Assembly: GCA_048013815.1 (NCBI GenBank)
Contig: CM106585.1
Span: 19,964,001 to 20,028,000, forward strand
Direction: 5' to 3'
Length of the DNA: 64,000 nt
Source: Setoptus koraiensis
Lineage: Eukaryota; Animalia; Arthropoda
Part shown: one piece after another, positions 1 through 64,000 of the stretch
Numbering within the stretch: position 1 is the first letter of the stretch
Layout: each line of letters opens with the position of its first letter
Position numbers and translations under genes: made by a program
Notes under the pieces: generated by a model
Databases searched by the model: none
The model's input: only the letters and a program-made list of their open reading frames with translations
What the model was told of the DNA's origin: nothing

Positions 1-1565
1 GGTCACTGCATATATAGAGAGTGCTCACGGCGGGCCGATAGCGCTGAGTGCGCCCAGTGCGCACAATGCCGGTGATGCGGCCGTGTTGACGTTCACTGCG
101 GCTCTGGCCGCAACGCTGGCGATGCTGGCGCCGCGGTCATCGGTCAGCGACCGGTGAATGGAGAGTTTGTTCACCTGTGCGTTGCGCAACAAGCAGCGCC
201 CAGCGGCGACCCGGCGCAGCGAGGTGAGAGACACCGCAGACAGGCCGCTGTTGGCCGCTGTCGAGCCACCGGCTGGCCAGCCAGCGAGACTCTTGAACTC
301 TCGCGAGTCGCGAGTGGCCACTCGCGACGGACATATCATACATATTACGTAATGTGTGGTTGCAGTGCGCCGCTGAGCTTTCCATTTGGCGGCCGTCGGC
401 GTGTCCAGTGCGGCGGCGGCGGCGGCCAGAATGAACTCTGTTGTGTGATGATTGGCCATTTGTTCGTCGTTGGCGCGTCGCGCTCACAAGCTCGTCGGCT
501 CGCCGGCAACAGGTGGGACGGCGGCGCAACAAGTGAGACAACGACAGCGGCAAGCGAGACAGCAACAAGTGAGACAACGACACCGCAGACAAGCGAAATG
601 GCGAGTCATTGTCCTGCGCCGGAGACAACAATTACTCTCGTTACGAGAGTCTCGTTGCTGTCTCGTCGCAAATCGTTCCAAGACTCGCCCCAGTGGATTG
701 CGCAGGCGCGGCTTGCACGCCCAGTTCGGACGCAAATTGGCCGCAAATTGCGCAACGTCCGGTCGAGGCCGGCGCGACGAGCGAGCCTCCGCCCGCGCAC
801 TTGCGCGTGCGGCGGAGGCGACCAGCGCTGCGCAAGTGCCCACGATTGCGCAATTCGTCAACGATTTGTCAAATATTGCCCGCGAGCGGCAACTGTGACA
901 ACCGTCGCGACGACTGCCGACGATTGTTGCGCGTTTTGCACCGTTTACGCAACAGGACAGACTGCGCATTTTGGGCCGGTTACGCGACAGACTGCGCGTT
1001 TTGCGCTGCTTGGCGAGAGTGGCGCCGACGCAGCGCAGCGACAGCAGCGCCCGCGAGGGCGCAAAGGGTTGTGACTGACAATTGTGACGTTATTCTCGTC
1101 ACAATTGTGCGACAATTGTGACTGCTGTCAATGTATCGCTGCTGCAAATGTGCGCCAATTTCTGGCCATGGATCTATCGCGATCCAAGCGCCTGATAGAC
1201 AGATAACGAGCGCTGGCATTTGTCGAGCACTTTCGTTGGCCGCTTGTGTCCTATCGATGCGCCGATGGCGCCGATATCGACATTGGCTGGCATTCATTGG
1301 CATTGGAGCCGTCGCCGAGACCCGAGACTGTCAAATTGTGGAAAATTGTCAAAGGTCTGTTGGTCGTTTGATTTGTTTTGCAGCGATTTGTTTGTAAATA
1401 TAGTTTATATAGATAGTGGCAACTGCAGCGCAAATGGCAGCGCCGCGTGCGCAGCCAGTTCATGAGACAATCAATGGCGAATATAAACAACAACAACAAA
1501 CATCAAGTGGCTGGCGAGCATCATATGACCATTACATCACACAATGTCGCTGCTGATGTGACAGT

Positions 1566-1624
1566 GTGTCACTGGCTGTCACTGGCTGTCACTGGCTGTC
1601 ACTGGCTGTCACTGGCTGTCACTG
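1566..1624. repeat. 10-bp tandem repeat (GTCACTGGCT) about x5-6
   Basis: Direct inspection. Confidence 0.9.
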
Positions 1625-2419
1625 ATTGGCTGCCATGGGCTGCCTCGGGCTGGCAACAAACAAACGACAATCAGCCAACAGACAGCATTAACACCCACGC
1701 CAAATGTACACATTGTCAAGGAACAATGTCAACCTTGTTAGGCCGCTAGCAACAATTACACAATTTTCAATCAGCCAGCCATTCAAAATATCAACAGCGA
1801 GTCGATTGTCACACACACACTGATAACATCTAAATCTGATGACAACTTGTTAGCCTAATTAGAGCCATATCACTTTCGCTGGCGCTCAATCAATGTTGTG
1901 CCACTCATCGACGCTCTATGCACAACAACCGCATAGATTGATCTGGATTAGATGGCGTTGTGCCGCCGCCGCCGCCGATGCTATCTCGATATCTGTCACG
2001 ATATCTCGTATCGCCGCTATCGCGCCTATCAGATGATTTGCGAGCGCGGCGCCGGTCTCGCTATCGGCGTCTGCTCGCCGCAATCGCTGCTGCCAAATCG
2101 CTGCCGCCAAATCGCTGCCGCCGGATCGCTAGCGGCGCACGGCCATCGATACTGGGATATCCGACGGATCGGCGGCTGGATATCCGACGGATCGACGTCT
2201 GGATATCCGGCGAATGGCCGTCGGAACGCGTCGCCGGGCCGACAAACTCTCGCTCTCTCTCTCTCTCTCTCTCTCGCTATCTCTCGCCGACTTTGACAAT
2301 GCTCGCTGTGCACTGTGCGCCGCGCACTGTGCGCACTTCGGCGGCGCTCAGGCGGCGCTCAAGCGGCGCACGAACGCGCCAAACCGGTTTTGCAGCAGCA
2401 AAGTTTTGCGCCGCGCACG

Positions 2420-2530
2420 GCCGACAGCAACCGACAGCAACAACCGACAACAACCACCGACAACAACAACCGACAACAACAACCGACAACAACCACCGAC
2501 AACAACAACCGACGGCAACCACCGACGGCA
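2420..2530. repeat. Degenerate CAACAACCGAC-type tandem repeat
   Basis: Direct inspection. Confidence 0.8.
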
Positions 2531-4302
2531 ATCACCATCGATGCCCATTCACCCTTGCGCCGGCACACAAATAGACGGACGCAAATAGCAAGCAAACGCA
2601 GCCAGACACAAATAGACGCCAACAGGTGAGCTCGGCAGCGCAAGTTACGTAACTTGGCCGCGCTGTGCGCCCCCAAATACTTTTCTGGCCTTTCGGCCGG
2701 CCGCTTCTTTCCCCCGCTTGGCTGGCTTCACTTGGATTCTCTCGTTTCGCTGGCATTCGTTCGGCTTGCTCGGCTTGTTCGGCTTGTTCGGCTTTCTCGC
2801 CAGCAGTGATTGCACCGATGACTTAGTGCGGAACAGGAACAGGCGTGCTTCGCTGAGCATCGTCGGAATCAACAACAACAGCAACAACCACAACAACAGC
2901 GGCTTGTCCTGTCTAGTGGCCCGGCCAACAACGAGCCAGCATCAGCGAGCGCGCTCGCAGCGAGAGAGAGATGTGAAAGTTTCAATGCTCTTTGCTCTTC
3001 CTTGTGAGGTCAAGTTCATTGGCCTTTCTCTCAGTTTGAAGTCATCGTCGTTCGCCACTCGCCAGCGTCTTGCCCGATAATTGAGCGCAAGTCATCTCGC
3101 CAGGGCAAGTGGGTCTGGCCGGCTCGCTCTTGCTCGCTGTCTGGCTCGCCGTCTGGCTATCGGGCCGCGAATTATCGGGCCGCGCGTTATCCGGCCGCGC
3201 GACGGGGACCCGGCCCAACGGGCGCAGTGGGCACAAGTTGGCGCCACTTCCGGGCCGCGCCACAATTATCGCATTTGCAGCCTTTTCACTGTGTACCGCG
3301 CCGTGGTGCCGTGTTGCTGTGGGCGCTGCCCGGTGCCGCAACTGGCGATGAAAGTCAGTGACGTCGCCAGTTGTGCGCCAGTTGTTGATTTGTTCGTTTG
3401 AGTCAAACCAACAAATCAACAGGCTGCAGGAAGAGTGAGCGTAGCATTCATCGAGACACCCGAGCTTCTGGATGCACCCTCGGGCTGATGCGAGCGCCCC
3501 TCGCGTCCTGCCCCGGAACTGCACCGGCCACAGGCTCTGCGCTAGAATTGCGCCGATTGCACCAACTAGAATTGCACCGTCGAGAGGGGCCCCCGCAGCA
3601 CATTGGCGAGCTTAGATGGCGCATTGAGCACACTGTCACTGGCCTTGCCAAAATTTTGGCCAAGCGCACAGGTGAGCGCTCAGCTGTGCGCGGTGTCGGC
3701 CGACAGTTGTCAAACGATCAACAACTATCGATCGGTGCACAGGGGTCACGGTGGTGTTTTCATTGATTGTCGGCTCTGGCGGCGCTTTCATCGCGCCGGC
3801 TGTGTCATCGCGCGCACTTGCCACTTGCAACAATATGCCAGTACATTGCTGCACTGGCATATTGTTGTTGTGTGCACTGTGGACATACTATAAATAAGTC
3901 CAGCGCTCACCTGTGTGTCCAGCACAGGTGAGCGCTGGACGGACGATTGCGCAACAGTGGCCGGTTGACCGCAGTGGCCGGCTGGGCGGCGGGGTATGGC
4001 TGCGCGGCCGTGGGGTACGGTTGTGAGTCGCGGGTTGAGTCGCTCTCTGTTGGCTCACAATGGCTGGCTGGTTGGTTTGTAGGCGCGCGCTTGTGGTGGC
4101 GTATGGCGTACTCACAAGTTGAGTCCTGTCAGCCAGCGCGACTCAGCTGACATGAGTCTCATATCATGAGACGCAATGGCTGACATGAGACGCGAGACTC
4201 ACCAGATGCTGACGCTGCGCTCGACTCAGCGTAAGCTGTGCCGAGCGTAAGCTGTGCCGAGCGTGCGCGCACGCCGCGTGAGTGGCGCGGGTAAATGGGT
4301 TT

Positions 4303-4309
4303 TATAAAT
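4303..4309 (+). promoter_or_regulatory. TATA-like box upstream of Blimp-1
   Basis: TATAAAT in otherwise GC-rich sequence about 360 bp before the ATG. Confidence 0.4.
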
Positions 4310-4391
4310 GTGCGCGCCGTCGGCACACCATAAAACAGCGCACAGCGTCGCTGTGACAGCGAAGGGGCGGGCGGGGGGAAAGCGGCTCTCA

Positions 4392-4497
4392 AGTTCAAGT
4401 TCAAGTTCAAGTTTGAGCTGAGTCGGGCGCGCTGAGTCTGGGCTGAGTTCAAGTTCAAGTTGAGCCCGAGTTCAAGTTCAAGTTGAGCCTGAGTTCA
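4392..4497 (+). repeat. AGTTCA (TTCAAG) hexamer direct-repeat cluster, 8 copies in four blocks
   Basis: AGTTCA at 4392, 4398, 4404, 4446, 4452, 4469, 4475 and 4492. Confidence 0.85.
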
Positions 4498-4671
4498 AGT
4501 TTGAGCTCGCGCTGGCACTAGCGATATCTGCAGCAATGGAGCGATATAGAAATAGCTGACAGAGAGTATAGAGTCTGCGGTGAAACTCCGCCGCTGACCG
4601 CCAGTCGCCGCAGCATCAATGCAAATAGCAGCCGAGCAACAAGTTTTGGCATCAGTCTTCGAACTGGCACC

Positions 4672-7006
4672 ATGGCGACAACAACAACAACAACATCGAC
4701 AACAGCAATTGCATCACCACCAACAGCAACACCGACAGCAACAACACCGACAACACCGACAACACCGACAACACCGACAACAGCAACAGCAGCGGCCGCA
4801 ATGGCGCTGCCACTGACAACAACAACATCGCCGACAACAACATCGCCAACAACAATGTCACCCACATCGCCGACGCCAGCAACAAAGTTACGCAACATGA
4901 TCATGAGCGGCGGCCCCCGCGGCGGAACTCTGGCGGCCAGCGGCGCAATTAGCGACCAAGACAGCAGCAGCATGTCGTCGCCCGAGAACGAATTTCGGTG
5001 CCTCAAGATAAAAATGTGCAAAGTGTTCAACTACAGAAAGTTGTCCGTGCCCGTGGGCCCCATCAGCCAGCTGCCCAGCCTGGCGTCGTCGATGGGCCCG
5101 TCGTCGTCGTCGTCGGCCTCGTCGACGTCGTCCACCTCGTCCACGTCGTCGTCGTCCACATCGTCGACGTCCGCTGGCCACCATTTAGCTACGGGCTACC
5201 AACATTTGGCACCGCAACTGACACAATTGACACATTTGACCAGTGGCGGCGGCGCCGGCGGCTACCCAACCGCGCTCAGCCAACGCCAGTTTAGCCGGCG
5301 ACACTCCACTACGCACCTCGAGTGTCACCACCATTCCTCGGACATATTGTCCTCATATTTTGACTATTACCGGGCCGCGCTTCCGCTCGATCTAACCACA
5401 ACAACCAGCAACAGCATCAGCAGCAGCAGCAACAAGTCGTCGTCGTCCACAAGCTCGCAATCGCCCACCTCGTCGCTGTCGTCGCTAGCAAGCGCAACAA
5501 CCAGCAACAACAACGGCAGCAGCAACAGCAACAACAACAACCATCACGCAATCACCAGCAACCACCACGCCGCTAGCTACCATCATCAGCTGCTAGCGGC
5601 CACCGGCCCGCTGTCCAGTGGCCGGCACTCGGCGTCGCTAGCAAGCTCGTCGTGCTCGTCGTCGTCTACGTCGTCGACGTCGCCCTCGTCGTCGGCCTCG
5701 TCGCTGCTGTCGTCGTCGCTGACGTCGCCCACCACCTCAACTACCACCACCACCTCTATGTCACCACCATCGTCCTCGCAGCAGCACCCGCAGCCGCACC
5801 AGCAGCCGCACCCGCAGCACCAGTCGGCCCACTTGCAGGCCCACCACAACCTGTTGTCGCTGGCCGCGGCCGCCGCCCACCACCAGCAACAACAGCAGCA
5901 CCAGCAACAACAGCAGCAGCACCACCAGCAACAGCACCACCAGCACCACCAGCAGCCCCAGTCGAGCCCGTCGTCGCTGGCGCAGCCCCTTCTGTTGCCC
6001 GGCCTGGTGTCGCCCTCGTCGACCAGCGGCAACCACAACGGCAACCACAACAACAACCACAGCGGTCTGAGTGGCATGAACGGGCACGGTAACAGGCTGC
6101 ACATGGCCCTGAGCCATCACATGAACCAACACTCCAACAACCTGACCAGTCAGCAGCAGCAGCAAAACAAGAGCAACAACCTAGTGACCACAACAACGTC
6201 CACCACGTCGCCTCTGGCCAAGTCAATGGTCAGCGGTGGCGCAACCAACGGCAACAACGGCAATCAGCACTTTCTCAATCTCAGTGTCCAGCAGCAACAA
6301 CAGCAACAGCACCAACAGCAGCAGCACCTGTCGCCCTCGCTGAGCTCGCACATTGACAATCATCATCACCATTTGCTAAGTCAGCAACAACAGCACAACA
6401 ACAGCAACAACAACACGGCCAGCTTGCTACAGCAAACCGGCGACAACAACAACAACGGCGCAAATGCGACAACAACAACCGCCAACAACCAACAACCGAT
6501 CAACGCCGGCCTACACGACGCCACAAACAGATTGAACAATCAGGCCAATCACAACATTGGCGCACACGCGCAACATTCGCCCCTTCATTTGAGCGCCGCG
6601 CACCATCATCATCATCATCACAATCATCATCTGAATTTGAATCACAAACATCCGGCCTCGTCTCTGGCAAGCTCGTCGTCGTCGTCATCGTCGTCGTCGT
6701 CCTCTTCGTCGTCTACGAGCTCTACGTCGCCCTCGTCGTCGGCACTGCCCCATCATCATCATCAACAGTCTAGCCCGGCAAGCCAAACGTCGCCTAGTGG
6801 CGCTAGCAGCCACAGCGGCCATGGCGGCCGATTGTCGCCCTCGCTCATGCAAGAGCAGGGCTCGCCGGGCGGCGGCGCTCGCGGCTACCGGTCGCTGCCG
6901 TACCCGCTGAAGAAGAAGGACGGCAAAATGCATTACGAGTGCAATATCTGCTTGAAGACATTCGGTCAGCTGTCCAACCTAAAGGTGCACCTGAGGACGC
7001 ACACAG
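4672..7006 (+). CDS. Blimp-1: Blimp-1/PRDM1 coding exon 1 (low-complexity N-terminal region + zinc finger 1)
   Basis: CACCATGG start at 4672. Ends ...[42 protein letters not shown], the diagnostic Blimp-1 ZF1 context. Donor CAG|GTGAGT at 7006/7007, phase 1. An upstream exon cannot be excluded. Confidence 0.9.
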
Positions 7007-7056
7007 GTGAGTACTGACTGATTAACTGATCTAGTTGATTAGCTCTTTGATTGGTC

Positions 7057-7146
7057 AATTTTGGTCGATTTCGATCAATTTTCGGTCAATTTTCGGTCAA
7101 TTTTCGGTCAATTTTTGGTCAATTTTTGATCAATTTTTGATCAATT
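7057..7146. repeat. About 11-bp tandem repeat (TTTTCGGTCAA) in Blimp-1 intron 1
   Basis: About 7-8 degenerate units. Confidence 0.85.
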
Positions 7147-7281
7147 GTCCATTGAGTGTCACTCGTTTACTAGTGTCTAACGCCATATTTGCACATCTTT
7201 CCTCATTTGCATATTTGCCATTTGCGTATCTTTGCTCATTTGCATATCTGCGCATATTTCCATATTTCGACACGTGAGCAG

Positions 7282-7449
7282 GCGAGCGACCGTTCCATTG
7301 TGATATATGCACCAAGAGTTTCACGCAATTGGCGCACCTGCAAAAGCATCATCTAGTTCACACTGGCGAGAAGCCCCATCAGTGCGACGTCTGCAATAAA
7401 CGATTCAGTTCCACCAGCAACCTGAAGACGCATCTCAGACTGCATTCCG
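7282..7449 (+). CDS. Blimp-1: Blimp-1 coding exon 2 (zinc fingers 2-3)
   Basis: Too short for the ORF track. My translation is [56 protein letters not shown](G). Acceptor GAGCAG| at 7281, donor G|GTACGT at 7449/7450. 168 nt, phase 1 to phase 1. Confidence 0.93.
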
Positions 7450-7708
7450 GTACGTAACTCAATTAGCTCAATTAGCACTCGATTAATTAATTATCCGATA
7501 ATTATCGGATGCTCGATCGAAGGCCCGTCAGCTGGCCAAAGGTCAGTTGGCGCCGCTCGCAATCGCAATCAATTAATCAATCAGTCATAAATACTAACAG
7601 ATGAACTCGCGTCTCCGTTTCTGTCTCGCCACATCGCGCACAACGCATTGTGCGAATCCGCTGTATGCCGCCGGACACCAATTAACAACAATCGAAACTT
7701 CTTATTAG

Positions 7709-9459
7709 GTCAGAAGCCATACGTTTGCGATCTTTGCCCGGCAAAATTCACTCAATTTGTACACCTCAAGCTGCATAAGCGATTGCACACAAACGAGCGA
7801 CCGTACACGTGCAAGAGTTGCCACAAGAAATACATTAGTGCTAGCGGTTTGCGTACCCATTGGAAAACGACCACTTGTCGGCCCAATAGGCGCACCTTGT
7901 TGAGTCGCAAGCGGCGCAGATTGCGCCTCCAACGACGACAATTGCGCCTCCAGCAGCAACAGCAGCAGCAACAGCAACAATCGCTCAAACAAGCGGTTGG
8001 TGACCGCTCGACCGGAAGTGCGGACCAAATGGACGATCTCAGCCAAGTATTGTGTCGTCGTTTGAGCGAAACAGGCACAGCAACAAACAGTGGAGCAGCG
8101 GACACAACAACAAACAAGTTGGGCTCTGCAACGGCGGCCGTCAAGCTGGACTCCTCAAGCGTTGATTTGCGCCATTTAGCGGATCAGCACGAGCAGCACG
8201 AAAACAGCAGGCAACTGCGTGATTTGCATAATTTGGACCATCGTGTCGATGATGTGGACAATGACGACGACGACGACGACGATCTCGACGCCGATCTCGA
8301 CGACGACGAGCTGCTGTTGGACGATCTGGACGACGATGACGACGACGATCTTCTGGGTCTGGAGGAGGACGATCTCGATTTGGACGACATCGACAGGCAC
8401 AGCGAGAGCGAAAATCATCATCTCATCGACGAGAACGGCTTCGAAATAGAGGACGTTGGCGAGCTAGATTCGAGCCACAACAACGGCGACAGCGGCCAAC
8501 TGTTGCTGCCAACTGCAACCACCGCCAACAGCCAGACCAAATTGAGACGATTGTCGGCGCCACCGGGCCAGCAGCACATGCCACTGGCCTCAACTAACGG
8601 CCTCAAGACCAGTGTAACAATGATGACAAACGGAAATGGCAACAACAACAGCAACAAACAACAGATAACTGTAGACACAAATCTCGGCAACAACAACAGC
8701 GGCAGCAACAACAACAACAACAACAAGTCGCCAGTGGCCAAGAAGTCGCCAGTTAAAAGTAGACGCTTTGGAGTGGTTGATATGAAGTGCATGGTGGCGC
8801 CATCTCTCGCCGCCCAGCAGCAAGCAGAGAATTTAATCATGATGTCGCCAGCCAACAACAATTCCAATCCATTAGGTGGCAATAATACGTTAGGCAATAA
8901 TCCTTCATTGGGCAACAACAGTCGGCCCCCGTCGTCACTGGCAAGTGCAATCAACAACCAACAACAAACTAACGGTATCAGCCAGCAGGCGGCGGCGGCC
9001 AAACAACGATCTCTGTCGTGCCAGATGGGCCCAAATGGTATGCAAATACAACTGCAGCAGCAACAGCAGCAACAACAAGCCGAGAACTTGATTATGATGT
9101 CACCAAACAACAACAACAACAGCAGCAGCAGACCTCCGTCGTCGTCGAGCTTGATGAGTCCGCTGACAAACGGTGCCAGTGCCAATCAGCAGGCAGCGGC
9201 CGCAGCAGCCGCCAAACAACGATCTCTGTCGTGTCAAATGGCCCCAATCAATCTGCAGTTGCAGCAGCAGCAGACTAACGGCGGACAGCAGCAACAGATT
9301 GACAGTTATCATCATCATCACTTGAATCACCTCAATCACATGACCAATCATCACCATCATCACCATCTCAATCTGAACCCATTGAACTATCATCACCATG
9401 CGCCGCCATCGTCGACCTCGTCGCCGCTGGCCGCTCATTTGCAATTAATAATCAAGTGA
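7709..9459 (+). CDS. Blimp-1: Blimp-1 coding exon 3 (zinc fingers 4-5 + acidic, Q/N/H-rich tail)
   Basis: Acceptor TTATTAG| at 7708. GQKPYVCDLCPAKFTQFVHLKLHKRLHTNERPYTCKSCHKKYISASGLRTHWKTTTC. Spliced CDS is 2335+168+1751=4254 nt (1417 aa). Confidence 0.92.
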
Positions 9460-9928
9460 TCAATTAGCGACCAATAATTATAATTTGTTGACTCGTTGTT
9501 ACGTGCTAGAGGCAACAAAGTCAGACAACAAACAACGCGCAAATGCTACGTTATGTAATCTAATGTGTATAAATTGTGTCTACGTGTATGTATTTGTACT
9601 GTACAAATTGTACAAGAGTGTGAGTGTTAGGATAGTACTCGACAACAGCAGCAACAATAATGACAAACAAAGCAACTGTTTGAATCAACTGTGAGAAATT
9701 AACAATCAATCACAATTAGAGTTGGAGAGTCAGTTGAACTCGACACTCAATTGCAACCAAAACGCAATCATGTCGATGCTATCCGTTATATATAGTTGCA
9801 ACTAAATCTACTTAATTTAATTAACATAAACTAATGTTTGTAGATACGGCTATTTATTATTATTACTATTATCGCACATGGATTTATTTATTGACATTGC
9901 AACAAACGATCAAGAGAAAGAGTAAAGA

Positions 9929-9934
9929 AATAAA
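9929..9934 (+). terminator. Candidate Blimp-1 polyadenylation signal
   Basis: AATAAA about 470 nt after the stop codon, followed by T-rich sequence (9950-10015). Confidence 0.4.
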
Positions 9935-10267
9935 GATCTATCAACAAACTTTTTTCAATGATTCACCTGTCTTGTCACTCACTATCTTATTTGTTTGGTT
10001 TTCTTTTTTTTTTGTGAAATTTGAATTCAATGGGAAAAGTACAAGATATCTTGTAATGGTAACTGCTGGTGTTCTGCATAGCCAACTAGCGCTGCCTATC
10101 GGGGTGATATAGGAATACCAGTTTGGAACCGTACTCTTTACAGGCTGCAATTTAATCTTTCTCAGAGATAATATGTGAGTGCATCACTTGAAGTGCTCAC
10201 ATATTCTCTCTGGGATAATCAAAGTCGAACGACAGTTAAAGTCAGCATAGCCAACAACATTTTCATC

Positions 10268-10522
10268 ATGTCTAAATTATTGTCGAGCATTGTCTTGTTA
10301 GCCGTATCAGTGATGGTGACCATTAACCTATCGGAACATCAAGTGTCGTGTCAGAGCAAGTTTCCCCCAACCAGAGGCCGCCGCTCAGCACCAATAGAGA
10401 TACCAGAAATAGACGTTCCAGGCGGAACTGAAAGCATATTCTTCTTTGTGAGATACAGAAAGTGCTGCGACAAGGATCCGCTGACGCACTCTTCGACGCT
10501 GTTGAACCATTCGCCAAAATGA
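10268..10522 (+). CDS. Candidate small secreted / neuropeptide-like precursor (84 aa)
   Basis: ATG at 10268 gives MSKLLSSIVLLAVSVMVTINLSEHQVSC-QSKFPPTRG-RR-SAPIEIP...KCC... This is a hydrophobic signal-like N-terminus, then Gln, then a Gly-Arg-Arg processing motif. No homolog recognised. Confidence 0.4.
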   Translation: MSKLLSSIVLLAVSVMVTINLSEHQVSCQSKFPPTRGRRSAPIEIPEIDVPGGTESIFFFVRYRKCCDKDPLTHSSTLLNHSPK

Positions 10523-13500
10523 GACGTCGAGCTACCATCAACGATTCTCAACTCTGATACTTTTTGTATGTGCAAAAAATGGCACGGGAGCTTGGGACAG
10601 GGAGCCTCCTTTATGGGTATGAGGGTTCCCTCGCCAGGGATCGCAATTTTAAGTGGATTGAATTTAGCGCGCAATGGTCCAGGCATCAGTTTTTTCCACC
10701 GTGGGTTCATCGATCAACAATCCAGATGGCGCCACAATCGCGAGATGAAGTGGGGCCCGCCTAACTATGGCGTCTCCTCTACCAATGCCCACGGGTTTTT
10801 GGGTGTTTGCCTCGAGTCTATCAATCGATATATCTCTCTCATCTAGACGTCGGCCAGTTACACATGTTGACATTGCCCAGACGCTGCTACGTGATCAGTG
10901 GAAAATTTGATCCATTTCCGCGATTATAGGATTTGATGCTTGGTTATGTGTCGTGTCCTATAATACATTCACAATTGTGCCATTGCAGTTGACATTGGCG
11001 ATCTGAAGATGTCGCTAGTGAACTCATCATTGTATTGACCGCGGCGAGACAGGAATATTGTTGCCGCTATGCGATCCTTCTTCGTGACAAACAAACAAAC
11101 AGCTAACGCCACCATAAATCAATGTGAGTGCTAATGGTGCAACAATGGTCCACTTGCAACAATTAAATGCATTTTGCATTTATTATCGCGACCACTCAAA
11201 TGGTCCCCGAACAGCCGAGCATCACGAACAGTTGTTAGTTGGTGCAAATTACGTCCAACAACCAGGCAATTAGTCAGTGTTTGTTTAATTATAACCCGGT
11301 ACCATGATCATAATTGCACACCCATGCGGTCATAAAAACCACCGCCAGTTCCCTAGTCGAAGTTCAGTGGTCATTGGGCTACTGTCATGACTACTGGACC
11401 ATCCGGCGAAAGTTGTTAGTTTGAGCACAATTTTCGCTCTCGCTCAAAGTCCGACCATTTTTGTCATTATTCAGATATACGCGCCACTAGCAATTATCGC
11501 TGCGACCATTCCACAAATACACAGAGGAAGCGAGAAATTCTAGCCGGCTAATAATCTTGGCAATATTGTCGCCATAAATCACTAAAAGTTTTGAATTCTT
11601 TGTGCGCCGCTGTCGCGTTCAACAATGACGCCAATTTACAGCAAATTTACAGCGAATTTACAGCAAATTTGTCTGGCATCACGCAATGAGGCTGGCGTAC
11701 AGTAGTAGTGAACACTGGTCCCATTCACTGGCACATACAGTAATATTTGGGTGAATAATCTTCAGTGAATCATCGGCAACGATCACTCGGCCAACGGCGA
11801 CCAACAACCAGATATATTTTCCGAGCTAATTCACAGTATTGCGAAGGGCAGCACGTGGCGCCCACTGCCAGTTACTTATCTCCATCTCCAAAGAGCGCCC
11901 ATGTCCAGCCAGTGAAGGAAGGCGTCACCGTCTCATGACATGTTGTTGTTGTTGTTGCTCAGTCAATCATTTTATTTGTTTGTAATTACACCATCTCGCT
12001 CTCAGCTGACAACTATGATGGCATACAACTGACCAATGGTCAGTCTACCTCTGATGTGTCTTTTTGTCTATGTGTCCCTTCGTTCTCTTGACGGGCGATA
12101 TTTGTAGAGGCATTGCGCGCCATGACACGCGCAAATCACAATTCCACCAATGAATCATAGGCGTCTTATTTGAGAAAAAATCTCTCTAACAGCTCGCTCT
12201 ACAAGGTCCCCGAAATAATATTTACAGATACGAGCAAACATTTCAGTGACTTCTTCCTCGATTGCGATTCGATCCGAAACGGACAGTCTAGACTGGACGC
12301 CGTGATGTATCACATAACATGTCATAATTAAAGGCCCCATAATCACTGGAGGCGGTAGAAACAAAACAATTGTCGTTGTTATGCCGCTCTGGCATTGCTC
12401 TACTTTTGAATTCAAACATTATCAACGTTGTCCACGTGTCCTTCCTGTGCCGTGGCGTTCACCGTCCGAACGCTGTTCTTCTTTGACACATTTTCATTGA
12501 AATGCTTTGCCTCGCAGTGGGCTTGATTATCATTCAGTTCGGCCAATCCAATAGTGACCGGTCGCTGAATTCAGCCACCAATACTCAACAACGATAAAAT
12601 CAACGGTACATAAAAACGGACGAGCACAACGGAAGGGCCAGCTGATGACCATCGACTATGGCCATAGTCACTGGTCATCCATGTACAGTGTAGTTGGGTG
12701 GTACGACCAACACTGGCCCGCTTTCGAGTAAAGCCATTGCTGGATGATGTATTTATTATTTGGCCACCACTAGCACCAGCTGATGATTGTTAACTGTGCC
12801 TGTTAGTGACAAATGAGTGGTCCCGTTCTCTTGTTTCGACATTATTGTTATTATAGTTGCTGTCGCTCCTCGTGCTTGCTGAAAAGAATGTCGATCGCAA
12901 CGGTATATATATATATTTTATCGGAACAGTTGCTGTTGTTGTCGCCGCCGCCAGTTGATGATATATCCAATTTCACTCATCGCTGGACATTGGTAATGCT
13001 AATCATGGTTTTGCCTTATTATTATTTTCATTAATGTGTTCCGTTTGGCTCGCAAACATGTGCTAGCTGTTGTTTGCTGCCGGAGTCCACATGTGGGGCA
13101 CGTTGGATTTAGAGAGTTCAACATTGTGCAACAACAAACATATTTTTTGTATTTGCGAGAGGTAAATGAACACCAACGAGCAAGTCTTCATTATTCTTGG
13201 TCGTTGCTCCTCCAGTAACTCCAAGGTTTATTTAATTTATGATTAACCTCTCTGTGTTTGGTTCACCTCTCAACAGACTAACGGTGCAGATTGCTAGTTG
13301 AGGCGATGACAGGCCTGCTGGCACATCAGCGCTAAAACATATCACAAGTCTCAATCGGCTGGCCAATCTCGGAATCAATCAATAGGTGCTAATCTCTTCT
13401 GGACTACACAGGACTGGTCCCTAATATCCACCATTTCTGTATTTCTCGTATCTTGGCCGGGCGCCATATCATCGCCACCATTATATGTTCTGTGTGACCA

Positions 13501-16500
13501 TCTTGCTCTCATATAACGTTAATGTGTTCTCTTCGGCCGAAAATTTCTCATTGATGTTTACACAAAATTATCTTGTAGTAGAGAATAAACGACACGACCA
13601 TTCGAGATTATCATTTCAAGATTTGTTTATGATGGAGCCATGTTTGTGTTTTAGGCCCGAGCTGACTGTGCCAGAAGTGCATAAATTCAGAGAGAGCTGA
13701 CAAGTTCTGGCGACCAGAGGCCAATGTTCATAACATGTTTCTAATAAAATCCAACTAGCCAGTGTTTATCACGCGATCACACGAAATGCTCAATTTTATT
13801 ATTATTATTACGTAGTGTTTATATAATAATATGACGTAATAATAATAATAACAATTTCGTTGGTAGTTGTCTTGTCGTATACAGATCGAATATAGGACGG
13901 CTCGTCGAATGGTAGCCATAATGGTCATCAGCTGGCGGCAATTTTGAAGTTTTGGCGCGCCCGGCGCGATCCGCAAAAACTGGCCAGGATCACAACTAAA
14001 GTTGGCAGTCACTTTTCGGTGCCCACTCGCTCAAGTGGACGACCGACCACTTCACCATCTCGATCGGAATCGATTCTCCTCAACACGTACACAGTGAAAG
14101 AGAATCGTCATATTCGTATTTCTTTTTCCGATTGGAGGCACATCTGGAAAGAAAAGGTGGTCAGTTCGAGGAAAGAAAAAACTAATTGAACAATCAAATG
14201 GCTCGGAAGAGAACATGTTTGTTTGCTGCTCGACACTCAACTGCGGGCGAATTGAGAAATTTTCGCCAAAGATAGTCGTTGCTGTAAATGGACAGTGAGA
14301 TGGCGAAAATCAGCAAATAAATAAGAATATAATTATATAAGTTTGTCACTATGCACGATGTAAGAACTGTTCTGGAGCAATTACGAAAACTCGGCACAAT
14401 GTGTCCACTTGTGTTCACCACCATGTACTGTCGGATATGTTGTTGTTGTATGGGCCGCTGTGATTATGTGTCGGCAACAATGAAAGCAATCAATTTAGTT
14501 AGAAAAGCATCATAATGACACAACGAGAGACTAAACTGGCTTGCAGCAGCAGCATTTACAACGACAACAAAGAGCACGCGACTGTTTTTGTTTCTTATCG
14601 AGGTGCCCAGATTAACGCTCAATTTATTCGGTCCTATCAACGCGCGAAAAGATCCCATGTTTGAGCCCAGTAAGACGCATGATCGTGTGCCTTTGGCCTG
14701 TGTCCCTCTTCTCCGATGGCCGAGTGTTTGTGTCTGGGCAATGATGGATCAGCGAGGCTCCAACGAAAAAATGATAATATTTCCACTTATACATTACTCA
14801 GTTTGCGCAATGGTGAATGATAACATTCATCATCGGTGGGGAGAAATCACGGTGCTAGTGATTAGATTCGTAGGCAATATATTGGTCGTCACTATTAATC
14901 GGATAAATCTCTTGTTTTGCTGTTGTGTTAGCCCATAGCGACTTATCAATCACACACACACACACACACACACTGAATCCTGTCGCGAACATGGTGACGC
15001 AACAAGCATTACCCCTACTAGCAGTAGATTGGATCAGATTGGATAATAGTGCTAGCACACCGACTGACCAATGGTCACTGCGACTGTATATCAGCTGCCA
15101 TTCTTGCAGTTGCCATTGTTGATAGAATGGCGCCAGTAAATGTACACTACTGGATTGCTTATTGTCACTTTTAGGGGGAGTACTGGTCACTTTCCGTGTG
15201 TCTATTCCGTGCAGTGGTGTTCGCCGATTTGGGACAACGGAATCAATTTGATCATCATAATGTATGCCGATTGTCACACATGCTGGCCATTGTGCTGTTT
15301 GCTGTCGCTCCAAAAAGTTCATTTCCCTCTCCTGTTTCCTATCCATTTATTCGATCCTTGTTAGCAACGGAAAATCTGAGTTGACACTGCTCTCTGCTGG
15401 TACTATCACCCGCTGACCACTCTCCCCCGCATTTTATGTTTGCGCGCGCTGATTTTGCCATCGGTTCTTGTTTGCCGTAATCCTATGTATTAATGCAAAA
15501 GTAATAAGATATATACCAATAGTATACCAATAGTATTGCGCCATTCTGGCCGTGTCCACTATGACTGCAAACATCGAACGTTCATGACGCATACACACTC
15601 ACATCGGAGGGTTAAGTTGGAGAAATTACACCCCCGCGAAATTGTGATTACCCGAGAGCCATGACTTTGATTTTGCTTTTGTTGATTATTCACTCCATTC
15701 CATGGTGTTCCAGGTCTTTGGTTTTGCTTATTCGCTTTTGCTTGACAATAAATCCAGAAACGGGGGTACAATAGGGCCAAATTGGGTAGAGTAATAGACG
15801 CGGCTGGCGCTGTGAAATATAAAAGAGTGAGTTGTTGGCGAACACGAACAAAAGCATTAGAACACATAAAAATGATTACGATGTGTGATGCAACTTGATC
15901 ATTACCAGCCAGTGATTTGATTCTTTGTTTGTCGGCCGTTACTAACCAGCAGAGATGAAAGAAATAAATTTCCTTCCCTGACTCCCCCACATTGCCCGCC
16001 GACCATTCAAGGCCAATGAACCTAGATGATAACTATTATAATAGGCGCGTGACCATATTGACCAACGGTCAGTTTGCTGGTGCCCCGTTGCTGTTACTGC
16101 CGATCAACGGATATTTTGTGTTGTGTCGTTTTGTTTCCCTTGCCTGAATGATGATTGAGCATTGTCTTGAGTTTGTCACCGAAGCAATAACCATGGACAC
16201 ATTTTGGCGATATCCATCTTTCGTTTGTGTGGCTATTCTCCAGGAACAAAATTGCTTGCTGGATCAGCTTCTACTGGTGTCCACCAGTTATGGCCAATAT
16301 TATATCGGCGATATAGGTACATATGCTGGTCCATCTATTTTGTTGTTGCTGTTGCTACTAAGTTTAGTTTTCACTCTCTCATCATAGTTGCGCCAAAAGC
16401 GATTTCTGTTCTGAAGCACATCCACTCGAACAAACAATATTCTCAATTTATTCTGCAATCTTCTTTTTATGCAATAGTCCCCAGTTTCGTAATAATTCGC

Positions 16501-19500
16501 TAATGATTCCGAGCCATTCAAGCTTACGTCACAATCTAACTCAAGCGGCAGTAACATGTGTGACTATTGGCGCAAACAAAATCACGAGCTATAAGATGAG
16601 CGTAACAAATTGGCAGAGCGAATGGTTTCTAAAAGGTCTCAGAGAAAAGCGGGGGCGACCGTGGCGCCAATAGTCTCCAATTGTGTTCCTATCCGTATTG
16701 TAGTGGTGAAATTCTTCGGATCTGCCAACAAATACTTTCGACGTTTGCCCTGCCTGCAATAGTTACAGCTTCGTCTCATAATATGAGACTCCTATGGCCG
16801 TTGCGCAATAACAAGATTGATATTCACATTATTGATTTTTCTGTGTGGGCAAATCATTATTAGCGAGCTTCAGAGCAGCTATGCAGAGCAGTTGATTTTG
16901 GTTTCACAGTTTTGTTAGTTAGTGTATCTGACATTGTGATGAATTACTTTTCGCCAATAGAGGTGACGGATAAACTGACCAATGACTTGTCTGTAATGCC
17001 GAATCGGCGCTTCTATTCCGATGCAAACTGTAGAGATTCCGAATAATTCAACAAGGCCCAGTTGAACTATGGCACAATAAGCGTATTCGTTCAAGTGCCG
17101 GATCTTTCCAGAGGTGGGATAATCTCATCACAGTTGGAGCCAGATGATTGGAGGCCCCAAGAGCAGTGGCTTGGCAGGTTTGGAGAGCGCGCGATTTGAA
17201 ATGGTCAAAATGGCCGCATTATGGTTGGGCGTAAAAGTTTGCTGATTGAGGATATTGATTCGATCATATTAATATGCTTGTCTTTTGTTAGACATTGACC
17301 ATCGAAAAATGAATTGATTCCGCAAGCCACCATCACAGAATCGGTGGCTGCATCAATGTCGAACGGCGTAATGACTGGCCCAGGCCCCTATAATCGGATG
17401 CTTCATAGTAGAGGATTGATCTTGTGGGGCCACGCGAACTGTTCGCCTCGCCTACGTGCTACACCGGCTAATGTGTTAACCATTTATACTATACGCCACT
17501 ATACACAGTAATAGTTGGTGCAGCCGAGACTGGATGAATTGGATGGATTATTTAGAGCATACACGTGCGCTTGGTGGTCACAACAAATGCTTGGATGTTC
17601 TAGAATTTCATTACTGTCAGCTCAAGCTAAACTGGCGAGTTCTTTGCTGGACGATGGCCGCTGAGCGACAGCAGCGGCCCGCAGCCCGCAAAAAAGCGTT
17701 ATCTGAGAGGCAATTCTAAAGGAGGAAGCAGCCAAAAGCGTTGCAACACTTGGGTGGCATATATGGGTGCTATGCAATCCATATAGGACAGTCGATACGC
17801 TGGTGACGGCTCCGTCATTGCCCACACCGAAATGTGTGGTGGGCTGCAGTTTTTTTCTCGTTTTGATCTTTCTGATTTTAAAAAAATGCAACTCTGTTTA
17901 TAGGTTTAAAATAAACTGCTCGCAACTCGATTTATACCGTGCGTGCGTGTGTGTGAGGATTTTTTAAGAAACTACATTCGGTTACAAGCAACGCGCGCAT
18001 CCACGTTACGTAACTCACTTGACGGCGGCTCACATTGTACGCTAACGGGCCTATATAACGGGTCCTCTTGCAGCGTGCTGACAGTGCTGCTTGCTTGTGA
18101 TTGCTGCTTGACTTGTTATGTAACTTGCAACTAACAAGCGAGAAATGTTTTCCAAGAAACTCGCTGGTGTTTATTTCTTGCTAGAAACAAACTAGTGCCA
18201 CGCCCTGCTGGCTTGCGACGGACTCCAGGCTTACATTACGTAATCAAGTATACATATAGCGAGTCGTGTGTCGATGGCAGCATCTCTTTGTGTGTTGAAT
18301 GTGGACGCAAGCTCAAACGCGCTTCGATAAGCTAGCTCTGAGAAGGATTTTGTTGCAAGTTGCACTGGTGATAGGTTGCCATAGTGGATGTCGTCGCCTG
18401 GTACCCCAACGGATGGGTCAAGCGAAGGCGTGGCCGGGGTACTATGACTCAATCGGTGTGATGACATTGGTGTCGGACACAACAACACTCCGTCCGTGCT
18501 GGCGATGTGCACGGCTAAGGCTGCCAGCGTTCGAATGGCTCGGAATGGGGCCCAACAGGGTTGTGTGGTGCGAATTGAGTTTTGTTGCATTTTGTTGGCG
18601 ATCAAATATTGTTGCTGAAATCTCTATGCTCCGAGTGTGCCTTGTCTCACGCACAACACCTATCAATTTTTGGCTAATAGTGACGACCAGACTGATACTT
18701 TGCTAGTTTTGACGCGCTTGCATCAGAGTGGAGCCGTTGCGTCAAAATTTTGCTGTTTATGTCTCTATGATGTGAGCAGACCCACCTACAATTGGCACCT
18801 CTGTTGTTGTTTTCGGCGATGTGTTTTGGCATGGCCCACCATGCGCTGCCCGTTATCCGGTTATTTTATGGACCATTGTTTTTGTTGTTGCCGTTGTTGA
18901 TTGACGCCGCACAAACCAGGTGATTCGCAAACTAATAAATGTCTTGTGTTTTATCTCGCAAAGAACAATGCAAAATTTTGGCCGCGCTGGCGGCATTACG
19001 AATGGGCAGCAGCTGGACAGCGTGGACGATCGGTATATGCGCTATATATTTGCCGATAGGTAGTATATTTGCGATTGTAGCCCGAGTATGTTGTTGCCGG
19101 TGAAAGCCGATTCCTCCTGATCATAGTCAATTAATGAATTCATTACAGCCAGAGACGAGAGTTTCGTCCGCATTCGCGATGAGGTACGGGTAAGTCACGA
19201 CCGGCATGATGGTGCAATCTTGCTCGCCAGTCCGCTGGGCAACTCTCGCTAATGATAACGGTCCGATTGGAATGAACAATTTGCTAATAGCAGCAGCAGC
19301 AGCGGCGGCGGCATTGGTGGCAACAGTAGTTGCTGTAGAAGCGCTTGCTTCACCATCAACAACAATGGTGGTGGCAGCACTGCTCTGGCACGATCAAAGT
19401 GGTCCCACTACTTTGGCCACTGCCGCCGACCAGCAATGACCAGCTCTGACCAGCACTGACCGGCACTGACCAGCACAAACGGGACTAACGGTGCACACCA

Positions 19501-21829
19501 GCAAACTTGCTCCGTTCCATCCTGTTCGCTCCATCTCCGGTGGCGGCATGGTGCCCGAGCCAATCCTATCATCTTATGATGACCAAACAGCGGCGCTGGC
19601 TCCCAGTGGCCACAACTGAACACAAATCGACAACATACGCAACTAGCGCAATATATGCGCAACCTCATCCGTCGGAATAAATGAATGACCAGTGGTCATT
19701 GTTGTCACTGAAAGTCTCTTTCGCTCTCTCTCTCTCTCTCTCTCTCGCTCTCCGTGTCGCTCTCTCGCCGTGGCTCTTCCGAACCATTTGCCACCGCTGT
19801 TGCGCGCACAATCATGATCGGAACACACACACACACGCCAGCAGCGCAAACAGCCCCACATGCAAACGAACCTGAAAGGTGGCCCCAATCCGCCCACGCG
19901 TTTGTTCGTGTATTCGAGACAACTATCGCAACGATGCCGATAACTTGCGTTGTCGTTGCTGCAGAAGCAATGTGCGCTGCTGCCATTAATGTTGCTGCAT
20001 TCGTTAGCGAGTCGCCATTGTGGCCGTCATTGTTCGCGTCGGCCGACCAAAAACCGGAAACAAGCGGCCGATAGCGCGCGCGCGCGCGGGCTACCAGCTA
20101 GTGTTTTGTCGCGTGTCAACCCCCATCGATTGTTTATCTGTCATCGACAATCCATTTCTCTATGATCATCACTATGTGTCATGTCCACCACGGGCCGCAC
20201 CGTGCTGGTCATTGTCCAGTCCAGTGACGACTGACCACTCGCAGCAGCGACCGTTGCTCATCTATCGACAAAGCAAACATTAGGGCGTAAAGTGGTAGTA
20301 GGTGCCCCCGCTGTCCTGTCTGCCTGTCCCCGCTCTTGGCTCCCCAGTCCAGTGTTTACGCCGCATTATTGATTCCAAGTTCCAAACACCCTTACACAAA
20401 ATGGGGCCCCTTGTCAGTGCGCATGCTCCCGCTGGACGAGGGTGGGGGCAAGCACTGAGTTGCATTGTAGAGGGGAGGTCAAGTAAAAGTTGCGCATATC
20501 TACAGCAGCTCATTAATGCCTCTCGTTTTTGCTCTAGTTACACTCGCAACACCAATACAACTCTCGTCCATCGCTGATGGCGGTCACTTCGCCAGCTTCA
20601 TTACATAACACAGGAATATCCAGAGCTCCAGAGGGCTGGTGCTTTATGGTTTATAAGTAAACACACACACACACACATACGCACACACACACCACCGTCC
20701 AGTGAAACAGTTAAACGAAGTAGAGCGGCAATGCGCTGCTTGCCTCGCTCCGTTGAAGCTGTTATAGACCGATTTGACCTATAACGGGCCCCTTCCAGCC
20801 AACATCACAGCCGAGAGCATAGTTGCACAACTTTATCCAATTCGATTCATTCGGATATCACCACCAGCAACATCAGATATGTAGTCCGTCACTCAGTTTT
20901 GGTTGGGCCCTTTCGACATCCTGTTATGTAAGTCGAAATGGCCCGACCGCGGCAAGCCATTGCCGGCGGTGAATGTTGTCGATATCGCCCACGACACTAC
21001 GCAAAACAACAGATGAAAAGAAATATTCTATAACGATCAACAGTCTCACGAACCACATATCCCGAGATACCCCAGTATGAGTGTATAAGTTCTAGTCAGC
21101 AGGACATTATGCATCGCAAGCCATATCAGCATCACTCAAATGCACATGTACTGATTGGTTCGCCTGGCAGCAATCCTAGCGATTCAAGCAAACATTATCC
21201 AACTTGAAAAAAACCAATCATCCAGTACATTCAACTATCTGAAACTTTCTACCACCAATTGCTGTCACGACCAATTGAGCTGAAATCTGTCAAGATTGAC
21301 GCTCCGAAAATGTGCCCAAAACAGTACATACGGAACTGATCAATTAGTCATCAGAAACAATTATCATTGGTACCATTGAGCAAAAATCAAAAATAGCATC
21401 AAGTGTGTCCATATTATGCGAAAGGAAAGATGTGCCGGTTGGGGTCAGCCAGAAAGTCAGTTGAAACATGTTTAGAGAATCAGATAGAAGTCCATCGCTT
21501 TTGTGTTGGAGTTCAAGAAACTCAAACTCATCTGACTAATCGACGACCAATAACTTTATAACATTTTGAAATCCATATGTGTGACCGCTTGTGCATGTTC
21601 ATCGAATCAAAACCAATCAAGTGTAATGTATTCAATCAAACCATAATCAAACAATCAATAAAGATGACTTGTTAGCAATAGTAAGCTTGTACACACACAC
21701 ACCAAAAAATGACAATATAGGCGAACGCTGGCCCGTCGCACATTCCGAGCGCCTCATTCCGCCATCTTGGTAGGAAGGTCATAGCCTTTTGCGAGATCAA
21801 TATAGGGCTAAAAATTATCGTGTTTTCTC

Positions 21830-23608
21830 TCAATTCTGCTTCTCTTTTATTGTGGCTTTTGATTGTCTCCGATACAAGAAGAAGGCCTTGATTAGACGAA
21901 GAATTGAAATTCCTATTGGAAATGACAATGGCATGAAGAGTGGAAAGTATATTGCATATTTTTGATCATGTGGAAAGTATAACAACTCAAGTAATGATGG
22001 ATCAAAGAATGCAGATTCTGACAATTCGTAGGCCTTGCTACTCAAACGATAAGCGTCAACAATATTTCCCGATTCAATGGACGCTAAGGATTGCAAACTG
22101 AGCTTCGAAGCTTGTGTCATTTTGTTGGCAACATCTCTCTCAATCACTATGTTAGACACCTTGTCAACCAGATCCTTTATGGATTCAAGTGACTTGCATG
22201 TCTTACTCAATTTTGCCATTGTCATTACAGCCAAAAGCGAATCTATTTCCCATTTTGTGAAGAAGACGTCCTTCTTAAAACATTGGCTATGAATGTTAGT
22301 CCAAGAAAATCCTAATAGGTGTCTGTAGAGAGTACGCAGGCCAAGAACTAAATTTTTGTCATTGTTCCATATGAGCATTGAGTTGGAATCTGAGCTAACC
22401 AAAAGACTTTGCTTGTTAATATGGGCTTCATCAAATGTTTTTGATGTCTGGTGAAACAAGATCTCCGGTCGTCCCAAACTAGGTAAGAGTAATAACAGGT
22501 GGTAGATGTGTTTCTCCTGATGTTCACTTATTCTTGAACGGACGGAGTTTATAAATTGGCGATACTTTCTGATATCGAACAAACGATAGTCTGGCGTTGT
22601 CTGATTTTTAGTCTGCTTCACTATGGCCTGATCGAGTATTTTTTTATCAAATGAATTGAAAACTAATTGAGATTTCACCTTGATATTGACCAATTCAGTC
22701 AATTCCGGATAGGTTTCCCGCACATTCTTCTTGATTAGAGAATGAACCCGCTCAGCTTTTGAGCTAAGTACGTCGAGATCTCTGAACTCATCGTCATTTT
22801 CAGCTATCATATTGACAACTAGATCCAGTTCTGAACTGAGTAAATGATTGATTTGCTTGATGTCAATCGAGTTGAGATATGTCTCACGAACTGCATCCAT
22901 GATTAGTCTAGACGATGTCTGAGGTCGGTCTTTTTCTGGCAATATGGTGCTAGGACAAACAAACACAAAACGTTCAAGTCCTAATGTGAATGAATGGGCT
23001 TTCTGGCAATAGTTGTCATAGTGTTGCTCATCGATAAGATAAACCCACAATCTGAATCTGTTATTTTCCGCGTGTACAGCTGATAATTTTTTCTCCATGT
23101 TCCTGAGATATTCACCATTTTTTACATTGTTTTCTCGATGCGCCTCCGAGAAAATCTGAAGCTCCTCGGCCAAAGGTCTTCTGACTCTCCAATGGAAGTC
23201 ATAATGTAAGTTATTGACGGATAATTCGCTACTTGGCAGCAACTCTCTTAACGATCTGGCAAACTCCTCACTTGGCTGTTTCTCTTGTGACCTCTCCAAC
23301 AACACGATAGATATGTCTAGTTTCAACCTCGATCCATTGTTGTTGCTAACTAATGATTTGATATCGGGGAGTGGATGCCTTGCAACGGAACAAGTCCAAA
23401 ACCAAACAGGGACTCCAATGCCGAATATAACTATCAAGTAGAATACTGAAGACAACAAGCTTGGAGGGTGCAAATAATCCTCTTCACGTTTACCACCGGT
23501 CGCCTTGCTGGCTCCAGCGTGTGAGGAATTGTCATCGGATGTGCTGAGTCCGACAAGCCTAGTCAGGAGGCGGGGAATAAATAGAATCTTGTTAGTTACG
23601 GTCGTCAT
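21830..23608 (-). CDS. PIGS: GPI transamidase component PIG-S
   Basis: 592-aa intronless ORF. N-terminal TM ...GIGVPVWFWTCSVARHPLP. C-terminal signature FFDPSLLELLYFPHDQKYAIYFPLFMP + TM. KxKxx-type end (KEKQN). Confidence 0.92.
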   Translation of the reverse strand: MTTVTNKILFIPRLLTRLVGLSTSDDNSSHAGASKATGGKREEDYLHPPSLLSSVFYLIVIFGIGVPVWFWTCSVARHPLPDIKSLVSNNNGSRLKLDISIVLLERSQEKQPSEEFARSLRELLPSSELSVNNLHYDFHWRVRRPLAEELQIFSEAHRENNVKNGEYLRNMEKKLSAVHAENNRFRLWVYLIDEQHYDNYCQKAHSFTLGLERFVFVCPSTILPEKDRPQTSSRLIMDAVRETYLNSIDIKQINHLLSSELDLVVNMIAENDDEFRDLDVLSSKAERVHSLIKKNVRETYPELTELVNIKVKSQLVFNSFDKKILDQAIVKQTKNQTTPDYRLFDIRKYRQFINSVRSRISEHQEKHIYHLLLLLPSLGRPEILFHQTSKTFDEAHINKQSLLVSSDSNSMLIWNNDKNLVLGLRTLYRHLLGFSWTNIHSQCFKKDVFFTKWEIDSLLAVMTMAKLSKTCKSLESIKDLVDKVSNIVIERDVANKMTQASKLSLQSLASIESGNIVDAYRLSSKAYELSESAFFDPSLLELLYFPHDQKYAIYFPLFMPLSFPIGISILRLIKAFFLYRRQSKATIKEKQN

Positions 23609-23874
23609 GATGGATCTAAAGTTATTTCAAACAATAAATATTACACTGGTGGTCGAGGATAAAAACATGAACACAGCTAAATGTCAAAAACTAACCCTGA
23701 AAGTGAAAGGGATGAATAGCGCGAAACTCAAACCGGCATCGGCTTTTTGTCGCCGTATCGGTTTGAGGGGTACCGAACTAAATGAATTCCCATAGTAAAA
23801 AATGGGATCAAGATTGTTTAGAAAAACTTCGAAACAAATGGAATTTGAAGCTGCTACTATGTACTTTATTAAAT

Positions 23875-25212
23875 TTATTCGTATTCCTCATCTTCATCCC
23901 ACTGCTGGGTCTCTAAGCCGGGAATCATCATTTGCTCAGACGCTCTATTACCCGCTGAATCGGTGTAATATTGCTCTTCGCCTTTGCCTCCAGTTTGCAA
24001 ATTGTACTTGTCTGTCATCTTATCTCCAGGTCTGTTACGAGTCCAAAATTTGCAAGTATGATCGTTTGAACCTGTTGTTAAGATATGACCTAGAGGGTGC
24101 CAATCCAGACACCAAACCAGTGAATCATGAGCCTGACGAATAACACCAATCTCCTCTCCACTTCCGACATGCCAAAAGTAAATGTATCCGTCGGCTCCTC
24201 CGCTAGTGAAAAGGCCTTCATGGATCGGATGCCATTTCAGGCAACAGGACTCTTTCTTGTGGCCGCGAAAAACTTGACATTCTTGACTCATATTCCTTAT
24301 ATCGAATAATTTTATAAAGTGATCCCGGGACGCAGTTAGGAGCCAATTTCCGTTTTTGTTCCATTTGACATCCATGACAGCGTTTTTGTGGGCATGAATG
24401 GTCGCTAAACTTCTGCCGGTTCTGGCATCCCACAACTTGACGGGCTGCTGGTTGTCTTTACTACCCGAAACGACTATGGATTTGGTTGGATGCCAATCAA
24501 CGGCTTTAACGTCAGCTCCATGACCACGCAAAATGCATTCTTCGTGGTGTCGCATGAAATCCCAAACTCTCACTGTACTGTCATCTGAACATGTGACAAA
24601 TTTAACATCAGTTGGCGCAAAGCTAATACCTCGTACTGCCTCTTTATGTGCTTGAAACATTTTCACATTGTTCATATTTGATTGCCAATATTTGACATAA
24701 CCACCGTGATCTGCTGTCACCAACCAAGAGTCTTGATTACTCCAAACCATTGTTCTGACTGCCGAATTGTGAGCTTGAAGAATAGTTTCAAAGTTAAATG
24801 TGAGACCGTTCCATAGTGTCAATTCTCCTGATGAGGCACCTGTGATTAAGCGGCGACCTTCTGGCGTCCAGGCAAGACAAAAGATTGGACATCGCATTTT
24901 GTTTGTGGACGTCCGAACAAATTTGCTCGTCACGCATTCTACTGGATTGAGACGAGCTAACGGAGGGGAAATATTAATACCATAACCTATGTCTGGTTGG
25001 ATGAAGGGCCTTCTTCGGTGGATTCTGCTCTCTAAATGTTTAATAATGGAGGTGCTGTGATCAACAGTCTTTCTGGCAATGGCTTTACGTAGTCTCTTAC
25101 CATCGAATTCTGTGGCAGATTGTGGATTTTGTTGTTGTTGCTGTTGTTGTTGTTGATATCTGTTTGGTCCACCACTGTGATAACCATAGCTACCACTGCC
25201 TCCAGTGGCCAT
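23875..25212 (-). CDS. WDR33: pre-mRNA 3'-end processing protein WDR33 (Pfs2-like)
   Basis: 445-aa intronless [61 protein letters not shown], seven WD40 repeats, [10 protein letters not shown]. Confidence 0.95.
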
Positions 25213-25580
25213 CGTCTTGGAAGTTGCGAAACACGTCCAATAAATATGTTTAAATTAATATATGATAGAGGTCGATGGATGGATAGATGGATGGAGGCCG
25301 AATGCAACAATGAAGTCAGCTCGCGGCAGTCTATTGTTAGCCGTCACGGCACCAAAATAAACAACACATGTCTTCCTTGACGAAAGCGCGAAATTCGAAT
25401 GAAAAATTGTTTGAAAAATGGACCGCAACGGTGTGGAATTGGAAGGCGAATCACAAGTGACAGAAACAAGACCGACAATAATGTTTAATTCGTTAGAATG
25501 ATTGAGGTTACTTTTATTTCATTACTATTGAAATGAGCAGCTAGACAAAATTGATTAAAAGCTGACGACGCGCTATAAAA

Positions 25581-26036
25581 TTATTCATATAACCAAGCCT
25601 TCTGAGCTGGGGTCCAATCGACGATTTCCTCTGGTGTGAACCACAAGTTAATTTCTTTCTTAGCGTTCTCAACCGAGTCACTACCGTGAATGATGTTACG
25701 TCCGACTTCGATACAAAAGTCACCACGGATGGTGCCTGGCTTTGAGTCGGCAGGGTTGGTCTCGCCCAACATGACGCGTCCAGTTTTGACAGCGCCCTTG
25801 CCTTGCCATGCTGTGGCAAATACTGGCCCAGACAGCATGTACGAGATGAGGCCACGGAAAAATGGTTTGCTAGACAAATCAGCGTAGTGTTTCTCGAGTA
25901 GAACCTCGTTGGGCTGAACAAATTTGGCGGCCACCAATTTGAAGCCTTTGTCCTCAAATCGGCTTACGATTTTGCCAATTAGTCCACGCTGCACTCCATC
26001 CGGTTTGATCATGATGTATGTTAATTCGTCTGCCAT
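25581..26036 (-). CDS. awd: Nucleoside diphosphate kinase (NME1/2, awd-like)
   Basis: 151 aa. [43 protein letters not shown] with the catalytic His. Confidence 0.97.
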
Positions 26037-27016
26037 GTTGGTGATTTGTTTGAGGTTTACCTAACGACTTGGTTGAGGGGTGCGATATTGGCTCTAGAGT
26101 GAGATTGCGAGTATTAGACGACGTTGTAACTATAGGCACTTCTATTTATACTACTTGATCGTTTTTTATGTCCAACGCACCAACCCTATTACTCGATGAT
26201 TGCACTAACTCTTGACGCCGCTTACATGTACTGCGCTGATGCTCACGTAAAGATATGGCACAATGGTTGTGTCAGAAGCCACAGTCAGTCTGCATCGGCC
26301 ATACCCGATCGTCGCTGTGGCCTTGCAACGAACACGCCTCTTTGTCGTTGCGATACGTACGGGTAGCCGCGAGCGGGCTGCTGCGATGCATACAAATCTG
26401 CAAGAATCTGTAAGAAATTGGATGGACACGGGTAACCGCGCCCCCCACCCCCCCGGTGCCGCTGCCCACCCATGCGGCGCGGCGTGCGTGCGCCGCTACA
26501 GCGTGCTGCACAAAGGTTGGTGTGCATACCGGTACAAAGCGGTGAGCCGTTGTAACTAGACGAGCCAACATTGGTCGGTTGTAAAAAATGTCCGCACACA
26601 CACTGGTCCTGTGCCATCCATTCACAATGCGCCGGCAGCACAAACACGCTATTGGTGTGCGTTGCGCCCACATGAGTCGCCCAAGACGCCGCAATGGTAA
26701 TCTAGATTGCGGATTGCCGAGGATCTCAATGATTGCATAGTGGGGCTGGTCACATGGTGTAGACCTATATATTATTATATTATTATCAATTTCATCTTCA
26801 AATCTCATCATATACATGAGTCATTTAGTAGAGACATTATTAATCAATTTATTAGACGTTGATCTTAGTCAGTAATCATCATCACCATAGCGCCCTCAAC
26901 ACCACAAATTATTATTATTTTCAATAGGATTTATACAGTAAAACAATGATTTTAACCCCATCCACCTTGTATTCAACTCATCATTCCATCATCTCATCAC
27001 TGACTTTGTTATAATC

Positions 27017-29714
27017 ATGGCCACTATAACAGAATATTATCGAACAACCAAAACCCAGCCACCAATTGAAGGACAAAGCTCGACGTGCGCCCAAGAGAAA
27101 CTTTCACCTCCAATCATACCGGCACAAAGTCACGCAAGCAACAGGCTCAGCGATTGGGGCCTGCCAGCATTAGTAGTTAACTGGTTCAGGAAGCGTGGCA
27201 TTGTAGAGCTATTCGATTGGCAAGTTGAGTGTCTACTACAAGGCGATGTACTCAATGGCAAAAATTTGGTCTATTCGGCACCCACCAGTGCAGGTAAGAC
27301 TATGGTCGCAGACTTTCTCATATTAAAACAAGTTCTCGAAAGGAGACGCAAAGCACTTGTCATACAACCATTCATATCGGTGGCACGCGAAAAAGCTGCC
27401 TCGTTGAAGTCCATGCTGTGGAGTACCAAGGCTCGTGTGGGATCATTCTGCGGCACTCATTATACCCCAGGAGGACTTGCAGCCGTTAGTATCGCTGTTT
27501 GTACTATTGAAAAGGCCAACAATTTAATCAATAAGCTCATTCAAGATTCAGCCCTCTTCGACCTGGGAATAATAGTTGTTGATGAGCTTCACAATTTGGG
27601 TGACCCAAGTCGTGGATTCATGTTGGAACTATTACTAACAAAAGTATTATATTTTAATCTCAGCGTCGATGATTCCAGAAAAATACAAATAGTTGGACTC
27701 AGTGCCACATTACCAAATCTCCAATGTGTTGCCGATTGGATGCAGGCAAGTCTACACATAACAGACTTTAGGCCTATTCCTCTTGTTGAAAAAATAAAAT
27801 TTGGTTCGGATATTTATTTGGCCACGGACTATGTTTTACAATCCAACGAAGCAAAACCTGTTGCGAAAATTGATGCAAGCCTTTTTAAACTTGCCGAAGA
27901 CTCGGACAATATAGCACACTTGTGTTTAGAGACTATCTTAGATGGTCATTCTGTATTAGTTTTTTGCGAATCAAGACGTGAGTGTGAATTGCTTGCAGAC
28001 CTTGTCTCTCGCCAAATCAAATCTCTAGGTAATATGATTTCCAGTGGCGATCAACATTTAGCACAAATTTCGCTCAAGTTGAGGAGCAGTATCTCATCGG
28101 AAAATGTCATGGGAGTCTTACAAAAACTGCGCACATGTCCTGCTGGTCTAGATCAAGAGCTCAAAAGACCGTTACAATTCGGAGTGGCTTTTCATCACGC
28201 TGGTCTCACTAGTGAGGAACGTGAAATTATTGAAGACTCTTTTAGAAATTGTGCAATACGAGTTCTTATGGCTACGTCAACTCTCTCATCAGGAGTCAAT
28301 TTGCCAGCACGTCGTGTGATCATTAAGACTCCCATGTTCCTTGGACAACAACTAAATCCAATGGTTTATCGTCAGATGATAGGTCGAGCCGGAAGAAAAG
28401 GTGTTGATACAGCTGGAGAAAGTATTTTAGTTTGTCGATCAAAGGAAGAAAAAGCCGGTACAAATCTCATTGCTAGCTCCATCATGCCAATAAGATCCTG
28501 TCTTGGGGAAAGATTTATGGGAGCTTCGGCAGAAGGAGTTCTATCAAACAGTCTAAAAAAAGCCTTGTTGGAAGTGATAGCAAATAACACCGCTAGAACA
28601 CGAACTCAGATTGATCAATATTTAAACTCCTCTTTTTGGTTTTCCAGCTCTACACAGGCCGAGAAAAAGTCTTACATGAGCTCCGTAACAGAAGTCCTTG
28701 CGTATCTTTCCATGAGGGGTTTTATAGAGGAGCTAAGACAAGGTGTTTACAAGCCAACACGGCTGGGTAATGCAGTTCTCGCATCTGGCTTGTCACCAGA
28801 AGAAGCATTGGAGCTAGTACAAGATCTCACTAGAGCTAGAGAGGGCTTCTGTCTTGTGAATGATCTGCACATTATATACCAGGTAACACCAAACGATTTA
28901 GCAAGACAGCAAGATATCAAAGATTGGATGCATTATTTCGAAATGTGGAGTTCTCTTAATGAGATTTGTCAGTATGTTGGTCGACGAGTTGGAATAGATG
29001 AAAGCGTCATAGCTAGAAGGAGTCGGGGTTTGATGTCATCCATTGGTGAAGACAAAGAGAGAATATACAGAAGATTTAGAGTTGCATTAGCTCTAAATGA
29101 CATCATCAATGAAGTGCCTCTCCTCAAGGTTGTACAAAAATATCGCATAACTCGAGCTAATCTCCAAACTGCCCAAAGATCAACAGCTCAATTTGCCGGA
29201 GTTATGTCAAAATTCTGTTTAGAGTTGGGTTATGACAACATAGCAGCTCTAATGTCGCCCCTGGAACCACGCTTAAACTTTTCCTGCCAGAGAGATTTAT
29301 TAGACCTCGTTCGTTTAAATGTTTCACGTCCGATTGCAAGATGTTTATTTGAAAGTGGTTACAAGAATGTGATTTCAGTAGCAAGAGGCGATGTCCTTGA
29401 TATCGAGTTTGCATTGCATCAGTCGCGCCCGTACAATAAAGAAAAAGACACCTCATTCAAAGGAGAGCGCCCTAGGAGTGAAATAATCAAAGCGCAATTG
29501 AAAACAAAAGATAGCGACTTCATATGGGTGCCAGAGTTAGCTAAAACATTGTCGATTATTGAGTATGCTCAACTTATAGTTGAAAATGCACGTAGTTTGG
29601 TTGAGATTGAGTTGGATGTTAGCACCAACATTAGCAGCAAAAGAAAAGAATCTGAAGAAGCTGATGTGAGCTCAAAGAAAGAACGTTTGGAGAACCCCTC
29701 AAATGATCAACAAG
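27017..29714 (+). CDS. POLQ: DNA polymerase theta, exon 1 (SF2 helicase-like domain); the unspliced ORF runs to 29728
   Basis: APTSAGKT (Walker A), DELH, FHHAGL, ATSTLSSGVNLPARRV, QMIGRAGR. Candidate donor AAG|GTAATT at 29714/29715 (phase 1). Confidence 0.88.
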
Positions 29715-30100
29715 GTAATTCGACTTGAGTCAAGTAAACTCGTTCATTTCTCTGTGCCAAGCGATACGCTGCAAGAACTGCATAATGCATGTTGTGATAT
29801 GATTGAACACTAATTTATATACTTATATAGGATCAAACAAATTTACATATTCAAATAGCATGGTTGGATATTTCCAACAATTGATCTCACGAACTACGCC
29901 ACATGTGCTGAATTATTATTATTATACTAAAAGAAACATGTACTGCAGGTTTCTTCGAGAACTAAACAATAAATAACCTACTCCCATTGAGCATCATATT
30001 TACTGAAAGTTGAAGCCTCATAAGTCAATCTAATCACTACATCTCTATTCTCTTTATTACTTTTATTTCATCTGTATTTAAATGGGCTTCCGAAAATCAG

Positions 30101-32319
30101 CAGGAACAAGTCGACACACGGCACAAACAGGTAAAGGGACAAAGAGAGATACATCGTTGACATCTCTTGATGATTCTGACCCATCTTTGAATAACTCCGA
30201 TCAACAGACTGATGCGGACGAATCGAATTATAGCAAGGAGAGACTCACAGTGAAACACATTGGACACGATACTCGATTGATGAATGAGTTTCTAAAAAAA
30301 TGGTCGACCCATTCCAGCGTAAGTCTTTTGATGAAGTTGGACTCTCATCAAGTCAACAATCCAATTGGACAGTCTGTCGCCAAAAAACATAGAAAAAGAG
30401 ACAGGAAAAATCGAAATCCAAATGATAGCACTTCAACAGACAGTGGCCAGGAAGAAGGTTTACCGCTCAAGCTTGAGATAGATAATCAGAGGCACATACT
30501 CACTCATTTGTATGCGAGTTTTGAGTCTGTTCCCACTGTCTACGTGGTCGATACAACGGATGGGCTCGAGATGATTCAGAACAATCTGAAAAAAATTCTA
30601 GGTAAACCAGCCTTGATATGCGGGAAAAATGTGACAAACCGTCAATTGAAACTTTACACATTGGATATAGTTACCACATATAAAGTTCTATATGCCGCCT
30701 TCGGATTAGATCAAGCCACCCTGAGCTCTTGTATCGAGTGGCATGGTTTCGACGTTGCATGGTGGATGATAAACAACTGCCCTTTGAGAGACTACAGAAA
30801 CAACAATTTCTCCATCAGCAGCATCATAGGAACCGAATATGCAGCAGAATATCAGCATCTACTGAAAGCGGAGCCAGCCACAAACAAGAGAAAAGGCAAA
30901 TCAGTGAAAAACTTCGATATAATAGCGGCTAAAACAGCAATCTTGGAGCCTCTAATTGAGGACTTGCGCTCTGAATTAGAAAATCGTCATCAAACAAATG
31001 CCTATGCAGATGTAGAGATTCCTTGTAGAAAAACAATGGCCTACATGATGGTTCACGGTATGGGAATAGATCTGAAAGCCATGAGTGAACAACTACGATT
31101 ATATGAAGAGCTACAAGGCCAAATGAATGATCTAGCAAAAGAATTATACTCGACTTCAAACCAACGCCTTTTGTTGACCAGTCCCCGAGATGTTGCTCGT
31201 GTTATGTTTCAAGAGTTGGACCTCAAAAAACATCTATCCGACCATACTACCAATGTCAGTCTAAACAAGGATAGTACATGTTCTGAGGTTCTCAAAATTC
31301 TATCTAAGTATCACCCATTTCCGAAACTTGTTCAGGATTTTAGAAAGATATCGAAAGCAATTGAAGCTATGCAAGCAGTTGGAACGCACTGTCGTGAGGA
31401 TGGAGAGTTGCGAATGACGAGAGTGTTCGGAACATGTGACTTCTGGCAACTCACCGGGCGCATATCTATGCACTCGCCAGATTTATTCTTAATCAATAGA
31501 AACTTTGAAGTGACCTTACCTAAGCATGACAGCAAGGAACAGGAAGTGATATCGTGCGCCCCTCGCAAGTGTTTCATACCATATGATGATTGGGTGCTCG
31601 TGTCAGCAGATTATTCTCAATTAGAACTTCGCTTGCTTGCTCACTTTTCGGGTGACGAAAATCTGCTTGGAATACTCAATCAAGATATAGAAAATCGAAA
31701 TGCTGATGTTTTCAGAATAGTGGCCTCGCAAATATATCAAATAGATCTAGAGGCTGTAACAGTGGATGAAAGACAGCACGCCAAACAGATTTGTTACGGA
31801 ATCATCTACGGCATGGGCATCAGATCTCTTGCCATTAAACTAGGAGTAACAGTAGAAGAGGCAGAGGTTTTTAGTGAGAAATTTCACAAGGCATTCCCCA
31901 CTATCAAGAAATACACACAAGAGCTGATAGAAGAATGCGAAGAGCTGGGATACGTCGAATCGCTGATGGGTCGACGGCGCGTCATTGACGGAATAAAATC
32001 GGAGGAATCAAAGATCCGATCTAAAGCGGAAAGGGTTACAATCAATACCCGAATACAATCAAGTGCCTCGGACATAATCAAAATGGCCATGAATAAAATT
32101 GATCAACACATAATGGAAAGATATTACGACAAAGCTAGATTAGTTTTGGAGATGCACGACGAATTAATTTACGAAGTTTGTCCCTCATTGTCGGACAAAT
32201 TCTCTCGATCAATTAAGCACACTATGGAATCACTACCATTGCTCGAATCAATGCGAGTAAAACTTCTAGTCAACCTGAAAATGGGCCAAAATTGGGCCGA
32301 TTTAGAGGCAATTCACTAA
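30101..32319 (+). CDS. POLQ: DNA polymerase theta, exon 2 (family A polymerase); the stand-alone ORF starts at 30082
   Basis: SADYSQLELRLLAH (motif A), KQICYGIIYGMG (motif B), EMHDELIYE (motif C). Tandem acceptor TCAG|CAG| at 30100/30103, both in phase with the exon 1 donor. Branch-like TCTAATC near 30029, then a pyrimidine-rich AG-free zone. Confidence 0.88.
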
Positions 32320-33291
32320 ATCACAGCACACTTAATCAACACAATTGATTGAAGGTTCTAAACCTATGTTTAGGACATTATCAAGCACCTAGCACTTTAA
32401 TATTGCACCCACACAACTGATTGAAATTGATTGCACAAATACGTAAACATATGATTACACATAGACACATAGACATGCTTCATCAGCAGTCTTATATCTT
32501 ATCAACTTTTAATTAGCGCATATAATCAACTTTTATAGCCTTACATAATCCTCATAAAAATGCACCATTATGCCGACTTGAGACAAATAAATATAGATAG
32601 AAACATACATTGAGTCACCTGTCGTTTTTTCACCTGTTGTTACTTGCTATATATATTGCTCTTTATTCTTTTAGCTTGGCAGTGCGCATGCGCCACTGTG
32701 TCATGTTCGATTTGATTGGAGTGACCAATGAACTGGCAAAATTCGAAGCTGGATTCGAAATTCTTTTCGAATGTTCGACTGTTCGAATGTTCGAATGTGT
32801 GTGTTCGTTGTACGATAGGCGGAGCTTGCCAGTTGCCAGCTTGGTGGTTCTATTTTCGTTCGTGTGTAATTTTTGCTTCTTTTGGCGAGTCAAGTTCAAT
32901 GTCAATGTCAATCTCAATCTCACTTCAGTGCACATGTTGTGACGAGAACGACGATACTGCCGCCATTCGAATAGCTGCAATTCGATTAAAGAATAAACAT
33001 AAATTTAAAAGAAAAAATCCTCAAATCAAACAAGTGCGAAATGAATTGAATTGAAATGACCAACAAACATAATGATCATCGACAGCGACAGTGCCAACGC
33101 GAGCAAGGTGACATGACAACAATTATTCCGATGACAATCATACAGATGACAATTATACAGATAAGAAGCAGCATACAGCAGATAGCAGCAGCAGCAGCAT
33201 CAATTAGCGGATAAGCAGCAGTGGTTAGCGTCACCAACTAGAGATCATAATCAGAATAGATTAATTCAAATCCATCATCGTCACTGACACA

Positions 33292-33844
33292 ATGATGTTG
33301 GCGCTAGTGATATTAATTGTGCAATTTGTGTTTGATAAATCAGGTCTCATTGTGATAGCGCCATTAATAATGTTTGGCGGGGCCAGTGTGGCCATGCAGC
33401 AGGCAGCCCCATCTTACGGGCTCAATGGGGCCAGTGGAGCCAATGGGGCCCCACTGACATCGACGGCCCACGACAGAAGCAACGGCTTTTACTCTCGCGA
33501 TAGTTTCATCAACAACAGCATTCACAATCACAACGAACAGCAAATCGATTTGCAGCAGCAGCAACCGATGATCGCCTGCAATAACGGTTTTCTAACATTT
33601 GAATTGACCACGGGCTTCATTTATACGCCCTCGTCCGCCGAGACACTGTCCATGCTGCCGGGCACATTGCAACTGACCGAATGTCTCAACTATTGCCTCA
33701 AGAATAGCTCGTGCCAAGCAGTGAATTTCGAAATGGGCCTGTGTGTCTTATTGTCGTCGTCGGCGCAACAAAATCCGGCCAGTTTGTTGTCGTCACAATT
33801 TCCCGTTTTCACCATATACGCAGAGAAGCTGTGTCTACTGTCAG
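33292..33844 (+). CDS. PAN/Apple + ZP-domain apical ECM protein (Neyo/Nyobe/Morpheyus/Trynity family), exon 1: signal peptide + PAN-1
   Basis: Hydrophobic N-terminus. CNNGFLTFELTTG...ECLNYCLKNSSCQAVNFEMGLCVL...SQFPVFTIYAEKLCL. Donor CAG|GTAAGC at 33844/33845, phase 1. Confidence 0.88.
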
Positions 33845-36374
33845 GTAAGCCAATCACTATTAGTCATTAATAAGTCATAATTGTTATTGTCCGACTGAAT
33901 AATTGTCGCCAGCTAATAATTGTTGCACAATGCAAATAATATTTGTTGCACAATGCAAATAATATTTGTTGGACATTGCAACTGTACAATTGTTGCGCAA
34001 TTACGGCCGCTCTGGCCTCGTCTTGAGATGCGATTTGCTCCTGTCGCGCTGTCGCGCCAGAGAGAATGTTGCCAGAGTTGGCATTGGCAACATTGGCAAA
34101 CTGTGCTGTTTTGCATATTGGCATTTGCTTATTTATTTGCCCCGTTTTTATTTATTAAGCGCCAGCGCAAAACTGTGATCGCGCCAAAACTGGCCAAGAG
34201 CTGCGTTATATTTGCATATATTATATAACATGTTATATAACATATGCAAATATACGTAACGTTTAGCCAGTTGGAAGTGCATTGTTTGCTGGACAGACTG
34301 GACAGATAATTAGTCAGCAACGGGCAGCTGTGTCGAGCGGAAGTGCACTCATGCAAGTTGCTCGTTTCGCGTCTGGCTTTTGTCTGCCGGCCAGCGGACG
34401 ATAATTCGGACCGCTCATTCAAACGATGATAGGACGGTGCTGATTGAACGGACGGCGATCTAGACCGGGGCACGATCAAGCGATCGGGCACGTTTTCGGC
34501 CGGCGCCATCGGCCCGAGCATCGGGCATCGGCGAGCTTGTGTCCGGCGATGCGATTTTGCGGCAAAAAACAAGCGCCGATCAGCGGTTCATGTGTGCGCT
34601 TGTGGCTGCGCTGTGATTTGTCGATCGACGTCAGGAACTGGCGCTGGCCAGCACAAGTTGCCGTGCAAGATGTTATGTAATCGACTATTAACTGATATAT
34701 ACCCAGCAGCCCGAATTTGTTGTTGTTTGCTGCCACACAAGCTCCACTGACACTGCTGGCCTAAACTGCCGGCAGGCAGCGTCTCGGCCAGCGGCAACTG
34801 CAAATAGCTTATCATAGCTTATCATCGTCATATTACGTAACGCAATATGATGATGATAAGATTGGCTGTTGTTTCGTCTCTCGTTGCATACGCTGCTGCA
34901 TTGTGCGCATAGACAATAAACAATCTGCAATTTGCAAACTGTCTAGGCAGAGTCGTGTCGCTCGGCCGGCCGGCCGGTGCTGTCATCGTGCGCCGTTGTT
35001 GACTGGCTGTGATCGACACACTCGGCCAGTCGACAACGGACAGTCGCTCGGACGCAACAACAAACATGACGCAAAAACATGGCCAGACAGCAAACAACAG
35101 CAACAACAACAATCGCCAGTTGGGCGCCATTGTTGGCCGGAGCCGGCCAGCGAGCTCCTGTTAGCGCCGGCGCGGTTTCTATGTCAAGTGCGAGCGGGCT
35201 ATTTTTTAGCCGGCGGCCCATTATCGGCATGCATGTCGGTCGGCCGCTCGCCCGTCACCGTGACGTACGGCGAGCGCGGTGACTTATGCTGATGCGGCGG
35301 ACACACATGACAACCGGCAACGAACGGCAACAACGGGCAACAACCGGCAACAACGGGCAACAAATCGCCGGACGCAAACAATGGCCGCGGCGACATGTCA
35401 GCGGCGCCCACAGCAACATACGTACGCCCGCTCATTTGGCGCCGCGCTGGCCCGCCGTGGGCAACTGCGGCCAAATGCGCCAAGTGCGGCAAATCGGCGT
35501 CGTGGTCGACGGTGTCACGGCGCCGTTGCGCAACCGATGTTTAACTAAGCGCTGTCAGCGCTCTGTTTGCCTCGCTGCAGTTCCGGTTGCGGCATGACGC
35601 AACCGCAGCAGCGGCACTGTTGCGTCATTGCGCAACAGTGCGCCTATTACGACATTGGGCAGTATGGCCGCATATTGCGCAATATCCGATTGACGGGCGC
35701 ATGATGTGCGGACAGGTGGTCCGGCGGTCGCTGTGTGTCCCCGAAACAGGGACGCGCGTTGTTGTGTCCGCGCTGTCCGACGGCAAATAATGTCAGCGTC
35801 GGTCGGCCGCCGAAGAGCTGGGCGCCAGCATGACGCAGACAGGTTGCTGTTGTCGTGCCCATGACAGGCGGCCATTGTTGAGCCCGTCGACAGTTATCTC
35901 GGGCGAAATAATAATAATTTGCTGTCCGATGGCCGCCGCTGTCCGCTCACGGCCGCTGTCCGTTGTCCGCTCATATCCGCTGTCCGCTCACGGCCGCCGG
36001 CCGCTCGCCAGTGTGCGCCGGACACTGCTGGCCAGACGGTCCGTCTGACACGAACAAAGGCTGTCGACAATGGCCGCCGTCGCTCATCATCGGCCGCTCA
36101 TCAGCAGCGGCCGATGACGACGAGTGTGTGTTTGTATACTGTAGTATTACACACATATTACATCATACACATTACGTCATGTACATCAGGTGTATTTATA
36201 ATATATAATAGCTTGTAATGCGCATGTACATGTGTCATGTATAATGCGATGCGATGGGCAAATATTTGCATCGACAGCGCGTCACACACACTGACCGTGA
36301 TTGCGGCCACCATTGTTGCCGCTCGCAATCGTCAGCCGCTGGTCGGCGGCTGATTGGGCCGGAATCGGCCCAAT

Positions 36375-36512
36375 CAGCTGACTGTCGAAACATCAGCTGA
36401 CTGTCGAAACGTCGGCTGATTGTCGAAACATCAGCTGACTGTCGAAACGTCGGCTGATTGTCAAAACGTCGGCTGATTGTCATAACATCAGCTGATTGTC
36501 AAAACATGAGCT
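36375..36512. repeat. 19-bp minisatellite (CAGCTGACTGTCGAAACAT) about x7
   Basis: Direct inspection, in ZP intron 1. Confidence 0.9.
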
Positions 36513-37077
36513 GTTGGCTGCCGACAGCAGCCTGAGCAATACTCGCCGTGCAGCAGTGCGCCGGGCTGCAATGCAACAGGAAGCGACAGCCGATATAATA
36601 TCGGCTGTCGCGGTATTGATTGTCGGCGATATTGATATTCTGACAGCGCTGCCTGTCAGCGGCTGTCCGTTTAGTTGTTGCAGCTAGTCGCTCGGGCGGC
36701 TCGCTTCGGCGGCTCGCTCGGGCCGGTCAGCCCGGTCGAGCTGCCGGTCAGCCCGGTCGGGCGACCGAGGCCGCCGACACAATGGCCGCTTTATCGCGCC
36801 AAAATTAATCATCGGTCCGCAGTGGTCAGCCGGCCAAGAGTGCGAGCCGGCCGACAGTGTGAGCCGGCATGAGAGGGGCAGCTCGTTATCGCCGTCGTTA
36901 TTATCATTATCATTTTGATGCCGTGCTCGTCCGCGACTCTCGGCCGGCGATTCGCGAGTCGCTCGAGTCGAGCGGCCATCCCCGAGTGGCGAGATCGATG
37001 GCTCGCCGGGCTCGCACTGGCGGTGCTTGCGCCGGCGGTCATTGGCATGATTTAATTGAAATGCCGGCCGGCCCGGC

Positions 37078-37170
37078 GAGCCGAAACGACGATAACAACG
37101 AGCCGAAGCGATGATAACAACGAGCCAAAGCGATGATAACAACGAGCCGAAATGATGATAATAATGATAG
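37078..37170. repeat. About 22-bp minisatellite (GAGCCGAAGCGATGATAACAAC) about x4
   Basis: Direct inspection. Confidence 0.8.
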
Positions 37171-37676
37171 AAATGATAATAATGGCGCTGTCCGCTCGCA
37201 GCCGCTGTCGGCCGTCATCGCGCGCAACAATCGTTGCGCCGTCAGCCGCGGATAATAGATACGTCAGGAATTATAATAATGCAACAATAACAACAACAAG
37301 TGCCCATTACAAGGCGCATGATTAGTAAAACAATAATCAACGCCTGGCATGAACGGTAATCGAGCGCCGGCAACAATTGCGTGTCGCTGCGGCCGTCGCC
37401 TTGACCGGCCCTGGCGAGCCCGACTTTGCGCCGCTATTGCTGGCTTATTATTTGCGGAAATGGCCGCGCTGACCATTGCCGGGCACACGATTGTGGCCTG
37501 TCGAGCGGCCACTCGAGTGGCCACAATCGACAACAATCGCGCCAACAGTTGGGGTGATAATTGAGCCTCATAAATCTTAACTAGCCGCTTAAATAATCGC
37601 ACAAACACTCATTAGCTGGCCAACAGCAGCGCCGGATTGGATGCAGTTGGCGAGATGCGCCATTCTCTGTTGGCAT

Positions 37677-37740
37677 GTTACATAACCCCGGCGTGTTACA
37701 TGACTCCGGCGTGTTACATAACTCTGACATGTTACATAAC
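37677..37740. repeat. 18-bp minisatellite carrying GTTACATAAC
   Basis: Cores at 37677, 37695 (variant), 37713 and 37731. Confidence 0.9.
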
Positions 37741-37898
37741 GCTGCTCGGTGTAAGGAGGCAACGCAATGCGGCCAAACATCATATCTGACGACAGCGACA
37801 GCAGCCAGGATATAGCGCATTATCGCCCTAGTGGCCCTAGTCCGTGTGTGACGTTTCGAGCGGCCGGCCTGCAAGCGACGACCGATGATCATTTGTTG

Positions 37899-37999
37899 CG
37901 CAACACGACGGCGGTTACGCAACACGCCGGCCGGTTACGCAACACGCCGGCCGGTTACGCAATACGATGGTCGGTTACGCAACACGATGATCGGTTACG
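37899..37999. repeat. 20-bp minisatellite x5 carrying CGGTTAC
   Basis: Cores at 37912, 37932, 37952, 37972 and 37992. Confidence 0.9.
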
Positions 38000-38007
38000 A
38001 AGCCGCT

Positions 38008-38082
38008 GATGACGATGATGATGACGATGATGACGATGATGACGATGATGACGATGATGATGATGACGATGATGATGATGAT
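38008..38082. repeat. (GAT/GAC)n microsatellite
   Basis: About 25 trinucleotide units, intronic. Confidence 0.95.
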
Positions 38083-41000
38083 GGTGCCGACACTTGATAC
38101 GGCGCAACAAGTGCAACCGTGTTAACTAACCAATTTTGGCCGGTAGCGGCCAAAGTTGCGCAATAACGCGATAACGGGGCCCATTGTTGACCGTTGGCCG
38201 GCACAATGGCCACTTGTGAGCGTTTGGCATTATGCGCTACCTGTTGAACTGTCGAGCGCTCGTTGCGAGCGCAATCAACGTGACCGCCACAAGCCTCCAG
38301 TCCTGCGAATCTCAAGTGGCCACTTGTGGCCATTCTCGCAACAGGTGAGCTCTCAGGCAACCTCACAGGTAACCTTACACAGGTGAGCTCACCTGAGCTG
38401 TTGCTGCAAGCAGCGGGTAGCAGCGGGCAACGGTTAACAAGCGAGCAGCCGATGAGCAGTTAAGCGGTGAAGTGTTGATGAGCGCATCGTGATAATAACT
38501 GTTAATTATAATTGTAATGACGTAATCATGTGTTGGCCGTTGCTGTCGTTGCTGCTGTTGTTGTTGCTGTCGTCGTTGCTGTTGTTGTTGCTGTCGACGT
38601 TGTTGTTGTTGTTGCTGTCGTCGTTGTTGTTGTTGTTGTTGTTGCCGTTGAGTCGTGCATTTCGCTCACTGCAGTGTCTCGCCATGGGCAGCTACGCGAG
38701 CGACACAAGTGCACAAAAGTGGCCATCATCGCGGCCCTCATTATGGCGAGTGGATAATGTTGCCGTGGCAACTGTCGACCGTCTATTAATCGACACGACC
38801 GGCGGCGATTGTTTGCGCGCGGCACGACCGCGCTCGCTCGCAAATTGGCCGCTCGTCGCCGGCCCATTGTGGGCCGCAATTTGTGGGCCGCAAGCCGCAA
38901 AATGGTGCCCGTCTTGACAACATTTTCGGGCGCCTTTCCCGGAGCCCGTCGCTGGCGTGCTCCGTTTTCGAGGGCACTTTTCGAGGGCGTGCGCTGTTTC
39001 CGGAGGCATTTCTCTGGGCCTGTCGCTAGTTTTCGCCGTTTTCGGGGGCACTTTTCGGGGGCGTGCGCCGTTTTGGAGGGCACTTTTCGGCGCTTCCGCG
39101 CCTATGTTCGGGCGCGGCCTCGAAGCGCGGCTCCAAAACTGGTAGCGTAACCGTGGCATAGAGTATGGAGTTACCGAGGGCATACCCGGCCGGCCGCTGG
39201 CATCCGCCAGGCCGACGGCGCGGCCAGAATCAATCTGTTTGCCTGTGTGGTTTCGGTGGAGAGTGATTGGTCGGCCGGTGGTTGGCGGTGGTTGGCGGTG
39301 GTTGGCGGTGGTTGGCGCTGTTGTTGGCGTTGCGGTCGGCGCTGGCCAGCGTCGGAGCTATTACCTGTGGAGCTGCGACCATTACCGCCACCAACTCGCT
39401 TTGTCTACTGCAAAGTCGCTAGCGTTATTACCTGTGTGTGCTTGTAAGATGTTATGCAATCGGCACGACGCAGATTCTCTAGTGTGTATTGCGTAATGTA
39501 CTGATACGCTTCAGCATCGGTGGTGCGCTGTATTACGCAATACTTAAATCGGTTGTCGTATTCCAACAGTGTGTGTGTGTTATGCAATGTATTATGTGTA
39601 TTACGTAATGTGTGTATGGGCAAATGAGCTACTGGTGCCAAGGCTGCCAATGCGGCCGGCTGACAGCAGCGCCGGTGAGCCAGCCAGCGGAGGTCAATGG
39701 ACGAGGCGAAACCGCATGAAGAGACGCACGCAACCGATAGATGCGAACAAAGTGTTTTACCTGTGTCTGCTTAATACTAATCTCCGCCGCTCGTTGTTGT
39801 TATGCAACACAGCCAGACAACAACAGCGACAGCGACAACAACAACAACAACATCAACAACAGCATCAACGACGACAACGACGACAACGACAACAGCATCA
39901 CCTGTTGCAGCAGCCAGACGGGCGAAGAGACAATTTGTGGCAGCAAATGAGCCGCCGGCAGCAACCTGCCGCGCTGCTGCGTGTAATGGAATTACGGCCG
40001 TCCGATCCCGTCCGCTCGGCCGCGATCCGCCGCGGTCCGATCCGGTGCCATCGATCATTTATTATTATTACGCAACCAGCATTGTCTAGACAAAGCTCAT
40101 TACGTCGGCGCTCGGCGCGACACAATAACGTCGCATTGTCTGCATCTCTGAATCATTGCATCGCAATCAATGATTGCGTCGCGTCGCAATCATTACGTAA
40201 TGTTGCTGCATCACAGCGGCACGCGTCCGCCGGCACGGACAGCTCGCAGTTCCCATTGCCCTTGACTCAAGAGTCTTGCTTTGCATTGCTGACTCTTGCA
40301 ACACTCTTATGTCTTGTGTCTTGCGTCAGCTGCTAGCTTGACACTTCGTTTGCCCGCGCATCCATCATTTATCGGTCAGCTGACTTGCAGTCAGCTGGCA
40401 GTCAGCTGACTGCCGGCTGTCAGTGCTGCAAACTGACGACCGGCGATGTGTCACATTATTATATGCATGTGTCATTCTATATATACAATGTTCGCTGGTG
40501 ATTTGCGTCATTGTGTTGCGCTGATTGACGCACTGAAATATGAGCAGCTGACACTTGACTTGCGAGCTGTCAAGACTCTGCACTCAAGAGTCAGAGGCGG
40601 GCCGGCGGGACGGACGGGCGGACGGGCCGGCGAGAGAGCCAGCGGACGAGAGAGCGGCGGGCGAGAGAGCGGCCGACGAGAGAGCGGCCGACACAAGTGT
40701 GTCGGGCGGAGTTGTCTCCGGCGTCTTTGCTCTCTCCCTGTCGCATCTAATCGCTCTGTTGCGAGAAATTTTTTCTTACTTTCGGCCATTCACCAATGTG
40801 TGACCATCGGCGACATCGATATCGAGCGAACGACATGGAGCAGATATAGTCTGCAGATATAGAATGTCTCAATTGGCCACACTAAGCAGCCACGGTCGTG
40901 CAATATGACAAATGGCTGGCGAGCTAGTTAGCCGCCGGTGGCCGCTGGCCAGTGACGCAGCGCACAGGTGAGTGTCAGGTTGCATCGGCATCGGCATCGG

Positions 41001-42871
41001 CATTGGATGTCTCAGCTGTGGCCGTTGGACTGTCGCTGTTGTGGTTGTGACTGTTGTCAATGTTGCCGATGTTGTCGTCGAAGTCGCTGCTGTCGTTGTC
41101 GTTGTTGTCGCTGCTGTCGTTGTCGGTGTTGTCGGTGCTGCTGTTGCGTTCATGGCGGCGCATCAGCATGAGCCGGCGCGATGGCAGCGGCCACAACAAT
41201 GGCTATGCTTGTCACAATAATTGGCTGCCCTCTCATCTCGAACAGCCGAGCGTCCAGCTCGAAGCCTGCGACGAGCCGGCTCGATGTGTCGCCGAACTCG
41301 CTCGGCTTCTTGTCGTTGGTTGCCGATTGCGCCGGACAAGCGCTGCCAGCCAACATGCCAGCGGCCGCTGCCGGCCGGTCGGTGGCGCTATGCTCGATTG
41401 GAGTCGCTCTTCGCAGCCGACCGGCCAGCGCTTCTGGCTCGCCCGATCGAGCCGTTCGAAGCGTCCGCGGCGTTCGGAGCGTCCGAGCGTCCGAAGCGTT
41501 CGAAACGTTCGAGCCGTTCGCACTGCGAGCGTCCGAGCGCTGCGAACGTTTTGGCAGGCGCGCCTGCCGACGAGCGCGCCGACACGGATCCAGCGAGCCG
41601 ACAGGTGAGCCTGTCCGTTTTGTTGGGCCGGCGAGCTTCAGTCGGGCAACAGTTTCCAGTGCTGGCCACCAGTCGCTGTTGCGTTGGCCCGCTGCCCGCA
41701 ACAACAACAAGTCGGCAACAACAACAAGTCAGCAACAATTCGCACAACGGCACCGTCGAGAGCGCCGCTCCGCACCGGAAGTGCCGTTTGTTTGCGTTCA
41801 GCGGTGGCCAGCCGCGCACCGGTAATTATTCTGGCCGCGGCCGCTTACCGCTTGCTGCTTGCCTCTTGCATCATCACGATCAGCTGGTCAGCTGTGTAGC
41901 GGCAGCGGCGGCGGCGGCACCATCTTGATCAGCTGATCAGCTCACCTGTGCCGCCGATGATTTGTTTGCTGCTGGCAGCGGGCGCGTCAGCTGATAATTG
42001 CGTTGCCGCAAAAAGCAGGATGCGGCCCTAGGTGGCCGCTGTACAGCGCTCTGTGCAGCGTTCACACATGCTCACAATGGTCAGTCGAATTTAATTCGAG
42101 CGTAACACCGCTGGCCACTGGCGTTGCGTAACACTGGCCACTGGCGTTGCGTAATAGCGGCAAGTGGCGCCGCTGATTGTGCCACTGATTATGCAATCAC
42201 TCACACAGCGCGATCAGCAATCAACGCTGCGCCTGATGATGCGCCTGTTGCGTCATGCCCGTTGCATCATCGGCGTAACGTATAAGTAACGTATTATGTA
42301 TAATTTGATAGTGTGTCGACAGGTGAATAGGCCGCCAATTAGGCTGACCGGCGCGGGTCAATAGACAGCCGATGCGCATAACAATGAGCGAATTGTGGCC
42401 AAGGTTGGCCGTTTAGTCGGCCTGATTGGCGTGATTAAGGCGCGATTCCGGTCGGCCGAACGGGCCGAACCGGCCCGAATCGGCGCCAATCGGCGCAAAT
42501 TCGCACGCTCGCCCTGCCGCTACTCCGGTCGCAACTGCCAAACTCACCTGTACGGCACCCACTCAATTGGCGTCCGCTGCGACGCCGACAGACACAGCAA
42601 TGTACTGACTACATTGTAGTGACCACATTGTAGTGACAATTTAGCGACTACATTGCAGTGCAGTGACTACAAATCAAACTGCAAATTTGGCCAGTGGCGC
42701 CCTTCGAGCGCGCTCGCCGTGCGCTCAACGGTGCCAATTTATAACTTTGGTCTTAATCGCCAGAGTGCAAACACTGATTACACTGTACAGTTACGCACAT
42801 ACGCGGTGCGACATGCAGTTGTCGGCTGGCGCCCGCAGCTCACAGCAGCTAATTCCGTCCCATCAAGCGGT

Positions 42872-42945
42872 CGGAATTGGCGGTCAGAATCAGCGGTCAG
42901 AATCAGCGGTCAGAATTGGCGGTGAGAATTAGCGGTGAGAATTGC
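42872..42945. repeat. 12-bp minisatellite (GCGGTCAGAATC/T) about x6
   Basis: Direct inspection. Confidence 0.85.
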
Positions 42946-43672
42946 ACTAAAACTGGGGTTTTCGCGCGCCAAACAGTCCGTTTGTCGTGGATGCCGGGGC
43001 AGAATCTGACGCCGGCGCGGTCGGACAGCCGGCGAGCGGCGCCCGAACGGTGCCGTTGATATTGTTGTGATAGCGTTGTGGCCACTCGCGGCACCGGGCC
43101 GCACTCAATGGTGTTGCGCAATAGTGCCCGAGAGATTATCGCCGGCCCGAACCGACCGCCTGTCCGCTAATCCGCCGATTCGGCGATTCGCTCATTTGCA
43201 TTAACCGGCCAATTCGGCGATTCGCTCATTTGCATTGACCGGCCAATTGGCCAATTCGAATTCGCGGCCAGTGCAAGCGTCGGCGCTGCTCCACTTTTGC
43301 GCCGCCGGCCAACACTGCGGCCAACTGTGGCGCCACTCTGACACACATAACAGACTCTGTTAAACAGAGTCGCCGAGCGAGCCGAAAGTTGTCAGCTGAC
43401 CGGCCGCTGACAAATGCGAAATGTCACTCGAAATGTCACAGCTGACGGCTGCCAATCAGCTGACGCCCACTGACAGCCGACGCTTTTTTGCGTGCGCTGT
43501 CAGTGTCACCACTCACAATTGTCAATCTCGCTTGCACTCGCTAGCCCACTTACTATCAGCAGCTTGATTGCGTAATAACAATTGCATCATCTCTTTCTCT
43601 CCCATTCTCAAATGATTTTCCAATGATCCAATTCGCTGCGCGTCTGTCGACCGCGATTGTCGGACATTGCAG

Positions 43673-45457
43673 GCCACGCGCAGGCCCTCAAACAGAAGCG
43701 GCGCTGCCCGCGGGCGTGGACCTTCGAGCGGGTAGCCGGATACGAGATGAAGACGCGCCCCAGGAAGCGGCTGACGCTGCCCGCCAAGGAGCACTGTATG
43801 GAGGCGTGTCTGCTGGAGACCGAGTTCGAGTGCCGCTCGGCCAATTGGTACCGGAACAGCCGCGAGTGCAAGCTCAGCGACCAGGACAGGCACTCGGTGA
43901 CACAAACCGGCCCGAACGACCACATAATCAAGTCGTCGCTCATAGAGCATTACGGGCCGCTGGTGGCGCCCGGCCCGCACAACCAGCTCATGTACGCGGG
44001 CCAGGTGTATTATCCGGTGTCGCCGGCGACGGCGGCGCCCGGCTTCAACGAGGCCCTGCTGGCGGCGCGTCACAAGCAGCACAAGCATCAGCAGCAGCCG
44101 GCCGCCAGCGAGTGGTCGTGGCAGCAGCGGCCCGACCACAAACAGCTGCGGCCCGATTTGCGGGCGCGGGCCGGCCGCGTGCTCGCCCAGAACCAGAGCC
44201 GCGCCCAGCAGGCGTGGCCAGCGGGCGACAGTGCGGAGCAGCTCGCAAACGGGCAACAATTCGCGAACAGCCAGCAGCAATTTGCGCAGCACAACAACAA
44301 CAACAAATCGCTGTCGGCCGGCCAACAGGCCAAGTTGTCCAACACGGGCAACAACCCGTTCGCGGGTCTCGCGGACGACCCGGCGGAGCCGGGCAGCAGC
44401 ACGGGCGACACGGGCGCCGACGACGACGACAACCGCCTGTTCGTCGGTCAGCACCACCACCAGCTGCAGCAGTTATCACAGCAGCACCAGCAACAGCAGC
44501 AGCAGCAGCACTCGCAAACAATGTACCACCAGCAGTCGCTGGTGGCGCCCCTGGCGGGCGGCGCCGGGCCGGGCATGTCGGGCTCGGTGCAGCCCGCTTA
44601 CGCAATAGTGGACTATTTGGAGAACAATTGCATCTATGAGCCCAACAAGCTGTGCGAGTTTCGAAAGTTGCAAAATCGTATACTCAAAACGGTGGACAGC
44701 ATATATCAGGACATACAGACGCTAGACGAGTGCAAGCAAAAGTGCATCAACGCCCCCTATCGGTGCTACTCGTTCGACTTTGGCGACACCGCAAATCACG
44801 TGTGTCGCACGTCTCACCTGGACCAATCGTCGCTGACCACCGTTCAGGAACCGTATCTCGAGGTGATGGGCGCCATAACGTACGAGCTGGCGTCGTGTTA
44901 CCACGTGTCTATTACGTGTAAGGCGCGCGAGATGGTGGCCAAGGTGAAAACGAGCAAAATGTTCAATGGAAAAATCTATGTAAAATCTAGGCCAAAAACT
45001 TGCGTCAACGACATTGAAAACTCGCTAGAATTTGAGATACAAATGCGATATAATGATCGCGAATGCGACGTTAAATCCTCTTCGACGAGCAGCCAGGGAG
45101 TGTTCAGCAACGACATTGTCATACAGCATCACGATCGCATTGTCACAACGCAAGACGTGGGCCTCAGCATCCATTGTCAGTACGATCTGACCAACAAGAA
45201 CGTCACCAACAACGTCAATTTGGCCATCGACGGCCTCGACGACTCAATGGAGTCCAAGAACGACCTCGCGCCGGCCAGCGCCACCCAACAGACGGCCGCC
45301 AACGCCAACAAACCGTTCAAAATCACCAGTTTGGCCACCACGGTGGTCAAGTCGCCAAACATCAGCATGAGCATCACAAACATACACGGACAGCCCATCG
45401 GCACGGCCACCGTGGGCGACCGGCTGGCGCTCATGTTCGAGATCAAGGACAAATCAA
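43673..45457 (+). CDS. PAN/ZP protein exon 2: PAN-2, PAN-3, ZP-N
   Basis: Acceptor TTGCAG| at 43672, phase 1. CPRAWTFERVAGY, CRSANW...CKLSDQDR, DYLENNC...LCEF...RILKTVDSIYQD, CYSFDFGDT, IVIQHHDRIVTTQDVGLSIHCQYDL. Donor AA|GTGAGT at 45457/45458. Confidence 0.92.
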
Positions 45458-45571
45458 GTGAGTATCGCGTGATTGCGCCGTTGCGCAATCTCGACACATT
45501 TCCATATTTCAACATTTTTGCCGCAATCGCCGCGCGCTCGTTGCGCAAGCTCTCATCGCACAGCTCTGACC

Positions 45572-45627
45572 GCCACAGTCTGGCCGCCACAGTCTGGCCG
45601 CCACAGTCTGGCCGCCAGAGTCTGGCG
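45572..45627. repeat. 14-bp minisatellite (GCCACAGTCTGGCC) about x3.5
   Basis: Direct inspection, about 115 bp after the exon 2 donor. Confidence 0.85.
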
Positions 45628-48065
45628 TAATCGCCGCATAATTCACCGGCTCGCCGCTGACTCGGGCGAGCCTTATATAATAAGGGTTGCCCGTAATGAG
45701 GTTGCGTAACGAGCGTTGCGCAATCACGCCAACATCGTGCTTCATGTGGGCCGCTGCATGCGCCGGCCCGCACGACTATGACGACAATGAATATGACGCC
45801 GAATGCAACCATGAATGACAAACGAGCGACACCGGCGCACACTGACAGCTCACAATTGCCAGTGACAATCAGCTGTCACGCACAGCTGATTGAACAGATC
45901 GAGAACAGGTGATTAGGTAATTAGCGGCGTCGCTTGTTGTTTTCGTTTGTTTGTCTCGTTTGTTTGTCTCATTTGTTTGTTTCGTTTCGTTTGTTCGGTT
46001 CGATTTTTGATGCCGGCGCGACACACGACGACTCGGTATGTGGCTCGATTGCGCAACGACATGCGTTGCATGTCGCACAGTGTGTGTGTGTGTGTCATAT
46101 TATGTAACTTACATAACATTATTATGACGTAACGTTAACAATTGTAGGTTTGGTTGGCCGAGCCGCATGGTGCCGTTGCGCAATTGCGCACCGCGGCCGG
46201 TGACACGACAGGTGATTTGTTGGCCAGATGAAGCGAGACTCGCTCGCCCGCCCGCCCGCTCGCTCGGGCACAACAACAAATCACTGCAAATCACAAGCGG
46301 CCCCACGGCTGCCCGATCCCGATCAGCTGGCCGACAATCAGCTGGGGCTAGTCGGGCTCGGCGAGCTGATTACCCATGAGCCCATCAAAACTTGCTGCAT
46401 CAAAACAAATTGTTATGTAAAAGTTACGTAATTGTCTGCTGTTATGTGATTGTGTGCTGCTGTTATGTTACATTGACAACAAATGTGACCATTGTCCGCA
46501 TGACATTTGCATTGTCACAACATGTCATGCGTGCTCTGACAAACAGCTGGCCAGTGACAGCGCGTTGCGACAGTCACTGCGACGGACAGTGCGACAACAT
46601 TGGTGACACTGCTGTGAGACGCATTACGCAATTGCACCACGCAAAACTACCTGTGCACCGACGGTTGAGGGCGCCACAAACGAGCGAGAGTCAACAACAG
46701 CGACCGGCCAACACAAACAGGCGAGCATTGTTTGCGGTTGCGTCACGTCACGATTGGCGCTGACTTGTTTTGACATTTATCATTTTGTTTTCGTTCGCAA
46801 TATTGGCCAATATTGCGCGCCAGTTCACTGGCGCAGCCCGTTGGCCGCTGACCCGCGCTCGCGTCGGTCGCGTCGGTCGCGTCGGGCCGGCCGGGTGCTG
46901 CCGACACAACAATGGCACCCAGCGCGAAGCCGCTCGCAAACCATCGGTCAGCGACAGTCGAGTCGCGATTGTCGATCGAGTCGCTACTGTCAGTCGCGCA
47001 TCGGACGCTCAATTGGCAGGCACAATTGCGCGCCCGACGCCGAGATATGCCGACGTATGGACGGTGCAATATGGAGCCGCGGTGCGGACGCAGGGCCAAT
47101 TATTGGCATTGTTGTGTCGCCCGTGTGTGCGGCGGCCGAGCGCGGCACGAAACTAGCCCGAGACGCGACCAGACTAGCGACAGACCGGCCAAACTGGCCG
47201 CCGACGGCACAGTCTGCGGTCGCGCCGGGCCGGCGCGTTTACTTTTGCTGGCCGGCGCGGCGACCGCAGAAGGACACTCTTGTTGGTCATCTTTTGATTG
47301 GCGTGTGTGTCCACAAAAGTGACTCTCGACTCGAGAGTCTCGAGCGCCGGCAGAGTATCGAGAACGGAGACAAACGCCGATCGTTGACCCTGCCAGTCGG
47401 CCGTCAGTGGCGATCGACTGGCTCGTTACGTAACTGGACCCGATGCGAGCCTCGAGTCGACAATCTCACCTGTCCTTGCCGTCATTTGTCGTCATTCGCT
47501 CTCGTTTGCGGGCGCTTCCTCTCGCTTGGCGCGGTGTCAGCCATTTTTGCTTTTTTGCTCTCGGGCGAGCGCGGAGAAAGTCGCCTCGGCGCTCATTGCG
47601 TCAGTGTCACTGTCAGTGTCTGACAGTGTCTGACGATCAGCGATGCGCGTATCACCTCATTCGTCACGTCGTCGACGCTGCCTAGTCGCTTGCGACCTGA
47701 CACATTCGCGACAACTATTCCGACACAAATTCAAATGCGGATTCAAAAATGTTGCCCACGCTCGGCTGGCAAACATTTTTGAGGGCTCGCGATTGAACGT
47801 TTAATTAGTGCGCTTTCACGGGCAACACGTGCCCTGTTTTTGCTCGCACTGAGCGGCTCGCAATGCGCCCCAACTTACAATTAATTAATGTTATTTAATC
47901 ATGATATTGAATGATTGATATGATAGTTGTTGCATCATATAAATGTGATGATATCACACGTATTTGTTTGACTGTTGGCTGCTGGCTCGGTTGGCGCCAC
48001 CGTCGGTCGCTCGGTGGTCGCTCTACCTAGGTATTGTTGGTTGCACTGTCAGTTGTCAGTTGTCG

Positions 48066-48122
48066 GTTGTCAGCTGTTGTTAAGTTGTGTGTCACTCTCA
48101 CAACTTAACAACAGCTGACAAC
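48066..48122. other. Perfect 24-bp inverted repeat with 9-nt loop (hairpin)
   Basis: GTTGTCAGCTGTTGTTAAGTTGTG / CACAACTTAACAACAGCTGACAAC. Confidence 0.9.
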
Positions 48123-49800
48123 TTTCATGTTGCGTAATGCTGATTGTGCCAGCTCGCCAGCTAGCGATTGGCCAACAACAAGTGGCACGGCGTGTCACGC
48201 CCATTTGCGTGGGCGTCACAACAGCTAGCGTCAACAGGTGACGAGAGATGCGACAGGTGAAGAGGTTGTCTTGTTATCGAGTTTGTTGTTGCACACACGA
48301 CTTTTGTTGCTGTCGTTGTCGTTGTTGTTGTTGCCGCTGTTGTTGTTGTCGTTGTTGTTGTTGCCGCTGTTGTTGTTGTCGTTGCTCATGTGAGCAGTGT
48401 CAGCGGTAATTATATTAGTACATATACAACAGTGTCGAGGTGTTAACATGCTCATTGCTCCATCAATGATTATGTAACAAGTTGCACAACAATACACTTA
48501 ATCGCCGGCTAGCTCACAAGCTCGACAGGCCCGCTTGTTACTGGCCAGCGTTGCCAGTTGGTGGTCAGTCGGTTGTTTGTGGGAATTAAATTGTGTTGAG
48601 CTTATTATCAACTATTATTATGAGCTGTGCGTGTGTGTCTGCCAGCAACCGACTGACCAGCGCAACGGCAGCAACAACGCCGACAACAGCAACGACAGCA
48701 ACAGCAGCAACGACAGCAACAGCAGCAACAACAGCAACGACAGCAACAGCAGCAACAGCAGCAACAACAGCAACGACAGCAACAACAAGTGCACAATAAT
48801 GGACAACAATGACGACGCTAGCTGTTGTGTTGCGCCATGTGTGTCACTGTCGGACAATGGCTGTTTGTGTTGATGCCGTTGTGCTGTTGTTACAGCAGCA
48901 GCACGGCAGCCAACATCAACATCAACAACAACAACAACATCAGCATCAACTCACCTTTCTAAGCCACTCATGTGAGCTTACAATGTAAGTCTATGTAAGC
49001 TGCTTATGTGCGCTTAGGCGGCAGTATGTGCAGTGGGCTTATGCAACATACATGTTATGTAATAACCAATTGCCACACAATTGCCCAATTGTGTGTGTGT
49101 GTTATTACGTAACATCAACGTGTGTCACTGCCAGCCAACTGCACCGGCTCATCTGGCCAGGTGAGCCGGCCGGCACTCACTGCCAGCCGGAATGGTTGTC
49201 ACGCCGGACGAGCGGTCAGTGGTGGCGCGTTTGAGCCACTGTCGGGCCGGTAGCTTCGTTGCGCTAATATTTCTATTTGTCAAATCTCTCTCCCTCTCTT
49301 ATAAAAATAAATGTGCGCGCGCAAACATGAAAATTTTTGTTTAAATTGGAGTGCAAAAAACAGTCAACATTGCGCAATGTTTGACTCTGATCATCAGAGT
49401 CTGATGTCGCCAAATGACAAAGGACAAGAGAAAGAGCGAGAGAGAGAGAGAATGACGAAAAACTCGAGACAAGTTTCATAAATAAAGTTTGCCGAATAAT
49501 AAACTTGAAACAAATTATAAACAAGAAGAAGCTGCCAGCCGACGGAATGAAGCGGCCACTTGTGAGCAATCGATGGCCGCTAATTTGATTGATGGTCGCC
49601 CTTGATTTGCGACGCCGGTGACGGGCCACTGATGGCAGTTGACTTTTGATTGACCTCAGGTTGTTGACACAAGCCGCTGCTTGCGAGCGTCTCAACCACA
49701 ACAATGCAAACAATATTCAATATTTCATTTGTTGTTGAATTATTGATTTCATTGTTGTTGGCGACGCAATTAGTCGCTGCTGAGCGCATTGTGCCCAGGC

Positions 49801-49950
49801 ATTGTCCACTGGCGTTGTCCACTGACAGCGTCCACTGACAGCGTCCACTGACAGCGTCCACTGACAACGTCCACTGACAACGTCCACTGGCACTGTCCAC
49901 TGGCACTGTCCACCGGCATTGTCCGCAGTGGACAATGTCAGTGGACGGTG
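49801..49950. repeat. 13-bp minisatellite (xxxGTCCACTGAC) about x9 followed by inverted units
   Basis: Direct inspection. The tail CAGTGGACAATGTCAGTGGAC is the reverse complement of about 1.5 units. Confidence 0.88.
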
Positions 49951-51653
49951 GCCACTCTCGCGAGGCACACAATTGATTTGAGCGCAATAGATTTAAACGC
50001 ATCAATCGCGTCAGCACGCTACTGACAAGTGAGCACAGGTGAGGCGCTCGTTGAATGATCACTCAAAGTCACTGGAGATGATCAAGTTGAACTTGAACTG
50101 TTTCAGTTCAAGTGAAAGTGGCGCGCCCAGACCGGAAGTGCGCACACGCGCGCCGTGGTCAGTTGCTCAGTTCGTTTTAGATTGGCCAATTAGGCACTGT
50201 TGTGCTGATTGCTGTTGTGACCAGATCGATTTCGAATTGACAAATTGATTTCTGTGATTTTGTATCTCTTTGCGCTCAAATGCTACGTAACAAAACTCAC
50301 CATGACGTAACAAGTGCTGGCGTGTCAGCGTCGGCTCAAATTAGCTGCCCACTTAAACGTAATGAGAGGTTGTGTGGCGTTGAATGGTCAGTTGTGAGCA
50401 ATATCAACAGTGACAAAGACGCTCGGCGCAACACAACAACTGTTGTCACTGTCAGCCTGACAGTGTCAGGCAAGCAAGCTGTCGCTGTCAATTGGCCATC
50501 TCACACCGCCAACACAATGTGAATAGTCACTATTCAACAGTCACTGTTGAACAGTGTGTGTGTGTGTGTGTCATCTTCATTTGTGTGTCATGATGCGAGG
50601 CAACATGATGATGTAATAATAACAAGATTGGTAAGTATTGGCAGACGACAGGCACATTGTGTTGCTTGCAAGGTGACAACACAGCCACCTGTCATGTTGC
50701 CAGCAACAGTGACATGATGGTCAAGAGAGTGCTAATTGTATTCACATGTTGTTTGTGTTGATCCAGTTGCAATCTCTCGCCGGCTAATGTTGCGCAATCG
50801 CTTGCCGGCTAATGTTGCGCAATCGCTCGCCAGAGCACGGTGTCGCCGTCAGCTGACCAGCTGACCGGCTGACAGTGTCAACTGGAGCCGGTTGGCCAGC
50901 ATATTAAATGGCCAACATATTAAATGGCCAACATGTTAGTTGGCAATTGTTGTTGTTGTTATTTTTTCTATTGTTGTTAGTCGCTGCTCGTTGTGTGCGA
51001 TACGGTGTCCAGTATCGGCGAGCTGTCCAGTCTGGCCAGTGTTGTTGTGGCAGCAACGCCGGCGACGACAGCCAACGACAATTGGCCGCACAAATCCTAT
51101 CATGATTGCACAACACAACATTATTAACTAGCTGGCCATTATTAGGCGAGCCAAGTTGCAGCTAAATAGCCTAGTCGTAGTGGCCACTGGATACTAATAT
51201 TATGTGACACAAGCTATTATAAAACTGCTGTGTGTCTCTTACAACTATTGCGTCATATAACCAGCTCAGATAATTAGTTGTCTCATCGACTCTCTCGCGG
51301 CGACGTCTTAAGTAGCCACCAGACATCATCTTGCTTAAGATGTCTTGAGAGCTCCGTCGATGAGACATACCCGCCAAACCCGACTCGCTTTGCCACCCGG
51401 GCTTTGTTTGCGGACCACCGCAAACGACTCTGCCCGGCCACTGGCGGCCGTAGCGGACAAAGCTCGCCATCCCATTAAATCGCCAGATTGATATATCTTT
51501 GAGACAGACAGACACACAGACTGCTCATCTATTCTTCTCACCACCACCACCAAATGACCTAACTAATCGAGCAACCGTTCATTTGTCGCCACCACTTCCG
51601 CCTCCGCTTGTCCAATGTGGCCGCTGCCGTCGCCGCCAAACACTAATTACTAG

Positions 51654-54148
51654 GTCCCTTTGGCATCTTTGTTAGGGAAATAGTGGCCATAGACGGCAAA
51701 ATAAATCACCAATTGGCAGCCAATCATCAGCATATAAAACAACAGCAACAAACTAACGATTGGAACGATGAACTCGCCTTCCTATCGGCCGCCAGCTCAA
51801 ATCCCACAAGCCAATCGGTGCTTCTCGTGGACTCGCTTGGCTGTCCCACCGACTCAAACATAATGGGGCCCCTCACTAAAATGGACCCCATTGGTCAGAC
51901 CATATTGGCCCCGTTCGATGCCTTCAAGTTTCCCACTTCCGATGTTGTTTTGTTCAAGGCGGTGGTCACAACGTGCGTCTCCGAATGTGAGCCCGTCTAC
52001 TGTGGCCTCCAATCTTCATCTACCATGTCCCCCCCATCATACCAGTATCCGCAGTCGCCCTCTCAGCACTCGTCCTCTAGCACCCTGGCGCCGCCCACCA
52101 CAACCAGTGCCACCACTCAGACTTTGTACACTTACGCAACACCCTTCGCGGGCTCCTCCTTGTCAACATTTACCAGTGCCACTAGCGGCGGTGGTGGTGC
52201 CAACACCGCCGCCGCCATTGGAACAGGCGGAACCGCTGGCAGCACCGGAAGTACTAGGCCGGCAATGTCGATGTTGCCGGGCGGGCAAGTGACATTCAAC
52301 AACAACACTGGCACTGGCAACCCGGTTGTCAAACCGGGCAATCAAAGCGGTCTGTTCGGGCCAATGACTACGCCCTCGGTACCGTTCAGCACGTTTCCGC
52401 CGCGCGGTGTTGCCGCGGTCAGTGCCACAACTACAAGCAGCAACAGCAACAACAGCATCAACTCTACCCGAATGAACCCGCCGCCGCTGCCGCAGCAGCA
52501 GCAACAGGCTACCGGGCAATATCCGGCAGTTATAAAGCCAATGCCGGGCAGCGGCAGTGGCATCAACCCGCAGTTCTTCAACTACAACCCGGCGGCCCAA
52601 TCCCAGTCAGCGGGCGTAAACAAGTTAGACTTCAATCTCGCCGACCTAGTCAATCAGATGACCTCCGCGATAGACGGCGACATGCGTCGCACCAGCAACA
52701 ACAACAAGTGGCCCCCCGCCGACCACCCTAGCGGCAACAACAGCAACAACCAAATGGACAACAATCACGAGATGGCAACACGATATTCGCAAATGGACAC
52801 ACAATTGTTCGATACCGATTCGGCGGGGCCACAGCAATTGGCCGGCGATTCGACCGGCTACCGGAACAACAGCACCAACCGTGTTGTTCCAACTAGCGCA
52901 AACATAAACGGCGACACTAGCATGGATCTGACCTATAGCGGCGACAAGTCGTACCTGTCGGGTGGTCTGCCCGTGGCGCAGCTGTATCAGCAGCAGTTGC
53001 ACGGGTCCGCCGTCAGGTCGTATGGCAAAAAGAAGCGGAAGCGCAGAAGAAAGAGACACGATCTAGAGGCCAATATCGTGGAGCCGAGCGGCGCCGTTAG
53101 CGATCCGTCGCGGACCAGATCGCAGACGCAGCACCGCAACGGTAGCGGCAACAACAACAACTTTCAGCTCAGCATGAACCTGGACGACATTAAATTTCAT
53201 CAGTTAAGGGCCAACATTGTGGACATGGATCAAATCAAGGAGATTCTGTCCAGGGGCCGGGACTACCGCACGCGACAGGCCAGACAATACAATGGGCATT
53301 CCGCGAGAACCGCCACGGCCGACAACAACAACATCAAGCAACCTGTTTATGAGATGGACGAGCTAGTGGTGCAGTCTATCCGCATTGTGGACAAGCTCCA
53401 TTTTGACACTAATGACACGGCCAACGGCCCTACTGGCCAGGCAACGGCCAGGGCCAGAAAATTGCAAGATTCGCCCACCAAGACAACCGACCCCACACAG
53501 ACGGCCACACAGATGAACAAATCAGCGGCCAAGACCAAAACAATCCTCGAGGGCTCCTCGAACCCAACTGGCGAACAGCAGCAACAAGCAACCGATGACG
53601 CTGATTCCAGCAGCAGCACCGACAGACGGTCGTCGAGTAACGGCAACGACGACGACAACAACGACGACAACGATGACGCCGGAGCCCCCATAGGCCACGT
53701 GGGCGCCACCATCAATAGAGGCACTCTCAATAATACGGGCGCACTCAGTCTCATAATAGGCACTGTATCATTTGTTTTTGTTCAGATATTCTTTGTATTA
53801 ATTTGCTTTGTCAGCTGGAACAAACACCATACAAGGACGCTGGCCAATTCGTCGAGCCTATCTCAGCACACTCAATCCATGATAAGTAGTTCACCCTCCA
53901 ATCTTGACACTATCAGTCTACAGTCACAACACCAACAAGCCAATTGTAATATTTTGAGCGACGGCAGAAAAGTGTATCAATATCAAGCCTATAATTTACC
54001 GCCAACATTGAACAGTTTATCGGACTATGCCACCACTAGATCCATTATTAGCGACAACAATTGTAACAATAACCAAAAAACTATGTCTCTCAAGTGCCTT
54101 GATAAAAAGTGTATAATGTGCTATGATATATTTACTATTAATTTGTAG
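51654..54148 (+). CDS. PAN/ZP protein exon 3: ZP-C, furin site, TM, cytoplasmic tail
   Basis: Acceptor TACTAG| at 51653 gives SPFGIFVREIVAIDG. LLVDSLGCPTD, FDAFKFPTSDVVLFKAVVTTCVSECEPVYC, SYGKKKRKRRRKR, LVVQSIRIVDK, TM SLIIGTVSFVFVQIFFVLICFVSW. Spliced CDS is 553+1785+2495=4833 nt (1610 aa). Confidence 0.9.
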
Positions 54149-57100
54149 ACAAAGAAAATGAATTAAATTATTTAATCTATTTCCACGCTTCCAAGATACT
54201 TTGCCGATTATTTCATTAGTGATGACGACTTTACATAAGAGATTGTTAATTGAATAAACGACGAGATGTACCATCGTCATATTGTTCGATGTGAGTCAAG
54301 ACAGCGGCCATAACAGCAGCACAGCAGCAGCGGCATCAGTAGGACTTTTCGGAAGGAAACTATGTTAATAGATTTAAGATAAGAATTCTATTCAATTCTT
54401 TGCAACAGGCGCGGGTTTCGCAGCGGGTTCCTTCTTTTTGTTGTTGTCTTTGGAGGCCGGGCCTGCGGTGGCTGTTGGCTTAGGGCAAGCATCAGCAGTA
54501 GCTTTAGAAGAGTCAGTTAGGCCTACTTGGCTTAGGGCGGCCGCATCCTCGTCGGGTCTGGTAATCTGGCCACGTTCTTGTATTTGGTCACCACAAGATC
54601 CGAGGCGATGGTCGTGTCTGGGTCGTCTCCTTTTTCCGACATGACTACGCTATTCTATACACACACACACACCGTTTGTGGCGATAATATTTGTGGTGAT
54701 AATATTTGTGGTGATAATATGTGTTGGGTAATATGTGCCGTGATATGTGTGGCAATATGCGTGTGATATCGTGGCGAATGATGGCCGCGAACAGTCACTT
54801 GTTACAGGCGTGCAACGATATTGTGTGTAAGTGATAGCAGCAGCGTATGCAAATGATAACGATAATATGCAAATGTCTATTAAATGATGGCCTTCGAAAA
54901 TAAATATATATTTATATACGATATCACTGATATTTATTATCAGTATGGTGGTGTGGATATTGGCATGTTGTGCACGCTTCTTTTAGTTTCTCGCTCTCTC
55001 TCTGTCTCTCACTCGCTCACACACTGTGCATGTTGCTTGCTGGCCCGTCTGTCTTCCTGTTTGTCTGCCGTTCTAATTTTAGCTGCTGCGCCAATGGCGG
55101 GGGGCGTGACAGAGGCCGCCCGGCGGCAATTTTCGAAAAAACACGGCGGCGGCAACACAATCGGCCAACTTGAGCCGCGGCGGCGCCCGCCAACATTATT
55201 CATGCCAACTCGGGAGGGGGGAGGCAGGCCAACGTATTATAAGCTGGCCTCTCCCACACGTGGGAGCGCCAACCAACAACCGCACGCAAAACAACAAAGA
55301 ATCTCCCATGAGCTGGCCCAACCCGCAGTCGGGAGCCCGCCGGAGTCGGGACTCGGGAGCGCGAACCACGCGTAAACAAAAACAAGCCACACGGAATTCC
55401 GGCACACGCATTTGCCGGCGGCCGGCCAGCCCAGTCGATATGCTCGCAGCAAACCACAAAAGCCCATATCATCAGGATTTAGAAAAACTTAAATAATTGC
55501 ATTTATTCAACTCAGCTTAGCTCGTATTGTTGTATCACTCTATTTACATCGATTAATCGCTTGTTGTTGTTGTTGTAACTACCACCGTGCTGGCTTTTAT
55601 TAATACTCTTCAATTATACTCTTTGTTCTCAGATAATCCTGCAGGGCCTCGGCTCCCAAATCCTTGCCGAAACCACTTTGCTTGAAGCCACCAAACGGAG
55701 CGGCCACGTCAGTCTTGTTGTACACGTTTATGAAACATGTGCCCGCGTCTAGACCGTCGGCAACGCGTTGCGCCTTGGATCTGTCTGATGTTATCACACC
55801 AGATGCCAGACCGTAATCGGTGCTGTTGGCTCTCTCGATAACTCCGTCGATGTCGCCATAACCAAACTTGCTCACAATCATTATTGGGCCAAACGATTCC
55901 TCTTTGGCGATAAACATGTCATCGGTGACATCCGTAAATACGGTCGGCATGAAAAAGTAACCCGCTCTGTCAGCGCGACGGCCTCCGTACACCAGCTTAG
56001 CGCCTTCCGCAACTCCCTTGTTACAAAAATCTATTAGGTGCTCCAAATGCTTCAAATGATTCTGTGGTCCGTGGTCTGTTGATCTCTTGAATGGATCATC
56101 AATTTTCATTTTGGCCACATTCTCAACAACACGTGCAATAAACTTGTCATGTACTTTGTCCTCTACAAATATTCTTCCCGCTGCAATACAATTTTCACCC
56201 TTGTTGAAAAAGACACTCGACATACCATAACGGACGGCCTTGTCTAAATCACAATCGGAAAATATTATCAATGGTGACTTTCCACCAAGTTCTAATGAGC
56301 ATCGTTTAAGATTGGACATGGCACAAGATTGCATTATTCGTTTGCCGGTTGGCGTGCTACCCGTGAAGCCCAACTTTCGAATGCCAACATGATCGCAAAG
56401 TGCCTGGCCACACTCACCGCCAGTACCTGGCACAATATTTACGACACCGGGAGGAAAGCCAGCTCTGACGGTTAGCTCAGCCCATTTCAATGCTGTCAAG
56501 GGACAAGCTTGTGCCGGCTTCAGAACAAGAGTGTTACCAGCTGCCAGACACGCGGCAGCCTTCCACGACACCATCATCAATGGATAGTTCCAAGGTGTTA
56601 TAATGGCACAAACACCGATGGGCTCCTTCTTGGTGATGGCCAAATTGCGGTTGGGTCGGGCCTGGTTGATAGGTATCACTGAACCCTCGATCTTGTCGCA
56701 CCATCCAGCGAAATACCTAAATACGTCTATCGACATTCCAATATGTGTCTTGATGGCTAATGTGTATACTGCACCACTATCTAGAGTTTCAATGGTAGCT
56801 AACTCTTGCTTGTGTTGTTCCATAAGATCGGCCAGCTTGTTAAGGAGCTTACCTCGATCACGAGCATTCATTAGTCTCCATTTGCTATCAGGACGGAAGG
56901 CTTTCTGGGCAGCTTTCACAGCTTTGTCCACGTCTTCTCGGGTGGTCAATTGGACTTTGCAAATTGTTTCTTCGGTTGTTGGGTTTACAATATCCAAGGT
57001 GTGGTTTGGTTTTGAAGAGTTGACGAAATTGTTACCAATGAATATTTGATTGGGAAACGAAACTTCCATCTTGTTTGCATGAATTACAACGGGCTTATAA

Positions 57101-57334
57101 TCTTCAGGCAGTTTGCCGCTGGAAGAGCCCTCGCCGCGCATTTTTCTCACAACCAATTCGACAAAATCCTCGAATTGGGTTGCCATGTAAACATCCTCAG
57201 TCTCTAGCTCAGCACCGTCACCCACCAGATCTTTGACTTCCTCCACTAAACGAGTCACATCCATCGAGCTCGCGCCAGTATAGAAGAAATCTGTGCTAGC
57301 TGTGACATCGCACGATAATATAGCTTGCCATATG
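54041..57334. repeat. Tandem segmental duplication, copy X1 (ZP 3' end, internally deleted PA2G4, ALDH1L 3' half)
   Basis: 54041-54555 matches 57432-57946. 54568-55600 matches 59203-60232 with indels. 55600-57334 matches 60232-61966 with 4 substitutions. Confidence 0.95.
54392..54642 (-). pseudogene. PA2G4: PA2G4 remnant with a 1256-bp internal deletion and 12-nt filler
   Basis: Reads MSEKGDDPDTTIASDLVVTKYKNVA, then out-of-frame RLPDPTRMRPP*. Filler GTCTGGTAATCT at 54556-54567 replaces 57947-59202. Confidence 0.88.
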
Positions 57335-57405
57335 TCGATGTCGCCATAACCAAACTTGCTCACAATCATTATTGGGCCAAACGATTCCTCTTTGGCGATA
57401 AACAT
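55600..57405 (-). CDS. Chimeric, N-terminally truncated ALDH1L (carrier domain + ALDH domain, no formyl-THF hydrolase domain), 601 aa
   Basis: 24 aa from the templated insert ([24 protein letters not shown]) are fused in frame to IWQAIL...GASSMDV (phosphopantetheine Ser) and a complete ALDH domain (LELGGKSP Glu, GENCIAAG Cys). Expression unknown. Confidence 0.55.
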
Positions 57406-57433
57406 GTCATCGGTGACATCCGTAAATACGGTC
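57334..57433. repeat. 100-bp templated insertion at the duplication junction
   Basis: Identical to 55846-55945 and 60478-60577 (ALDH1L 3' coding sequence). Shares G at the left junction and TC at the right junction. Confidence 0.93.
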
Positions 57434-57539
57434 CATTATTAGCGACAACAATTGTAACAATAACTAAAAAACTATGTCTCTCAAGTGCCTTGATAAAAAG
57501 TGTATAATGTGCTATGATATATTTACTATTAATTTGTAG
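57432..57539 (+). pseudogene. Orphan copy of the ZP-gene C-terminus with a nonsense change
   Basis: Copy of 54041-54148. CAA at 54074 reads TAA at 57465. Confidence 0.8.
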
Positions 57540-57782
57540 ACAAAGAAAATGAATTAAATTATTTAATCTATTTCCACGCTTCCAAGATACTTTGCCGATT
57601 ATTTCATTAGTGATGACGACTTTACATAAGAGATTGTTAATTGAATAAACGACGAGATGTACCATCGTCATATTGTTCGATGTGAGTCAAGACAGCGGCC
57701 ATAACAGCAGCACAGCAGCAGCGGCATCAGTAGGACTTTTCGGAAGGAAACTATGTTAATAGATTTAAGATAAGAATTCTAT

Positions 57783-58388
57783 TCAATTCTTTGCAACAGG
57801 CGCGGGTTTCGCAGCGGGTTCCTTCTTTTTGTTGTTGTCTTTGGAGGCCGGGCCTGCGGTGGCTGTTGGCTTAGGGCAAGCATCAGCAGTAGCTTTAGAA
57901 GAGTCAGTTAGGCCTACTTGGCTTAGGGCGGCCGCAACCTCGTCGGCGGCGTCCTTCTTGGCTTTGTTGGACTTCTTTTTCTTTTTGGCCGCGGCCGACG
58001 CGCTAGCAGAGTTACTACTTTGCAAGAGTTTCACTATTGATTGATCTTCAATCTTATGTTCTGTCTTATAAATACTTAGATCATAGTTGGGTAAACCTGT
58101 GATCTTGTGGGATCTGGTTGGCATTAAGAGTACTGTGAATTTGAATTGGGCTACGCATTCTCCTTCTTTTTCGTGAAGTACCGGGAATGGCTCAATTAGT
58201 TTGTGACTGACACACTCTTTGAGACCCATTTTTGCCTTGACCTCATCATCGAAGTATCTCAAGGTGAAAGGCATCAAACCAAATTTTCTGTCAACATCAC
58301 TATAAACAGCGCGCGAGGCCCTCATTTTCAGCTGATATATTTCGTCTGTCTTTTTGTATATTGTCGTTTTGGTGTCTAGTTCTCGGCC
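57783..58388 (-). CDS. PA2G4: Proliferation-associated 2G4 / EBP1, exon 2
   Basis: Acceptor ACGCAG| (intron 58389-58569). GRELDTKTTIYKK...MPFTLRYF...VLHEKEGECVAQFKFTVLLMP, with a Lys-rich C-terminal motif. Confidence 0.93.
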   Translation of the reverse strand, partial: GRELDTKTTIYKKTDEIYQLKMRASRAVYSDVDRKFGLMPFTLRYFDDEVKAKMGLKECVSHKLIEPFPVLHEKEGECVAQFKFTVLLMPTRSHKITGLPNYDLSIYKTEHKIEDQSIVKLLQSSNSASASAAAKKKKKSNKAKKDAADEVAAALSQVGLTDSSKATADACPKPTATAGPASKDNNKKKEPAAKPAPVAKN

Positions 58389-58569
58389 CTGCGTGTGGAA
58401 GGCGCATGAAAGAGAAATGGGTATTTGGAAGCAATGGTTACTACGTGGATCTATAGATGTGATAAACATGATAATCATAAACATGATAATCATAAACATA
58501 ATAATCATCAACATGCACACAAATAGGTGTGGATATCAGTGGGGATGTTAGCGGATGTTAAAAACTCAC

Positions 58570-59277
58570 CTTGCCCTCGCCGGTGGACACAAGCACGTCA
58601 ATTGCGTAGACCTCGTTCACTTCAAATTCGCACTTCTCGTGGCCCTTCCTTTGGGCCTCTGTAGGATTTTGAATAATGGACTTTTCGCCGTCGATTCTAA
58701 ATTGTTTTAATTGATGAGATAACATACCAGAGACAGGTTTACAATGATAAGATTCGGCCACCTTTTGTATGGCGTCCGTGACGGCCTCGTTTTCGCCGCC
58801 GGGCACCACCAGTCGCAGGGCGACGGCGGCCGCTTGATGCGCTGCATGTATAGCGTCGGCCTTTGGGCCGGTGGCCGGATTTTCTGGTGTTGCGCCAATG
58901 ATTAGGGAATGGGCCACTACGGCTATGTAACCGTCGATATGTGCACCTAAATCAATCTTAACTAAGTCGCCGTTTTGCAGTTTAATGTCCTCGTCTGATT
59001 TTAGGGGCGAATAATGACAGATACAATTGTTGACAGAGATACACGTAGGGAAGGCAATGCCGCGTCTCATTTCCTTGTCGCGCTTGAACACCTTGCTGGT
59101 CTCGTCGGCCATGATCTTGTCGCCTAGTTCGCACAATTCCAGCAGGCTTGCATCGTGGACGCACTTGTCTACGACCGCCTTGAGGGCCTGATTGACAATG
59201 TCGGCCACGTTCTTGTATTTGGTCACCACAAGATCCGAGGCGATGGTCGTGTCTGGGTCGTCTCCTTTTTCCGACAT
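58570..59277 (-). CDS. PA2G4: Proliferation-associated 2G4 / EBP1, exon 1
   Basis: DLVVTKYK, GIAFPTCISVNNCICHYSP, GDLVKIDLGAHIDG, YAIDVLVSTGEGK. Donor AAG|GTGAGT, phase 0. Total 437 aa. Confidence 0.95.
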
Positions 59278-60231
59278 GACTACGCTATTCTATACACACA
59301 CACACCGTTTGTGGCGATAATATTTGTGATAATATTTGTGGTGATAATATGTGTTGGGTAATATGTGCCGTGATATGTGTGGCAATATGCGTGTGATATC
59401 GTGGCGAATGATGGCCGCGAACAGTCACTTGTTACAGGCGTGCAACGATATTGTGTGTAAGTGATAGCAGCAGCGTATGCAAATGATAACGATAATATGC
59501 AAATGTCTATTAAATGGTGGCCTTCGAAAATAAATATATTTATATACGATATCACTGATATTTATTATCAGTATGGTGGTGTGGATATTGGCATGTTGTG
59601 CACGCTTCTTTTAGTTTCTCGCTCTCTCTCTCTCTCTCTCACTCGCTCACACACTGTGCATGTTGCTTGCTGGCCCGTCTGTCTGCCTGTTTGTCTGCCG
59701 TTCTAATTTTAGCTGCTGCGCCAATGGCGGGGGGCGTGACAGAGGCTGCCCGGCGGCAATTTTCGAAAAAACACCGCGGCGGCAACACAATCGGCCAACT
59801 TGAGCGGCGGCCGCCAACATTATTCATGCAAACTCGGGAGGGAGAGGCAGAGCAGCGTATTATATATAAGATGGCCTCTCCCACGTGGGAGCGCCAAAAA
59901 GACGCCGCACGCAAAACAACAAAGAATCTCCCATGAGCTGGCCCAACCCGATGTCGTGTCCGTAGTCGGGAGCCCGCCGGAGTCGGGACTCGGGAGCGCG
60001 AACCACGCGTAAACAAAAACAAGCCACACGGAATTCCGGCACACGCATTTGCCGGCGGCCGGCCAGCCCAGTCGATGCTCGCAGCAAACCACAAAAGCCC
60101 ATATCATCAGGATTTAGAAAAACTTAAATAATTGCATTTATTCAACTCAGCTTAGCTCAATTTGTTGTATCACTCTATTTACATCGATTAATCGCTTGTT
60201 GTTTTCGTAACTACCACCGTGCTGGCTTTTA

Positions 60232-63012
60232 TTAATACTCTTCAATTATACTCTTTGTTCTCAGATAATCCTGCAGGGCCTCGGCTCCCAAATCCTTGCC
60301 GAAACCACTTTGCTTGAAGCCACCAAACGGAGCGGCCACGTCAGTCTTGTTGTACACGTTTATGAAACATGTGCCCGCGTCTAGACCATCGGCAACGCGT
60401 TGCGCCTTGGATCTGTCTGATGTTATAACACCAGATGCCAGACCGTAATCGGTGCTGTTGGCTCTCTCGATAACTCCGTCGATGTCGCCATAACCAAACT
60501 TGCTCACAATCATTATTGGGCCAAACGATTCCTCTTTGGCGATAAACATGTCATCGGTGACATCCGTAAATACGGTCGGCATGAAAAAGTAACCCGCTCT
60601 GTCGGCGCGACGGCCTCCGTACACCAGCTTAGCGCCTTCCGCAACTCCCTTGTTACAAAAATCTATTAGGTGCTCCAAATGCTTCAAATGATTCTGTGGT
60701 CCGTGGTCTGTTGATCTCTTGAATGGATCATCAATTTTCATTTTGGCCACATTCTCAACAACACGTGCAATAAACTTGTCATGTACTTTGTCCTCTACAA
60801 ATATTCTTCCCGCTGCAATACAATTTTCACCCTTGTTGAAAAAGACACTCGACATACCATAACGGACGGCCTTGTCTAAATCACAATCGGAAAATATTAT
60901 CAATGGTGACTTTCCACCAAGTTCTAATGAGCATCGTTTAAGATTGGACATGGCACAAGATTGCATTATTCGTTTGCCGGTTGGCGTGCTACCCGTGAAG
61001 CCCAACTTTCGAATGCCAACATGATCGCAAAGTGCCTGGCCACACTCACCGCCAGTACCTGGCACAATATTTACGACACCGGGAGGAAAGCCAGCTCTGA
61101 CGGTTAGCTCAGCCCATTTCAATGCTGTCAAGGGACAAGCTTGTGCCGGCTTCAGAACAAGAGTGTTACCAGCTGCCAGACACGCGGCAGCCTTCCACGA
61201 CACCATCATCAATGGATAGTTCCAAGGTGTTATAATGGCACAAACACCGATGGGCTCCTTCTTGGTGATGGCCAAATTGCGGTTGGGTCGGGCCTGGTTG
61301 ATAGGTATCACTGAACCCTCGATCTTGTCGCACCATCCAGCGAAATACCTAAATACGTCTATCGACATTCCAATATGTGTCTTGATGGCTAATGTGTATA
61401 CTGCACCACTATCTAGAGTTTCAATGGTAGCTAACTCTTGCTTGTGTTGTTCCATAAGATCGGCCAGCTTGTTAAGGAGCTTACCTCGATCACGAGCATT
61501 CATTAGTCTCCATTTGCTATCAGGACGGAAGGCTTTCTGGGCAGCTTTCACAGCTTTGTCCACGTCTTCTCGGGTGGTCAATTGGACTTTGCAAATTGTT
61601 TCTTCGGTTGTTGGGTTTACAATATCCAAGGTGTGGTTTGGTTTTGAAGAGTTGACGAAATTGTTACCAATGAATATTTGATTGGGAAACGAAACTTCCA
61701 TCTTGTTTGCATGAATTACAACGGGCTTATAATCTTCAGGTAGTTTGCCGCTGGAAGAGCCCTCGCCGCGCATTTTTCTCACAACCAATTCGACAAAATC
61801 CTCGAATTGGGTTGCCATGTAAACATCCTCAGTCTCTAGCTCAGCACCGTCACCCACCAGATCTTTGACTTCCTCCACTAAACGAGTCACATCCATCGAG
61901 CTCGCGCCAGTATAGAAGAAATCTGTGCTAGCTGTGACATCGCACGATAATATAGCTTGCCATATGGTCTTGATGGAAGCTTGAAGTCTTGTCTCATCCT
62001 CGTTGAGAACTAACGGTGGCCTGTTTGCTTCTGGGCTGCCATATGACGATGCTAGAATCATTTTTCCTGTTGCTGCAAATTGAACTTTGGATACATTAAC
62101 TGGCCTATTGTCACCATTGGCAAACAACAACAGACCATCCTCGTGCACAATACCTTGCCTCGACATACCCTCGACATCTACCAATCTAACAGCTTCTGGT
62201 AGTCCGTTTTCAACACGATAAACGGAAGAACCAAAAAGACGAACCTTCTCCGGCTGTCCACCTGGTAGTGATAGGTTGATCCACGCTCCGGGAACTTTGT
62301 CCATACCTCTGATGAAATTGTGCACTACTTGAGCAGAGGAATTATCAAATTTCAGCTGACATAACTCATCCTTGTTTCTGAGAATGCCCTCGTACGTGGC
62401 AAGAGCCTCTGATTGAGGTATACGCGGTGCTTGGTTTGTGTTGATCAAGCCAACAGCTTCCACAAGTCCATCAATACCGGCTGGATATAGAAATCTAGTA
62501 TATAGAGTTTCAACCGTATCGTTGACCTCGATGTAGCACGATTTCTTGAGCAAAATCGGTCCTGTGTCAAGTCCATCGTCCGTCCAGAAGATTGTAAATC
62601 CAGCCTCCTCGTCACCCATGATAAGAGTCCAGTTAATAGAGGCACCACCACGATGTCTTGGCAACAGAGACGGGTGATAGTTGATTGATTTGAATTCTGG
62701 AGCTTCAATCACTTCAGTTGGAATGAATTGATTGCAATAGGGCAAAACGTTCAAATTGGCTCCGACGGATTTGTATTGCTCGACAACTTCGGGTATTGCC
62801 TGTTTCTTTAGTTGCCATCTCTTGAATTTGAACACTTTCAGATTGAATTCCTTGGCTGTTGTTGCCAATATATCCTCGCGACCTGTTCTTTCATCATCCG
62901 GAATGGTAAACACACCGGCTATTGTATAACCTTCATTGATGAGCTTTCGCAGAAATTCTGCCGAAAACGCCGACTGGCCTATTACGGCTATACGTAGTGA
63001 GCTAGTGACCAT
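60232..63012 (-). CDS. ALDH1L1: 10-formyltetrahydrofolate dehydrogenase (ALDH1L), intronless, no evident mitochondrial leader
   Basis: 926 aa. RIAVIGQS, HPSLLPRHRG, DDGLDTG (hydrolase domain), GASSMDV (carrier domain), [30 protein letters not shown]. Confidence 0.96.
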   Translation of the reverse strand: MVTSSLRIAVIGQSAFSAEFLRKLINEGYTIAGVFTIPDDERTGREDILATTAKEFNLKVFKFKRWQLKKQAIPEVVEQYKSVGANLNVLPYCNQFIPTEVIEAPEFKSINYHPSLLPRHRGGASINWTLIMGDEEAGFTIFWTDDGLDTGPILLKKSCYIEVNDTVETLYTRFLYPAGIDGLVEAVGLINTNQAPRIPQSEALATYEGILRNKDELCQLKFDNSSAQVVHNFIRGMDKVPGAWINLSLPGGQPEKVRLFGSSVYRVENGLPEAVRLVDVEGMSRQGIVHEDGLLLFANGDNRPVNVSKVQFAATGKMILASSYGSPEANRPPLVLNEDETRLQASIKTIWQAILSCDVTASTDFFYTGASSMDVTRLVEEVKDLVGDGAELETEDVYMATQFEDFVELVVRKMRGEGSSSGKLPEDYKPVVIHANKMEVSFPNQIFIGNNFVNSSKPNHTLDIVNPTTEETICKVQLTTREDVDKAVKAAQKAFRPDSKWRLMNARDRGKLLNKLADLMEQHKQELATIETLDSGAVYTLAIKTHIGMSIDVFRYFAGWCDKIEGSVIPINQARPNRNLAITKKEPIGVCAIITPWNYPLMMVSWKAAACLAAGNTLVLKPAQACPLTALKWAELTVRAGFPPGVVNIVPGTGGECGQALCDHVGIRKLGFTGSTPTGKRIMQSCAMSNLKRCSLELGGKSPLIIFSDCDLDKAVRYGMSSVFFNKGENCIAAGRIFVEDKVHDKFIARVVENVAKMKIDDPFKRSTDHGPQNHLKHLEHLIDFCNKGVAEGAKLVYGGRRADRAGYFFMPTVFTDVTDDMFIAKEESFGPIMIVSKFGYGDIDGVIERANSTDYGLASGVITSDRSKAQRVADGLDAGTCFINVYNKTDVAAPFGGFKQSGFGKDLGAEALQDYLRTKSIIEEY

Positions 63013-63289
63013 TGTTGATGCTCGTAGAACACTGCTGAAATTTAATCAAAATTGTTAAGCTGATGATATTATTTGTTGAAATGACATATAATTTGAAAAA
63101 GAAATAAATTTTGAATCATTCGCTGACCTTGAACTGAGATTCCTGAGTTGTTGACGTAATCACGCTGAATGAAACACTGGAACTTGGAACATCCATGTAG
63201 CGACACGCACATGTTTATATATGTGACTCGAATGTGGTAAGATCATTACGAAGTGTAGGCGTACATGCTAGTTAGCTATGGTAAGTTAG

Positions 63290-63765
63290 ATATTGATCGT
63301 AATCAGATTGCATCCCTCTTCAAGTAGTAACAGACAGACTTGGTTTGCAGACGGCTCACTTTTACTATGTTAGAGTTGCTCAAAGTTGAACGCAGCAAAA
63401 TAATGCTATGGATGGTATCGATATTGTCGAGCTTATTTGCCAGTCCGTATGATTTGTAAATTGGACAAGGTGTCTTTATCGTAATCAGATTGCATCTCGT
63501 TGAGTGGTGGAGGCCGAACTTGAGTGCGGGCGGCACATTTTATTCTATTAATGTTGTGGATGGTGCCAATGTTGTCGAGCTTATTTGCCAGTTTGTATGA
63601 TAGCTTGTGTGGATCGAGCAAGGTGTCTCTGTAGTTATCATGTTGCATCTAGTCAAGTATAGCAGAGGCCGAACTTGATTGGAGGCGTCTAAATCAATCT
63701 GTGCAAGTCAAAACTGCATAATGCTTCAGGATGGTAACCATATTGTCGAGCTTATTTGCCAGTCC
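63290..63765. repeat. Degenerate ~150-170 bp tandem repeat (about 3 copies)
   Basis: Shared core TGTCGAGCTTATTTGCCAGT at 63425, 63573 and 63744. Shared ATCAGATTGCATC, CAAGGTGTCT and GAGGCCGAACTTGA blocks. Confidence 0.8.
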
Positions 63766-64000
63766 TAACAAAGTTGTTGTATAATGGCACTACATAAGAC
63801 GGAGATTGCATAGCTATTATATCAATCTCTTTGTTGTTTATTTTATTTGTTAAGATACTATGATAACTTGGTGTAAATTGTAGATGCTTACACTCAGGAA
63901 ATTGCATCAATATCACTAGATAGCCTATCTGACAACATAACAACGTCTATTACACAATAGATAAGTGGTAAAATAAGGTGCCTGCGGACACACGTACAAG

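Follow-up and report, generated by a model that had tools for sequence, protein, structure and literature searches.

A candidate template-switch duplication with a copied junction insert in the genome of the eriophyoid mite Setoptus koraiensis

A 64-kb stretch of the Setoptus koraiensis genome, analysed here at its full length of 64,000 nucleotides and called the window below, contains two direct copies of one segment, and between them lies a 100-bp piece that also occurs inside each copy. The question raised by this locus is whether it records a real duplication formed by template switching, or a single-copy locus of which two haplotypes have been laid end to end during assembly. Altogether, we favour, with a probability of roughly 0.55, a real complex tandem duplication, evolutionarily young and non-functional, in which a 4.5-kb block was doubled through non-homologous template switching or end joining.

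The first-pass annotation had proposed that the two copies, X1 and X2, are direct repeats of a segment of about 4.5 kb, and this was borne out by a repeat finder, by BLAST (the whole window against itself, and likewise its last 14 kb) and by a global MAFFT alignment of X1 against X2, all three in agreement. The anatomy of the locus can be read off directly:

54041-57334: X1, the shortened upstream copy, consisting of an A part (54041-54555) and a B part (54568-57334)
54556-54567: 12-bp filler at the deletion in X1, where the equivalent of 57947-59202 is gone
57334-57433: junction piece, an exact direct copy of 55846-55945 / 60478-60577 (100/100 identical, same orientation)
57432-61966: X2, the full-length downstream copy, 4535 bp
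55846-55945: candidate template in X1, covering ALDH1L codons ~812-845 with the EESFGP motif
60478-60577: candidate template in X2, with the same letters as the X1 source

The A part matches 57432-57946 of X2 with 2 mismatches in 515 bp, and the B part matches 59203-61966 with 97.7% identity over 2786 columns (22 mismatches and 19 gap openings). Between the two parts, the 12 bp of X1 stand in place of 1256 bp of X2; a search for a template of this filler gave no local match of at least 10 bp, flanks included, and only chance 7-mers. The block contains the 3' tip of a ZP-type gene, the whole PA2G4 gene, the PA2G4-ALDH1L spacer and the 3' 1.7 kb of ALDH1L, and is repeated head-to-tail as one contiguous segment without long flanking repeats. 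BLAST self-comparison detected no further repeats on the scale of X1 and X2 elsewhere in the 64-kb window, and no other copy of the junction or of the block is found in the 48.8-Mb assembly. This layout bears on the idea that the tandem arose by non-allelic homologous recombination (NAHR), that is, unequal crossing-over between prior repeats, or by capture in a mobile element. The tandem arrangement is the only feature that such an origin would account for; the two ends of the block have just 1-2 bp in common, neither 54041 nor 61966 is flanked by a repeat, the search for inverted repeats and element ends was negative, and the content consists of host genes. We therefore regard either route as very improbable.

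The junction piece had likewise been claimed as a 100-bp copy of sequence within the block, and the match is confirmed at 100% identity. With an E-value of ~1e-47, it is not due to chance. Since the sources in X1 and X2 are identical, the donor of the piece is indistinguishable; the distance from the junction piece to its source is 1389 bp for X1 and 3045 bp for X2. The block ends in ...CATATG, after which GTCTTG follows downstream of X2; in X1, the final G of the block leads straight into the copied piece, which in turn ends in ...ACGGTC, its last TC being the first TC of the next copy of the block. The piece overlaps the end of X1 by this G (57334) and the start of X2 by this TC (57432-57433), and with overlaps of 1 and 2 bp the unambiguous insert is 97 bp long (57335-57431). 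Both overlaps had been put forward as microhomologies of the kind left by template-switching repair. They are indeed present, but by our own calculation two random joins would show overlaps of at least 1 and at least 2 bp with a chance of ~0.11, so that they say little about the pathway and lose most of their weight as a microhomology signature.

Gene identities were obtained from Pfam and PDB sequence searches, in which the PA2G4 exons were each searched separately against references. The region is intron-poor, and the state of each gene is directly visible:

51683-54148, + strand: last long ORF (821 aa) of a ZP-type gene, with a ZP-C end, a basic cleavage site and a membrane span
57783-59277, - strand: PA2G4/Ebp1, intact, with two exons and an intron at ~58395-58565, in X2 only
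60232-63012, - strand: ALDH1L (10-formyltetrahydrofolate dehydrogenase), intact, a single 926-aa ORF with its last 578 codons in X2
55600-57405, - strand: truncated ALDH copy, a 601-aa ORF, in X1

PAN and cuticlin-N (ZP-N type) domains are further features of the ZP-type gene. X1 opens with the final 108 bp of its ORF, an AT-rich and putative coding tail, and the X2 copy of this tail (57432-57539) holds an in-frame stop. The two PA2G4 exons cover residues 5-237 and 234-383 of the solved PA2G4, while ALDH1L contains Formyl_trans_N, Formyl_trans_C and Aldedh domains and aligns end to end with the solved cytosolic 10-formyltetrahydrofolate dehydrogenase (residues 1-902). The earlier statement that one intact copy remains of each gene (ZP in X1, PA2G4 and ALDH1L via X2) holds at the ORF level. 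In the 601-aa ORF, the ATG and the first 24 codons are supplied by the junction piece, which preserves the ALDH frame, and the ORF is in frame with ALDH1L from residue 349; according to the alignment with the solved enzyme, truncation at this residue interrupts helix one of the carrier domain. Most probably, none of the truncated pieces is functional, and this applies to the 601-aa ALDH ORF as well. Exact matches to the products of ALDH1L, the chimeric ORF and PA2G4 exon 1 are absent from a collection of 15 billion proteins.

The fate of PA2G4 is central to the choice between a real duplication and two concatenated haplotypes. The deletion in X1 spans PA2G4 from residue ~26 almost to the C-terminal tail, and a six-frame search of the whole assembly yielded no second PA2G4, the next matches being M24-family relatives with 34% and 29% identity. 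Because PA2G4 is single-copy and deleted from X1, X1 as a stand-alone haplotype would be PA2G4-null. Eriophyoid mites are described as haplodiploid (PMC8752673; Helle and Wysoki 1996 as cited in PMC7738191), and such a haplotype would be exposed in haploid males, an argument whose weight depends on PA2G4 being essential. The loss of the only PA2G4 from X1 thus argues that X1 lies in cis with X2.

The pattern of differences between the copies, also directly observed, points in more than one direction. In the ALDH part, the 1735 shared coding bases contain four differences, all at third positions and synonymous, and none that is non-synonymous (S=386 and N=1345 sites; pS 1.0%, pN 0). Neutral decay at the rate given by pS would have produced ~14 non-synonymous changes, and finding none has a P of ~1e-6; the probability that four of four changes are synonymous is 0.0025, or 0.018 if the X1 lineage alone was free to decay. 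The PA2G4-ALDH1L spacer (54568-55599), by alignment-dependent counts, holds ~18-24 substitutions and 11-19 indels, concentrated at 54887-55330, and the intergenic core of the copies differs by 3-4%. Overall, X1 and X2 diverge by ~0.7% in substitutions. Judged by this pattern, the two copies differ as alleles do, having diverged while their genes were under selection. Three readings remain: alleles placed in tandem by the assembler, a young real duplication, or a real duplication with a selected chimeric ALDH ORF. A young duplication may have caught two haplotypes, or polishing of the pooled sample may have assigned different segregating variants to its copies.

That the duplication is old and its ALDH fragment decayed neutrally was also considered and is ruled out by the 0 non-synonymous changes against ~14 expected. 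As for the A part, one of its two differences is a C/T change at 54074/57465, responsible for the in-frame stop in the X2 copy of the putative ZP tail, and the other is a T/A change at 54546/57937 that replaces V by D in what X1 retains of the PA2G4 tail. Each of the two harms the redundant fragment, with the proviso that the coding status of the ZP tail is putative.

The explanation of the locus as an assembly artefact supposes that it is single-copy and that two haplotypes of a polymorphic pool have been laid end to end, X1 being a deletion-bearing allele and X2 the common one. This could have come about, for example, if two Flye contigs were extended into the same graph edge and the 100-N gap between them was later replaced by sequence. 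The probable history of the assembly gives this account substance. The DNA came from >100,000 wild individuals that were pooled, sequenced with PacBio CLR at 496x, assembled with Flye v2.6 and polished in one round (PMC11920263). The assembly then went through purge_dups, 3D-DNA and Juicebox, and its authors state that gaps were 'filled' during polishing (PMC11920263). The k-mer heterozygosity of 1.13%, the assembled length of 49.9 Mb against an estimated 45.7 Mb, the 5.1% duplicated BUSCOs and the count of 266 contigs (PMC11920263) complete this picture. The Flye versions of that time put exactly 100 Ns at each scaffold join (PMC7500977), which makes a junction piece with a maximal length of exactly 100 bp suspicious. 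Accordingly, the excess of assembled over estimated length, the duplicated BUSCOs, the noisy reads of a pooled wild sample and the agreement in length with a Flye join all count in favour of the artefact and against a real duplication. So do the allele-like differences, with coding changes that are synonymous only, a spacer that differs by several per cent and an overall divergence comparable to the heterozygosity. In addition, the near-chance overlaps and the lack of excess point changes beside the breakpoints count against a real event: the final 225 bp of the block and the insert are free of differences, and the only difference near the block start lies 33 bp in.

However, the artefact meets several difficulties. 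We know of no assembly step that swaps Ns for an exact copy of DNA from 1.4 kb away. If a 100-nt fill had been made nevertheless, its first base and its last two would have to match the flanks by chance, for which we calculate a probability of ~0.009. The window contains no N, and hence none at or near the junction. The assembly consists of two sequences of 24,221,962 and 24,533,333 bp, and one of them (C1, which holds the window) is interrupted at C1:5451711-5452210 by exactly 500 Ns, a gap of the type written by 3D-DNA that no repeat spans; the two 'contigs' are therefore scaffolds, and the junction, unique in the assembly, does not lie at one of its 500-N gaps. No other exact local copy of ~100 bp was seen in ~240 kb of sampled blocks, a small sample that gives this point little weight. 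The artefact also demands that a haplotype without the genome's only PA2G4 was common enough in the pool to yield a clean consensus. Finally, noisy CLR reads normally cannot separate haplotypes that are 1-3% apart, and assemblers normally collapse them, so that splitting of haplotypes by Flye is not expected here. The rejection of a simple haplotig overlap by the first-pass annotation accordingly stands in so far as no assembler mechanism was found for the distant piece and PA2G4 is lost from X1; it is insecure in view of the allele-like differences, the pooled Flye 2.6 sample and the match with the 100-N gap length. On balance, we consider an artefact possible but doubtful.

The absence of non-synonymous changes would also be explained if the duplication were real but older and the 601-aa ORF were expressed and kept by purifying selection. 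The putative protein would consist of 24 insert codons, a remnant of the ALDH1L carrier domain and the ALDH domain, and the ratio of 0 non-synonymous to 4 synonymous changes would be its mark, with a P of ~0.018 even if only X1 was free to change. The insert is in frame and provides an ATG, both differences in the other duplicated fragments are damaging (the stop in the X2 ZP tail and the V to D change in the X1 PA2G4 tail), and solved structures exist for the ALDH domain of this enzyme in isolation (e.g. 2o2p). On the other hand, no promoter is evident, the ORF begins in former 3' flanking DNA, 378 bp downstream of the stop codon of PA2G4, and the truncation passes through the first helix of the carrier domain. 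Four differences are few, an allelic origin or the polishing of a pooled sample would give the same pattern in a non-functional ORF, and an insert would be in frame by chance in one case in three. That selection has maintained this ORF is in our view unlikely, and it is equally improbable that a working gene was born at the junction, with its ATG taken from the templated insert and purifying selection acting on it while the other fragments decay.

A real, young duplication is what we consider best compatible with the head-to-tail repeat and with an exact, same-orientation junction piece taken from inside the block. Two backward switches during replication or break repair are the simplest account of this anatomy, and correspond to the pattern known from FoSTeS/MMBIR. 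Synthesis would have reached the end of the block (equivalent to 61966) and switched backward by 1.49 kb, re-priming at 55846 and copying ~97-100 nt; a second switch would have led a further 1.9 kb back to the block start (54041), from where synthesis would have run on. The redundant PA2G4 of X1 would have been removed by the 1.26-kb deletion with its 12-bp filler, either in the same event or later. The differences between the copies would then be mostly variation that arose under purifying selection, whether standing alleles caught by an exchange between two chromosomes or polymorphism sorted during polishing of the pooled sample. The two-switch event postulated earlier is thus consistent with the anatomy, while its support from microhomology is weak. 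That single molecules carry the junction, the order of the events and the repair pathway are all inferred.

The surroundings of the locus, and other parts of the genome, were examined in the ~240 kb of sampled blocks, which were partly hand-picked. A head-to-tail duplication with a period of ~4.2 kb, patchy identity of 83-96% and ~6 bp between the copies is present at C1:7818121-7826557. On the other sequence, at C2:22536421-22540290, a whole PGK gene is repeated in tandem with 94.7% identity, both frames being open; the 658 bp between the two copies have an 80%-identical relative at C1:7860674-7861249, on the other chromosome. Dispersed duplicates with 83-99.5% identity are found at C1:20.66 Mb and C1:19.73 Mb, and a 2.2-kb inverted pair with 91.7% identity and a spacer of ~360 bp forms a head-to-head palindrome from window position 63660 (C1:20027660-20032318). 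Both tandems are clearly older than the present duplication, and all of these duplications are too diverged to be haplotype artefacts. Judging from the sampled blocks, local non-homologous duplication, sometimes with a junction filler, appears to be natural in this lineage.

Some further features of the window are recorded here in their own right. The inverted pair runs ~4.3 kb past the window end. Three direct copies of a 53-nt unit, with 74-100% identity and spaced by 148 and 171 bp, occupy 63401-63772. The GC content is 55-59% at 34000-48000, compared with 40-47% in the neighbouring stretches, and this high-GC stretch coincides with PAN/ZP exons and with low-complexity repeats at 38.5, 39.8 and 48.3-48.8 kb.

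If the duplication is real, it provides a clean and fully reconstructable case of a compact, intron-poor mite genome making new DNA, in which a two-step copying slip was accompanied by the complementary loss of the redundant PA2G4 and by the formation of an in-frame chimeric ORF. Together with the older duplications, it would suggest that the structure of this genome is regularly altered by non-homologous template switching. Should the 601-aa, hydrolase-less ALDH1L derivative turn out to work, the locus would represent a dated and mechanistically transparent origin of a new gene via a template-switch junction in a streamlined genome. If, instead, the duplication is an artefact, it exemplifies a class of error to be screened for in Flye assemblies of pooled samples, namely a haplotype duplication hidden behind a filled 100-N gap. 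Either way, the event is of a known kind and opens no new question.

Among known systems, the closest are the complex tandem duplications with templated junction inserts that have been described for human copy-number variants and in other eukaryotes and attributed to FoSTeS/MMBIR (replicative template switching). The present locus shares with them the head-to-tail order, a direct-orientation insert taken from within a few kb, very short homology at the joins and the lack of flanking repeats. It differs in that its 1- and 2-bp overlaps are near the chance level, no cluster of point mutations accompanies the breakpoints, and the copies already carry allele-like variation; moreover, it is known from assembled sequence alone.

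End joining by polymerase theta, the second pathway to be compared, also leaves short overlaps and copied filler at junctions, and the filler of the X1 deletion, at 12 bp, has a length typical of this pathway. Templated inserts made by polymerase theta are typically far shorter than the junction piece and copied from within ~100 bp of the break, whereas the source of the present 97-100 nt is 1.4 kb (or 3.0 kb) distant; in turn, the 12-bp filler is without a local template. Polymerase-theta end joining is therefore a poorer fit for the 100-nt insert, although it fits the filler of the X1 deletion. The window itself has ORFs for both a POLQ-type helicase and a family-A polymerase:

27017-29728, + strand: POLQ-type helicase ORF (DEAD, Helicase_C and POLQ_helical domains)
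30082-32319, + strand: family-A DNA polymerase ORF (DNA_pol_A)

The two ORFs are adjacent, and could belong to a split polymerase theta or to a single gene that has a short intron and a nearly absent central domain.

The last comparison is with false haplotypic ('heterotype') duplications. The locus resembles these in copies that differ by about the heterozygosity, in its derivation from a polymorphic pool sequenced with noisy reads and in a junction piece with the length of the assembler's gap. It departs from them in that no gap is present at the junction, which consists of real sequence from 1.4 kb away, and in the loss of the sole PA2G4: in a false duplication each copy should be a viable allele, and X1 is without nearly all of this gene.

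What the first reader, a model, noticed from the sequence alone, without database searches (positions are those of the whole stretch)
55600..57405. Junction-born chimeric gene: a templated insert donates an in-frame ATG and creates a hydrolase-less carrier+ALDH enzyme
Seen: the duplication truncates ALDH1L inside the first helix of its carrier (ACP-like) domain. The 100-bp insert, copied from the 3' end of ALDH1L itself, lands in frame and supplies [24 protein letters not shown]. An in-frame TAA lies upstream, so this ATG is the first one. The 601-aa ORF keeps the phosphopantetheine Ser (GASSMDV) and catalytic Glu/Cys but lacks the formyl-THF hydrolase. Established: the isolated C-terminal domain of mammalian ALDH1L1 tetramerises and oxidises aldehydes with NADP+. 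Inference: this could be a newborn stand-alone aldehyde dehydrogenase, or a subunit that co-assembles with and modulates the full-length enzyme. It could be transcribed by read-through from PA2G4, which lies directly upstream on the same strand.
Basis: partly seen in the sequence, partly recalled or inferred. Interest (0 to 1): 0.85.

Follow-up and report, generated by a model that had tools for sequence, protein, structure and literature searches.

The report
Young truncated ALDH1L duplicate, apparently untranscribed
A recent 4.5-kb tandem duplication in this probable mite genome left a truncated second copy of the folate enzyme ALDH1L with an intact 601-codon reading frame; the DNA structure is real, but RNA assemblies show no transcript across its start, so it looks like a newborn, probably silent duplicate.

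Summary
ORF 55600-57405 (-) is 601 aa. Residues 25-601 equal parent ALDH1L residues 350-926 (gene 60232-63012). Residues 1-24 come from a perfect 100-bp copy (57334-57433) of ALDH1L's own 3' region.

It is not an assembly artefact. DNA contigs from two other samples and studies carry both junctions, in one run at single-copy depth.

The functional reading is not supported.
- RNA contigs with a spliced PA2G4 show PA2G4 coverage ending at 57511, with nothing over 57434-57510.
- Those contigs carry no junction words, although they carry another junction specific to this duplication. Two further runs of that study, taken to be RNA, also lack them.
- The ALDH1L contig is of the parental type.
- Three out-of-frame upstream ATGs and a 100-codon upstream ORF precede or overlap the start. 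Read-through from PA2G4 would therefore not translate it.
- The break removes about two thirds or more of carrier helix I.
- An in-frame join had about a one-in-three chance.
- Four synonymous and no replacement differences is only weak evidence of constraint (p about 0.02-0.07), and it has other explanations.

Verdict: a real, young partial duplicate, probably silent. Raw reads could still show rare transcripts. The scan noted this duplication twice more on this same stretch.

The parts
55600..57405 (-). 601-aa chimeric ORF: 24 new N-terminal residues, then the truncated carrier domain and the complete ALDH domain
   Evidence: residues 25-601 are identical in protein to parent residues 350-926
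57334..57433 (-). 100-bp templated insert at the duplication junction; supplies the ATG (57405-57403) and 24 codons
   Evidence: 100/100 identity to 55846-55945 and 60478-60577; microhomology G at 57334 and TC at 57432-57433
55846..55945 (-). native copy of the 100-mer inside the truncated ALDH copy (possible template)
60478..60577 (-). native copy of the 100-mer inside the parent ALDH1L (possible template)
54568..57334 (-). segment B, copy 1: first 25 codons and promoter region of PA2G4, the intergenic stretch, and the 3' 1735 bp of ALDH1L
   Evidence: 4 differences in the CDS, about 20 mismatches and 13 indels in the non-coding part
59203..61966 (-). segment B, copy 2 (parental context)
54041..54555 (.). 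segment A, copy 1 (3' end of the 821-aa gene on +, 3' end and 3'UTR of PA2G4 on -)
   Evidence: 2 mismatches against copy 2
57432..57946 (.). segment A, copy 2; lies directly upstream of the chimeric ORF
54556..54567 (.). 12-nt filler (GTCTGGTAATCT) at the scar of a 1256-bp deletion that removed the PA2G4 body from copy 1
   Evidence: no template for it in the window; the junction is present in X2, X3 and X5
60232..63012 (-). parent, full-length intronless ALDH1L (926 aa: hydrolase, carrier, ALDH)
   Evidence: an RNA contig of X5 spans it
57783..59277 (-). intact PA2G4 gene, with one 181-nt intron at 58388-58568
   Evidence: the spliced contig in X5 skips 58388-58568 with GT..AG ends on the minus strand
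57505..57530 (-). PA2G4 poly(A) signal-like AGTAAA (57527-57522); RNA coverage ends at 57511
   Evidence: X5 contig 57511-57936 and zero coverage over 57434-57510; sequence
57369..57671 (-). 100-codon upstream ORF in another frame that overlaps the chimeric start; further upstream ATGs at 57436, 57419 and 57410

Best explanation
This is a real, young, complex tandem duplication. The unit 57432-61966 (4.5 kb) was copied head to tail, probably by template switching during replication or by polymerase-theta-type end joining. The junction carries 1-2 nt of microhomology and a 100-bp insert templated from about 1.4 kb away. A later 1256-bp deletion removed the PA2G4 body from the new copy.

One breakpoint fell in the carrier domain of ALDH1L. 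The insert happened to be in frame, so a 601-codon ORF exists. The ORF is intact because the duplicate is young (0.2-0.4% divergence), not because it is shown to be used.

It has no promoter of its own that can be recognised. The upstream PA2G4 mRNA ends 106 nt before its ATG. No junction-spanning RNA is assembled.

Shown here: the DNA structure, its presence in independent samples, and the absence of junction RNA from contigs. Inferred: the mutational mechanism, the silence or near-silence of the copy, and its likely fate as a pseudogene.
For: Structure.

Independent DNA: X2 and X3 hold both junctions, in X2 at single-copy depth (147 and 142 against 153), with two-copy segments at 280-317 and the three-copy 100-mer at 462. 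Six DNA runs from four studies hold 11 of 13 junction words.

RNA: X5 has a spliced PA2G4, so it is RNA. Its ALDH1L contig carries the parental T at 57109 and runs on into parental upstream sequence. Coverage of segment A ends at 57511, and there is no contig over 57434-57510 or across either junction. The same run does hold the junction of the copy-1 deletion, so these animals appear to carry the duplication. X5, X7 and X9 each hold only 7 of 13 junction words.

Translation context: there are nine upstream ATGs between the PA2G4 stop and 57405. Four of them open ORFs that run across the start codon: two (57671 and 57665) open the 100-codon upstream ORF, and two (57419 and 57410) lie just upstream.

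Carrier domain: the break is at rat-equivalent residue 332, while helix I ends around residue 334-337. AlphaFold confidence for the carrier is 59-72 in the chimera against 73-89 in a parent construct with the same alignment depth.
Against: All four differences between the two coding copies are synonymous and there is no indel in 1.7 kb. The adjacent non-coding kilobase has about 20 mismatches and 13 indels. If copy 1 were neutral, P(4 of 4 synonymous) is about 0.016.

Contigs drop rare variants, so low-level junction transcripts are not excluded.

Only one RNA data set (one study, whole animals on a host) could be examined. The raw-read RNA run X20 contained no reads of this organism at all.

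Stage-, tissue- or sex-limited expression was not tested.
Confidence: 0.7

Rival explanations
1. One reading: a functioning newborn gene. The 601-aa protein is made and acts as a stand-alone NADP-dependent aldehyde dehydrogenase. Alternatively it co-assembles through its ALDH domain with full-length ALDH1L and changes formyl-THF dehydrogenase output.
For: The ORF is intact and the complete ALDH domain is identical to the parent, including Glu673 and Cys707 equivalents. There are 4 synonymous and 0 replacement differences. The isolated Ct domain of rat ALDH1L1 is a tetramer and is active on short-chain aldehydes in vitro. Catalysis in the full enzyme runs between protomers, so mixed tetramers would matter (PMC8748788). 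In X2 the junction is at single-copy depth, so the duplication is at or near fixation in that sample.
Against: No junction RNA in the contigs of X5 or in the word index for X5, X7 and X9. PA2G4 RNA ends before the junction. Upstream ATGs and an upstream ORF overlap the start. Carrier helix I is lost and the new N-terminus is predicted disordered, with pLDDT below 40. The synonymous-only pattern can also come from parental allelic variation captured at birth or from gene conversion. With segment A as the neutral yardstick (2 of 515), the chance of seeing no replacement change is about 0.07.
Confidence: 0.1
2. Copy 1 is transcribed from a cryptic start inside its own body, downstream of the junction. 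Translation would then begin at an internal Met, for example M113 (MEVSFPNQ...), giving a plain ALDH-domain protein without the junction peptide. Or the RNA is non-coding.
For: Such RNA would not contain junction words, so searches do not exclude it. The PA2G4 remnant 1 kb downstream in copy 1 is clearly transcribed, so the region is transcriptionally active. M113 lies at the start of the region that matches crystallised Ct-domain constructs.
Against: The X5 ALDH1L contig shows the parental letter at 57109 and no copy-1 variant is reported. There is no positive evidence for any internal start.
Confidence: 0.08
3. An assembly artefact: a false duplication from collapsed or duplicated haplotypes, or a chimeric read.
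For: The two coding copies are nearly identical. The best DNA holder is probably the sample the assembly came from.
Against: Both junctions, and the copy-1 deletion junction, occur in contigs of runs from other samples and studies (X2, X3). In X2 the depths follow the 1:2:3 copy numbers that the structure predicts. X4 also holds the junction words.
Confidence: 0.02

Closest known systems
Chimeric and partial genes made by young tandem duplications in Drosophila populations (Rogers et al., PMC4069613 and PMC5460883)
   Same: A kilobase-scale tandem duplication whose breakpoint lies inside a gene creates a truncated or chimeric ORF next to the parent. The copy is young, nearly identical and specific to a species or population.
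   Different: In those studies a share of such structures was shown by RNA-seq to be expressed. Here the available RNA contigs show no junction transcript. The start codon here is donated by a templated insert from the same gene, not by a second gene or by recruited non-coding DNA.
Tandem duplications with microhomology and templated insertions from polymerase-theta end joining or replication template switching (PMC7368036, PMC8654963)
   Same: Head-to-tail duplication, 1-2 nt of junction microhomology, and an insert identical to nearby sequence in the same orientation.
   Different: The insert is 100 bp and its template lies about 1.4 kb from the breakpoint. By my own recollection, not checked here, that is longer and farther than typical theta-mediated inserts, which fits a replicative template switch at least as well. 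The mechanism was not tested.
Isolated C-terminal (ALDH) domain of ALDH1L1 (Ct-FDH), e.g. PDB 2o2p and 7yjj
   Same: The ALDH domain is complete with all catalytic residues. It matches these chains over residues 108-601 at E about 1e-228.
   Different: Those are laboratory constructs starting at the ALDH domain. This ORF carries, in addition, a carrier domain without helix I and 24 residues copied from the ALDH core. No protein product has been shown.
Full-length ALDH1L1/ALDH1L2 (10-formyltetrahydrofolate dehydrogenase)
   Same: Derived from it. Residues 25-601 are identical to the parent's carrier and ALDH parts.
   Different: It lacks the formyl-THF hydrolase domain (no PF00551 or PF02911), so it cannot by itself carry out the defining reaction.

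Membership tests
10-formyltetrahydrofolate dehydrogenase (ALDH1L) | N-terminal formyl-THF hydrolase domain (Formyl_trans_N and Formyl_trans_C) | tested here: not met
   Pfam scan: the 601-aa ORF has only PF00171, while the parent has PF00551, PF02911 and PF00171.
10-formyltetrahydrofolate dehydrogenase (ALDH1L) | Intact carrier (Int) domain: helices I, II and IV, with the phosphopantetheine Ser at the start of helix II | tested here: not met
   The Ser is present (S47 = rat Ser354). However, the parental sequence starts at rat-equivalent residue 332, so only 3-6 residues of an approximately 18-residue helix I remain. Carrier pLDDT is 59-72 against 73-89 in the parent construct. Folding and modification in vivo are not testable here.
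10-formyltetrahydrofolate dehydrogenase (ALDH1L) | C-terminal ALDH domain with the catalytic Cys and Glu | tested here: met
   PF00171 at E = 5e-172 over residues 130-597. E372 = Glu673 and C406 = Cys707.
Aldehyde dehydrogenase superfamily (PF00171) | Full-length match to the family profile above the curated cut-off | tested here: met
   573 bits against a cut-off of 23, profile positions 4-461 of 461.
Expressed new chimeric gene from a tandem duplication | Duplication junction present in genomic DNA of independent samples | tested here: met
   X2 and X3 contigs bridge 57334/57335 and 57433/57434. Six DNA runs hold 11 of 13 junction words.
Expressed new chimeric gene from a tandem duplication | Transcript spanning the junction | tested here: not met
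   No junction contig in X5, which is RNA. X5, X7 and X9 hold 7 of 13 words, as expected from the native 100-mer alone. These are contigs only; raw reads of this organism could not be examined because X20 held none.
Expressed new chimeric gene from a tandem duplication | Signature of purifying or positive selection on the new copy | tested here: inconclusive
   4 synonymous and 0 replacement differences. P is about 0.016 if copy 1 is neutral and 0.07 with segment A as the yardstick. The pattern is confounded by captured allelic variation and gene conversion.
Templated-insertion junction (theta-mediated end joining or template switching) | Short microhomology at both joins and an insert identical to nearby sequence | tested here: met
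   1 nt and 2 nt shared at the joins. The insert matches 100 of 100 bases of sequence about 1.4 kb away on the same strand.

The most novel reading that the evidence does not exclude
The truncated copy is expressed at a low level or in a restricted stage or tissue that the available RNA missed. Its product enters ALDH1L tetramers through the unchanged ALDH domain. Formyl transfer runs between protomers, so hydrolase-less subunits with a crippled carrier would lower formyl-THF dehydrogenase output: a naturally arisen dominant modulator of folate one-carbon flux, kept by selection (hence only synonymous differences).
Probability: 0.06. Interest if true: 0.6.

Novelty: new member of a known kind. 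Interest (0 to 1): 0.27.

Why it matters
If the ORF were expressed, it would be a dated, mechanistically transparent birth of a gene. The start codon comes from a repair-templated insert, and the product could either free the ALDH activity of a three-domain folate enzyme or interfere with the parent tetramer.

As the evidence stands, it is a well-resolved example of something common: a young partial duplicate with a clear junction signature and an ORF that is open by chance and by youth. Its practical value lies elsewhere. It is a clean structural-variant marker for this species, it is a caution for gene predictors that would call it a 601-aa ALDH, and it is a case where a few raw RNA reads would settle the question.

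Tried and rejected
- Raw RNA reads. The one raw-read RNA run laid (X20, labelled organism C) gave 0 reads on 2.7 kb that includes the housekeeping gene PA2G4. It therefore does not contain this organism, and the label is probably a host.
- Exact look-up of the 601-aa and 926-aa proteins in the 15-billion collection. Neither is present.
- Homology search on residues 1-110. No protein covers the junction. The best hits are 70% identical full-length ALDH1Ls, so the species is not in that collection.
- JGI metagenome scans for the chimeric junction and, as a control, for the parental sequence. Both were empty, so again no test.
- Synteny in relatives (L001-L004). Each has one intronless full-length ALDH1L with different neighbours, so they cannot show the ancestral arrangement.
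- Rfam scan of 50000-64000. Nothing found.
- The end of the X5 ALDH1L contig. It falls exactly one base before the first 3' difference between the copies (55575), and I considered this a sign that both 3' ends are in the RNA. I set it aside because AATAAA overlaps the stop codon and that position is also the expected poly(A) site, 23 nt downstream.
- AlphaFold comparison. The lower carrier confidence is only supportive. The models are mediocre overall (mean pLDDT 70 and 72) because the alignments are shallow.
- X3 depths are low and do not follow copy number. I use X3 for presence only.
Full report
**1. What is in the sequence**

The minus strand carries a 926-aa intronless ALDH1L gene at 60232-63012, with Formyl_trans_N, Formyl_trans_C and Aldedh domains. 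Downstream lies PA2G4 at 57783-59277 (Peptidase_M24). Further downstream is a 601-aa ORF at 55600-57405 that has only the Aldedh domain.

Self-comparison shows two repeated segments:
- Segment A: 54041-54555 = 57432-57946, 2 mismatches.
- Segment B: 54568-57334 = 59203-61966.

The unit 57432-61966 was therefore duplicated head to tail. The new copy later lost 1256 bp, equivalent to 57947-59202 (the PA2G4 body). That loss left a 12-nt filler at 54556-54567.

At the duplication junction sits a 100-bp stretch, 57334-57433. It is 100% identical to 55846-55945 and to 60478-60577, which is ALDH1L's own 3' region on the same strand. One base (G) and two bases (TC) are shared at the joins.

The insert is in frame. 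It gives residues 1-24, [24 protein letters not shown], and in-frame TAATAA lies just upstream.

**2. Is the junction real?**

Yes. In DNA run X2 (another organism label, sample and study), 59- and 58-bp unitigs bridge 57334/57335 and 57433/57434. One search gives these depths for X2:

| Segment | Expected copies | Depth |
|---|---|---|
| Junction unitig 57305-57363 | 1 | 147 |
| Junction unitig 57404-57461 | 1 | 142 |
| PA2G4 body | 1 | 153 |
| ALDH part of segment B | 2 | 280 |
| Segment A | 2 | 317 |
| The 100-mer | 3 | 462 |

X3 has the same organism label as the source but comes from another sample and study. It also holds both junctions. Six DNA runs from four studies hold 11 of 13 sampled words of 57308-57460. 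An assembly artefact is excluded for practical purposes. In X2 the duplication is at or near fixation.

**3. Is it transcribed?**

Run X5 turned out to be RNA. Its PA2G4 contig skips 58388-58568 with GT..AG ends on the minus strand. This also corrects the intron position.

X5 carries the junction of the copy-1 deletion, with an exact match to 54556-54585. The animals in that sample therefore appear to have the duplication.

In X5:
- The ALDH1L contig carries the parental T at 57109 and continues past 57334 into parental upstream sequence.
- Coverage of segment A stops at 57511, 11 nt after an AGTAAA. This is not a fork between the copies, because the next difference between them is at 57465.
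- The bin depths leave exactly zero contig coverage over 57434-57510.
- No contig crosses either junction.

X5, X7 and X9 each hold 7 of 13 junction-stretch words. That is what the native 100-mer alone would provide.

So PA2G4 mRNA ends 106 nt before the proposed ATG, and no junction-spanning RNA is assembled, while parental ALDH1L and PA2G4 stand at about 20-fold word depth.

The limits of this test are clear. Contigs drop rare variants. Only one study was available. The raw-read run X20 held no reads of this organism at all. Rare or restricted transcripts remain possible.

**4. Could it be translated?**

Nine ATGs lie between the PA2G4 stop and 57405:
- 57671 and 57665 open a 100-codon ORF that ends at 57369, across the start codon.
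- 57419 and 57410 open short ORFs that also run across it.
- 57436 has a good context and its ORF ends at 57407.

A read-through RNA would in addition carry the whole 394-codon PA2G4 ORF first. Only a 5' end within about 13 nt of the ATG would give the 601-aa protein by ordinary scanning. The read-through idea fails on translation as well as on the RNA data.

**5. What would the protein be?**

Residues 25-601 are identical to the parent. Alignment to rat ALDH1L1 (7rlu) gives S47 = Ser354, E372 = Glu673 and C406 = Cys707. The ALDH domain would therefore be competent. The isolated rat Ct domain is tetrameric and oxidises short-chain aldehydes in vitro (PMC8748788).

The carrier domain is another matter.
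- It is a bundle of three major helices (I, II and IV), spans rat residues 314-397, and has a 19-residue linker before Ser354.
- The parental sequence in the chimera begins at rat-equivalent residue 332.
- In the model of the parent construct, helix I is 18 residues long, and only its last 6 survive.
- With the same alignment depth, AlphaFold confidence for the carrier is 59-72 in the chimera against 73-89 in the parent.
- The 24 new residues are natively a buried strand region of the ALDH core. Here they are predicted disordered, with pLDDT of 27-39.

A working carrier is unlikely. It would also have no hydrolase to serve in cis.

**6. Selection**

The two coding copies differ at 4 sites, all synonymous. 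Segment A differs at 2 of 515 sites. The non-coding part of B has about 20 mismatches and 13 indels. Fourteen of these events cluster in 55174-55330.

If copy 1 were neutral and the parent constrained, P(4 of 4 synonymous) is about 0.016. Using segment A as the neutral yardstick, the chance of no replacement change is about 0.07.

The pattern is suggestive but has two ordinary explanations. The differences may be parental allelic variants captured when the duplication formed, or exchanged with the parent later. Or gene conversion may keep the long identical coding stretch homogeneous.

The in-frame join itself had about a one-in-three prior, because the insert is read in its native frame.

**7. 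Origin and organism**

The junction anatomy matches template switching or theta-mediated end joining (PMC7368036). At 100 bp, and with a template about 1.4 kb away, a replicative switch fits at least as well.

The closest named ALDH1L is from the eriophyoid mite Aceria tosichella, at 58% identity over the carrier region. All near relatives are intronless genes on metagenome or Logan contigs. A mite is therefore my inference.

**8. Verdict**

This is a real, young partial duplicate with an accidental open frame. There is no evidence of expression, and several features count against the proposed route to a protein. It is a new member of a well-known kind (PMC4069613; PMC5460883). The same duplication was noted twice more by the scan on this same stretch (s1-318750, s1-318811). 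I re-derived both observations independently.

Noticed in passing
window 54041-54642 (-): The PA2G4 remnant in copy 1 consists of the first 25 codons, a 12-nt filler and then an out-of-frame tail, giving a 36-aa ORF. It is transcribed. Its copy-specific 82-bp unitig has word depth 145 in RNA run X5, against 20 for the intact PA2G4 body. In DNA run X2 the same unitig is at single-copy depth (168 against 153). A dead gene fragment therefore appears to out-express its parent about sevenfold.
   Followed up: partly
window 55174-55330 vs 59803-59965: A hypervariable patch lies in the duplicated ALDH1L-PA2G4 intergenic region. It holds 14 substitutions or indels (including 4-, 6- and 12-nt indels) in about 150 nt, while the flanking duplicated DNA differs by 0.2-0.4%. 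There is no Rfam hit, no conserved ORF and no other copy in the window.
   Followed up: partly
window 58388-58568 (-): The single PA2G4 intron is 181 nt with GT..AG ends, as shown by a spliced RNA contig. The ORF-based guess of a 37-nt gap at 58521-58557 was wrong. The spliced CDS is 394 codons.
   Followed up: yes
window 55598-55603 and 60230-60235 (-): In both ALDH1L copies a canonical AATAAA overlaps the TAA stop codon. The RNA contig ends 23 nt further on. This implies a 3'UTR of only about 25 nt, in keeping with a very compact genome.
   Followed up: partly
window 51683-54148 (+) and 57432-57539: An 821-aa protein rich in Gln, Asn, Ser and Thr, with a C-terminal hydrophobic segment and no Pfam match. 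It converges on PA2G4. Its last 108 bp were duplicated as part of segment A and now lie antisense just upstream of the chimeric ORF. No RNA contig of X5 covers that part.
   Followed up: no
runs X5, X7, X9 vs X20-X29 (organism C): RNA of this animal is found in runs labelled with another organism. Other RNA runs with that label contain none of it: X20 gave 0 reads out of 11 million. The label is probably a host, so RNA evidence for this species has to be sought in infested-host data sets.
   Followed up: partly
window 57465 and 57937: The two differences between the copies of segment A. DNA contigs of X2 and X3 show C at 57465, where the window has T in copy 2. That T may be private to the assembled strain, or the assembler may have merged the two variants.
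   Followed up: no
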